NCBI GenBank assembly: GCA_020137815.1
Contig: CM035360.1
Coordinates: 5,642,001-5,706,000 of the forward strand
Length of the DNA: 64,000 nt
Direction: 5' to 3'
From: Hormiphora californensis
Taxonomy: Eukaryota; Animalia; Ctenophora
Part shown: positions 1 through 64,000 of the stretch, piece by piece
How the letters are laid out: each line of letters starts with the position of its first letter
How positions within the stretch are numbered: position 1 is the first letter of the stretch
Position numbers and translations under genes: made by a program
The notes under the pieces: generated by a model
The model's database searches: none
The model's input: only the letters and a program-made list of their open reading frames with translations
Told to the model about the DNA's origin: nothing

Positions 1-2830
1 CGGATTTGTGGATTACTCCCAAAACATTTTATACCGGGTGGGGGGGGAGGCCCTTTCTGTATAAACTCTATCAATACGGCGTGCGGGGGGTCGGTTTTCG
101 GGTGTGCTCAAGGACATGTATACGGGTCCTCAGCCAGAAATTTTAAAATCCTGGGGAAGCCACAGAGACTATAGAGGTTAAAAATCGGTACCCAGCAAGG
201 GGCACCCCTAAGTCCGGAAAATTTTTCAAGATTTTTGTGCACGGGGCTTTTCAGGAAAAAACCTTTAAAAAGGGAGGGGGGATCTTCATCACCATCCCTG
301 GCAGGGAAAAATATTTCCACCTCCTTTGGGTGATGATTTTGGTTTTGGGGGCTCTAAAAAAAATTTCCCGCCTCCCAAAGACTCATCGATTAATTTGAGG
401 AAAAACTGCGAGGATGGGGTCTCTCAGTTAACCTCAAGAAAAAAAAGTAATGGGATTAAAAAAATCGGCTGTCAAAAATGAAAAAAAATGAAGGCTTTAT
501 ATTTAAAAAGGGGGGGAGAAACCTCCCCAAAAAAAGTTTTTGTACCTGGGTTTTAACATTCACTCTTAAAAGGATCTTTTAAGCTGGGAAAGAAGCAAGC
601 CCCAAAGGGAAAAAAAACCCCCCCAGAATGTGTTTTTCTATAAAAAAAAAACAGATTTTAATTCTCGGCAATAAGCCCCCCCCCACAGCTCTGAAACTTT
701 TTGGAACTCACTTTTCCTCCCCCTTTCTATACTGCTTTGCAAGTGGGCTCCCGCACCCCCCTTGGAAATCAGTTTTTTAGCAAAGACTCAATGGGGCCTG
801 AAGATCATAGCAAATCCCCCCTGGAGGAATGGGATCTATCATTTTTGCAAGATGGCCTTTGGGGGAAAAACACCGGGCCTCCAATTTGCGGTGTGGGGGG
901 GATTGGGGGGCGCCCCCCTCTGCATGGCCCCTAGGGGAAAAAAAGCCTTAAGTATATAAACCCCAACAAAGACATGGAAACTTGACACCCTGATTACTCC
1001 CCCCCCGTTAGTGGTTTATTTTCTGAAGGGAAGAAAAACTGGGGCTTGGGCTGGGTCACACAAAATATAGCCATGAGCCGTTTTCAAAAGGAAGGGCACG
1101 TTCACCCCCCATTGGGGAACCCGGGGATCGCAATTTCTAACAAGGGGATGGAGTTTTCCCCTGTTGGTTAAAACATCATTTCTATCAAGAAGAAAATTTT
1201 CTTGACCCGAAAAAGACCCATCTAAATGGATAGAAGATTTAGATCAGTGCTTTACTCGTTAAAATCGAAGTGGGGAAGGCCCAAAAAAAAATACAGGGGA
1301 AAGTTTCAAGGGGGAGGACACATGATTAAAAAAAGGCCCCTGCCATCTGCCCCCACAGGGAAAAAAAATTTTTTAAAAAGAGAAAAACAAAAGGGAAAAA
1401 AACCCCAAAACCACAAAAACCAAAACCCAAAAAAAAAAAACAAGGGGCGGGAAGGAAGGGGCTTAAGGACCCAAAAAAAAGGGGGGAAAATGCAGGGGGG
1501 GGCCCGAAAGGGGGGAAAAACAAAAAGGGGGGGGGAGGGGGAAAGGGGGGTGAGGGGAAAGGGGGGGGGAAAAACCCCAAAAGGAAAAACCCCGGGGAAC
1601 CTTGTGTTTTTCAAAAAAACGGGGGGGCGGGGGGGGGGAAAAAGAGGGGGAAGCCGGGGAAAATTAGGAGGGGCCCGAGCCCGGGAAGGGCCCCCGGGAG
1701 GGGAAAATGGGCGAAAGGGGAGGGTTTTTCAAAGAATTTGGGAGGGGGCCCAAAAAATCCAAAAAAATTTAAATTAAAAAACCACCCCAAAAAACAAAAA
1801 AACAAACAAACCCACCCCCAAAAAAAAACCCAAAAAAAAAAAAAAAAAAACCAAAAAAAAAAAAAAACCAAAAAAACCATAAAAAAAAAAATAAAAAACC
1901 CAAAAAAAAAAACAAAAAAACCTTTTTTTTTTCCAATTAAAAAACACAAAAAACAACCAAAAAAACCCCAAATTTTAAAAAAAACCAAAAAAATTTAAAA
2001 CCACAACAAACTCCAAAAAAACCCCAAATAAAGTTGGGATGGAAAAAAAAAAACCCCCAAAAAAAAAAACAAAAAAAAAAAACACCCCAAAAAAAAAAAA
2101 AGAAAAAAAACAAAACAAAAAACAAAAAAAACCCCAAAAAAAACAAAAAAGAAAAACAAAAAAACAAAAAAAACAAAACCCAAAAAAAGGAAAGGGGGGG
2201 AAAAAAAATTTTAATTGCAATTTAGGGTACCGAGAAAAGGAAAAGATTTTTAAAAAAGAGAAGGGGGGAGAGAAGAAGGAGAGGAAGGGAAAAGAGAAGA
2301 AAGAAAAAAATTAGGGAAAAATTTCCCCGGTTTTTAACCCGGCCCGGTTTTAAAACCCCTACTTTTCCCCCTCTCAATTAAAAACCCGATTTTTGTTTTT
2401 AAAAACAAAAACCAAAAAAAACTCGATTAAAACCCGGTTAAACCAAAAAACTGACCTAAAAATTTCATTTAAAACCTACTCGATTGTCCCGGGGAAAAAA
2501 TGACCAATCATTTTTTGAAAATTTTAAAAAATACCTTCGGGCCGGGCGCAAAAATTGTGAAGGGCGCGGGGGGGAAGTGAAACCTTTTTTTCGATTTTAA
2601 AGTTAAAAAAGGAGGAGAAGGGTTGGTAAAAGATGGTGGGTGGGTGGGGGGGGGGTTACCCGGTTTTCACGGGTTTTTAAAAGGCCCCCAAATTGGGGGG
2701 GGCATTTAATAAAAATTTATTTTCGAAAAAAAAGATAATCCCCGGGGAGCCTTCAAATTTCCAACCTGGTGATAAAAAAAAGAAAATTTAAAAATTTTTG
2801 GGGGGGGGGGGGGGAGGGGTGAGGGTTTAG
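1..2830. other. Low-quality, homopolymer-inflated sequence (probable contig-end or raw-read artefact)
   Basis: Extreme runs of A/G/C/T; ORFs are only K/G/F/P low-complexity; abrupt change to normal sequence near 2830. Confidence 0.8.
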
Positions 2831-2980
2831 ACTAGCAACAAAAGTTATTTATTTTGTTTAGATTTGGTTAAGGTTAGTTATCCAAGAGATAACACCAAGA
2901 CCGGAAAGATCAGAGAGCCCGAGATGCACTGAGGACTGGATCCATCAGGAGAGAATAATACACCGAGAGAACGACCCAGA

Positions 2981-3168
2981 AAGAGAGAGAGAGAGAGAGA
3001 CAGAGAGAGAGAGACAGAGAGAGACATAGAGAGACAGAGAGAGAGAAACAAAAGTTAAGCACAAACTAAATATTTATAGACACTCTGAATTCTATTATTT
3101 CAGTCAGATCAGTTCGCACATAGCATCCAGCAGTACACTGTGCGTGATGTGATCACAGAGAGAGGGAT

Positions 3169-3260
<92 letters not shown>
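2981..3260. repeat. (GA)n microsatellites
   Basis: Long GA runs at ~2981-3046 and ~3160-3260. Confidence 0.95.
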
Positions 3261-3265
<5 letters not shown>

Positions 3266-3382
3266 TTACGATATAATGCGCTGTGTTTCTATCCCGTCCG
3301 TAGGGCGGGTACGGTTTTGCTAGTCGTCTAAATTCAAAATATCACGATGTTTTGTTTGTTAAAATACAGATTAATTACGTAA

Positions 3383-3460
3383 AATACTCGATCTAATACT
3401 CGATCTAATCAATACTCGATCTAATCAATACTCGATCTTATCAATACTCGATCTTATCAA
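3383..3460. repeat. ~16-bp tandem repeat (AATACTCGATCTAATC) upstream of CHMP1
   Basis: About 5 near-identical copies. Confidence 0.85.
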
Positions 3461-3821
3461 GTTTAAAACTGACCATCATTTCAAACTTTGACACAATTTT
3501 TAACAATAACAATTCAAGTACGCGTACGCGAGAATAATAGTGAAGTCGCGATAGAACGTGAATCACTAATATCGATTTGATAAGTTACAGAAAAGAGAGG
3601 AGAGAGATAGAGATAGAAAGAGAGATAGAGATAGAAAGATAGCGAGAGGGAGAGATACCGCGATATCTCACGTGTTAAAAAGCAAATTGTCGTCATTTAA
3701 TACATTTGACTGTCGAGAAAGCATATCCGGCAGTGAGCCTGGCACGTGCCAAACGTTGAGTGATATAAAGAATCATTACCAATCTGGTGCCACTGTATGC
3801 TCTTCTCTCACTCTTCTATCT

Positions 3822-3872
<51 letters not shown>

Positions 3873-3905
3873 CTCTTTCTCTCTTTCTCTCTCTCTTTCT
3901 TTCTC

Positions 3906-3953
<48 letters not shown>

Positions 3954-4077
3954 TCTCTCACTCACTCTCCCTCTCTCTCTCTCTCTCTTTCTTCACAACT
4001 TGCTATTTCTCAGCACTATCTCTCTGTTCCCCATTTCTCTTATTCCTAACCCTAATTTCCTGATAATTTAGCACAGC

Positions 4078-7032
4078 ATGTCAACGAAACAATTGGAAAA
4101 GCAGTACTTCAACCTCAAGTTTGCTGCAAAGCAGCTCGAACGAAATGCTAAAAAGTGCCAAAAAGAAGAGAAAGAGGAGAAGCTGAAGTTAAAGAGGGCA
4201 ATCGAAAAAGGAAACACAGAGGGAGCGAGGATCCACGCTGAGAATGCCATCAGACAGAAGAGTCAGTATGCTAATTACCTGAGGATGGCATCTCGTGTTG
4301 ATGGAGTATGTTCACGTGTCCAGGCTGCCATCGCAATGAAACAGGTGATGTAATGTGGGTGCATGTGTGGTACTAGGTGGTGAGTGATGTGTGTGGGGGA
4401 CATGTGGTACCACTGCACTACTTCATAGTGAACACGTTTGTGGTGGGGAGTTGAAACATGGGGAGGTAAATCAGGGGGCAGGTGGGAATATGTGGAGTAA
4501 GCGGGTCTCAACTCTCATCCATTACTAAACAAGTGAGCAGCTGTAGTAGTAGTAAGTGGGCACTGGGCGTGTAGGAAAATTTGAATTTCAGATTGTCTCA
4601 TGAACGATGGGGGGAATATATGCAGTTGAAACAAGTTGTTGGGGCGATGGGGAGACATGTCGAGTCGTGTTAAATCAATCCTGAGAAATGGATTATTTTT
4701 AGTTTGGGGAGGGGAAAGGTGATTTAGGCGGGCGGAAAAACAGGTTCGAGCAAGGCAATGCCGGACGATTAGATTGGCTTGGTGTACCTGGAGGGGGGGG
4801 GGAAATCATATGATTTCTTTAGGCTGCAGCAGTCTGCAATATTATTTTTCTCATCAAATCATGTTGCCCTGCTCGTAGCTCGAGTTGTGTTTATTATGAA
4901 TTGCATCATCAATATTGCCTAGCTAGACTGTGTTTCGTGCGCCCGCGAAACAAATGTAAAGGAGGGTTAGAACATAACAACATCAATATTATTATCAGGG
5001 CGTGTTAAAATTTTGTCATCCAACGCGACCGTCAAAATCGTGCGTGAGATTGTTACTTTTAGAATGGGGAGAGAAATTTTAACGGCCACTGGTGTGTGCG
5101 GGTTTATAATCAAAATTTTAATTTTGATTTTAACTTGTGTTGGCTGGTGTGTGCACGGCGTGCCTGGTGAAACTTTAACACGACCTAGCATGCAACGGGA
5201 AACCACCACTTGTACGTGGTAGCTGAGGGTCTACAGAATGGCGCTACGGTGCGGGAAAAAAAAGTCCATGCCCTAAAATCTTTTTTTTTACTTTTATTTG
5301 ATTTGGGTCAAAATTGGCTATATTAAACGTGGTCCCGAAAAATCCATAATGACTTAGCACACGAAATATGTCACCCCCACCTATTTTTGCACGTAGAATC
5401 GATTGCCGTTGAAGTCGAATCTCTAAAATGACTGTAAAATGGTCAAAAGTTGATTTTTTACCATTTTTTGGAGGTTTTTGGCCCCTAAACCATTGAAAAC
5501 GTTGAGATAGGAATTTGAAACTAGTGCCAATCGTTAAAATGGTCATTTTTCTACCAAGAACCAAGTTTTCGTGTATATCCGATTTATGGTTAGATTTGGG
5601 CAAATTGTTGAAATCTGCCATCTAGGAGAACCGTAACTTGATTTTTTCCTTTTTTATGTTTTGGCATTTTTGACAAACTTCTGATTGAAATGGCCAGTCG
5701 GGACCATGCTTAAGTTGTTTATGGGACAATTTTCGACTAAAATCCAAGATTTCATACCAATCCAATAACAGATCGTTGATTTATAGAAAATTTAAGTAGG
5801 CAAAACGGTCAAAATAACAACTTTTCTTGCTTATTTTGACCGTTTTGCCTACTTACATTTTCTATAAATCAACGATCTGTTATTGGATTGGTATGAAATG
5901 TTGGATTTTAGTCGAAAATTGTCCCATAAACAACTTAAGCATGGTCCCGACTGGCCATTTCAATCCGAAGTTTGTCAAAAATGCCAAAACATAAAAAAGG
6001 AAAAAATCAAGTTACGGTTCTCCTAGATGGCAGATTTCAACAATTTGCCCAAATCTAACCATAAATCGGATATACACGAAAACTTGGTTCTTGGTAGAAA
6101 AATGACCATTTTAACGATTGGCACTAGTTTCAAATTCCTATCTCAACGTTTTCAATGGTTTAGGGGCCAAAAACCTCCAAAAATGGTAAAAAATCAACTT
6201 TTGACCATTTTACAGTCATTTTAGAGATTCGACTTCAACGGCAATCGATTCTACGTGCAAAAATAGGTGGGGGTGACATATTTCGTGTGCTAAGTCATTA
6301 TGGATTTTTCGGGACCACGTTTAATATAGCCAATTTTGACCCAAATCAAATAAAAGTAAAAAAAAAGATTTTAGGGCATGGACTTTTTTTTCCCGCACCG
6401 TAGCGCCATTCTGTAGACCCTCAGCTACCACGTACAAGTGGTGGTTTCCCGTTGCATGCTAGGTCGTGTTAAAGTTTCACCAGGCACGCCGTGTGTGGCG
6501 ACTCTAAGTAATTAGTAATATTAGAATATCCTGTATTATATAAGTACTATCTATGGAGCTTAGGTTGTATCAATATCCACTATCTTCTACTGACTAACAT
6601 TCACTGATAGCAACCAATACATTCACCAATACTAACCAATAGTCAATACTAATTCCAACCCCAACCACATCTCTGTATCTCCTGCAGGTGACTGGTAACA
6701 TGGCCAGCGTGGTAAAAGGTCTCGACGCCGCTATGAAGAGCATGAACCTGGAGAAGATGCAACAGTTAATGGATAAATTCGAGAAACAGCAAGAGGACAT
6801 GGATGTACAATCCCAAGCAATGGACCAATCAATGTCCAACACTGTCACACTGTCCGTCCCTGAGGACTCAGTGTCTGCGCTCATGCAGGAAGTTGCTGAC
6901 GAGCATGGTTTGGAGGTTGGTGTTGAACTAGGAGGACACTCCATACCTAGCTCATCTGTGGGTACTACATCCCACGCTAATGCAGAGCAGGATGAGCTGT
7001 CACAGCGGCTAGCCAGGCTCAGGCAACAGTAG
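4078..7032 (+). CDS. CHMP1: ESCRT-III subunit CHMP1 (Did2/Snf7 family), 2 exons: 4078-4344, 6688-7032
   Basis: FNLKFAAKQLERNAKKCQKEEKEEK...ARIHAENAIRQK and C-terminal DELSQRLARLR; phase-0 GT-AG intron joins the exons in frame. Confidence 0.95.
5154..6493. mobile_element. Non-autonomous foldback DNA transposon, Chapaev/CMC-like, copy 1 (in CHMP1 intron)
   Basis: ~660-bp near-perfect inverted arms, termini CACGGCGTG...CACGCCGTG, 4-bp TSD TGTG; second copy at 39393-40734. Confidence 0.9.
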
Positions 7033-7392
7033 GGGAACAACTGCACTGCAGAATCGTGTACATACTACTCAGCAACTTTTGTGATTTTAGAGACAACAAG
7101 GAATTTCTTAATTAATAGGGTCGAAGGGCACGCGGAAATATACAAACTCTTAGATATTTCTTGATTTTCAGAGTTGTATTGTGTTTTGTAGACTGAAAAA
7201 AATAACAATAGAAAGTGACATAAAATGATAAAATCAAAAACAATAGATATGTCTTGTAATACTTGTTTCAGCTTATAAGTGACTTGTTTAACTTTTATCT
7301 AAATGATCGGGTGTGTTTATGAACGTGTCCGGACTCTAATTGAGTTAACTAACTAACTAAATCTCCCAAGGTATTCCATGCTAATAGGTAGA

Positions 7393-10300
7393 ATGTTGTT
7401 CAAGTGTCAACGTGAGCCGTTTCTACAGGTATTCTCTTCCACCGTAACGGCATGTAAAGAGGTGAGATATAGGAGAATGAGTGTCATTTTTATCGTCTCA
7501 TCCTAGTCTTTCACCGTTTGCGTAATTCCTTCCTCTAATCTTCTTCCTGCTCTTGATTCCTGTGCAGATCTCATCTGACCCATTATGTGTTTCCAGGTTA
7601 AGATCGGAAAGAAGAAGAGATACGAGGTAGAGTTAGATGATACTATTCTGTTTCCTGAGGGTGGCGGTCAGCCATCAGACTTTGGTACGCTGCAACTTCC
7701 CACTTCTGATGCAAAGTAAGGAACGCTCTGTAGACAGCAAGGCTTGAAAATGAAGATAAACTATGTCATTCCAAGATCAAAAAGGTTTCTTGTCAAAATC
7801 TAAATTAAGCTCCTCCCTTTAAGTTTCCACGTCCAAGGAAACATCCTGTTGTTTTGTAGGGTGTTATCAGAGATCTGAGTTGTTGTCATAATTTTGATGT
7901 TTTGGGACGTCGGCTGAAAGCTTGCTCTTGCCTATGAACACTGTAAAGATGCGACGCGCGCGGAGTGCTCAGTAATATGAAAGTGTATCATTTCAACACT
8001 GTAATTTTCGCGCGCATTTTGACTGACAGCCGGATTGGATGTAAAAAGTTTATCCAAAAACAACAACAACATGATTGGCGATTATCAGGCAATTAACAAA
8101 TTCAAATGAAATTTTTCCTATCAGGATAGGAGTGCTAGATGTACAAAGAAGGGGTGGAGCAGCTGTCCATACAACAGATAAACCAGTTCCTGTGGGTCAA
8201 GTTGTTAATGCTAGCGTGGACTGGGAACGGAGATTTGATCACATGCAACAACATACCGGTAGTAATGTTACCACTGATATAAGTTCAATGTAGCAGCGAG
8301 TACCACTGGTCAAAACCCAGATTCTTTTGTAAAATTGGAGAAGTCTTGTTTTCGATTACATTTACCAAAACATCCTCACCGTTCCTTCAGGTCAGCATCT
8401 GTTAAGTGCAATTGCAGAGCAGGAACCGTATAAACTTAATACTGTTTCCTGGAATCTAGGTAGGCTCACATACCGTTTTATACCTCTATCTCCCCCTTTT
8501 ACCGTTCGTTCAGTCTCTCTCTCTGTCCCTCTCTCTCTCTCTCTGTCCCTCTCTCTCTCTCTCCACTCTCTCTCTCTCTCTCTCTCCCACAGGAGCGAGT
8601 GTCTGTCTTGTCGAACTGGATGCTCCTTCCATCTCTCACGAGATATGTGATCAACTGGAATCACGTTGTAACAGGTAAGCAACATCATCAGTTCATTTTC
8701 ACTGTCCGCTCTCTTTCTCTTGCTGTGTGCCATGCCTCGCTCCGATGTTGACAAATCAGTGGTAGGCTGGTCCAAGAAGATCACAATTCATAGACATGCG
8801 ATCCTGGGAGAGGGCAGCAAGGGGACCATCGTATTTGAAGGGCGAGTGGAGGGTACTATCCCCGTGGCAGTCAAAAGATCCCAGTTCACCTATCTAACAG
8901 ATGGGACTGCTCTCCTTGATGAGTTGAAAGTACTCCAGAAATTAAACCACCCAAATGTAGTCCGTTATCGAATGTATGATCGGGACCATGACTTTACTTA
9001 CATAGCCCTGGACCTCTGTAAGGAACCCCTCACGTCGTGGATTGAAACCATCCCTGGCCCTAGTACAGCTGACAGAGTGTTCGCTCTGAGAGGTATCGCT
9101 CTGGGTTTGGAGTACCTTCACCTTAACAACATTATACACGGTGATCTCAAACCGGCTAATGTCCTGATTCAAGAGGATAAAAGAGATGATTTCAGAGTGG
9201 TGATCTCAGATTTTGGGCTCAGTGTGGAGTTACCCCAGGATAAGAGTAGTGTGTTGGTGAAGGCTGAGGGTTCTAGTGGTTGGTTACCTAAGGAGGTTTT
9301 AGAGGCTAAGAAATCGTCAGACACCAAAGTCCAACTAAAGAGAGAGGTAGATGTGTTCTCATATGGCTGCATGATACAATTCGTCATGGCAACTAAACGA
9401 AAAACAGACTTCACCCTTCATCCGTTTGGTGCGGCTGTCTCTCGAGACAGGAACATTGTATTCCGGAAACGAGTTGCAACGATTGTACAGAGAAGGAACT
9501 ACAGCAAGTTTACCATGATTGAACTGTTGGCTGATATCCTGGTGGAGCTGTGTGTTTGTGATGTACCAGGAAGGCGTCCATCTGCCATCGGGATCCTGTC
9601 CAACCCATTATTTTGGAACTCTACCAAGTGCCTCCGGTTTCTAATTGATGTCTTTAACAACAACAAAATCTTGATCCATGATCGTAATAATACCGATCAT
9701 AGGGAGAGTGATGTGGTTAATGCGGCGGAGGATGCCTGGCAAACCTATCTCAGAGGGGCTACTTTAGCCAAACTGATCCCTGAGGCATGGGACTACGCTG
9801 TGAAATGTAGAAAAGATGCCAAGGCAAGTAAACCAAGAGGAATATCTCTGTTTAATACCACGCTCAGGATCATACGAAATACCCAACAACATGCCAATGA
9901 GAGGGTGAGCGATTACCGGCCCCTCCGACAAGTCTTGGTTAAAAACCCAAAAGATCCAAAAGATAGGCCCTCTGATGATACCATTGCCGACTATTTCCTA
10001 ACCAGACTACCCTGTCTAATCCCTGTTGTGTACTACAAGCTCTACACTTATTGTGTACAGAGACGCCTCCTTAACGACTACTACTCGAGTTGTAAAGAGG
10101 CGGGGAGGAGTAGGATGGTGTCCATGCCTCACTCTAGTTACAGGCTGGACTGGGAAGAGAAGGCCATGACTGTGGTGCTGGACAATGTTTATGGGATAAA
10201 GGATTTGGGGAGGCGTAAATGTAAATCTGGGTAAACTGTGGATTGCAGAATTTAGAATTTAGAATCTAGATTAATCTTTAGTACTACAGTAGTATAATGT

Positions 10301-11694
10301 AGATTGCAAATTCTTGGACTATATGAGAGGGTAGAGGAACAGTATTTTTGATATTTTAATATACCATTGGGTTTCTTGACTGTTTATAGTTTTCAGAATT
10401 TTTCAGAATTTTTGCAGCTGAGTGTATTTGATGCCCAACTAACTAACTTATCCAATACTTCCATGACTCCATCTCATCAAATTTTCCTTTCAGTTTGATT
10501 CGCCAAGCGCTACCAGTGGTTACCAAAGTTTTTGAGGGTAAGGATGATCCGGGTCTTTCGTCGGCACACACCCGGGGTCTACCTGATGATCATACAGGTA
10601 ATGAATATAAGAGCTTCCTTGATCTCGTACCTTCAAAATTTGTTTGTACTCTTTTCTTATTCACTCGGCTCACTGAAGAATCTTACCCATATCTCATACC
10701 CTTCTCTCTCTCTCCCCCCTCCTCTCCTAGTCAATTACTCGTAGTCGCTCCTCTCCTAGTCAATTACCCTTCTCCCCTAGGTCCAGTGAGAGTTGTGCAG
10801 ATAGGGGAGGTAGATGAGAACATGTGCTGTGGAACACACCTCACCTCACTTGCACAGGTAGGGAATCGGGGTTTTAACAATTTTATAACAGGGCCTGAGC
10901 CACGCAATTCTTATTTAAATCGTTTTATCAGGATCGACTAGATTTCACAGTCTGCTAACCAATATCCGTTTCTTTCCCGCAGGTTCAAGCTATTAAATTG
11001 TTACACACAGAATCAAAGCGTGGTAACACTTTGCTTTACTTTATTTGCGGAGAGCGAGTCTTCAAATTCCTTAATTCGACTTTGGAGATTAATTCAAAAC
11101 TAAACGTTCTTCTCTCCTCACCTCCCCAACAATTCGCCCCCATGGTAAGTATGGCTGTCGGTGGGATTCACCAAGTGCATTCAACACAACTTTATTATCG
11201 ATATATTCGGACTTCGGAGGTATAGATAGTGTGTAGATTGTGAAAAGGGGTATACAGAGAGTTTAACCAATGACAAAAGTGTTTCTATTCAAAGTCTCTG
11301 TTAACAGGTTGAAAAGCTGGCCAAAGATAGCAAGACCCACCGGAAGCAGTGCGAGAAACTATCTGATGAGTTAGCCACACTGCACGCCTCAACCCTCCTC
11401 TCATCCCCTGAGCCTGTCCTTGTAATCCATCGCCCCACCTCTGATGCCCAATACAGTCAGACACTCCAACACAAACTGGGAGAGGAGAAGAGGCCTCTCC
11501 TTCTCACCATGGGTGAACAAGGGGCTGCTCAGGTGGTATTTAAAGGTCCTGAGGAGCTGGTTGATAGGCTTGGTAAGGAGTTGATGAAGAGACTGGATGG
11601 GAAGGGAGGTGGGAAGAATGGACGGTTTCAGGGGAAGTTTAGTGATGTGGGGAAGGTAGCAGGTGCTGTTGAGTGGCTGAAAAGTGAGATCTGA
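7393..11694 (+). CDS. AARSD1: Alanyl-tRNA editing protein (AlaX-type). Exons 7393-7461, 7597-7715, 8125-8258, 8391-8459, 8593-8674, 10494-10597, 10781-10857, 10983-11144, 11308-11694
   Basis: DTILFPEGGGQPSD, RRFDHMQQHTGQHL, CCGTH zinc motif, C-terminal GKGGGKNGRFQGK; all junctions GT-AG and in frame. Confidence 0.92.
8732..10234 (+). CDS. Intronless IRE1/RNase L-like Ser/Thr kinase plus KEN ribonuclease domain, no luminal or TM region; nested in AARSD1 intron 8675-10493
   Basis: ILGEGSKGTIVFEG, VAVKR, HPNVVRY, HGDLKPANVLI, ISDFG, GSSGW, HPFG, RRPSA...NPLFW, KEN-like LRIIRNTQQH and YFLTRLP. Confidence 0.88.
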   Translation: MPRSDVDKSVVGWSKKITIHRHAILGEGSKGTIVFEGRVEGTIPVAVKRSQFTYLTDGTALLDELKVLQKLNHPNVVRYRMYDRDHDFTYIALDLCKEPLTSWIETIPGPSTADRVFALRGIALGLEYLHLNNIIHGDLKPANVLIQEDKRDDFRVVISDFGLSVELPQDKSSVLVKAEGSSGWLPKEVLEAKKSSDTKVQLKREVDVFSYGCMIQFVMATKRKTDFTLHPFGAAVSRDRNIVFRKRVATIVQRRNYSKFTMIELLADILVELCVCDVPGRRPSAIGILSNPLFWNSTKCLRFLIDVFNNNKILIHDRNNTDHRESDVVNAAEDAWQTYLRGATLAKLIPEAWDYAVKCRKDAKASKPRGISLFNTTLRIIRNTQQHANERVSDYRPLRQVLVKNPKDPKDRPSDDTIADYFLTRLPCLIPVVYYKLYTYCVQRRLLNDYYSSCKEAGRSRMVSMPHSSYRLDWEEKAMTVVLDNVYGIKDLGRRKCKSG

Positions 11695-11905
11695 TTTATT
11701 TATTTACTTTTTGTAAGTTGTTTAGTCTGTTTTAGGGCTTTGAGAACTATTTTATTGCTTAGGCTAAAGTATTACTAGCTTTGGGTCTCGACTACAAATA
11801 TTTCCCAGACATTTTGACAAGAGATATACCTCCACATAGCTATGATGACCTAGGAATAGGGTGTGGTCTGACCCAGACACGATTATCTAAGAACTACGGT
11901 TGGAC

Positions 11906-22520
<10,615 letters not shown>

Positions 22521-22780
22521 GGGTGAGGGTAGAGGGAGCTAATTCCAGTGTTAATTCGGGTTTAGCCTGTTCATGGGACAATGAAATCCGATGATAATTG
22601 GGGACAGATGACAATGAAATGATCGTGAAAGAGTGGTTGTTTACGGAGTGAGAGTAACACTAAGATAGATGTAGATCTATGTTACATTTTACAGATTAAT
22701 CTATATTTTACAGATCAAGTTGAATTTTACAGATTGATTTATATTTCCTCTATCTAATGACCTTTCCTCCACTCCCTCTC

Positions 22781-22908
<128 letters not shown>

Positions 22909-22940
22909 CTCTACTAAAACCTGTAACCCCACATTTAGAC

Positions 22941-25900
22941 ATGTCTCGGTTGGTTTTGAGGTACCTACATCAGCATTCTAGACGACTTCAGTCAGCCCCA
23001 ATGATCTGTAGACGACTGCTTACCGACGAAGCGGATAAAGGTTAAAAAAGCACCACCCTTAGCTTCTCTTAGTCAGATTCTCATTGAAAACATCCGAAAG
23101 AAGTTGACAATTGTCTCTGAATCATGCAGCTAATTTTAGCAGAGAGAGAGGGGCCACAAGTACAAAATATAGTTTCTATTAGAAAAAAGATCAACGTGAT
23201 AGATACTGATACTCTCCCTCAGCAGGAACATGTGACCTGTCCATCTCCAATCGAACCGCTATCGTTACTCTGAGGAATGAGGGCAGGATGAACTGTATGA
23301 CAGAGCAAATGGCTGTCAAGTTTCAGGTACGATTATTGCACATTTTGGCACCGCACAGTTGTACTTGCTAATTACATATACATTACTAGGGCTGGGAGTT
23401 TTATCCCAGTTTTAGGTGCTTACAATTACAACTTTTAATTTACCTGGCTTTGGGAACTGTCGGGTGCCGTTACTAATTTCCATCTATCACAACACCAGGA
23501 GACGATAAGAACACTGCAGGAGAGGAACCCACAGGTGCGATGTCTTGTTATAACTGGACACGGGGGAAGTTTTGCAGCGGGTGCTGATCTGGCGTGGCTG
23601 GAGGAGAGAGGGAGGACACCGGAGGAGGAGAATTTCAAAATCATGCAGGTTAGCAATATTACCAAAAGTGAAGGAGCTGAACCACTCGTTGCTATGGTAA
23701 CACCTATTAGCGACTAGCACCCTCCAAACAAGTTGCAAATATTAGTGATCCTTTTCAAAAGAAAGGATAATTAGGATAATATCTTAGTTACATACTAAGT
23801 TAATTTTAATTTTGGCGCATGAAACTACTCCCTGGTACATCATTATAACTTACAAGAAGGCGATATTTCGCAGGCACAGTTCATGAAATAACCAGGTAGT
23901 GTAGCCGGCCAGTCATGCCACTTCCCTTCTTCTGGTGGCCATGTGTTATGATCATTAACCATGACAACGTAGTTCTCTATGTTGCCATTGTTATTTGGTT
24001 GGGTGGGCGCCCAGTTAAAATATGTAGCAGGTTCACCATTAAACCAAGCCCATGGCCCACTTTTATCGTTAGAGGGTGTTGTGTCATACAGACCGAGCCA
24101 GGTTGGCCCGTCTGACTTGAGGTTTATCAACCAAAGGAGTTCCTTGTTCTGGGACAGGTTCAGAATCTTGGGTAGATTACCGTTATGTGAGGTACACAGG
24201 GCTTGACAGTTGGTTATTGATTGAAACTCAAGACCGTCCGCGTCCGGAGAGATCAGGATTACCAATTTCTCTAGGGGCAATAATATATGGAAATTATCTA
24301 GTGCCATTATGTGTTAATAACACTAGATAAATCCCAATTAAAGATTAGAAGCAAATTAACGCTATAGCAGTCAATTGACGGCGTCACTGCAAAGGTCACT
24401 AAAAGTTATCTCACTTAGGACATCCGATCTTCCAAACAAAGATGCGTTTACGCATCCTAGCGTCTCATTGCCTTCTTTGCACTCTTCCATTTTCCACTGC
24501 CCATCGCACAGGAACACCATCTTATCACCCGGTGAGATTTGTGATTCCTGGCGGGCATTTTCACCGGACAGATATCCGATTATGTTCTCAGTCACATTAC
24601 AGCCACCTGCAAAAATAGGATAGAACTCTATATATTCAACTATTATTCAATGATATTAATTATTACGGCTCGATCGCTGGGTTTTTAAGGAATGTACTTT
24701 TACCTGCTGCAATTGAGAGTAGGGGGAAAAGGAGTAGAACAAACATAACCATGCGTACATTCAAAGGGTATAATGCTAAAAGGTAGACTGCTAAAAAGTA
24801 GTAGCTGTGTGAATGCTTGGCGCTTGCCCACAATACCATTATAGATGAAAACGGGAGAGGGAGATAGTGAAGGATAGAGGGATAGCGACACTGACAGATA
24901 GAGAGAGGGATAGAGAGGAAGATAGTGACAGAGAGAGAGAGAGACAGCGACACTGACAGATAGAGAGAGGGATAGAGCGGGAGATAGTGACAGAGAGAGA
25001 GACAGCGACACTGCCAGATAGAGAGAGGGATAGAGCGGGAGATAGTGACAGAGAGAGACAGCGACACTGACAGATAGAGCGGGAGATAGTGACAGAGAGA
25101 GACAGCGACACTGAGAGAAAGAGAGACAGCGACACTGACAGAGATTGATTGATTGATTGAAATAAATAGGTACGTGGAACACAAAGTATGGATGCACACA
25201 CAGAAAACACAGCGTAAAAACACAGTGAAAACATGTAAAATAGCAGTTCTAGCACACACATAAATCAGTTCCAACTGTCCCTTGCGAGACACTGTCAATG
25301 TCATAGTTCTTTGAAAACATTCAGATTGGTGGTTCGTAACCAGTGCCACAAGCTTGGGGGACAGGTGATGACTGGTTGTAGAGGAAGTCCACATGGGGAT
25401 GTTGCTCCGTGATAGGAAGACTTTGTGCCATATAGCGCATATGGGAAAGAAGATAGGTTAAGGGGAGAATTTAAGGAAGGGAGAGGCGAGGAGAGAGGGG
25501 GAAACAACTGCTCAATATAGATAATTTGGATAGGTTGGATTATAGGAGCCAGGTTGAATTATAGGAGCCAGGTTGGATTATAGGGTAGAGGGAATAGGGG
25601 GCTGTGGGGATCAATTTCTCAACAGAGAAGTGTTTAAACATGTCCATATAATATCAGGACCAGAGTTCTGAAGATGGGAGATCAACTTAAAGGCAGCTGA
25701 TTTGAAAGACTGAGGCGAGAAAAAACAAGATGCAGAGTTAAAATATGTTTTGTCTTTCAAAGCTGTGTTCCAAAACCGAGGCCCAGAAAACATGAAATTG
25801 TTGTCAAGGTATATGCGCCTACCGAGAGGAACCAGAGAGAGACACTCATTTCTAGAGGAAAACTTGATAATAGAGGTTGGTCTATGAGATGTATTGGTAC

Positions 25901-27719
25901 TGTAGTAATAAAACATTTCAGATAGTACAGAGAGTGTATAGAGCGAGTACACTGTCAGTAGTGACTCAGCGGCAAAAGTTGGTTTGGTGTGAGGCTTTGC
26001 ATACTTATCAAGCTTGGGTATGTTATAGAGAATACGAACAGCATCCTTCTGGAGCTTGAATAAAGGCAGAAGCTTGTTATTGGACGACCCCCAGACACAC
26101 AATGCATATCTAATATTAGACTGTATAAGCGACTCGAAGACAGAGCGCCTCATGGATTTAGGGAGACAATTCCTGAGTCGCCTCAGACTCCCTAAAGTAC
26201 AATAAGTCTTATTAATAACTTGCGTGATGTGGGGGTCCCAGGAAAGCTTACTATCAACTATAACACCTAGAAACTTGACCTGGTCGACACATAAGATATC
26301 ATCACCATTAAACTTGGGGAAGAAGATCTGATTAGAGTTGTCTAGCAAAGTACGGAAATGAATGAAATTAGTTTTACCAACATTAAGGTGTAGATAATTA
26401 GAACAGACATATTCCTGAAGGTTGGTCAAAATAAGATCAATCATACGTTGGACATCAGCAATGCTATCACCAGATATGAAGATACTTGTATCATCTGCAA
26501 AGAGAACAAACTTGATGCCTTTCGAACACCTCCCAGAACACACGGTTCTACAAGAACAAATAATATTGGGTAAATCATTCAGGTAAAGAATAAACAGTAT
26601 GGGACCTAAAATTGATCCTTGAGGGACACCGTAGATAATAGGGAGAGTAGAAGAAGAGAAATCTGATAAGCGCACGAGAGAGACAGCGACACTGAGAGAG
26701 TGCTGTTGTTGGAGGATCTCAAGCTCATATATGTAGGTATAGGCGGCTCAAGACTCTTTTTGGTGTACCAAAGTGTATGAAGAAGAAGAGTGTATGACTT
26801 ATTAGTGTACAAACCATTTTCCCAAACGACCTCCGTCCCCCACCCACTTAACTTCACAGTCCTTCCTTTTTAGGAGTACTACGGTTACTTCACAGTCCTT
26901 CCTTTTTAGGAGTACTACGGTTACTTCACAGTCCTTCCATTTTAGGAGTACTACGGTTACTTCACAGTCCTTCCTTTTTAGGAGTACTACGGTTACTTCA
27001 CAGTCCTTCCATTTTAGGAGTACTACGGTTACTTCACAGTCCTTCCATTTTAGGAGTACTACGGTTACTTCACAGTCCTTCCATTTTAGGAGTACTACGG
27101 TTACTTCACACCCCTGCTGGAGTTGCCTCTCCCGACGATAGCAGCTATTAATGGTCCAGCGGTGGGTGCTGGATTTTGTGTGGCCATGTTTTGTGACCTC
27201 CGGTTAACGGGGCAAACGGTTAAACTGGGTGCCAACTTCCTCCGTGTAGGTCAGTGGTTTAAATCAGGAACCGACCGAATCAGGAAATACTGGTCCCTGA
27301 TTGGCTGATAACCAGTCACGTGACCTAAATAACGTGTTCTGATTGGTTGTTTACTTGTTTCGGTCGGTTCCTGGTTTAAATGTTTTATCTGTGGTGAATC
27401 CCTTTGTTCTCACCAAATCAGTTGACCCAACATTCCCACGTCAGTCGTCAATTACCCATCTGACCTGTCCCAGGTATATATCCTAGGTATTAATTCCCCC
27501 CCTCTCCTAACTAGGTATATCCCCGGGTATGGGTGGAAGCTACACAATCCCCACAAAACTCTCCGACCAAGCCTCCAAGGAGATTATCCTGACAGGCAGG
27601 TTATTTAGTGGAGTGGAGGCTGAAAGGATGGGAGTGGTCATGAGGGCAGTCCCCGATAAAACTCAGGTATAGAGTCGCTGGTCGCTGAGCTCAGGGTAGG
27701 AAATTTGTCAGGATTTTAC

Positions 27720-27759
<40 letters not shown>

Positions 27760-30700
27760 TTCCGCGCTTATATACCGCCCATACCCGACAGAGACATGCC
27801 AAAATATTGACGATGTTCCGCCGAATCATCAGAGCGGTATATCCTCGACTAATTATATGACACACTCGAACAACTCTGGTTGAAAAACAATATATAGACG
27901 ACTAAATAAACTTGACTTATAAAACTGAGGGAATAACTGGTCCCATAATCCTGTAGATATAAATTAAAACACACTATACTCACACCTGCTCGAAAAAAGG
28001 ATACTAGGTAATGAATTAATAACATGGCTAGAGAGAGGATGACACTGATTGCCCGCAGGCCCCACAACCACAACAAACATTACAACTCAGCCATGGGTTC
28101 CCCATCACCCACTCCAAATGCACCAACGAAGAGATGTGTTTTCAGCCGGGTTTTGAAAGTATCCACACTGGGGATTGACCTGAGCTCAAGAGGAAGCTCA
28201 TTCCAGACAGAAGGCAGGAATACTGATAACCTCCTACGTCTCAACTTAGAGTTGGCATTGATACTGGTCATCTTTGGATGTTTTAACCTATAGGGATCCG
28301 GAACATTAGTCATCCTCGTTGTCCTAGAGGTTCCCCAAGTCTCATCACGTGGCACCAAATCCTGGAGATAACACGGGGCTGTTCCATTGACTATTTTATA
28401 GGCAATCAAACATGCTTTGAAGTCCAACCTATAGGAGATCGGCAAAATATGACACTGCCTGAAATACTCCATGTAGTTGTCCTGGTGTCCGTGGAGGTTA
28501 AATACAAAACGAACACAGGCATTGAGAAGCTTCTGGAGCCCACTGAGAACTCGACCAGGAAGTCCACAATACAGAATGTTACTGTAGTCTATCCTCGATA
28601 AAATCAACTGTTTGACCAACATTATCTTTGTTGGGATATCAAAACACCTGTGCAGTTGCCAAAGGTTTCGTAACATCAGCCCACACTGTTTCCTCACATT
28701 GTTAACCTGTCGTTCAAGGCCAAGATTATGATCCAAGAGAATTCCCAGGGTTTTACCATCTGTTCCACTACATTCACTGGGGGAGATTTCCGTTCCTCCA
28801 AAGTTGATAACTGGATCAAAAGAGACTTTGCTTAGAGAACTGCGCTTTCCAAGCAGGATGAATTCCGTTTTGGCCTCATTACAATTCAACCACTGCCCTA
28901 CCATCCACCTCTTCACTTTCGCCAGACACTCCTCAATATCCACCTTTGCCTCAACCCAGCCAGCAGCATCCGTAGGAACCAGACTCACGTAGAGCTGGGA
29001 ATCATCTGCATATAACTTTATCCGGAGTCCATATGGCTCCACAATATCTTGTACAGCCTCGATGTAGAGTAGGAACAAAATAGGACCAAGGAGGGACCCT
29101 TGAGGGACTCCACAAAGTAAGGCAAGGGTTTCCGAAAGGCAATCACCGACCGAAACTCTAAAAGATCTGGAACTCAAATAGCTTTTAAACCATCGGAGAG
29201 GTTCACCATCCACCCCAAACCGTTTCTGCAACACCTCCAACAACTTTCCATGGTCAACCGTATCAAAAGCAGCGCTCATATCTAGACAGATAAGAGCTAC
29301 TACGTTTCCTTTATCCATTTCCCCTAGAATGTCATCGAACATGCTTGCCAATAGCGTTTCGCAACTGTGACCAACACGATAGCCAGACTGATGTTTGCCC
29401 AAAAGAGAGTTGCGATCCAGGTAGTCATTGAGTTGCGTGAGAACTACCTTCTCAAGAAGCTTAGACAGAAATGGGATGTTCGAAACAGGACGATAGTTGC
29501 TGAGAGCTTCACGATCTCCATACATATTCTTGATGGTAGGAAAGACAAGTGCCTCCTGGAGAGATTCTGCGACCGAAGACTGATGTAGAGACTGATTGAC
29601 TATTGATGTTAATACAGGAGCCAGATCACTTATACACTCCTTTACCACCCAAGTGGGCAACGGGTCCAGGTCACAGTGCTTGCTGGACATCGATTTCACT
29701 AATGAAACAAGTTCCTCCTCAGATATCTCTTTGAATTCATTCCATATTGTATGACAGGACTTTCCAGATTCCACAAAATCGCCAGCCTGCTGCTGCTCCT
29801 CATTGACTTGGGTCCGAATTTTGGTCACCTTTGAACTAAAGAACTTTGAAAAATCATCAGCCAGGTTCTTGTTGTTGGTAGTCTCAGGAAGAATAGCTTC
29901 CGCTTTTCCCAGGAGTTTCTGTAACTTTCTTTGTAGCTTCTTCGGGTCCCCTTTTGCTGCATCCAAGTCCTCTTTAACAAAAGCTGCTCTCTTTTCCTTG
30001 TCCATGTTTCCATAGAGCTTCTTCAAATCATTGAATCTCCGTTTCGCTTCCTCAGTTCCATGCTTCCTCCAGTATCGTTCCGCACTCCTCCTCTTACGTA
30101 GTATTCCTCTTAGTTCCTCATCTCTCCACGGTTTAAACTTTTTCCCTGTCCTCACCCGTTTCCTCGGAACTCGCCTTTCCACTACACTTTCCAACCAACG
30201 ATAGAAGTTTACAATACTCTCCTCTGGATCCCGGCCTGGTTCAAATTCCGCTTTCTGGAGGTCCTCTCTGAATCCTTCCTTGTCCATTGACTTGTAGTCC
30301 ATGTATTCTCGAAACATTGATTTCCGCATACAAGAGTTTGACAGGTCCTGTCTCACTTCAAGCCCAAACTGTACCAGGAAGTGGTCCGAAGTAGTACCAT
30401 TAGGACAAATTGTTACGTCGCCTAGATTGGTTTCCTTTGTAGTTATCACCAGGTCTAAGGTTCCACCAAGTTGGTGAGTAGGCAACAGTGGTACTCTTTG
30501 CTGAAGGTCAAATGAATCTAGAAGCTCCAATAGTTTCCTCGAGTAGAAGTTGTTCTTGTCCTGCACCTGAAAGTTCAGATCCCCTGCTATAATTGGAGTA
30601 CCTTGCTTCATAACAAGTTCTGAAAGATAGTCTCCGAACTCAGATAGGAATGTAGCTTCTGTGAGTCTTGACTTAGTTGTGTATGGTGGACGATAAACAT

Positions 30701-31036
30701 TACAGAGTCTCTTTGGTTGATCTCTGTCACTGATGAGAACCTCCTGCACTTGAAAAGACTTAACAAGAGAGGAAAGTAGTAACTCTTGAAATTTCACCTT
30801 CTTTTCCCCGTGTGCAGGTATTACCGGAAGCCCTAGCTCTTGCGGACCAAATAACCAGCACAACATCACCGCTAGCAATGCGGGAATCCCTCCATCTTAC
30901 ACGGATATCACAGATCCCCGAGATCAAGGAGCAGTTGGTTAAAGAGGCAGCCGCCCAGGCGAGATGTTTTGCAGGACCTGACTACCGCATTGCGCTGGAA
31001 TCTGTGAAAACCAAAACACCACCCGTGTTTGAGTGA
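22941..31036 (+). CDS. Enoyl-CoA hydratase/crotonase-family protein, probably mitochondrial. Exons 22941-23040, 23223-23326, 23499-23648, 27090-27249, 27515-27666, 30818-31036
   Basis: Arg-rich N-terminal presequence; VITGHGGSFAAGADL; PTIAAINGPAVGAG...CDLR; GISPGMGGS; EIILTGR...AERMGVV. Confidence 0.9.
23843..24752 (-). CDS. Secreted C-type lectin domain protein nested antisense in crotonase intron. Exons 24752-24704, 24606-24415, 24270-23843
   Basis: Signal peptide MVMFVLLLFPLLSIAAG; TWLGL, YFNWAPTQPNN, GKWHD, CE motifs. Confidence 0.85.
24855..25142. repeat. GA-rich minisatellite (GAGACAGCGACACTGACAGATAGAG...)
   Basis: Several diverged copies; one more unit at ~26679-26699 beyond the LINE. 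Confidence 0.85.
25143..26672 (-). mobile_element. 5'-truncated non-LTR retrotransposon (CR1/L2-group RT) with (CAAT)n tail
   Basis: ORF 26675-25611: GVPQGSILGPILF, LFADDT, KFLGVIVDSKLSW; 3' UTR ends in CAAT repeats; interrupts a minisatellite. Confidence 0.88.
26852..27110 (+). repeat. 36-bp tandem array containing 7 copies of a crotonase 3' splice acceptor plus exon start
   Basis: Unit ACTTCACAGTCCTTCC(T/A)TTTTAG|GAGTACTACGGTT; last copy continues into the exon. Confidence 0.95.
27265..27373 (-). mobile_element. hAT-type MITE
   Basis: TIRs and 8-bp TSD GTTTAAAT. Confidence 0.92.
27721..30814 (-). mobile_element. 5'-truncated L2/CR1-group LINE (partial APE endonuclease plus uninterrupted RT ORF) with (TTA)n tail, in crotonase last intron
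   Basis: ORF ending 28080: NVYRPP, IAGDLN, PTH..GGTLDLV, SDH, NYRPVS, LDMSAAFDTVDH, GVPQGS, LYADDSQ; TAA repeats at 27721-27760. Confidence 0.95.
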
Positions 31037-31289
31037 GCCATGTTGAGGTTTTTGAAATGTAATTTATTTGTCAGATTATAATCTTTTTTGGGTTCTTAAA
31101 AAGTGCTGCTTGGATCTATAACACTCCCCTTTCCCTCCTCTTTAATTATACCCAGTACACCGTCGTTGTAGTTGTTCATAGTACTATAGCGAGATTACGT
31201 AGGATTTGGAGAGACCATGGTCCATCCCTTATTTGAATTGTTGATTCCCCCCTCACTCAACAATATTTCACTAGTTTTCTATCCTAGCC

Positions 31290-32270
31290 ATGCCAGTTGA
31301 TCAAGCGGTCGGGGAGCAATGGCACTCAGATTTCCAGAAGGTAATGCACAAGGCCCGCTCTGGAGTTCTATCAGTTGGGGATGAGTTTACTGACCAGCAG
31401 GCTATCTACTCAAAGGTAAGACGCAGGAACCGACCGAATAAGGAAATACTGGTCCCTGATTGGCCGATAACCAGTCACGTGACCTAAATTACGAGTTCTG
31501 ATTGGTTGTTTACTTGTTTCGGTCGGTTCCTGGTAAGACGTGGTTGGTTACACGTGGTACAACTCTATATTATATTTGATATACCCCTCCTTTGGTGAGC
31601 CAAGCACTACATTCCGCTACTCCAAATTGACCCTAATGATAAATGTACCCCCATGATAAATTCCTAATAATTTCTAACCCCTCCCCTCCAGTACGCTGAG
31701 CAGTATGACGACATAATCCACTCTGAATTCGAGGAGTACGTTGGGTTCCACCTCCTAGCCAACCACATCACCGATATGTTTGGGGACAAGAGTATGAGGA
31801 TCCTGGATCTTGGCTGTGGGACTGGTCTGTTGGGTGAGTCCCTCCACAGCAGGAATTGGAAGAACCTGGACGGCAGTGATTGTAATAGAGAGCTCCTCAA
31901 GGTAGCTGAGCGGAGGAAGATTTATAAGAATGTCTATACCAGCAAGGGGGTAGACGGGCTACCTGCGGAGCGGGTATACGACATCGCATGTTCCTCTGGT
32001 ACCTTCTTCCTATCTCCCTCACACCCGGGCACTGAGACCATTGTTGATCTGTGTCGACACGTGAAACGGGGTGGAAGTATCATGATCTTGACGAAGAAGG
32101 AGTATCTGGGGAAGGAGTTTGTGATGTGGGAGAGGGTGAATGAGATGCTGAGGAAGAATCTGTTGGAGGAGGTGGAGAGGGTGTTCATGCCCGGGTACAG
32201 GAAACCCTTTGATCATGAGACTGATCGGTTGAGTATGGCGGCTATACTGCATTACAGGGTTGTTGAGTAG
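31290..32270 (+). CDS. Class I SAM-dependent methyltransferase (METTL27/WBSCR27-like). Exons 31290-31415, 31692-32270
   Basis: IYSK|YAEQYDD, RILDLGCGTGLLGE, LDGSD, YDI, VKRGG. Confidence 0.85.
31424..31532 (-). mobile_element. hAT-type MITE whose TSD duplicates the splice donor
   Basis: 8-bp TSD GTAAGACG at 31416-31423 and 31533-31540. Confidence 0.92.
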
Positions 32271-32950
32271 ATCGACCTGGATTACAGGAGTTAGAGGAGT
32301 AGTAGTGATGATGTAGAGGAGTAACTAAACAGCGGGAATGCAGATTTTAAGGGAGTTAGAAAATGGAGTTTTATGGACTTATCAGTTATATCGGGGTGGT
32401 GCACGAGAGAAGGTAGAGTTCAGAGGAAGCATGACAGAGCATGATGGTGACAGAGAACTGACGTAAAGTTGAGGCTGCTATCAAATTATTTATTATTACA
32501 CATAAACTTGTTGAGTTACACATGAATAAGATAAACCCCATATATAATTATCCAGAAGTCAGCTGATACATATTCTCAATTAAAGTGTTCGATTTGTATT
32601 TTATCCTTGCAACGATGTGTAATGTTAACTGCCTAGAATAGAGTTATATCAATAAGTTTCCATTGCTAACAATCATGTGTTATTCTGCCTGACCCCAATT
32701 TGATGGGGTTGGCGGCGCCAGACATGTGTTATTTGTTTTTGTGAGAGTGTCATGTATCGAGTTAATATATTGCATAATTATGTTATGATTGAAGCGTGCT
32801 TGAATACATCAAATATTGTGTCTACTGTCTGATAAGTTCATTATTTTGATGTGGTAATTGGGTGGTACCCTTCTTGGGACAACTCATCATTGTTTTGAGT
32901 AATATTTGACAGAAAAAAACATAACTAATATTCTAAATATTTTAACAGCA

Positions 32951-35900
32951 ATGTATCACGCTGGCGACTCTGAACACTACCAGAGAAAACTGAAGAATGA
33001 AAACTTCAACGCCAAAGAATGTAAGTACGATCAGTCTGTGTGTGGTTCTGCAGCTCAGGATCTGTATATTTAACTCCTTTTCCGAGAGGATTCTATTCAA
33101 ACTCTGACACTGTCAGAGCATTGGCCTGACAACTCTCACACCCCATCCCTGACACCCTCTGACACCCTCTCTGACACCCCCTCTGACACCCTCTCTGACA
33201 CCCCCTCTGACACCCTCTCTCCTTCGTTTTTTAGTTGTCCAGCAGCTCTGTAAGAATCTAGATAATGCTCAGGACCTGTACAGTATGAGGAAGGTGGTGG
33301 AGGGCATCAAACAAACCAACTCATCAGGTCGGGGGATATGAGTTATTGGTTGGGGGAGATAGTTAGAGAGGGGTCTCATTGTGTTGTCGATCGTATCGTA
33401 TCAAGGAGAAACCACTTGTTATTAATCCATGGACAATGTAATATTCACAGTATGAATATCCAGATCTAAGACCAGCTGTATAACCCCTCCCCCTTTTCTA
33501 GATCTAACACCCTGTAACAACCCTCCTCTCTCTCCCCCAGATCTGTATAACAACACTCCCCGCCCCAGATCTCCATTATAAACCCATCCCTCCCCCAGAT
33601 CTCCAGCAGAATGTGTACCTGAACTACGATCAGTTTATAGAGACGAGTAAGGAGATCACATACCTGGAGGCTGAGGTATACAAGCTGGGTCATCTTCTTA
33701 CTGAGCAGAAGGCTCTCATATCAGCACTCACGGATCCTGACCAGACTGGGTTTAACAAGTTAGTTAATTATTAATTAATTAATTAGTTACTAACATTACA
33801 ATTAACAAGTTAGTTAACTCTAAATCTTTATTGAACAAGTTAATAATTGATTTATTGAGTTGCAATCTTTGAGTTCAAGCTGCAGAGAACATATCTTATT
33901 TATCTCCTTTCGTTAGTCAAATGCACGTGTATCACATTGTTTGTTGCCAGGTCCGATGCTCGGGATAGTTCCGGGCCACTAACAGACCAGGACCTAAGTT
34001 TAACCAGCCTTGTGGAACTAGTTCAAGGTGCTGCTGTGCTACAGGATGTCCCTGACAGGAAGATCATCCACAGCGGTGTTATTACAGGTGCGATATATGA
34101 CGTCACATGCCCATATATATGGTTTTTTTCGAGATATGATATTATGCCCATATATGCAGTGTATTTCAATAACATTTCTCTCTCTCCAGAGCTGAAGGAT
34201 GATGAGGAGAGGGAAGTGAGGATATTCCTGTTGAACGACTGTGTCATGAGCGCCGTCCCTACCAAGAGTGCCTGGATGTCTGAGAGCTACAAGGTAATTT
34301 GCGGGGAGAATCTCGTGTTTGTTATAGAAACTATCCTTTAGACTTTAAACTGTAGCATTGTCTGTCAGTAGTTTATTATAGAAAATATCCTTTAGAGTTT
34401 AGCTCAAAACTATCAAACTTTGCTGTAAAAACTCCCTCTCACCCAGATGTGTGATCTATTGGAGCTGAAGAATGTCACTATAACGGAGGGGAAGGCGACC
34501 TTTACAGGAAACCTCACATTCAGGATAACTCAGTACCCGGCTAACACCTTCACGTACAAGGCACAGAATGAACAAGTCAAGGTAGGTTTTAGAAAACCCA
34601 TTTTACCGGAATCGATTATAAGTGTTAAAAATATATTATTGGGTACAGTGTACCGGGTACCCCCTCTTGCTTCCACGAGATTTGAAGTGTACTGGAAAGC
34701 GCGGAAGAGGGGACCGTAACAGGAATTGAAGGTTTGGATGTCTTTTTAATCCATCACACACACACCCCATCAGAGAGAGTGGGTATCGCTGATAAAGCAG
34801 GCACAACAGGACTGTAAGGAGACTCCTAGCAACTCAGAGGATGCAACCTCTATGGCGTGCAGTCCAGGGGGCAGTGATATAGAGGGCACTACGGCTGAGG
34901 AAAAACGTAGAAAGGTACTGGCGGAATCAATGTTACAAACCCATTATTATAATTTTTCGTATCTAACTTGACTTAGATTACCGTTTTGGCGTAATTTGCG
35001 GTCAAAGTATGCCAAATCAGCCGAAAATGCCTAAAAATTAGTTAATTGGCCTTCTTTGACCGCAAAATTACGCCAAAACGGTAAGAGATAGGCTCTAAAT
35101 TTTTCCACAACTCTTAGATTGAAATTTTTTTCTGAACAAAATGGCACCAATGAAAAGTCTCTAAACCATTCCTAAGTGGCTATAGCATATAGCCAAAATA
35201 CGGTTATGCGCATATCTAATTATCCAATTATCTAATTAACCAGATGAGATAGAGACTTAATTTCAGCACCTACCCCCACTAATGCGAGGACGCTACACAA
35301 TCTAGTGCCCTTGATTTTTTCTCTACTCGTCTCCTAAGATGGTTTTTGGGTTTTCCTGCCAGGCTAGAAATACATGTATTTACATGTGTTTACTTCTTGC
35401 GCGCTCAGCGCGCGTGCGCACTTCCGATTATCGTGTACTTTTTTTTGGTGATACTAGACACCTATCCGGACCTATTGGTGAAGAAATTAGCTTGTTAAAA
35501 ATTTTGCTGAAAAAATATACTAAAATTCCCTAACTATAGATACTACAGTACTGGACATTCAATTTCCCCTTCTCACTAACCCACTGTCATATCTTTCTGT
35601 CAGAACCTCCAGCTAGAGCGACTGCAAGAGCTCCCTGAGCATCTGGACGTGTGCATTGCACAAAGGAACTTTGATGACGCTGTAAGGAGGATAAGGAATG
35701 CAAAACAGGCCCTGAATGAGTAAGTTATATTGTCAGCTGAGAAATATATCCTTTCTTTTTTGTCTGTTATAATTAACAATCGCAGCTACATTTGCCTATC
35801 TAACTTACTGCTTTTGAGTACAAACCGTGGGAAACAATATCACATGTCACCTACCTAGCAGCTCTGTATTATAGTGTCCACATGCAGTAGTTCATTCTTG

Positions 35901-38900
35901 TCACATGTATCTAGGTTGGAGCAGACGAGTAACGCGGAACTAAAGGGTCGGATAGATAAGAGAATCAGACAGCTAACTGACATGTTAGTGGATGTTAACA
36001 TGGGTGCGGGCATGTACGCCTATGGGAAGGCAAGCAAGAAGCCTGTGAAGCATCTCATCATGCTGGACAAGGTGAGGGATCGTTGCAGTTCCACAATGTT
36101 CCTGGGAGTTGCAGTTCTATAATTCAGTGGCATATATTATCTGCAGTTGTGCCATTCATGTTTTTTGTGAAAAATAGTGCCCGTTTCACCTATCACAGTT
36201 GGGCAAATTATTTTGGTACGTCTGTAAAATACTACAATATAGATGATTCACAACAGCTCTCGCTAACAGGTGATTCAAGCTACTGCCCTGTTCCTGAGGA
36301 ACAAGTCCCTAACTTTAAAGATGACACTGAGGAGAATCAAGATGGAGGGCACCATGACACTGTATATTCGGAAACTCTCCCAGGTATGTCATGAACATGA
36401 TAATTCCATCCTAATTCCCCAGAGACAGAATTGAGTACGATGTACCCTGAACTCTCTCTTAACAGGGAAGGGAACAGCACAGGATAGAGAGGGGTACAGA
36501 TTTGGTGGTGGTATAGTGGGTGTACCCAAGAGACAGAAATGGTGTAATTATAGTCTCGCTTTCTTTTTTAACCATTCCCAATTCACTATTCATGTTTTAC
36601 AGGCGTTCTTCAACACAGTTGCAGTGGTCGGTGTTGAGTTTCAATCAGTGTTTAGTGCCACTAATACTAGCTGTTTACCGGGTATGTTTTAGTAGGTACC
36701 TGTGTTAGTAGGTACATGTGATACCTGGTAGGTACAATCATACCCACCCCACCAGCTGATTAGAGTTTTTTAGAATCAAATAAAACTTCATTCTAACTCA
36801 TCGATCTAACATTTCAGCCTACGTGTCCTGGGTTGAGTCAGAGTTGTGTATATTCACTGAGATGTTCTCCCGTCAAGTCTTCCCCCAGGGTAGTGTCCTG
36901 GGTCACGGTGTAGCGGGGGAGTGTGTTGCCATCGCTATGACACATGCTCTACAGGTACGAGGGTGGGACAGTCCCGCTGGGACCCAATATTTAACTGCAT
37001 GACACTCATGACCATTTAACTTTTGAGTTTTACACTTAAATTTTAAGTGTAAACCTGAGAAGTGTGAAGTATTTTCGTAATACCAATGATTCCCCCTGTA
37101 CAGTTAAACGAGAATGGTCTCGACTTCCGGTTTCTACTATTCCGTCTCCTTCACTCAGAAATATCATCCACCCTACAAAGGAACCATATCCAAATTATTG
37201 AGGCCATCCAACTCCGAGCCAAGGTATGATCTAGACTGTAGTATTGTGTATATTTGCAGACTGTTAATTCCTTCATGTCTTGATGAGTCTTGTTGAGTAA
37301 TTCATGATCCAACCCTCTCCTTTCCTCTATAAAAACACGACTACATCTTGAATCTTCGCCCTACGACCCTGTCTCTTATGACTTTATCAGAAACCTACGA
37401 CCCTGTCTGACTTTATTAATCCTATCTCCAGGAAGAGAAGTGGAAGATGGTATACATGAAGAGAGCTGATTTGACGAGGCTAGAGGAACTACTGGGCTTC
37501 TATAACGTCGACATAAAGAAGGTATCAGCAATCCTTCACCTAAATAATAATAAAACTCGCCCGATACTATGATCGGCGATAGCCAGTACTGTGTAACTAA
37601 CCCAATAACTTTGCGACCAGTACTGTGTAACTAACCCAATAACTTTGCGACCAGTACTGTGTAACTAACCCAATAACTTTGCGACCAGTACTGTGTAACT
37701 AACCCAATGACTTTGCAGTACTGTGTAACTAACCCAATAACTTTGCAGTACTGTGTAACTAACCCAATAACTTTGCGACCAGTACTGTGTAACTAACCCA
37801 ATAACTTTGCAGTACTGTGTAACTAACCCAATAACTTTGCAGTACTGTGTAACTAACCCAATAACTTTGCAGTACTGTGTAACTAACCCAATAACTTTGC
37901 GACCAGTACTGTGTAACTAACTCAATAACTTTGCGACCAGTACTGTGTAACTAACCCAATAACTTTGCAGTACTGTGTAACTAACCCAATAACTTTGCGA
38001 CCAGTACTGTGTAACTAACCCAATAACTTTGCAGTACTGTGTAACTAACCCAATAACTTTGCAGTACTGTGTAACTAACCCAATAACTTTGCAGTACTGT
38101 GTAACTAACCCAATAACTTTGCGACCAGTACTGTGTAACTAACTCAATAACTTTGCGACCAGTACTGTGTAACTAACCCAATAACTTTGCAGTACTGTGT
38201 AACTAACCCAATAACTTTGCGACCAGTACTGTGTAACTAACCCAATAACTTTGCAGTACTGTGTAACTAACCCAATAACTTTGCGACCAGTACTGTGTAA
38301 CTAACCCAATAACTTTGCAGTACTGTGTAACGACAACGAAGGATGAGGAAGTCACACTAGGATTGATGTTGTGTAACAGTGTACTCAGCTTTGTTCGGTC
38401 CTTCCATTCCTACCTACTGGATGCCAAAAAGGTAAACGAACTGACATTTCAATCCGGGAATCAGAATATAATTCCAGGATGTGACATATATTACACATTG
38501 GGATTTGAATAACCTTGGAACTATTAAGGGGTTAAATTTTACTTTTTTACTACATCCGTGGCCTCTTTCAGATGTATAACCCAAGAGTAAAAAAGCAACT
38601 GATAGCCTCTACGAGGAGCTGTCTTACTAACCAACACTTCGCACTCAGTGTCGCAATGGTGGTAAGTTACAACAGACAGAAACAAGTAAACAACCAATCA
38701 GAACTCGTTATTTAGGTCACGTGACTGGTTATCAGCCAATCAGGGACCAGTATTTCCTGATTCGGTCGGTTCCTGGTGGTAAGTTACAACAGACCGCGTG
38801 GTTCGTCTGGCGATGCGATCCTAGAGTTTGCTTAGATCGCGTTTGCAGAACGAGACAGAGTTCGTAAATAATACGGGCATATTTTTATTGAGGTCCTTTA

Positions 38901-41253
38901 TAGAAACAGAAAGATCACCTGTACCACTAATTAGATAGTTAGGGTAGCGACTGGCTATTTGAAACAGTTTTTCACTTTTTTCCCTTGCCTGCCCACAAGT
39001 CAAGTCGAACCCAAATTTTTTTGACCTTGTGTTACCGAGACAGTCCCTGGGTAGTTTTTTGGGTGGTTGGAGATGTCTCATTTTGTCTTCCGGGGTCAGG
39101 GTCACGTGATATCTATCCAAATTTGGTGTTTCAATTTACCCGCCTCGGTCTGCTAATTTGAAACACCCGTATCTCCCTCAATTTCTCCACGAAACCAAAA
39201 TTTTTGACATTGAATAGTTAGAAAAGGGTTGTGCAGAGCCATTCCATGTCTGAAATCTGAATTTTGTTGAACGTGCTTGGTGCAATGACCTTTTCCAAAA
39301 ACTGTTTCAAATTAGCAGGAAAACAGTTTTTGCCTCATATTCGGCCAACTTTTGGCGGAAATGACTCAAATCATAGTTTATATCCTGCCTCACACGGCGT
39401 GCCTGGTGAAATTTTAACACGACCTAGCATGCAACGGGAAACCACCACTTGTACGTGGTAGCTGAGGGTCTACAGAATGGCGCTACGGTGCGGGAAAAAA
39501 AAGTCCATGCCCTAAAATCGTTTTTTTTTACTTTTATTTGATTTGGGTCAAAATTGGCTATATTAAACGTGGCCCCGAAAAATCCATAATGACTTAGCAC
39601 ACGAAATATGTCACCCCTACCTATTTTTGCACGTAGAATCGATTGCCGTTGAAGTCGAATCTCTAAAATGACTGTAAAATGGTCAAAAGTTGATTTTTTA
39701 CCATTTTTTGGAGGTTTTTGGCCCCTAAACCATTGAAAACGTTGAGATAGGAATTTGAAATTAGTGCCAATCGTTAAAATGGTCATTTTTCTACCAAGAA
39801 CCAAGTTTTCGTGTATATCCGATTTATGGTTAGATTTGGGCAAATTGTTGAAATCTGCCAACTAGGAGAACCGTAACTTGATTTTCTTGTTTTTTGGATT
39901 TTGGCATTTTTGACAAACTTCTGATTGAAATGGTCAATCGGGACCATGCTTAAGTTGTTTATGGGACAATTTTCGACTAAAATCCAAGATTTCATACCAA
40001 TCCAATAACAGATCGTTGATTTATAGAAAATTTAAGTAGGAAAAACGGTGAAAATAAGCAAGAAAAGTTGTTATTTTCACCGTTTTGCCTACTTAGATTT
40101 TCTATAAATCAACGATCTGTTATTGGATTGGTATGAAATCTTGGATTTTAGTCGAAAATTGTCCCATAAACAACTTAAGCATGGTCCCGATTGACCATTT
40201 CAATCAGAAGTTTGTCAAAAATGCCAAAATCCAAAAAACAAGAAAATCAAGTTACGGTTCTCCTAGTTGGCAGATTTCAACAATTTGCCCAAATCTGACC
40301 ATAAATCGGATATACACGAAAACTTGGTTCTTGGTAGAAAAATGACCATTTTAACGATTGGCACTAATTTCAAATTCCTATCTCAACGTTTTCAATGGTT
40401 TAGGGGCCAAAAACCTCCAAAAAATGGTAAAAAATCAACTTTTGACCATTTTACAGTCATTTTAGAGATTCGAATTCAACGGCAATCGATTCTACGTGCA
40501 AAAATAGGTGGGGGTGACATATTTCGTGTGCTAAGTCATTATGGATTTTTCGGGGCCACGTTTAATATAGCCAATTTTGACCCAAATCAAATAAAAGTAA
40601 AAAAAACGATTTTAGGGCATGGACTTTTTTTTCCCGCACCGTAGCGCCATTCTGTAGACCCTCAGCTACCACGTACAAGTGGTGGTTTCCCGTTGCATGC
40701 TAGGTCGTGTTAAAATTTCACCAGGCACGCCGTGCTCATGCTCATATTGAACAACAAAAATTTCGACAATCCAATCGGAGAAAATTGTTTCAAATAGCCC
40801 TCCTCAGTGTTTCAAGTTACCAGACTCTCTTCACTGTGCTACAGCACACACACGACACCAATCAGAGAGCAAATAACGCGCATTTGTTTCAAATAACCAG
40901 AGCACGTGTTTCAAGTTATCAGACACTGTTTCAAGTTAGCAGGCGTTTCAAATTGCCAGTCGCTACCCTAATCATTCTCTACCTCGACTCAGGACACAGA
41001 GGATGAACAGAACAAATCAATTCTGAGTTCCAGTAAAATCTTCTACAACAGAGCATTCATCCCTGCTGTTGTGGCCTTCCTAGAGTCTCAGGTTAGTGGA
41101 AAAGTTACATAGTATTACATCATCCTAGATGCTCGGTGGCACACAATCAAAAGGGGGCCGGGAGGCTGCGTGACAAGTACACCTAACATTTCTCTTCTAC
41201 AGGTGTTTATGCAGCCAGTGGTAGAGTTGCGAGCCGTCATAGAACAAGTAAAG
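32951..41253 (+). CDS. EXOC8: Exocyst complex component 8 (Exo84), multi-exon; terminal exon not resolved
   Basis: ENFNAKE; DLQQNVYLNYDQFIETSKEITYLEAEV (Vps51-like N-terminus); PH-like IFLLNDCVM; ELPEHLDVCIAQRNFDDAV; C-terminal helical exons. Confidence 0.85.
37584..38331 (+). repeat. 30/34-bp tandem array, ~24 copies of branch point, acceptor and exon start of an EXOC8 exon
   Basis: Unit AG|TACTGTGTAACTAACCCAATAACTTTGC(GACC); final copy continues TACTGTGTAACGACAACG into exon 38321-38431. Confidence 0.95.
38678..38775 (+). mobile_element. hAT-type MITE lacking left TIR, flanked by a 19-bp duplication
   Basis: GTGGTAAGTTACAACAGAC at 38659-38677 and 38776-38794. Confidence 0.85.
38940..40970. 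mobile_element. TIR element hosting the nested foldback insertion
   Basis: 26-bp TIR TAGGGTAGCGACTGGC(T/A)ATTTGAAAC at both ends; no coding capacity seen. Confidence 0.8.
39393..40734. mobile_element. Non-autonomous foldback transposon, Chapaev/CMC-like, copy 2
   Basis: Near-identical to 5154-6493; CAC...GTG termini; 4-bp TSD CTCA. Confidence 0.92.
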
Positions 41254-41612
41254 GTCAGTAGTTTGTATTCCTATCCGGGGAGGGGGGGGGGGGCTATGAG
41301 CCGTCATAGAACAAGTAAAGGTCAGTAGTTTGTATACCTATCCGGGAAGGGGGGGGGCTATGAGCCGTCATAGAACAAGTAAAGGTCAGTAGTTTGTATT
41401 CCTATCCGGGGAAGGGGGGGGGCTATGAGCCGTCATAGAACAAGTAAAGGTCAGTAGTTTGTATACCTATCCGGGAAGGGGGGGGGCTATGAGCCGTCAT
41501 AGAACAAGTAAAGGTCAGTAGTTTGTATTCCTATCCGGGGAGGGGGGGGGGGCTATGAGCCGTCATAGAACAAGTAAAGGTCAGTAGTTTGTATACCTAT
41601 CCGGGAAGGGGG
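41231..41612 (+). repeat. ~65-bp tandem array, 6 copies of EXOC8 exon end plus putative 5' donor
   Basis: Unit GAGCCGTCATAGAACAAGTAAAG|GTCAGTAGTTTGTAT...G-run. Confidence 0.92.
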
Positions 41613-41734
41613 GTCTTTTCTGTATGGACTGTTAGTGTTGGTATATTTGGTAAAAGAAACTAATAGTTACACCTATCAAGTATATGCATTTTAAAAGTTT
41701 GTCTTTTCCATCACTCCATCACTCCATCACTCCA

Positions 41735-44066
41735 TCACTGCATCCAGCACAGCCCACAAGATTTAAGGCAATTCCTGGACATCCACTTTGTGTAAGTTTT
41801 GTGATAACAGAATCCCTCTCCTTGCCAGTAACTACAGTACAACTGGTAATCGAAACAAGACACATTGCTCTTTTCTTCCTCTTCCTCAGGTTCTGTCTCA
41901 CTACCACCTCCGCTGGATGCATCAGTTGTGTCTGGCCTCCACTGAGTTACAGAGACAAAGCTCCCAGCGGGTCCCCCAACATTATATTTGTTCAGGGTGT
42001 CGATATCAAACTTGTGCCCAAAACTCTCCAGCACCTCCCCGTTAAGAGCTGCACTGTAACTATCAGCTCCTACAGTTACCTTCAAAGAGAGACTATCACC
42101 TTCAATTGTGGGGTAGTCTCCAATCACCTTGGTCCCCCAAGTTCCACTTGTCTTACTGTTGATCCGGTAGACCCCTTTAGCCTCCTGGAACTCGATATGA
42201 TATGCAATATCGCTGCTTGAGAAGACGTTAAAGAACCACTTCCCAGTAGATGACGTCACAGAGGTAACGTTAACTTCAAACATATCTCCCGAGGAGACCC
42301 CATCCAGTTTGATCTTCTTCTTCTTAGTGATATCTGTGGTCTGGTATACAGAGTTGTAGGTGACCTGGTCATCCTCACTAGCATCGTCATCTTGGGAGCT
42401 GTCTGATCCGTCCAGGGCAAGGATGGGGTAGGATGCCCAGTAACTGTACCCGTCAGAGGAGCACCCTCGCTGTAGCTTAAAGTACCCATCAATACCCCAG
42501 GATGTGCCCCAGCTGTTCTTAATTAGCAGAGAATCAGCATCGTACCCAACCAGGGTTACCAAGTGGTTACAGTTCTCCCCCAGACAACTGTCAATAGTTC
42601 CACTTTCGTAGTAGTAGACGGTGTCATCTACGTAGACACAGATAGCTACTGGTCCGTAGCTGCCCAAGTTGGTTAACATAGAACTCTCTGAGTCGGATTC
42701 TCTCATGACCTGAAAAAGAACTTGGGTAAAACATTTGGACACATTTTATATTGATTGAGGCAGCCTGTTATCATGTTCAAAAGATAAGACTTGAAGGAAG
42801 GACCGCTATACTAAAACAAGAATAATTTCAGTTTGTTCACCTAACGGGTAGGTATCAAGTCTAAATACCTTGTATCCAGTTAGTTGTGCCCCCTCCAACC
42901 CATTAGTTCCATCCCTGGAACAGTCATCTGCTGTCTTGGCTCCCTCATAGGGGGTATCCTCTAGCAGTGCTACAAAGTTATTCTCCTTGATATCAGTCCA
43001 GACGGTCGGCCACCACCCACCACTACAACCATACGCGCTGTTACAGTCGATCACCTATAGAGGAGTGTGATGGGGTTAGCTTTGTTCTTACTCTCCATGG
43101 TGCAGAGAGAGCGAGAGATGTTCGAACAAGGCAAGGTTAGCTATGGAAATGTGAGCAAGCAATTTAAGTCCAGTAAAGGTAGCATTTATTGAAAACAAGT
43201 TCTGTCTGCTAACCTGTTGCTCACTGAAGTTTTTAAGGTTCCCCGTTGCTATGAAATAAGATGATTCAACGGTGGCGATGGCACCGAATGCCCAACATGA
43301 ACCACACGTTCCTGTAAAAGAGTGATTTCGAGTTAGAGAATAACGTGTACTATAATAATACAAGCATATTACATAGAAGTGGTTAACAAGTTAGATAAGG
43401 GTGTGCTAACTATTAGTTAGCACACCCACTGGTTAGGCGAAGTCACGGGCGGAGTTTAGTGTTAGAGGAAGTCAGTGTTTTCTTGTACCTACCTTGATTT
43501 TTAACAGGTGTAACAGCCCCGTGATCCCTCCAATCCAGACTCTCCTCATCACTCCGTTTCCCTCTGATCCTCCCAGCAGGACCCATCTTCCCAGCAGGAC
43601 CCATCCTGTTCCTGGGTAGTGGTGGCCTCATCCCACCCTCATCTCCACCCCTTACCTGGGGCTGGGAGGTCCACTTGGCCTTAGTCTCTGTCATGTGAGT
43701 CATGTTAACACCAAGATATCCCTTCTTCTCATCATCTGTCATCATAGCGAAGAAGTTCTCTCCCATTTTGAATTTATCCTCTCCCCGCTCCGCACGGAGT
43801 GCTTGGATCCTTGTTCGGGAGGCTTGGAACAACTTGAACCGCTCTGTTTTAGTTCCGTCAGTTAGAAGATCCTCCATTCGGTGGCCCTGTCTTCGTGGTC
43901 CTCGAAGTTGATCCCTCTCACTGGCCCCCTGGGCTAGGGACCTGTCCCATAAAGCATTGAACTCCGTCCGGGCCTGGAGGGCTTCTGTCCTGGGATGACG
44001 CCTTGCATCTAGTGCCTTGATGGCGCAGAGGACGCCTAGGGCAAACAACACTAATCTTGTCGACAT
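41735..44066 (-). CDS. Papain-family (C1A) cysteine protease with C-terminal galectin-like domain and ShKT domain, 4 exons
   Basis: Signal peptide, prodomain, DWRDHGAVTPVKNQG|TCGSCWAF, CNHLVTLVGY, IKNSWGTSWG; DIAYHIEF...INS..SGTWG; C-terminal 6-Cys ShKT. Confidence 0.92.
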
Positions 44067-44803
44067 GGTGAAATGATCAGTATAGTTAGAGCCAAGTGCT
44101 AAGTGCAGTAGCAGATGTGGGTGTCTATTATTAGCTATCTAAACAATCAGAATATAGCTTCTAGTTCATCCATCGCTTGTAGGAGGGGGATGGACGTGTT
44201 AAAATAACTGCATGGCCTCATGGGTTGCACAATGCAGAGTACAGAGTATCCTGGAACCGGATTCAGTTATCCAAGTTATCCTATACCTGTTTTCCTAATA
44301 AACCCCTTTTCAGGTTGAAATGTTGTAGCAAATAGATGAGATGATGGTATCCCCTACTACAAGCAATGTAAGTAGAGAATCACACACGTGCCAAGGGCTT
44401 GTTTTGTTCAAACCGGAGGTGCGGAGAGAGAGGGTCGAACAATGCGACTAGGGGCTGTATATACGAACTCTTGAACATGTGTGGGACAATATGAGATTCA
44501 TCTTTGAGTTATCACGTGATCTATTGGGAATCCTTGATCATGATTTTTTACGAAGACGTTTATTTTGAATTTATTGTACTTGACTGTATTTTCTTCCCGT
44601 AATTTGGTAACCGATATTTTTCATTTTGTTTCGGACACGGTTGGTAATGGGATCCAGGGACCAACACTCTTCGATCGCCACATTATAACACACCATAGTT
44701 TACAGGAAACCGAAATTTTGAAAGATATACATAATCATAATTTACAGCGCTTTTCAGACCATGCTCTGTACTCGAATAATGTCTCCAAGTTCTCAATGTC
44801 TCT

Positions 44804-46974
<2,171 letters not shown>

Positions 46975-47027
46975 GTTGGATCGAATTAATGGACGCTGGT
47001 GGTGGCTCCCAGATATATAGTAACGCT

Positions 47028-47127
<100 letters not shown>

Positions 47128-47440
47128 TTAGGTAGGCCGAGTTCTTTGTTTACTTTACTGACAAAGAGTTTTAAAGCTCTGCTCCTGCAGGTCGTTGTTA
47201 CTAACAATGTTAAAGACATCAATGGAATTGGTGATGAATGGACCCGGGGACAATGTCAGGACAGGAGTTCTGAGCTTGTTGTCATTGAAGAAGTTCTGAG
47301 CCTTGTTGTAAAGACACATAATAGCAAGGGCGTCTTGGTGCTTCCGCATGCTAGCCCAATACAAAGCCCCCACCCCCTTCCCTCTGTATGCAAAGCCCCC
47401 ACCCGCTTCCCTCTGTATACAGGGCTTCTATCTTGTTGAG

Positions 47441-47508
47441 CAACTCAACAACCTCTAGTAGAGGCTCTACCTCTAGCTATTAGAGCTCTACTAGAGGTTG
47501 TTGAGTTG
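47441..47508. repeat. Short hairpin/inverted repeat (MITE-like)
   Basis: CAACTCAACAACCTCTAGTAGAG ... CTCTACTAGAGGTTGTTGAGTTG. Confidence 0.8.
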
Positions 47509-48283
47509 CCTCTATAGAGGCTCTACCAGGATATAGTGGTGAAGCCTACCTGGCGACCATTGGGGGACAGCTAAGATATGACAATTGAAGACCTCGACCA
47601 TTGTTCATGTTGAGTAAGGGGGTTAAACTCAACAACTTGTCCACTAGTAGAGGGGTAGTATGTTGGAATCATTACAACATATTGTCCTGTTCTTGGACCA
47701 CTCACTAAACCAAAGGCACATAATATACCGGGTTGTTGTAATTGCATATGCAGGTAGAACGGGCCTGAACGGGGTCTTTTATGGGAGTTTGATTTAAAAG
47801 GCTCAGACCCCGGTCCCGACTACAGAAAATGACACGAGTAATACCCCGACCCGTACATACATGAAAATTATTGATGGGGTGGCTGTGGCTGAAATACCAA
47901 TGAAACGGAGATTAGATCACATCGATTTATTCATTTTACTAAATCTTCTTCCCCCACTTCCTTGTTTGGTATAAGGGGAGGGATGTTGTAACGAGGATTG
48001 TTGTATTAGGGCCTCCTCCAGTGGATGTAAATTTCCCTCATAATATCTCCAGCGTGCACTTTACTCGCTAAATAAAGGTCGCTGTTGTTGAGTTTACTCA
48101 ACAAGGTCGCTGAATAATTCAGTGTGTATACTGGACATTTCATGAGGTATTGATTGTTGGGTAAGGGGTGGAGGTCGTTGGAGATGTAATGAGGGATTGC
48201 ATTGTTTTCTGGACGAATCAAAACGATATTTTTAATGAAAACTTGGAATTGAAGTAATGTTTATACCAATAATATCAATAATT

Positions 48284-49096
48284 TCATCTGTAGTCCGCAA
48301 TCTCCTCCGAGCTCTGTACAATTCCAGTCTCAGCTGCTTTCTTCAGTAGGTCAATCTGTGCTCTCTGTGCCCTGATCTTGGCCCGCTTGTTCTGGAACCA
48401 AATTGTGATGCTGCGTGGCCTCACACCTAGCTGTTTGGCTAGCTCATCTCTCCTTGCTCCCCTGGCGAAATCAGAAACAGCAAAGGCATCCTCAAGTGTC
48501 TTCAGATCCGCAGCAGTGTATTCAGTTCGCTTTGTTCTCATCTTCCCTCCTCCGACAGTCTGGTCCTGGTGGTGAACTGGCTTGGTACATGGTACTACTG
48601 TAGGTAGCTTGGTACATGGCAGGTCAGTTGAGGAATCGGCAGGGTGTAGGGTAACCGGTCGGTGGAGCTGGTGGTGGTGGTGGGCAGGTACCTGTGGGTG
48701 GTTCTGTAGGCCATGGGGTGCAGGCTGGTGGATTTGTAGGCCAGCAGGAGGCTGATGAATTCCTGTGGGAGGTTGATGAAGGCCAGTTGTAGGTGTTTGA
48801 TGTAGTCCAGTAGGCTGAATTCCAGTAGGCTGATGTAGAGCAGGGATGGAGTCCAACTGGGTGCCGGCAGGGAAGTTGTAAGGGTTGAAAGGGGTCCCTC
48901 CGATATGGTAGGTATTGCTGATGATGGTCTGTTGCCTGAGTGTAGCTCCTGGGTAGTAGTATGAACCCTGATCCGCGTCATGATAGTAGGGGTATCCACC
49001 ACGGTTGTTGTAGTATGGTGATTTCTCGGTTTCTGGAGAGCTGCTGCAGGAACTGGAGCCAGCCTGGAGGTCAACTGGGGATCCCGTGTAGATCAT
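48284..49096 (-). CDS. Intronless homeobox transcription factor (Q50, divergent ANTP-like)
   Basis: RTKRTEYTAADLKTLEDAF...RDELAKQLGV...ITIWFQNKRAKIR; P/Q/H-rich N-terminus. Confidence 0.92.
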   Translation of the reverse strand: MIYTGSPVDLQAGSSSCSSSPETEKSPYYNNRGGYPYYHDADQGSYYYPGATLRQQTIISNTYHIGGTPFNPYNFPAGTQLDSIPALHQPTGIQPTGLHQTPTTGLHQPPTGIHQPPAGLQIHQPAPHGLQNHPQVPAHHHHQLHRPVTLHPADSSTDLPCTKLPTVVPCTKPVHHQDQTVGGGKMRTKRTEYTAADLKTLEDAFAVSDFARGARRDELAKQLGVRPRSITIWFQNKRAKIRAQRAQIDLLKKAAETGIVQSSEEIADYR

Positions 49097-49994
49097 GGTA
49101 TCAGTAGCTGTGGTGGTAGCTTAGGTGGTAGTTGTAGTGAAGTAGGTAGCTGTGAAGTAGTTGCTAGTTGTTGTTGTTGTACAGATGGATGATATGATAG
49201 TGAATTGATGGTGTTTAAATACTACTACTACTGTTCAGGAGGGGTGGTATTGGGAGTGTTATTACGTATCAATGTTGTGATACTACGAAATAAAGCTGTA
49301 ATGACGATATCCCGCCCCCTTAATTAGCTTTTTTTCGGTTTGACCTACCCCACCCCTAATGAGGTATAGCAATAGCGCTCCTAGAACCATCCCTAATTAG
49401 GGCACGATATGAGGTTATGTGAATCGTGCAACAAGGGCTAATTAGGGATGGTTATGTGAAACGCAACAAGGGCTAATTAGGGATGGTTATGTGAAACGCA
49501 ACAAGGCCTTGTTGGAGTGACATGTGATTCGCAACCCTAATTATTACCCGATATACGAGATATCATTGCAGTGATACATTTGATGTGTGTCTCTCTGTAG
49601 TTCCAACATTAGAGTTCCCTTGGCCACATTGATGCCTGAGTGAGATTGAGGTCGCCAAAGAGTTCCCCTTTTCATGCTCTTTCTTTTCACCCTCTTCTAA
49701 CTCTTCTTTACATTTGCGGGCCTGGGGCACGGAGAGAGATCATGGTCGAACAAGGTAAAGATCCCCTATGTGTGTGATACAATTGGGACTCATTACTCAT
49801 AAGGTTTATCCCTCAATTGTATAGAGGGTATCTCATGATCCCTACCGACTCAACATGTATTATTCGAATATATCGCTAGCAAACCCCCTTCTGCAATTGT
49901 GGAAAGTATCTCATGATGTTACTAACATGATGAGATACCCTCCACATTGTTAGCCGACTCAACATATAATAATCGAATACATACCCGGACCCCC

Positions 49995-50465
49995 TTTTTT
50001 TTTTTTTTTTTTTTTTCATGTCTTCATCGTTCCTATATCTGTCACCCCCCTACCTCATCATGTGAACCCTGTCAGGCAATTGCCTGACCCTATTTGCTTC
50101 AATCACGAAGGCAGGTCAGGCGGGCTAAGTCTGACAGCGTCTATACAACATACATGTGAGGTGGAGTTTGACGGATATCATCTCTGCAGCCATCCAGTTG
50201 AAACCGGTATTAACCGTATACTGCAAACACCCAATCTCGGGTGCTCTATGCAATTCTGTTGCCCAATCACTGACAGTAAAGCTTGCAGTATGTAGTCAAC
50301 TGGACTTCTTGACGTAGCATATGACGACAGCTTAGAGACTAGTTGAAAGCAGGGTGTGGAAGCAGGGTCAAATGTTCGTGACCAAGCATGTATGTGTTCG
50401 TGTGTGCGACGGGAGTGATAGCCGTGTGCTGATCGTGCGATTTGATAGTGTTCGTGAAGAATGGT
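49995..50465 (-). mobile_element. Poly(A)-tailed retroposed insertion (SINE or LINE 3' fragment)
   Basis: Poly-T at 49995-50016; 13-bp TSD TACCCGGACCCCC at 49982-49994 and 50466-50478. Confidence 0.85.
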
Positions 50466-50651
50466 TACCCGGACCCCCTTCTGCTCATGTGAAATAAAAA
50501 CCCTGCTGCCCGTGTGGTGTTTGTTGTTTCATATAAGACCGTCCTCTTCTACGTGAGGCCGCGTAGTACAGTTGCAGTGTGTGACAAGGTGTTTGACTTT
50601 TGCATCTGTGGGACTCGAGTTTGTGTAATCAGACACTTTTCTTTTAAAAGT

Positions 50652-51731
50652 ATGTTTCTTATCACACTGCTAGCCTCGTGCCTTGTTTGCAGCACAGCAG
50701 CCACCAGAGAGTTTTACATTGACTGGGAGAACGACAGGTAAGGAGTGCTAGCATCTGGCTGTGGTCTGGAACCCCCTAGGATAACGGAGCCTTTCTGAAT
50801 CCGTTCACTAGGGGGTTTCCAGGCCACAGTCAGACACTACTAGCTAGTATAGACTAAAGGTGCAATGATCTGATATCATAGCGGCCATCATTGATCTCTC
50901 CCTGAACTAAGGTTTGTTAAGGATGGAGAGACATTTCAGTACGCTTCCGCCGGGATGCACTACTTCCGGATCCCCTTTCAGTATTGGGAGCATCGGATAT
51001 TGGCCGCTAAATCAGCTGGTTAGTAATGCAGTGTATCTCTTGTAAGTAGTATAGAGAGTGTGTCCGGGACACAGTCCCATACCCTCCTAAACCATCTAGA
51101 GTCATGACCCCCCTCCCTCCCCCCAAATCCTATGACAAACGGTGGTTCTCCAGTCACGTTCCTGCTCCCCTGCCCCACTCAAGTTACTAAACCCCAATAA
51201 TTTGCAGGTTTGAATGCGATCCAGACATATGTTGCCTGGAACAGTCACGAACCCTCCCCTGGAGTGTACAACTGGTCAGGGAGCAGCGATCTAATCGGGT
51301 TCATTGAACTTGTTAATGCCGCTGAGATGCCTCTAATTCTACGGGTAATGAGCGCCACACACGCGCGTCTTTTGATACAATAACACAGCCGAGTACTTTT
51401 GGTAAATTCGTAAACATACCCCAAACATACCCAGAACCCAGAAATCTGAGATACTTTTTGTAAGTTAATGTCCCTTACATACATTTTCTCTCTGCATGCA
51501 GGTTGGACCTTACATTTGTGCCGAATGGAACTTTGGGGGATTTCCCCCTTGGCTGCTAGCCCATGAGGAAGGAGAGGATGTGGTGTCTGTGAGAAGTAGC
51601 GATGAAGTTTACATGTCCGCTGTTACCCGCTGGCTGGCAGTACTACTACCAAAGATTAAACCTTATCTGTACAAAAATGGAGGCCCTATCATTATGGTTC
51701 AGGTTAGGATCTGTCTGTCTGTCTGTCTGCC

Positions 51732-51774
<43 letters not shown>

Positions 51775-54700
51775 TTTTCTCTCTGTCTGTCTGTCCCTTT
51801 GTCGATTTGTCTGTTTCTATGTTTCTCTGTCTGTCTCACTACTTATCCCGTTGTTCAGGTAGAAAATGAGTATGGGAGTTTTGGTTGTGATCACGAGTAT
51901 ATGAATACCATGTATGATGCCTTCTCCACAATTTTAGGTAGGTATTTCTCAACACGAGCAGGTTATTCACTAGCTAGTAGTAGTAGTAGCTAACTCACTA
52001 GCTAACTCACTAATTCACTAATTAACTAATTCACTAACTCACTAGGTTATTCCCAATTAAAATCAATGTGAAACTACAATCACTATCAGGTAAGGATGTA
52101 CCCTACTTCACGACTGATGGCCCGGGTCTCATCGAGTGCGGGTCATTCCCCACCCAATCAGTACTTACCACAATCGACTTTGGAGTTGGGTACAATGTCA
52201 CCGCTATGCTGGCTAAGTTGAAGACCTACCAGGCGCATGGGCCGGCAGTTAACTCTGAGATGTACACGGGATGGCTGGATCACTGGACCAACAAACACAG
52301 CCACAGTGGAAACAGTAAGTAGTGTTATGTCCCCCTCTCCCTCTCTAGGTACTGATGTTGTGTACTTCACCACGGACGGGAAGAGAGAGTTTGAGTTGAA
52401 TTGTGGGGTGACACCTCCCAACCTATTCGGGACGGTGGATTTTGATCCTCTGGATGATATTATGATGATATTGGGAAGGTTGAGGGAACACCAGACTAGT
52501 GGTCCTTTGGTGAATAGTGAGCTGTACGCGGGATGGTGTGATTGGTACGGAAATGATCACGCTAATACAGGTACGATATAGCAAAGAAAGGGGTTTGCCG
52601 GGTAAATCGGGGAAGTAATGTAATGAATTAGTACGATTGTTCTTATGATGTTGTTACTATTCCAAACAACAATGATCCCAGTACTAAAACACACATCCCC
52701 CTGTTTCAGATGTAACAGCACTTGGTCGAGCTATTGATATTATTTTGTATCAGAACGGCAGTGTGAACCTGTACTTGTGGCATGGGGGTTCAACATTCGG
52801 GCTAAACTCTGGATCCACTGACTACAACACGACCTTTTTCACCCAAAGCTATGACTATGACGCCCCTCAATCCGAATCAGGTAACTATGGCAACAACCAT
52901 GATTCTCCTCAGATGTGAAAGCTCTGGAAAAGAGCATTGATGACCTGTTGAGTAATGGGTTTAGTTTTAATACCTACATGTGGCACGGTGGTACCAACTT
53001 TGGAGTGACTAGTGGTAACCAGTTTGGTAGACAATTCAACCCTACCAGCTATGACTACAATGCGCCCCAGTCAGAGAGTGGTAATATTGTGCATGTCACA
53101 TGATCTCAATTAAACAGGAATATGTCTGCTGCTACTTGATCCCTCTGCTACTGCCACACTTGATCCTGTGATATGATCCCCTCTATTTAAAGGGATACAT
53201 CTGCCCGCTGTATGTTTCCCCTTCACTGTTGTACTGGTGTAACGACACGGAATTTTTCCAGGGGGGGCCGGTGCGGAGCACCGGAATTTTGGAGATACGC
53301 ACGCGACGACGGTGCCGCGAAGCGGCCCCGGAGGAGCAGCGGCAGGGGGTTTGGGGGCCGCAGGCCCCCAATGGGGTCCAGGGGTGAAGCCCCTGGTGGG
53401 GGTCTAGGGGGCGAAGCCCCCGGAAAAATTTAAACTTTTTATACGATTTTCACACATTTTAGGCATTTAGAAGTCCATCTCCACCTTCTTTCTGTTTGAG
53501 TAGAACCTGTATGTCTTGAAGGGGGCGCCGGAGGAGCAGTGGCAGGGGGTTTGGCGGCCGCAGGCTCCTAATGGGGTACTTTTTAACCGATTTTCACTCA
53601 TTTGAGGCACGTAGAAACTGTATATATGCCTTGAAGGGGGCGAAGCCCCCGAAAATTTTAGAATTTTAACTGATTTTCATGCATTTTTTACGTTCTCTAC
53701 GAAATATTTCAATAAAATTTCCATGTTTGGTAAATCCCAGGGGGGGCCGGGCCCCCCCTGGCCCCCCCGGTGTCGTGGGCCCTGGTACAGTAGGGCGTGT
53801 ATGTGTGAGAGAGAAAGTGAGATTAGCAGCCAGAGAAGATATTAAAAATCTTGTTCCGATATGTGATGCTGCAATAGCTAAGGGCAATGTTCAGGATATA
53901 GAGCGAGGAAATGTAGTTAAATTGTCGGCGGGGTAGCTCAATAGGTAGAGCAATGGACGCGAAACCCAGAGGTTGTCGGTTCGAGCCCGGCCCTCGCCAG
54001 ATATTTTTCTAATTTTCCTCCCTATTTAATCCTGAACAAGATCTCATCATTGATATTTAACAAAGCCATTCTTCCACAACCGTGATCTGCCCGCTGTATG
54101 TTTCCCCTTCACTGTTGTACAGTAGGGCGTGTATGTGTGAGAGAGAAAGTGAGATTAGCAGCCAGAGAAGATATTAAAAATCTTGTTCCGATCAGGAGCT
54201 TTCATTTAAACTTTGTCAGGCGTCTTCTCTGTTTCCTCAGCTGTGTCATCTTGATCTCCTCTGCTGTTATAACCCTCTGTGATATATTTGGTAGCGAAGT
54301 TACCCCCACCCCCTTACCGGCGCGTGAAGCGACCTAAGAGTGTTACTGTGTAAGCTGTAACTTCGTTACCAACTGTGATATGATCTGCTGACTGCATGTT
54401 CATTTGTCTTGCACGACCCTCTCCCTCCCCTCGCAGGTGATGTCAATCTGGGGAAGTTTTGGGCAATCAGGAATGCGACAACAAAACACTTTGGACCAAA
54501 CAAACTGCCTGTACCTAGAAATCTACCTAAATTGGGATACCAGGTTGTGAAAACAAACCCGGCAGGAAAGTTGGTTGACCAGCTAACATTCCTAAAGGAC
54601 AGTGATCACCCGCAACCTTTTGAAATACTTGGTAAGTCTACTTGTTTCTGTCTAACCAACAGTGCGCTCAGATCACTGACCCGGTCTCTGTCAGCACAGC

Positions 54701-56248
54701 CAAAAATTCTTATTCAGATTCTCTCAGCTCTCTACTGTTGCATGAATGGGTCAAATAAAGTTGATTGATTAAACAGCATAGCTCTTACCCACAATTTGAT
54801 TTCAGGGGTGTTTGAAGGTATTGTTGGGTACGAATGGGAGGGGGAGATCCGAGGGAACTTGTCTATTGAGACCGTGCACGACCGGGCTTTTATCCTAGTG
54901 GATGGAGAGTATTCAGGGGTAGGTTTATCTAGATAAAGGATACTACTATATCCATCCCACATAAGATGTTGGTAATGAAATTATCACTCCGCGCGAGCGC
55001 CCCAGTGGTGACTTCGTAACCACCATAAGATGGTCATTGGAGGGGGAGTAAGAAAATTGATCCACCCCGGATATCGAGCACTTTGCAGGATCTCAATTAC
55101 CAATTAGTTTTCTAACCATTCCTGAATCCCCTGCAGGTTGCTCGGAGAACTGACAAAAAGCACCACTTCACTCTGGAAGTAAATGTGAACAATAGTTTGC
55201 TAATCTTGGTTGAAAACATGGGTTATATGGGATACAGTCATGCCATGGCCGACTACAACGCACGTAAGTCCAGTGTTTCCCTGATTTGATTGCAGGGAGA
55301 GAGTCCTAGTCAAGAGCTTTCTCGATTTGTTCGACAGACCCATCCTTGCTCAACAAGTAAAATTGTAAAAGCTGGACTGATCAGGTGCCGATATCCAGGT
55401 TACTGTTACAACAGTAACCTCCCCGCACCTGTAATTACCATAGTAACCCCCCTGTTACCCCCAAACCCCCGTTACCATAGTAACCCCCCTGTTACCCCCA
55501 AACCCCATGTTACCATAGTAACCCCCCTGTTACCCCAAACCCCTGTTACCATAGTTACCACTCAATTCCTCAGAGTTCAAGGGTATTGCTGGTGTGACAG
55601 TTGATGGTGTGGAGCTGGTGGGTTGGAAACACTGGAGCACCAACATAATGAACCCCAACATTACTAATGACATGGGAAACTCTGTAGAGGAGGAAACTTC
55701 ACTATCTGATCCGGCTAAAAACTCTCATACGTCTCCGACCGGAAAACCGTTGCTCCCGGGAGGCCCCCATATTTACAGAGCCACCCTGATTTTAGAGAAA
55801 GTGGCGGATACTTTCCTCAATTTTACCGAGTGCTGGAGTAAAGGATTTGTGTCGGTCAATGGAGAGCTACTGGGCCGTTATTGGCCTGACGCTGGACCAC
55901 AGTTTTCACTTTTTCTACCCGGTAAGGAAATGATCATTCATGATGTGTAGGGGTTAAAAAAAGATTGTCTCACAAGATTCTGCCCTTAGACAGGATTATA
56001 TAAGGGAGAGGGTTATTGGTTTGATTGTCATCAATCCCATTATCATGCGAGGAAGCACCATTTGAATCGCTTGTATTTTGAAATGTGAAAGCAATTCATA
56101 TTTTTCAGGAACGTGGCTAAAAGAGGGGGTGAACAAGATCACTGTCATTGAACTACAGAGCTACACTCCTGAAGCTGCTGCTACCGGGGATTGCCTTTAC
56201 ATTACCGACACACCCTATATAGACGGACCTGTTAATGCTAATGCTTAG
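50652..56248 (+). CDS. GLB1: GH35 beta-galactosidase (GLB1-like), multi-exon, with two duplicated exon pairs
   Basis: Signal peptide; MHYFRIP; [16 protein letters not shown]; [17 protein letters not shown]; GGPIIMVQ|VENEYG; VNSE-Y-GW; HGGTNFG; SYDY-AP; [14 protein letters not shown]. Confidence 0.93.
50747..50845. repeat. Imperfect ~100-bp hairpin in GLB1 intron 1 (MITE-like)
   Basis: TCTGGCTGTGGTCTGGAACCCCCTAG ... CTAGGGGGTTTCCAGGCCACAGTCAGA. Confidence 0.7.
53235..53784. mobile_element. GC-rich non-autonomous DNA transposon (hAT-like), inserted into a repeat
   Basis: Splits a sequence that is intact at 54086-54192; GTAC duplicated; right end GTGTCGTGGGCCCTG, degenerate left end ACGACAC. 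Confidence 0.65.
53927..53999 (+). pseudogene. tRNA-like sequence (SINE head or tRNA pseudogene)
   Basis: Acceptor stem GGCGGGG/CCTCGCC, D arm GCTC/GAGC, T loop GGTTCGAGCC; anticodon stem has 2 mismatches and no U33. Confidence 0.75.
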
Positions 56249-57041
56249 TACCAAGAAAGTGACCAGGTGAACTCTTTTAGTAGATTCAAGATTCAAAAGA
56301 TTAGTATAATTTAAAGTGTAAAGTGTAAACCATATATAATTTTGCATCGCTGACAGTGATGATTTGCAGCTAGATTTGAGTTTGAGAATTGTTTTGGGAA
56401 TTTAGGGAATGCAGAATCGCCTCAAAAGTTAAGGGATGGGTAAATATGATACCCCTAAAGATAACAGGGATACTTTGGTTTAAACTGAATCCGCTTTTCT
56501 GGAGACGCTAACATGGCTTTAAATCGTTAGATGATGGTCTCTACTCTCTACTCTCTAGTTCAACTAATAGTTGTTATGATTTATTATTGGACCACACCTG
56601 CTCTCCTGGATGGGTCTTGTTAGAATGAGCTGCTCCTTTAACACCTCCCTCTATGATAGAGAGATAGAAAGATAGAGTTTGTCTCTATCTCCTCGATGAT
56701 TCGATTAGTTACACATGTGCTAGTTGCTACACAGCTGGTGTAGCGTTCCTGATCTCGCCGTATTTTCCATCTTGCCATACGAGTCAAGAATATTATTATT
56801 ACTGTCTTTAGTAGCGGGTGGTAGCTCGGAATCATTATTATTATCGGAGTATTATTGGGGGAGAACAGCTGTAGGGTGATGCTAGAATTAGAAACGGCGA
56901 AAATTAAACAGCTGGTACAGCAGATTTTTCGCACTTCTAAATTGTGGTCCTTTGACAATCTCATATGATGCAACTTTTGACGACGAAAGATCTATATGTT
57001 TGAATTTATTCGCAGAGTCGCAGGACAATGGTGTTCTGCCT

Positions 57042-57925
57042 GGAGGTGGGTACTACCTGCAGGGTAGTAAGCATTTATCACTTATCAGCTATGTATTTCA
57101 GTTAAATATTTACAGCTGCTGTGGTTGTATACTGTATAGTACTAGTAGAGTTTACACCGCTGTCACCATTCACCCTGGCCCTCCCCTTCGGCCATCTCCC
57201 TCACTCAACAGTCACTCCCCTCCTGTTATGTATGAGCTGCTGCAGTGCCAGCCAGCCCATCCTAATATGCTATGCAGTGAATAGTATTCACTGCAGAGCA
57301 AAAGTGGCCTTGAACTCAGCGAATCTCTACCTCTCAGTCTCTCTGCTCGATCTGAACTTTCTCCCTCCCAGTCCTTGGATCGTTGCCATACTTACCTGCC
57401 CAGTGCTTGGGTCCATTGCAACCTATTCTCGCTCCGCGAAGATGATCGCGCGACGTCAATCTCACTCAGGTATCAATGTGGCCAACCCAGTGCCAGGTGA
57501 AAGAGTCTTGGGCACATAGTCAGAGTTCTCGTATATTACTACATACAGGTACTGTAAACACTACAGATATAGTGTTTACAGTACCTGTCAGTTCTATTTT
57601 GGTATGATAGTAGAGCTCTACTATCCTCTATACAGTGAGGAGGAGTGATTGAATAGTATAACATACTCTCTCTATAGTTTATGTCAAACCTAATTGTAAA
57701 GGCCTACTGCAGCTGTGTGGTTATTGTCCACATTTTGGCCCCCACATACAGGGACAAACCCTTTTATGAAATGGAGGTGGGTAGTAAGCATTTATCAGCT
57801 ATGTATTTCAGTTAAATATTTACAGCTGTGGTTGTATAGTACCAGTAGAGTTTACACCGCTGTCACCATTCACCCTGGCCCTCCCCTTCGGCCATCTCCC
57901 TCACTCAACAGTCACTCCCCTCCTT
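57042..57925. repeat. Diverged ~150-180-bp direct repeat (57042-57224 and 57772-57924)
   Basis: Shared GTAGTAAGCATTTATCA...CAGTCACTCCCCTCCT; first copy carries small internal duplications. Confidence 0.85.
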
Positions 57926-58850
57926 CTTGTCCTTTGCCCTCCCCCCACCCACTACCTCAACAGACCTTCCTCTCCCTCCCTGGCCCTCCCCCTGACACTG
58001 GTCATGGTCCTCCCCTCTCCCTTTATATTACTCAACAACCCCTGATCTCTAGAAGTAGAACTGGTCACTGCTTTAGTATCGAATTCTATTCTAAGACCCT
58101 TAATTGGGCCCAGATAAATTTTAAATATTATAAGGATCCATTATTACTGGTTACTTCACCACACTGTTTCCTTCCTGATTCCTAATTTTGTCAATATTGC
58201 CGTTTTATCGATAATTATCATCACTTATTTCTTTCCGTTAAACAAGAGAGAGATTTTAAGTTTGTTATGTGTCATATATTATGAGACAAATTATCCGCAT
58301 ACCACACGAATTTACGAAATCCACCATGTAGCTAGTCGAACGAAGTTCATACTATAGGTCGCAACAGCTGTCCGGGCTCTTAATGAATTAGTCTCTTCTC
58401 TTGACCTGTGTTGAATGTTTCCCCGTCTTTAAACAATATTGATTTAGCGATGTTCATGTTATGTCTGTCAGAGCATTGGCCTGACAGTGTTAAGTACCAA
58501 CTGCCGTGAGTAGTGTTGATAAAGATCAACAATTTCATCGTCTCTCTATCACCTGTCTGGCGGCGCCAGAGACGATGCGCTCAGATCGGGTCGTCGCCGC
58601 CAGACAGTCCATCATGATGCATCACAGTCACCTGGTGGCCTATGTTGATAGCTTCCCTATTGTGAATTGATAATATATTTCTGGTGCCAAATCTTGGCTT
58701 TAGTAGAAATCTTGGCTTTGTAGTTGTTCGAATATGACAGCTAGGCGCCTGCAGAAATCCGAATATACGAATGGACGATATCAAACCTCAACTAACTTTA
58801 TCTTAGATCTAAATTTCCTTTACCCATTTTAGGACATTCCCCTGTTCATT

Positions 58851-59889
58851 ATGGACGATAACACAACGGATAAGTACACCCTTCTTCTGTCTATGGAGCA
58901 GCGGGCGCCCCTCATTATGTACGACACCATCGCCCTTATTCTGGCATTTGTCGGCAACTCTGTCGTCCTATACGCGTCCATCCGGTACAACGCTATCAAA
59001 CTCGATAAGATTTCCCTGATTTTCGTCCAAAACTTGGCTGCCTCCGACCTTTTGATGGGTGTGTTCTTTGTGCTGCCAATATGGAGTAGTATCGTGGCAG
59101 GCCGGTTTATGTTGGGTGATTTCGGGTGTTTTCTCAGCGCCCAACCACCCTGGCTCCCCTGGATTATGAACTCTCTACTCGTTCTCTCTATCACCGCATA
59201 TAGGCTTCTCGTGGCGACGAACCCATTCAGAAGGGTCTCTTGTTTGAGCGTCCGAATTCGGCCGAATATACTGTGCGATTCTGTGGGCTGTTGGTATGTC
59301 AGTCTTGGTAATTCAGTTAGGATTTGGTTCAAAATCGGAGTTCGAGGGATACACAGGGAAATGCGTTTCCTCAATTTACAAGGACGAAAAGACAGAAACT
59401 TTGTTCCTGGTCTATGTTGTTATCTGCCTATCTCTTACTCCCCTGTGCCTAGTTATCATTCTGAACGCCATTCTCGGAGTGATAGCTTTCCGAACCTCAA
59501 AATGCGTCCGAGCGAGATCCCACTATAAAGGCCTGATCATGGTTTGCTTCTTGTCTGGTCTCTTTGCCATCAGTTGGCTGCCGTGGGGCATTTCAACAAT
59601 CGCTAAACTGGCCCACAACCCAATCACTTGGAAGTTTATGCGTCTCCTTTCCTACCATTTCATTATGCTCAACAGTATATGGAATCCCATCCTGTACACC
59701 CTTACCAACCGGAGATTTGCTAGGTTTGTCACCCAGATATGCCATAGCAAGTTGGCCGAGTGGGGCAACAACAAGTCCAGTAGCGCCACCGAGCCACAAA
59801 CACCTCAGAATTGTGGAGGAGGAGAAATTGAGTCCAATGTCGTGGTGAATAATTCAGTGGAGCGTCAACAATCAAACTCTGTGGTTTAA
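58851..59889 (+). pseudogene. Intronless rhodopsin-class GPCR disrupted by a 10-bp insertion (59258-59267)
   Basis: GNSVV, NLAASDL, AYRL, ISWLPW, NSIWNPILY; removing TCGGCCGAAT joins the two ORFs (SVRIYCAILW). Confidence 0.85.
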
Positions 59890-59934
59890 CTCTGTGGTTT
59901 AAAATCTTAGAAAAATATCCGTGAATATTCCTAT

Positions 59935-60380
59935 AGTTGATAGAAGTTTATGGACAACTGAGACAATGATTTTATTGCAGGAAATAAATCACACGACGGT
60001 TTCGTCGAACATCGACATCATCAGGCTGCTAAAAATAAGGTCACATTAATTAATGTCTAATATATAAAATACACGAAATAGGAACTATACAATACAGTCG
60101 GACCCCGATTTAACGGCACCCTCGGGGGAAAGGATTTTGTCCGTTAATTCGAGGGTGCCGTTAAATCGGGGTCCGACTGTATTGTATAGTTCCTATTTCG
60201 TGTATTTTAGATATTAGACATTAATTAATGTGACCTTATTTTTAGCAGCCTGATGATGTCGATGTTCGACGAAACCGTCGTGTGATTTATTTCCTGCAAT
60301 AAAATCATTGTCTCAGTTGTCCATAAACTTCTATCAACTATTGAAGATGAGACTCATATCAAGCGTGGCAACACATGAAC
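59935..60380 (+). mobile_element. Inverted-duplicated retroelement end (Penelope-like pLTR) with hammerhead-like core; central TA-CAGT...ACTG-TA hairpin at 60095-60179
   Basis: ~190-bp inverted arms; 13-bp TSD TGAATATTCCTAT; CTGATGA-stem-GAAAC at 60250-60275 followed by AATAAA. Confidence 0.7.
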
Positions 60381-60457
60381 TGAATATTCCTATGTGCAAG
60401 TAAATTTACAACTGCTGAGAGACTGACTTTTAATTGGATTTATTCTGAATGAATTAA

Positions 60458-61760
60458 GGGTACACCTGGCGTTTTTCATCATCGAGTGCCCAACCAAATG
60501 ACTTCACCAGGGTTTAGGCCATACAAAATGGACCTCAAATATGCAATTTTAGCCCTAAAGTCGAATTCATATTTTTGCTACAGCCTATTTTCAAAGTGGC
60601 GTTTTTTCAATTTTTGTTGAAATTTTTAACCTCAGGACCACTTTTTTTGAGATAGAAACATTAAATTCTTGGAATTTGAAGAGAATATAAAGGTGAATAA
60701 GCCCAAAGAAGGATTTCTGAAATGGAGCTTATTTCTGGCCATGAGAACGGTTTACTTTTTTGCTTCTTTGACACGCTGGCTGAGAATGTTCCCATGCTTC
60801 ATTAGAGATGAAAATCTGGAAATAGTTGCTCAAAACGATTATCTATGTGGCCCAAAAATTTTGGAACTTTCCCGCCAAAGATGTGGTGTGCAGAGCTTTT
60901 TTTGTGAAACCTGTCTTTTTGAAAAAGAGGGAAATTCCCTGTATCTCAAAAACGGATGATCGTAGAGACCTGGGACCAAGCTTAATCGATTCAGAAGGTC
61001 CGATTTTGGGGGGGTCTTCTGAGAGACATTTTGCTCCTACTCCAACCGATTTTGCTGTAACTGCAAAAAACCAATTCTATGAAAAGGGGAAACAACTCTA
61101 TTCCAGTAGCATGCTTCGGGCTGATTTCCCCCTTACTTGCTGATACCTTTTTCGCAATTACAGCAAAAACGGTTGGAGTAGGAGCAAAATGTCTCTCAGA
61201 AGACCCCCCCAAAATCGGACCTTCTGAATCGATTAAGCTTGGTCCCAGGTCTCTACGATCATCCGTTTTTGAGATACAGGGAATTTCCCTCTTTTTCAAA
61301 AAGACAGGTTTCACAAAAAAAGCTCTGTACACCACATCTTTGGCGGGAAAGTTCCAAAATTTTTGGGCCACATAGATAATCGTTTTGAGCAACTATTTCC
61401 AGATTTTCATCTCTAATGAAGCATGGGAACATTCTCAGCCAGCGTGTCAAAGAAGCAAAAAAGTAAACCGTTCTCATGGCCAGAAATAAGCTCCATTTCA
61501 AAAATCCTTCTTTGGGCTTATTCACCTTTATATTCTCTTCAAATTCAAGATTTACTGTTTCTTCTTAAAAAAAAAGTGGTCCTGAAGTTAAAAATTTCAA
61601 CAAAAATTGAAAAAAACGCCACTTTGAAAATAAGCTGTAGCAAAAATATGAATTCGACTTTAGGGCTAAAATTGCATATTTGAGGTCCATTTTGTATGGC
61701 CTAAACCCTGGTGAAGTCATTTGGTTGGGCACTCGATGATGAAAAACGCCAGGTGTACCC
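60458..61760. mobile_element. Non-autonomous foldback element, Kolobok-like
   Basis: ~600-bp inverted arms, TTAA TSD, termini GGGTACACC...GGTGTACCC. Confidence 0.88.
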
Positions 61761-62830
61761 TTAAATTATTTATCTTTTTTAATTTGTGTTGGTTTCACGT
61801 GTTCACTTCAATTGTCAGAATATCATTATCACGTGCAACACATTTACTTTCCTGAGATGAGTCATTAGAATTAGATGACAAAAACTTCGTAGTGGAGGCT
61901 AAATAGGTTTTTTCTACCTTTTGCACGTCAAAAAGAGCAAATAACCATCAGATTTTACCCAAGGAAACTATACGGTGCTATGGATACATGGTACATATTT
62001 TTGTTTCACCCCTTCCCCCATTGTTTGTGGGGTATCCTCATATCACTATGGCACATTAAATCAAGCCATTAATGTCCGACCCATCTGGCACCTCTTCGAC
62101 ATGCTTGGGTAAACTCCTAATGTGCTAGATTGGGAGATTGCAGGACGCAGGTGGCAGAGGGAGAGAAAAAGAGAGCTCCTGACGCAGCTGGATATAGAGA
62201 TGTGAGATAGGACGGAAATGAAATGTCATTTTGCCCAAATGAGTAGTCAGAAAAGAATCTACAATTTGTCGTAAAACCTGACCTAAATATAGGTATACCC
62301 CGAGTCTTTACTTGCTCGTGACCAAGATGTGTCGAGATTGAGACATGAGTGTGGTGAATGAGAAGGAATTCAATTGCTCTCTCATTCAATTACCCTCTAC
62401 CTCTTGCTACTGCTCCTCATGTACTGAGATTGTCGCTCTCAACTTACTTTCCCCAGCTTGCAGTACGTGTGGTGCATGGTAGTTTTTACGCAGTGATCGT
62501 GTAATCTTGCCCTGAAGAGTCTGTTTGTTTTGATTCTCAGAGTCAGAAAGTTAACAGTAAACTGTAAAGTTAAGAGTAAAGTCCTCAATAGGTTTCGCAA
62601 TGGCCAAGTTGATGGTCCATGCGATTCAGAAACGTCGACAATCAGCACCTTCTGCTGCTTTCTTTGCCAACACACTTCCATCAGGCTCCAACTTAGAGAA
62701 AGGTTCGTCATTAGTGTAATTTCCTTGGTCTTTTAGTGCCAGACGGGCTTCTTAGACGGAGTGCAAACCAGGCAACAGGGGTCTTCAACGTTGTCCAATA
62801 AACCAGTTCGCATGGTCACATTATTTTCAG

Positions 62831-63987
62831 TTTTGGAGGAGAATGCAGACCAGGATGATGACCAGGATCTTATCTACGAGGCTCGGTCCATGTCCCCACC
62901 CCTAGTATCGACCCCTCCTGTACGGAGAAAGACTCTCGCTGCAACCCAGTTCTCTCCCATACGTGGAGGAGGAGGAGGGGACCTGATGGGGGCATCTTCA
63001 CCGGTCCAAGTTGGGTTCAAACCCATCTCATCAACACGGTAATTATTGGTAGTGGCACAATCATGGTCTTGTTGAGTCACACTTATTAACTATCTGGTAG
63101 TAATTAACCTCACATTTTAGGGAGCTAGTCGCTGCCTCACCTCCCAGACATCTGGTACATGCCCTGACCCCAAAACTACGGACCCCTGTCCAAAGTCCCA
63201 TCCAAGAGCGTATAATGGCTGTGGAGACGATGCTGTGTGAGCTTTCTTTGAAAATGGATAACCTTGCTAGTACCGCCGGAAGCTTCAACAAACGGAAATC
63301 CATACGAATCGGTAATTCTTCCATAATGAACGTCTACCGAGTCTTTATACTTATGTGAATATATCGATCATTCCAACACAGCCGGCTAAAGATTAAAAAC
63401 CAGCATTTTCAGGTGTTTCTAGAAGGACCACGATATCAGATAGATCCATCGCAAAGGAGCAAAGCCATATTAGGACGGAGCTATCTCGGATTTCTCTACG
63501 ACTATCTCACCTGTCACGCGATGTTAAACACTTGAAAAGGTAATTTTTATATCCAATTCTATCAACTATAGACCGCTTTAGACCCCGTAAACTTGAAGTT
63601 GAAGCAGAAGATGACATGTTGACCTCCATCAACCCCTGTGAGGTGGAAAATGACATTATGTTTTGAAAAGCCATCAAAATAACCCATCCCATTCTGTGAA
63701 AGCTAACTCTATTGACAGACCCCCTAGATTAGTTAGACTATTTGATAAGGGTGACTATGAGAGTATGACTACTGATCTTAGTATCATTGACTGGTGTGAT
63801 GTTTTCGGTGACGACATGGATGCTAACTGGAAACAGCTTCTGTGCTATCACGATAAACTCATTGACAAGTACATTCCTACAAAGAAAGTTAAGGCCTCTT
63901 CTTGTCATCTCTGGTCTGGCACAGATTGTGACAGAGCAAAGGAAACGCAAGGAGGCTCTTGTGACAAAGCTAAGACCTCTGGTCTGA
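62831..63987 (+). CDS. Multi-exon gene of unknown function (Ser/Pro-rich and coiled-coil-like exons; 5' end unresolved)
   Basis: Frame-compatible GT-AG exons ~62831-63038, 63121-63310, 63413-63538, 63582-63637, and possibly a last exon ending 63987. Confidence 0.5.
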
Positions 63988-64000
63988 GTGCTGACTGGGA

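Follow-up and report, generated by a model that had tools for sequence, protein, structure and literature searches.

An intronless IRE1-like kinase-KEN gene nested in a host intron of the ctenophore Hormiphora californensis, a candidate soluble endoribonuclease

An intron of a Hormiphora californensis gene encloses a complete reading frame for a protein, P0001, that is made up of an IRE1-type kinase and a KEN ribonuclease domain. The protein is one member of a ctenophore-wide family and not a lone retrocopy, and this family is apparently a previously undescribed expansion of soluble IRE1-derived RNases. Since P0001 has no sensor or anchor and keeps the main RNA-cutting residues, we propose that it may be a soluble, normally latent endoribonuclease, whose copies would come together on a signal of defence or stress and then cut viral or cellular RNA. 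Judged from sequence and predicted structure, this reading has about an even chance of being right.

The nested gene and its host

Positions refer to the window, that is, the whole 64,000-nt stretch of contig CM035360.1 that was analysed. The host gene consists of nine GT-AG exons (7393-11694, + strand) with an open frame of 400 aa. The features of the locus are:

7393-7461, 7597-7715, 8125-8258, 8391-8459 and 8593-8674, +: host exons 1-5, AARSD1/AlaX-type, with HxxxH motif
8675-10493, +: host intron 5, enclosing the P0001 ORF; GT-AG, phase 2, 1819 nt
8686-8698, +: putative start of the nested mRNA; a weak acceptor, AG at 8690-8691, overlaps a tandem pair of initiator-like hexamers (8688 and 8693)
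8732-10234, +: intronless ORF of P0001, 500 aa in a single 1503-nt frame; IRE1-derived kinase-KEN protein
8783-9616, +: kinase domain, about aa 18-295; G-loop, K48, E64, HGD138LKPAN, DFG160-162, HPFG
9620-10126, +: KEN/HEPN RNase domain, about aa 297-465; R382, N383, H387; basic (K+R 29 against D+E 19)
10127-10231, +: C-terminal tail past the IRE1-aligned part, with a single helix predicted at aa 469-487
10235-10436, +: presumed 3' UTR of the nested gene, AT-rich; no AATAAA, single AATATA at 10358
10437-10493, +: repeated branch-point-like motif and acceptor of host exon 6
10494-10597, 10781-10857, 10983-11144 and 11308-11694, +: host exons 6-9, AARSD1/AlaX-type, with CxxxH motif

Two host exons have Pfam matches (tRNA_SAD, E 7e-8; tRNA-synt_2c, E 5e-4). 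From these, and from the AlaX HxxxH and CxxxH motifs, the host is presumably AARSD1. The placement given in the preliminary description was confirmed: the ATG of P0001 lies 57 nt past the donor GT at 8675, on the same strand, and retention of the intron meets a stop at AGG TAA. Intron 5 is far longer than the remaining seven host introns, which measure 125-409 nt. The whole of P0001 lies within it, as in the class of parallel nested intronic genes of ctenophores, animals in which same-strand nesting and trans-splicing are ordinary (PMC8527503).

The nested mRNA would begin near 8690, with similar odds for a start site of its own within the intron and for release from the host pre-mRNA. We put the own start slightly above even; the alternative, in which the host pre-mRNA would undergo both leader trans-splicing and 3' processing within the intron, falls somewhat below even. 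The competition with tRNA editing that had been suggested would follow from this second route only. The sequence CATCAG at 8686-8691, previously put forward as a place to look for a spliced leader, proved a weak acceptor (pyrimidine fraction 0.38 vs 0.57-1.0 in 11 acceptors of neighbouring genes), although a phase-2 donor joined to its AG would keep the kinase in frame. The hexamers at 8688 and 8693 resemble the initiator consensus and were spotted post hoc. At 3 mismatches, a 17-nt segment of the Hormiphora leader matched nowhere in the window. Two features were discarded as evidence: the missing AATAAA, as both neighbour genes lack it as well, and the repeated branch-like motif, which is no special signal, since an ordinary intron has a third copy.

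P0001 is a single ORF beside intron-rich neighbours, a trait of retrogenes, and animal IRE1 genes are multi-exon. This absence of introns makes the proposed retroposition origin plausible, but no insertion scar was seen: among the repeat families listed (20 of 26 direct, 25 of 26 inverted), none is a target-site duplication or poly(A) remnant flanking the ORF. An old insertion would have lost both. No second copy of P0001 was detected within the window by tblastn.

A dead retrocopy is very improbable, and so is an ORF that forms only the final exon of a larger protein, fused to the host or anchored in a membrane. Such a protein could be built, as splicing to the AG at 8690-8691 keeps the kinase frame and a join to host exon 2 gives an open 576-aa fusion, and the 14 codons ahead of the ATG read as hydrophobic (Kyte-Doolittle 1.9 over 19 residues). 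However, the acceptor has no pyrimidine tract, the hydrophobic reading stems from a C/T-rich run, and the 94%-identical relative P0002 has the same start Met. Moreover, only host exons and CHMP1 lie upstream, with no luminal domain of the kind considered in the preliminary description. A 671-aa fusion through exon 5 was discarded because it would require a 17-nt intron. As for a dead copy, P0001 differs from P0002 at one of 121 conserved columns and at 26 of 345 variable ones (Fisher p 0.0025), and the mean BLOSUM62 score of these changes is +0.86, against -0.45 +/- 0.32 in 3000 neutral simulations. This pattern shows purifying selection on P0001; it contradicts neutral evolution, raised earlier as a possible outcome, and hence excludes a dead copy.

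The strength of this selection, with no sign of rapid change between P0001 and P0002, would also suit an active soluble RNase that has a developmental or housekeeping substrate, such as germline RNA clearance or tRNA cleavage, and no role in defence. The host gene edits tRNA, and yeast Ire1 is able to cleave a tRNA anticodon stem-loop (PMC3149027). But nested genes are so common in ctenophores, with 2357 in Hormiphora (PMC8527503), that the function of the host is weak evidence on the role of P0001, and we regard an RNase of this developmental or housekeeping kind as improbable.

A sensorless kinase-KEN protein

P0001 matches Pkinase in Pfam with an E value of 3.7e-36, and the HGDLKP and RNTQQH motifs noted earlier are both present. 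The KEN assignment was borne out in part by the profile and more fully by the fold. Ribonuc_2-5A (PF06479) matches P0001 with E 1e-4 but at 22.9 bits, 0.4 bit below the cut-off of 23.3, while three relatives score above it; an Atlas lead (0.90) links P0001 to a PF06479 cluster. The predicted structure aligns with human IRE1 562-963 over 388 residues (Z 34.5, rmsd 2.5), against about 260 residues for kinase-only matches, and thus the KEN domain is covered. IRE1 is the best PDB match in both sequence and fold. RNTQQH has the form Rx4-6H, with a polar residue after the Arg, on a helical HEPN fold. The KEN part alone gave no phmmer match in the PDB, and a viral fold search with P0001 returned kinase-level matches only (best 17% identity, TM 0.48).

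Residue 7 of the model pairs with IRE1 562, so P0001 begins where the IRE1 kinase begins. Its N-terminus is not hydrophobic, and there is no signal peptide, luminal sensor or membrane helix; nor is an ankyrin family among its eight Pfam matches. The architecture thus differs from those of both IRE1 and RNase L, in agreement with the cytosolic third type suggested earlier.

The seven kinase catalytic positions checked (K48, E64, H136, D138, K140, N143 and DFG) are all intact in P0001, which has neither the extra Asp that IRE1 carries in its alphaC-beta4 loop nor the Lys that follows DFG there. We propose that the kinase binds nucleotide as a switch; with both basic anchors missing, this switch would no longer depend on phosphorylation of the activation loop. 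The N-lobe dimer Asp of IRE1 is deleted as well, so that dimers would need another trigger, such as a partner, a paralogue, RNA, or the ankyrin and BRCT modules of some members. The KEN dimer would then cut single-stranded RNA via His387, in a decay-type mode and not by XBP1-type splicing. Cutting of RNA by a dimer that needs no metal is characteristic of HEPN RNases of the KEN branch.

A ctenophore family and the residues it keeps

The clade that holds P0001 comprises 18 divergent proteins of the kinase-KEN type, which occupy one side of a branch with support 100/99. Three of the 18 are named, all from ctenophores, and these include Bolinopsis and Mnemiopsis proteins with at most 54 residues ahead of the kinase, as in 17 of the 19 members measured. 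An early ctenophore copy of the cytosolic half of IRE1, probably retroposed, may have given rise to the many paralogues, with the P0001 copy landing in the host intron. All full-length members retain the kinase. The sole ankyrin member, P0131/P0270, has the order ankyrin-kinase-KEN; another member has gained a BRCT domain, and P0144 has a hydrophobic N-terminal stretch. A profile search with the 20-row family alignment found no further member, the best new match being turtle IRE2. Eighty metagenome loci with 23-38% identity, from a scan of 1 of 64 parts with generic kinase motifs, were set aside.

Mean identity of the KEN domain over 21 members is only 24%, and yet the active-site R, N and H are kept in 20, 21 and 20 of them, respectively; P0143 has lost both R and H. 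Of the 137 KEN columns, these three are among the six with the strongest conservation. Members were recruited mainly through the kinase, so this retention is unlikely to be a selection effect. Other positions have diverged. The Tyr 13 residues before the Arg is found in 57 of 58 canonical IRE1 sequences and in one of the 21 members. The reported absence of this Tyr from P0001 holds at that position, but a family-conserved Tyr355 lies further upstream, which MAFFT aligns with the IRE1 Tyr across an insertion and HMMER does not. In yeast Ire1, the His is worth a factor of 3e5 or more and the Tyr one of roughly ten (PMC3149027), so that loss of the Tyr need not abolish activity.

The phospho-loop Lys is mostly lost in the family, and most members lack the KK of RNKKHH and the SDR motif. 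The dimer Asp of the alphaC-beta4 loop (human Asp620), mapped onto the family by its motif, occurs in 52 of 58 IRE1 sequences and in 0 of 21 family rows; two of these rows fall short of the site, and each of the 19 that cover it shows either a deletion or another residue. A role for Asp620 within the back-to-back dimer has been described in PMC4536996, and according to PMC4536996 and PMC4486022 the IRE1 RNase requires this dimer. With these contacts lost, the RNase could be assembled rarely or never.

P0001 might instead serve as a kinase or RNA-binding scaffold with a catalytically weak or silent KEN domain. The intact kinase of P0001 and the widespread loss of the Tyr, KK, SDR and dimer Asp fit such a scaffold. 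On the other hand, the rank of R, N and H among the KEN columns is hard to account for without catalysis, and several members that retain R-N-H have decayed kinase motifs (HRN, DLD, DFE, DFQ). We consider a scaffold unlikely, if worth keeping in mind.

The residue before the catalytic Asp is R in 11, G in 6, N in 2, C in 1 and K in 1 of the 21 members, with two changes on the tree. HGD is shared by P0001 and P0002, and the two nearest full-length paralogues are RD. This mixture does not sustain the earlier view of the non-RD loop as an immune sign. Non-RD immune kinases are receptor-linked, IRAK/Pelle-type and non-RD family-wide; P0001 resembles them in the non-Arg residue ahead of the catalytic Asp but has an IRE1-type kinase in a mixed RD/non-RD family.

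Relation to known kinase-KEN systems

With IRE1/ERN1, P0001 shares the kinase subfamily (HPFG, HPxFW), the fold of the whole kinase-KEN module, the R-N-x3-H active site and the intact kinase catalytic residues. Unlike IRE1, it has no linker to a membrane helix and luminal sensor, its loop is HGD instead of HRD, its basic helix-loop element is longer, and it is intronless and belongs to a multi-copy family. IRE1 itself splices XBP1/HAC1 mRNA under ER stress.

Arabidopsis IRE1C is likewise an IRE1 paralogue without a luminal sensor and is more divergent than IRE1A/B. It retains a membrane helix. By analogy, P0001 might be a helper in the unfolded protein response that has no sensor of its own and joins IRE1 at the ER, where it would add decay of ER-bound mRNA. 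That IRE1 is nearest in sequence and fold agrees with this, and IRE1C is described as redundant with IRE1A/B in development (bioRxiv 10.1101/651182). However, that preprint finds that IRE1C itself makes no contribution to the ER-stress response, and IRE1C is a small Brassicaceae duplication, unlike the large divergent clade of P0001. Moreover, the state of the dimer Asp in the family makes pairing with IRE1 through its usual face unlikely, and long branches with many paralogues are unlike a housekeeping pathway. Such a helper is, in our view, distinctly improbable.

RNase L, which is confined to jawed vertebrates, is believed to have arisen there when a plain protein of kinase and RNase acquired ankyrins (PMC10400998). 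P0001 resembles it as a soluble kinase-KEN protein, and P0131/P0270 has the same domain order, but P0001 is without 2-5A-binding ankyrins and keeps kinase catalytic residues, unlike the RNase L pseudokinase as described in PMC4536996. The family profile matches IRE1 at 1e-77 to 1e-86, and RNase L is absent among the 42 matches at or below 1e-30. It is also absent from the matches listed in the P0001 profile and fold searches, and the trees hold no identified RNase L sequence among their rows; a relationship may still exist. The P0001 family would offer a living example of the plain sensorless stage. It has multiplied into numerous paralogues in the animal lineage that branched off earliest, and ankyrin and BRCT modules were acquired within it. 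As an experiment made by nature, it also allows one to ask which residues of IRE1 (Tyr, RD Arg, dimer Asp) are dispensable for the RNase.

Returning to the latent RNase that we favour, the expansion pattern and fast divergence possibly indicate a defence role for the family, which makes it a candidate system of RNA-level defence in ctenophores that can be tested directly. PMC3710099 interprets lineage-specific expansions of active HEPN/KEN domains as defensive, among them the solo-KEN proteins of Oikopleura and monocots, which have an intact HEPN motif but, unlike the P0001 family, no kinase.

The uniqueness implied by the preliminary description is not borne out beyond ctenophores either. In Exaiptasia KXJ10098.1 (sea anemone) and Anopheles cruzii XP_052869117.1 (mosquito), IRE1-type kinase-KEN units likewise lack a luminal domain and occur together with ankyrins or in tandem. 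Both fall outside the P0001 clade, and a grouping of the Exaiptasia protein with the ankyrin member of the clade is just marginally rejected (p-AU 0.042).

The nested reading frame and its host gene

Our results indicate that the kinase-KEN ORF (KEN being the RNase domain of IRE1 and RNase L) is real and functional; the best reading places it in an apparently undescribed expansion, in ctenophores, of kinase-RNases that derive from IRE1 but lack its sensor. The real finding is this family and its conserved nuclease site, whereas little is gained from the non-RD catalytic loop or from nesting. The ORF runs uninterrupted for 500 aa (8732-10234, +), within a gene that we take to be AARSD1. The host frame is open for 400 aa in nine GT-AG exons (7393-11694) and contains HxxxH and CxxxH motifs. 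Two of its four exons scanned gave Pfam matches, tRNA_SAD and tRNA-synt_2c, compatible with an AARSD1/AlaX editing enzyme. Intron 5 (8675-10493) measures 1819 nt, and the other seven introns 125-409 nt. As the preliminary description stated, the ORF is intronless and its ATG sits 57 nt past the intron-5 donor; retention of this intron leads to an immediate stop, so that a simple fusion is not formed.

We found 29 substitutions between the ORF protein and its 94% identical relative. When columns with fewer than eight rows were left out, these avoided conserved columns (1 of 121 vs 26 of 345 elsewhere, p 0.0025). Moreover, they are conservative (BLOSUM +0.86 vs -0.45 +/- 0.32 in neutral runs, with 0 of 3000 runs as high), and 76% of the neutral runs acquired a stop. 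At the protein level, the comparison with this relative shows purifying selection. A fusion product or a dead copy is highly improbable.

A ctenophore family with a conserved RNase site

Pfam detected Pkinase in the ORF protein (E 3.7e-36). The KEN profile, Ribonuc_2-5A, reached 22.9 bits (E 1e-4), below the cut-off of 23.3, but the fold match extends over the KEN part. All 16 best PDB sequence matches were IRE1. A 20-row alignment was used to build an AlphaFold2 model (mean pLDDT 81.4, pTM 0.85), whose residues 7-464 superpose on human IRE1 562-963 (Z 34.5, rmsd 2.5, 388 residues), whereas plain kinases superpose over only about 260 residues. The match beyond the kinase shows that the KEN domain is real. 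Since the alignment starts at residue 7 and IRE1 562, the predicted N-terminus coincides with the start of the IRE1 kinase, in agreement with the earlier view that no luminal part precedes it.

A word search returned three full-length relatives (94%, 40% and 35% identical), and an exhaustive search found more among its best 150 matches. From the database matches, 122 kinase-KEN units were excised, of which 19 grouped together by FastTree (support 98). The 48 rows given to IQ-TREE comprised 18 of these units (omitting the identical P0270) and 30 others hand-picked to cover other groups. The 18 form one side of a branch (100/99). The proposed phylogeny sets the family apart, in an unrooted, long-branched tree without an identified RNase L or ctenophore IRE1. 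Of 18 members looked up, the three with an organism name all come from ctenophores:

Mnemiopsis KAL5248846.1
Bolinopsis XP_063690065.1, 'IRE2-like', 518 aa
Pleurobrachia bachei P0191, 819 aa, with an N-terminal BRCT, which could reflect either a genuine fusion or two gene models joined in error

The ORF protein falls in a 15-row clade (98/91) alongside the Mnemiopsis and Bolinopsis members. At most 54 residues precede the kinase in 17 of 19 members measured, the remaining ones having ankyrins or BRCT; the short N-terminus of P0144 is hydrophobic. Several members are single 492-545-aa products of long ENA contigs, which suggests that the family may be intronless. Given the company the ORF protein keeps in the tree, the window is probably from a ctenophore; its GC content, about 43-44%, is close to the 42.8% reported for Pleurobrachia (PMC4773876).

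Residues were compared in 21 family rows (the 18 tree members, P0143, and partial P0130 and P0139) and 58 canonical IRE1 units, picked by their RNK motif, which makes the IRE1 R/N/H counts circular and leaves the others unaffected. The Arg, Asn and His noted in RNTQQH are kept in 20, 21 and 20 of the 21 family rows and rank in the top six for conservation among 137 KEN columns; mean KEN identity is 24% in the family vs 44% within IRE1. The upstream Tyr described as absent is indeed missing at -13 (a Tyr is there in 57/58 IRE1 vs 1/21 family), but Tyr355, common in the family, is paired with the IRE1 Tyr by MAFFT, not by HMMER. In yeast Ire1, H1061N reportedly lowers activity by a factor of 3e5 or more, and Y1043F by a factor of about ten (PMC3149027).

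Kinase residues, likely role and known systems

All seven kinase catalytic positions are intact in the ORF protein, as would suit a kinase or scaffold whose RNase is silent; retention of R-N-H argues for catalysis, and we consider that alternative unlikely. HGD, previously read as an immune sign, does occur in the family, but carries little weight: the residue before the catalytic Asp is R in 11 rows, G in 6, N in 2, C in 1 and K in 1, with two changes on the tree, and the closest full-length paralogues, P0003 and P0122, are RD. Lys after DFG is found in 53/58 IRE1 units vs 2/21 family rows, and the alphaC-beta4 Asp in 52/58 vs 0/21; in human IRE1 this Asp620 is reported to form salt bridges of the back-to-back dimer (PMC4536996). 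That the sensor, the phospho-anchors and the dimer Asp have been lost points to uncoupling from the UPR. A UPR helper, by analogy with IRE1C (bioRxiv 10.1101/651182), is quite improbable.

The most likely reading of the sequences, to which we give an even chance, is a soluble latent RNase that would be switched on by signal-driven dimerisation and would act in defence or stress. Family expansion and domain gains fit the pattern of lineage-specific HEPN expansions, argued to be defensive (PMC3710099). As for the trigger, ctenophores reportedly have no RIG-I-like receptors (PMC8476169). RNA processing outside defence would employ the same nuclease, and seems rather improbable.

The ORF protein would work like the cytosolic half of IRE1 or like RNase L, yet it lacks defining features of both. 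We found no description of a sensorless ctenophore kinase-KEN family in the literature searched, mostly non-subscription papers. A classification of RNase homologues into ten clades, with independent ankyrin gains, does not mention ctenophores in its main text, although its figures or supplement may include them (PMC10400998). A term search of the main text of a Mnemiopsis immune-gene paper gave no mention of IRE1 or OAS (PMC11797021). Exaiptasia and Anopheles, too, have kinase-KEN proteins without a luminal part, so the sensorless design recurs. Inside the clade, P0131/P0270 (a cluster of four ENA proteins) matches the ankyrin-kinase-KEN layout of RNase L and retains R-N-H, with a Tyr at -12; P0270 carries more ankyrin repeats than P0131. 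This ankyrin gain looks independent of that in Exaiptasia, marginally (p-AU 0.042). Other layouts lie outside the clade:

P0146, Exaiptasia: ankyrins and two kinase-KEN units
P0136, Anopheles cruzii: two kinase-KEN units in tandem
P0148, Pristionchus mayeri: KEN-kinase-KEN
P0147: LRR, two kinases and KEN

Expression, nesting and neighbouring features

If transcription began in exon 5, an upstream ORF starting at 8620 would overlap the kinase-KEN start codon out of frame, so a 5' end near 8690 would be the clean solution. The suggestion that CATCAG (8686-8691) is a leader acceptor fared poorly, its pyrimidine fraction being 0.38 vs 0.57-1.0 for 11 acceptors. Two initiator-like hexamers, noticed post hoc, overlap this AG; a pair of this kind is present in 0.3-0.4% of windows of equal size, and one also lies upstream of the adjoining CHMP1 gene. 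In a sponge study the initiator was not enriched (PMC4773876). No AATAAA follows the ORF or either neighbouring gene. In Hormiphora, 56% of long reads reportedly carry a leader, and nested genes number 2357, many of them on the strand of their host (PMC8527503). With these and the opposite-strand exons that lie within the next gene, nesting is ordinary. Expression of the ORF would compete with tRNA editing only if the two messages derive from a single pre-mRNA; the competition would then be genuine, because intron 5 parts the two zinc motifs. Other features of the window are:

13399-15779 (-): exons with kringle, crystallin-like and ephrin-receptor-like cysteine-rich domains, between the BTB (12237-12416) and kelch (21803-22306) exons of the next gene; apparently another nested gene
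4079-11905 (+): CHMP1, AARSD1 and BTB-kelch head to tail, some 360 and 210 nt apart, without AATAAA; operon-like
7347-7361 and 10437-10447: repeated branch-point-like 11-mer, before the 5' acceptor of the host gene and, behind the nested ORF, before that of exon 6; third copy at 16872-16882 (-)
1-2800: low-complexity, homopolymer-rich, strong AT skew; resembles poor-quality assembly
5154-6493: near-perfect 1.34-kb palindrome in a CHMP1 intron, arms 98% complementary, 13-nt centre; probably a foldback transposon
25614-30896 (-): two ORFs for LINE-type reverse transcriptases (378 and 938 aa), from which retroposition may have arisen
41738-47127 (-): a tandem pair of papain-type protease genes with ShK-like domains and, in one of them, a galectin domain

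Follow-up and report, generated by a model that had tools for sequence, protein, structure and literature searches.

In a GLB1-type beta-galactosidase gene of the ctenophore Hormiphora californensis, two exons were each duplicated in tandem long ago. The resulting pairs, here called A1/A2 and B1/B2, are likely to be spliced in a mutually exclusive fashion. The predicted isoforms keep the same catalytic residues and differ in the loops around the substrate pocket. We put the probability of this explanation as a whole (old duplications, mutually exclusive splicing and isoforms that differ in pocket loops) at roughly 0.6.

Two exon pairs in one galactosidase gene

The gene model was built by hand and comprises 14 exons on the forward strand, from 50652 to 56248 of the window, i.e. 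of the whole 64,000-nucleotide stretch of DNA that was analysed. Shared exons 1-5 (50652-50737, 50912-51018, 51208-51344, 51502-51702 and 51859-51937) form an open spliced frame and encode a hydrophobic N-terminus and the first half of the GH35 barrel, with a PF01301 match in exon 4 (E 2.5e-23) and, in exon 5, the acid/base motif ENEY; they are 54-89% identical to the Mnemiopsis leidyi gene model. Shared exons 8-12 (54437-54631, 54806-54918, 55137-55263, 55574-55921 and 56109-56248) encode the end of the barrel and two beta domains, PF21467 matching exon 11. A PF01301 barrel followed by C-terminal beta domains is the arrangement of GLB1-type GH35 enzymes, and every isoform has both catalytic glutamates and the pocket aromatics, contributed by ENEY in exon 5, NSE.Y.GW in A1 and A2, and SYDY in B1 and B2. 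By its domains and motifs the gene is a GLB1-type GH35 beta-galactosidase, with hydrolysis of beta-galactosides as its predicted activity. The best named orthologue is M. leidyi ACHWQZ_G017571 (P0102), which scores 517 bits; the named match after it reaches 346. Exons of the Hormiphora gene are 38-89% identical to P0102, with a median of 53% over 10 shared exons, and these identities suggest that its host is likely well removed from Mnemiopsis.

Between the shared halves lie the four exons that the first-pass annotation had proposed, each of them open, preceded by AG, followed by GT and in phase 1-1. Exon A1 (52090-52314, 225 nt) encodes strands 5-7, helix 6, the nucleophile and the loop that follows it, and contains one N-glycosylation sequon. 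A 34-nt GT..AG spacer (52315-52348), which would introduce a stop and a frameshift if retained, separates it from its paralogue A2 (52349-52570, 222 nt), which has GWCD after the nucleophile, a motif conserved in its lineage, and no sequon. After an ordinary intron of 139 nt (52571-52709) comes B1 (52710-52880, 171 nt), encoding helix 7, strand 8 and the YDYD loop, with the derived motifs GGS.F and QSYDY and two sequons. A 32-nt GT..AG spacer (52881-52912), whose retention would again cause a frameshift and a stop, leads to the B1 paralogue B2 (52913-53080, 168 nt), which is nearer to the canonical sequence (GGTNF, PTSYDY) and lacks sequons. The proposed paralogy was borne out against 500 shuffles: A1 and A2 share 30 identities over 76 columns (z 15.6) and B1 and B2 share 28 over 56 (z 18.0), whereas the four comparisons of an A with a B exon are at chance (z -0.4 to 0.5). 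Both A exons align to the same PF01301 positions, 174-245, and the B exons to 254-302 (B1) and 250-302 (B2). Each pair is thus a homologous cluster of adjacent, similar exons that share their phase, differ little in length and encode the same region of the protein.

The spacers of 34 and 32 nt are, as first noticed, far shorter than the other 11 introns of the galactosidase gene (139-1356 nt), the comparison being with introns of this gene only; the accessible parts of PMC8527503 and PMC6142364 give no figure for the minimum intron size of ctenophores. Each of the four products with one A and one B exon is open (A1B1, 642 aa; A1B2, 641; A2B1, 641; A2B2, 640). Joining all four exons also keeps the frame, giving 772 aa, so exclusion would have to operate at splicing. 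A1 and A2, and likewise B1 and B2, are very probably mutually exclusive. A steric rule for such pairs, which requires a distance of less than 50 nt between donor and branch point, is set out in the sections of PMC5740500 and PMC7969005 that we could consult. Here the entire spacers measure 34 and 32 nt and fall below about 50 nt wherever the branch point lies, the threshold being one established in vertebrates. The first copy's 5' splice site would then sit too close to any branch point for neighbours to be joined, and by analogy with the vertebrate cases we consider that exclusion probably has this steric cause. The corresponding spacers in a relative are also short, yet longer than here, at about 61 and 63 nt.

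Several other features of the window were recorded. Within the long intron after B2 (53081-54436), positions 53927-53999 hold either a gene for tRNA-Ser(CGA) or an element derived from a tRNA. The intron also has exact direct repeats, 76 and 36 nt in length, and, at about 53250-53770, inverted repeats in a stretch rich in G+C; the tRNA-like element, the repeats and the G+C-rich stretch are likely nested insertions. A single-ORF homeodomain gene (48287-49120, reverse strand) stands head to head with the galactosidase gene, about 1.5 kb from its start. Beyond it, on the same strand, are two tandem cathepsin-like genes (41738-47127) with an I29 propeptide and a Peptidase_C1 domain, both of which have an ShK-like domain as their last part; one of them has the unusual architecture of a galactoside-binding lectin domain between protease and ShK. 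Further upstream are a forward-strand gene of many exons (32950-41620) with arrays of 30-64-nt tandem repeats at 37582-38331 and 41231-41613, which resembles a gene for the exocyst subunit EXOC8, and two reverse transcriptase ORFs of LINE-like elements, one with an endonuclease domain (25614-30896, reverse strand). A reverse-strand ORF with 11 Ephrin_rec_like repeats (14559-15779) is flanked by fragments of BTB (11763-12416) and Kelch (18127-18735) on the opposite strand and is possibly a nested gene. An uninterrupted forward-strand ORF of 520 aa (8672-10234) combines a kinase with a Ribonuclease 2-5A-like domain. Downstream of the galactosidase gene, a rhodopsin-family receptor (58833-59886, forward strand) extends over two overlapping frames matching 7tm_1 positions 1-122 and 103-260, which suggests a frameshift or a short intron.

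Loops of the substrate pocket

The structural context was taken from an alignment-based model of P0102 (70 sequences, pLDDT 88.8), which replaced a single-sequence fold of pLDDT 33.6 and resembles human GLB1 with a TM score of 0.85 (E 1e-68). In this model the A segment supplies strands 5-7 together with helix 6, strand 7 bearing the nucleophile; the B segment supplies helix 7 and strand 8 as well as the YDYD loop; as modelled, the two exon pairs together span barrel strands 5-8, four of the eight. The equivalents of human Glu268, Tyr270, Trp273, His281, Tyr306, Tyr331 and Tyr333 are identical between the copies. The Glu268 equivalent, in the NSE motif, is presumably the nucleophile, and the ENEY glutamate presumably the acid/base. 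The first-pass annotation had spoken of a swap of the active site, which is too strong: the catalytic and pocket residues are the same whichever copy is chosen, and what stands of that claim is that loops on the active face differ. Human numbering was derived from alignments to 3wf3 (offset by one) and agrees with the residue names in the portion of PMC8100397 that was available, where pocket roles of Tyr270, Trp273 and Tyr333 in the human enzyme are described.

In 67 outgroup rows, 21 columns of the A segment and 25 of the B segment are conserved to 90% or more; of these, A1 keeps 18 and A2 17, B1 17 and B2 19. Changes specific to A2 are Leu274 to Cys, His276 to Trp and Trp277 to Tyr, the Trp277 column being W in 67/67 outgroup rows and also in the uninterrupted P0015 relatives described below; those specific to B1 are Thr312 to Ser and Thr329 to Gln, at columns that are both T in 67/67 outgroup rows. 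These substitutions are grouped in the loops that follow strands 5-8, on the active-site face. In the human enzyme, according to the same portion of PMC8100397, Trp273Leu shifts preference between keratan sulfate and GM1. Because that substitution falls in the same loop, the changed loops may, by analogy, plausibly modify aglycone preference here too. We propose that the loops after strands 5-8 would alter aglycone or linkage preference and leave the galactose subsite unchanged; that the isoforms do differ in substrate preference is, on the sequence, a little better than an even bet.

The most serious competing explanation accepts mutual exclusion and supposes that the isoforms share one substrate preference and differ instead in pH optimum, stability, glycosylation, trafficking or partner binding. 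The identity of all seven catalytic and pocket equivalents from Glu268 to Tyr333 counts in its favour, and the sequon counts, one in A1, none in A2, two in B1 and none in B2, point in its direction for glycosylation. The A1 sequon is, however, missing from the Mnemiopsis model, and the copies carry specific changes at near-invariant columns beside pocket residues that are kept across species. We regard such an outcome as unlikely, if far from negligible, and retain a difference in pocket preference as the favoured reading.

Conservation and combinations of the exons in relatives

The two choices would not be obligately coupled: A1 and A2 appear to share B2 as a partner, with B1 chosen more rarely. 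The Mnemiopsis P0102 gene model, itself a prediction, joins A1 to B2. P0075 is uninterrupted and likewise joins an A1-type to a B2-type segment, and P0028 combines an A1-like end with a mixed B. The eight members of the P0015 cluster (P0015 and P0087-P0093), found on contigs of 1.9-4.8 kb and on two of 181 and 238 kb, have one uninterrupted frame from the exon 4 region to the stop, in which an A2-type segment is followed by a B2-type segment and the exon 8 signature; the A-type placement follows from GWCD and from a position with the A2 clade at 91/91. The three joined relatives that are complete over both segments (P0102, the P0015 cluster and P0075) thus have one A and one B each. The ctenophore-type exon 8 signature occurs in the uninterrupted GH35 frames of the P0015 cluster, P0075, P0028 and P0078. 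From their common signatures and their lack of introns we infer that these genes could be ctenophore retrocopies of isoforms. Such frames could also belong to an intron-poor lineage in which isoforms turned into separate genes.

Transcript and protein collections add to this picture. A marine metatranscriptome run (X1, word share 0.06) yielded two spliced contigs that confirm the joints of exons 4-5 and 11-12, one of them skipping 156 nt between exons 4 and 5 and the other joining exons 11 and 12. None of the four paired exons is covered in X1, which does not count as a sign that they go unused. In contigs of another species (X2, word share 0.00, its RNA nature being a guess) that are 82-88% alike on B2-like pieces, a B2-like stretch runs directly into exon-8-like sequence. 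No joined B1 product was seen among the 332 stored proteins or in a dedicated search of proteins of 187-2000 residues, an absence that weighs little. Of 309 stored proteins that carry the YDYDAP motif, 4 have the B1 signature QSYD, and each of these is a short fragment of B1 type; of 294 that carry the nucleophile motif, 16 have GWCD, and every one belongs to one of three A2-type clusters.

These combinations bear on the idea, raised in the first-pass annotation, that the gene toggles between two enzymes, one made with the outer exons (A1+B2) and one with the inner exons (A2+B1). Its premise was sound on average: over 138 stored proteins longer than 500 aa that match all four exons, A1 scored higher than A2 in 93 and B2 higher than B1 in 116. 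The Mnemiopsis model and P0075 are both of the outer type, and the order A1-A2-B1-B2 would suit a nested A2-B1 block. However, the P0015 cluster joins A2-type to B2-type sequence in one uninterrupted frame, no A2+B1 product is present among the stored proteins, and a look for RNA pairing able to link or guide the two choices gave nothing convincing: only arms of 17-19 nt with 74-79% complementarity, partly of low complexity, were found, and we treat them as chance. Coupled switching is accordingly improbable, and we keep to two separate choices.

Conservation in relatives had been named as a check on the two pairs, and counterparts of all four copies were found there, each pair in the same tandem order. 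This order was deduced from ORFs of ENA records in which gene callers had read through the locus. P0002 and P0009 end in an A2-type exon (72% identity). When their first 101 residues are read in a shifted frame, 57 of 74 positions are compatible with A1 (score 49, against about 15 and at most 22 for shuffles), 44 of 73 with A2, and 69 of 73 with the A segment of Mnemiopsis. The read-through ORF implies an A1-A2 spacer of about 61 nt in the P0002 relative, followed by the A2-type exon. P0010 and P0086 contain a B1-type copy, a 63-nt in-frame spacer and then a B2 copy that over 59 residues is identical to P0102 274-332, the stretch which this exon encodes there. The longest contig is 2117 for both P0013 (B1-type) and P0017 (B2-type), which only hints at a third tandem locus. 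Elsewhere, a metagenome scan of 6 loci with other intron-bearing GH35 genes revealed no tandem copies within the stretches examined; a prokaryote scan gave 80 bacterial loci. Some apparent leads were discarded: P0080, P0111 and P0219-P0229, with repeated motifs, look like fused gene models or assembly repeats rather than exon pairs, P0011 is a false match derived from a repeat, and a kinship of A2 with vertebrate GLB1L-like sequences was dropped, its support being only 50/82.

The copies also resemble their counterparts in other species more than each other. Identity to counterparts amounts to 46/74 for A1 (Mnemiopsis P0102), 51/73 for A2 (P0001), 32/56 for B1 (P0012), and 33/55 (P0102) and 46/55 (P0020) for B2; each copy is 57-70% identical to its counterpart, compared with 38-89% (median 53%) for the 10 shared exons. 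In the trees, copies cluster by position and not by species. The A2 clade has support of 100/98, and a forced grouping of Hormiphora A1 with A2 is rejected (p-AU 0.0014) in a tree of 15 rows, from which five outgroup rows had been dropped at segment cutting because the cutting motif was missing. The B1 clade has support of 86/75, and a forced Hormiphora B1+B2 grouping survives (p-AU 0.10, 27 rows); B1 is also 30/56 identical to Mnemiopsis B2, against 32/56 to the B1-type record. As far as these trees go, the B split is resolved less firmly than the A split. Taken together, the sequences indicate that both exon pairs are old and that the same order is kept in a Mnemiopsis-like relative, and all four copies look maintained by selection.

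This last point is at odds with the notion that one copy, most likely B1, is an unused or decaying relic. B1 was never seen joined among the 332 stored proteins, its branch of 0.94 is the longest of the four Hormiphora exons, and it alters several near-invariant columns, keeping 17 of 25. Yet B1 is open, has good splice sites, shares its signatures with P0010, P0012 and P0013, and its 57% identity to its counterpart equals the level of the shared exons, which makes an unused or relic B1 quite improbable. Finally, that the spacers are spliced out as tiny introns and both copies enter one product, or that the repeat is an assembly artefact, is scarcely credible: the in-frame product of all four exons (772 aa) would not be removed by nonsense-mediated decay, but the A and B exons carry barrel strands that double inclusion would duplicate, the joined relatives have one of each, and copies that are only about 40-50% identical and occur in the same order in a distant relative exclude a haplotype artefact. 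Mutually exclusive use of the two pairs remains the reading we prefer.

Relation to known systems

The elements of this arrangement are known individually: homologous mutually exclusive exons, genes with several such clusters, steric enforcement, mutually exclusive exons at catalytic sites and a ctenophore pair have all been described. As far as its accessible text goes, PMC5740500 lists alpha-tropomyosin and the OGDH exons 4a/4b among sterically enforced clusters, and such exons in 57 human clusters, 9%. The Hormiphora pairs resemble those of alpha-tropomyosin and OGDH in that homologous exons, similar in length and equal in phase, lie in tandem, with donor and branch point necessarily less than 50 nt apart. 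They depart from the clusters in those parts of PMC5740500 in that the whole spacer is 32-34 nt long, instead of a longer intron with a distant branch point, that two clusters stand back to back, and that exclusion is deduced from genes and not from reads. In enzymes, the available portion of PMC7954323 reports 9 events in which mutually exclusive exons touch catalytic or ligand sites, e.g. fly CG42249; PKM1/2 is another enzyme of this kind. As there, exon choice would alter residues beside the catalytic site; unlike there, the catalytic residue is the same in both copies and the clusters span 4 of the 8 barrel strands. The closest case by taxonomy is Mhc2 of Mnemiopsis leidyi (PMC3912159, known to us in part), likewise a ctenophore pair of mutually exclusive exons that changes loops near an active site, although it concerns a myosin motor, a single cluster and an unrelated gene. 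The word 'hydrolase' is absent from the main text of PMC7954323, and 'GLB1' from that of the human survey PMC5740500, as far as these texts were accessible. We found no description of mutually exclusive exons in GH35, beta-galactosidase or glycosidases, or at this locus, in a literature search that covered mostly openly accessible journals and main texts.

It is tempting to speculate further that in ctenophores a single GH35 gene gives rise to a small set of glycosidases that differ in linkage or aglycone preference, through combinatorial choice at two exon pairs which are enforced sterically and rebuild half the face of the catalytic barrel, and that in at least one ctenophore lineage isoforms were retro-copied into intron-poor A2+B2 and A1+B2 genes. 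We hold this extended scenario only tentatively, as something less probable than its simpler core. If true, it would be a direct example of how splice isoforms become paralogues, a transition that the intron-poor relatives would make testable. The simpler core would by itself amount to a conserved two-cluster system of mutually exclusive exons in a glycoside hydrolase of one of the earliest-branching animal lineages. Standard annotation misses the pairs, since the sole Mnemiopsis model found shows only A1+B2.

Alternative splicing of human GLB1 yields the inactive elastin-binding protein by exon skipping and is not known to exchange homologous exons; vertebrates diversify the GLB1 enzyme through whole-gene paralogues. 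Human GLB1 (PDB 3thc) and GLB1L nevertheless have the same fold (TM 0.85 for the Mnemiopsis orthologue), the same catalytic and pocket residues and the same domain order as the ctenophore gene. In the region where human Trp273Leu shifts substrate preference, the Hormiphora exon pairs would amount to a natural loop-swap experiment on the GLB1 fold, in which the catalytic residues stay the same and the loops of the active face come in alternative versions.
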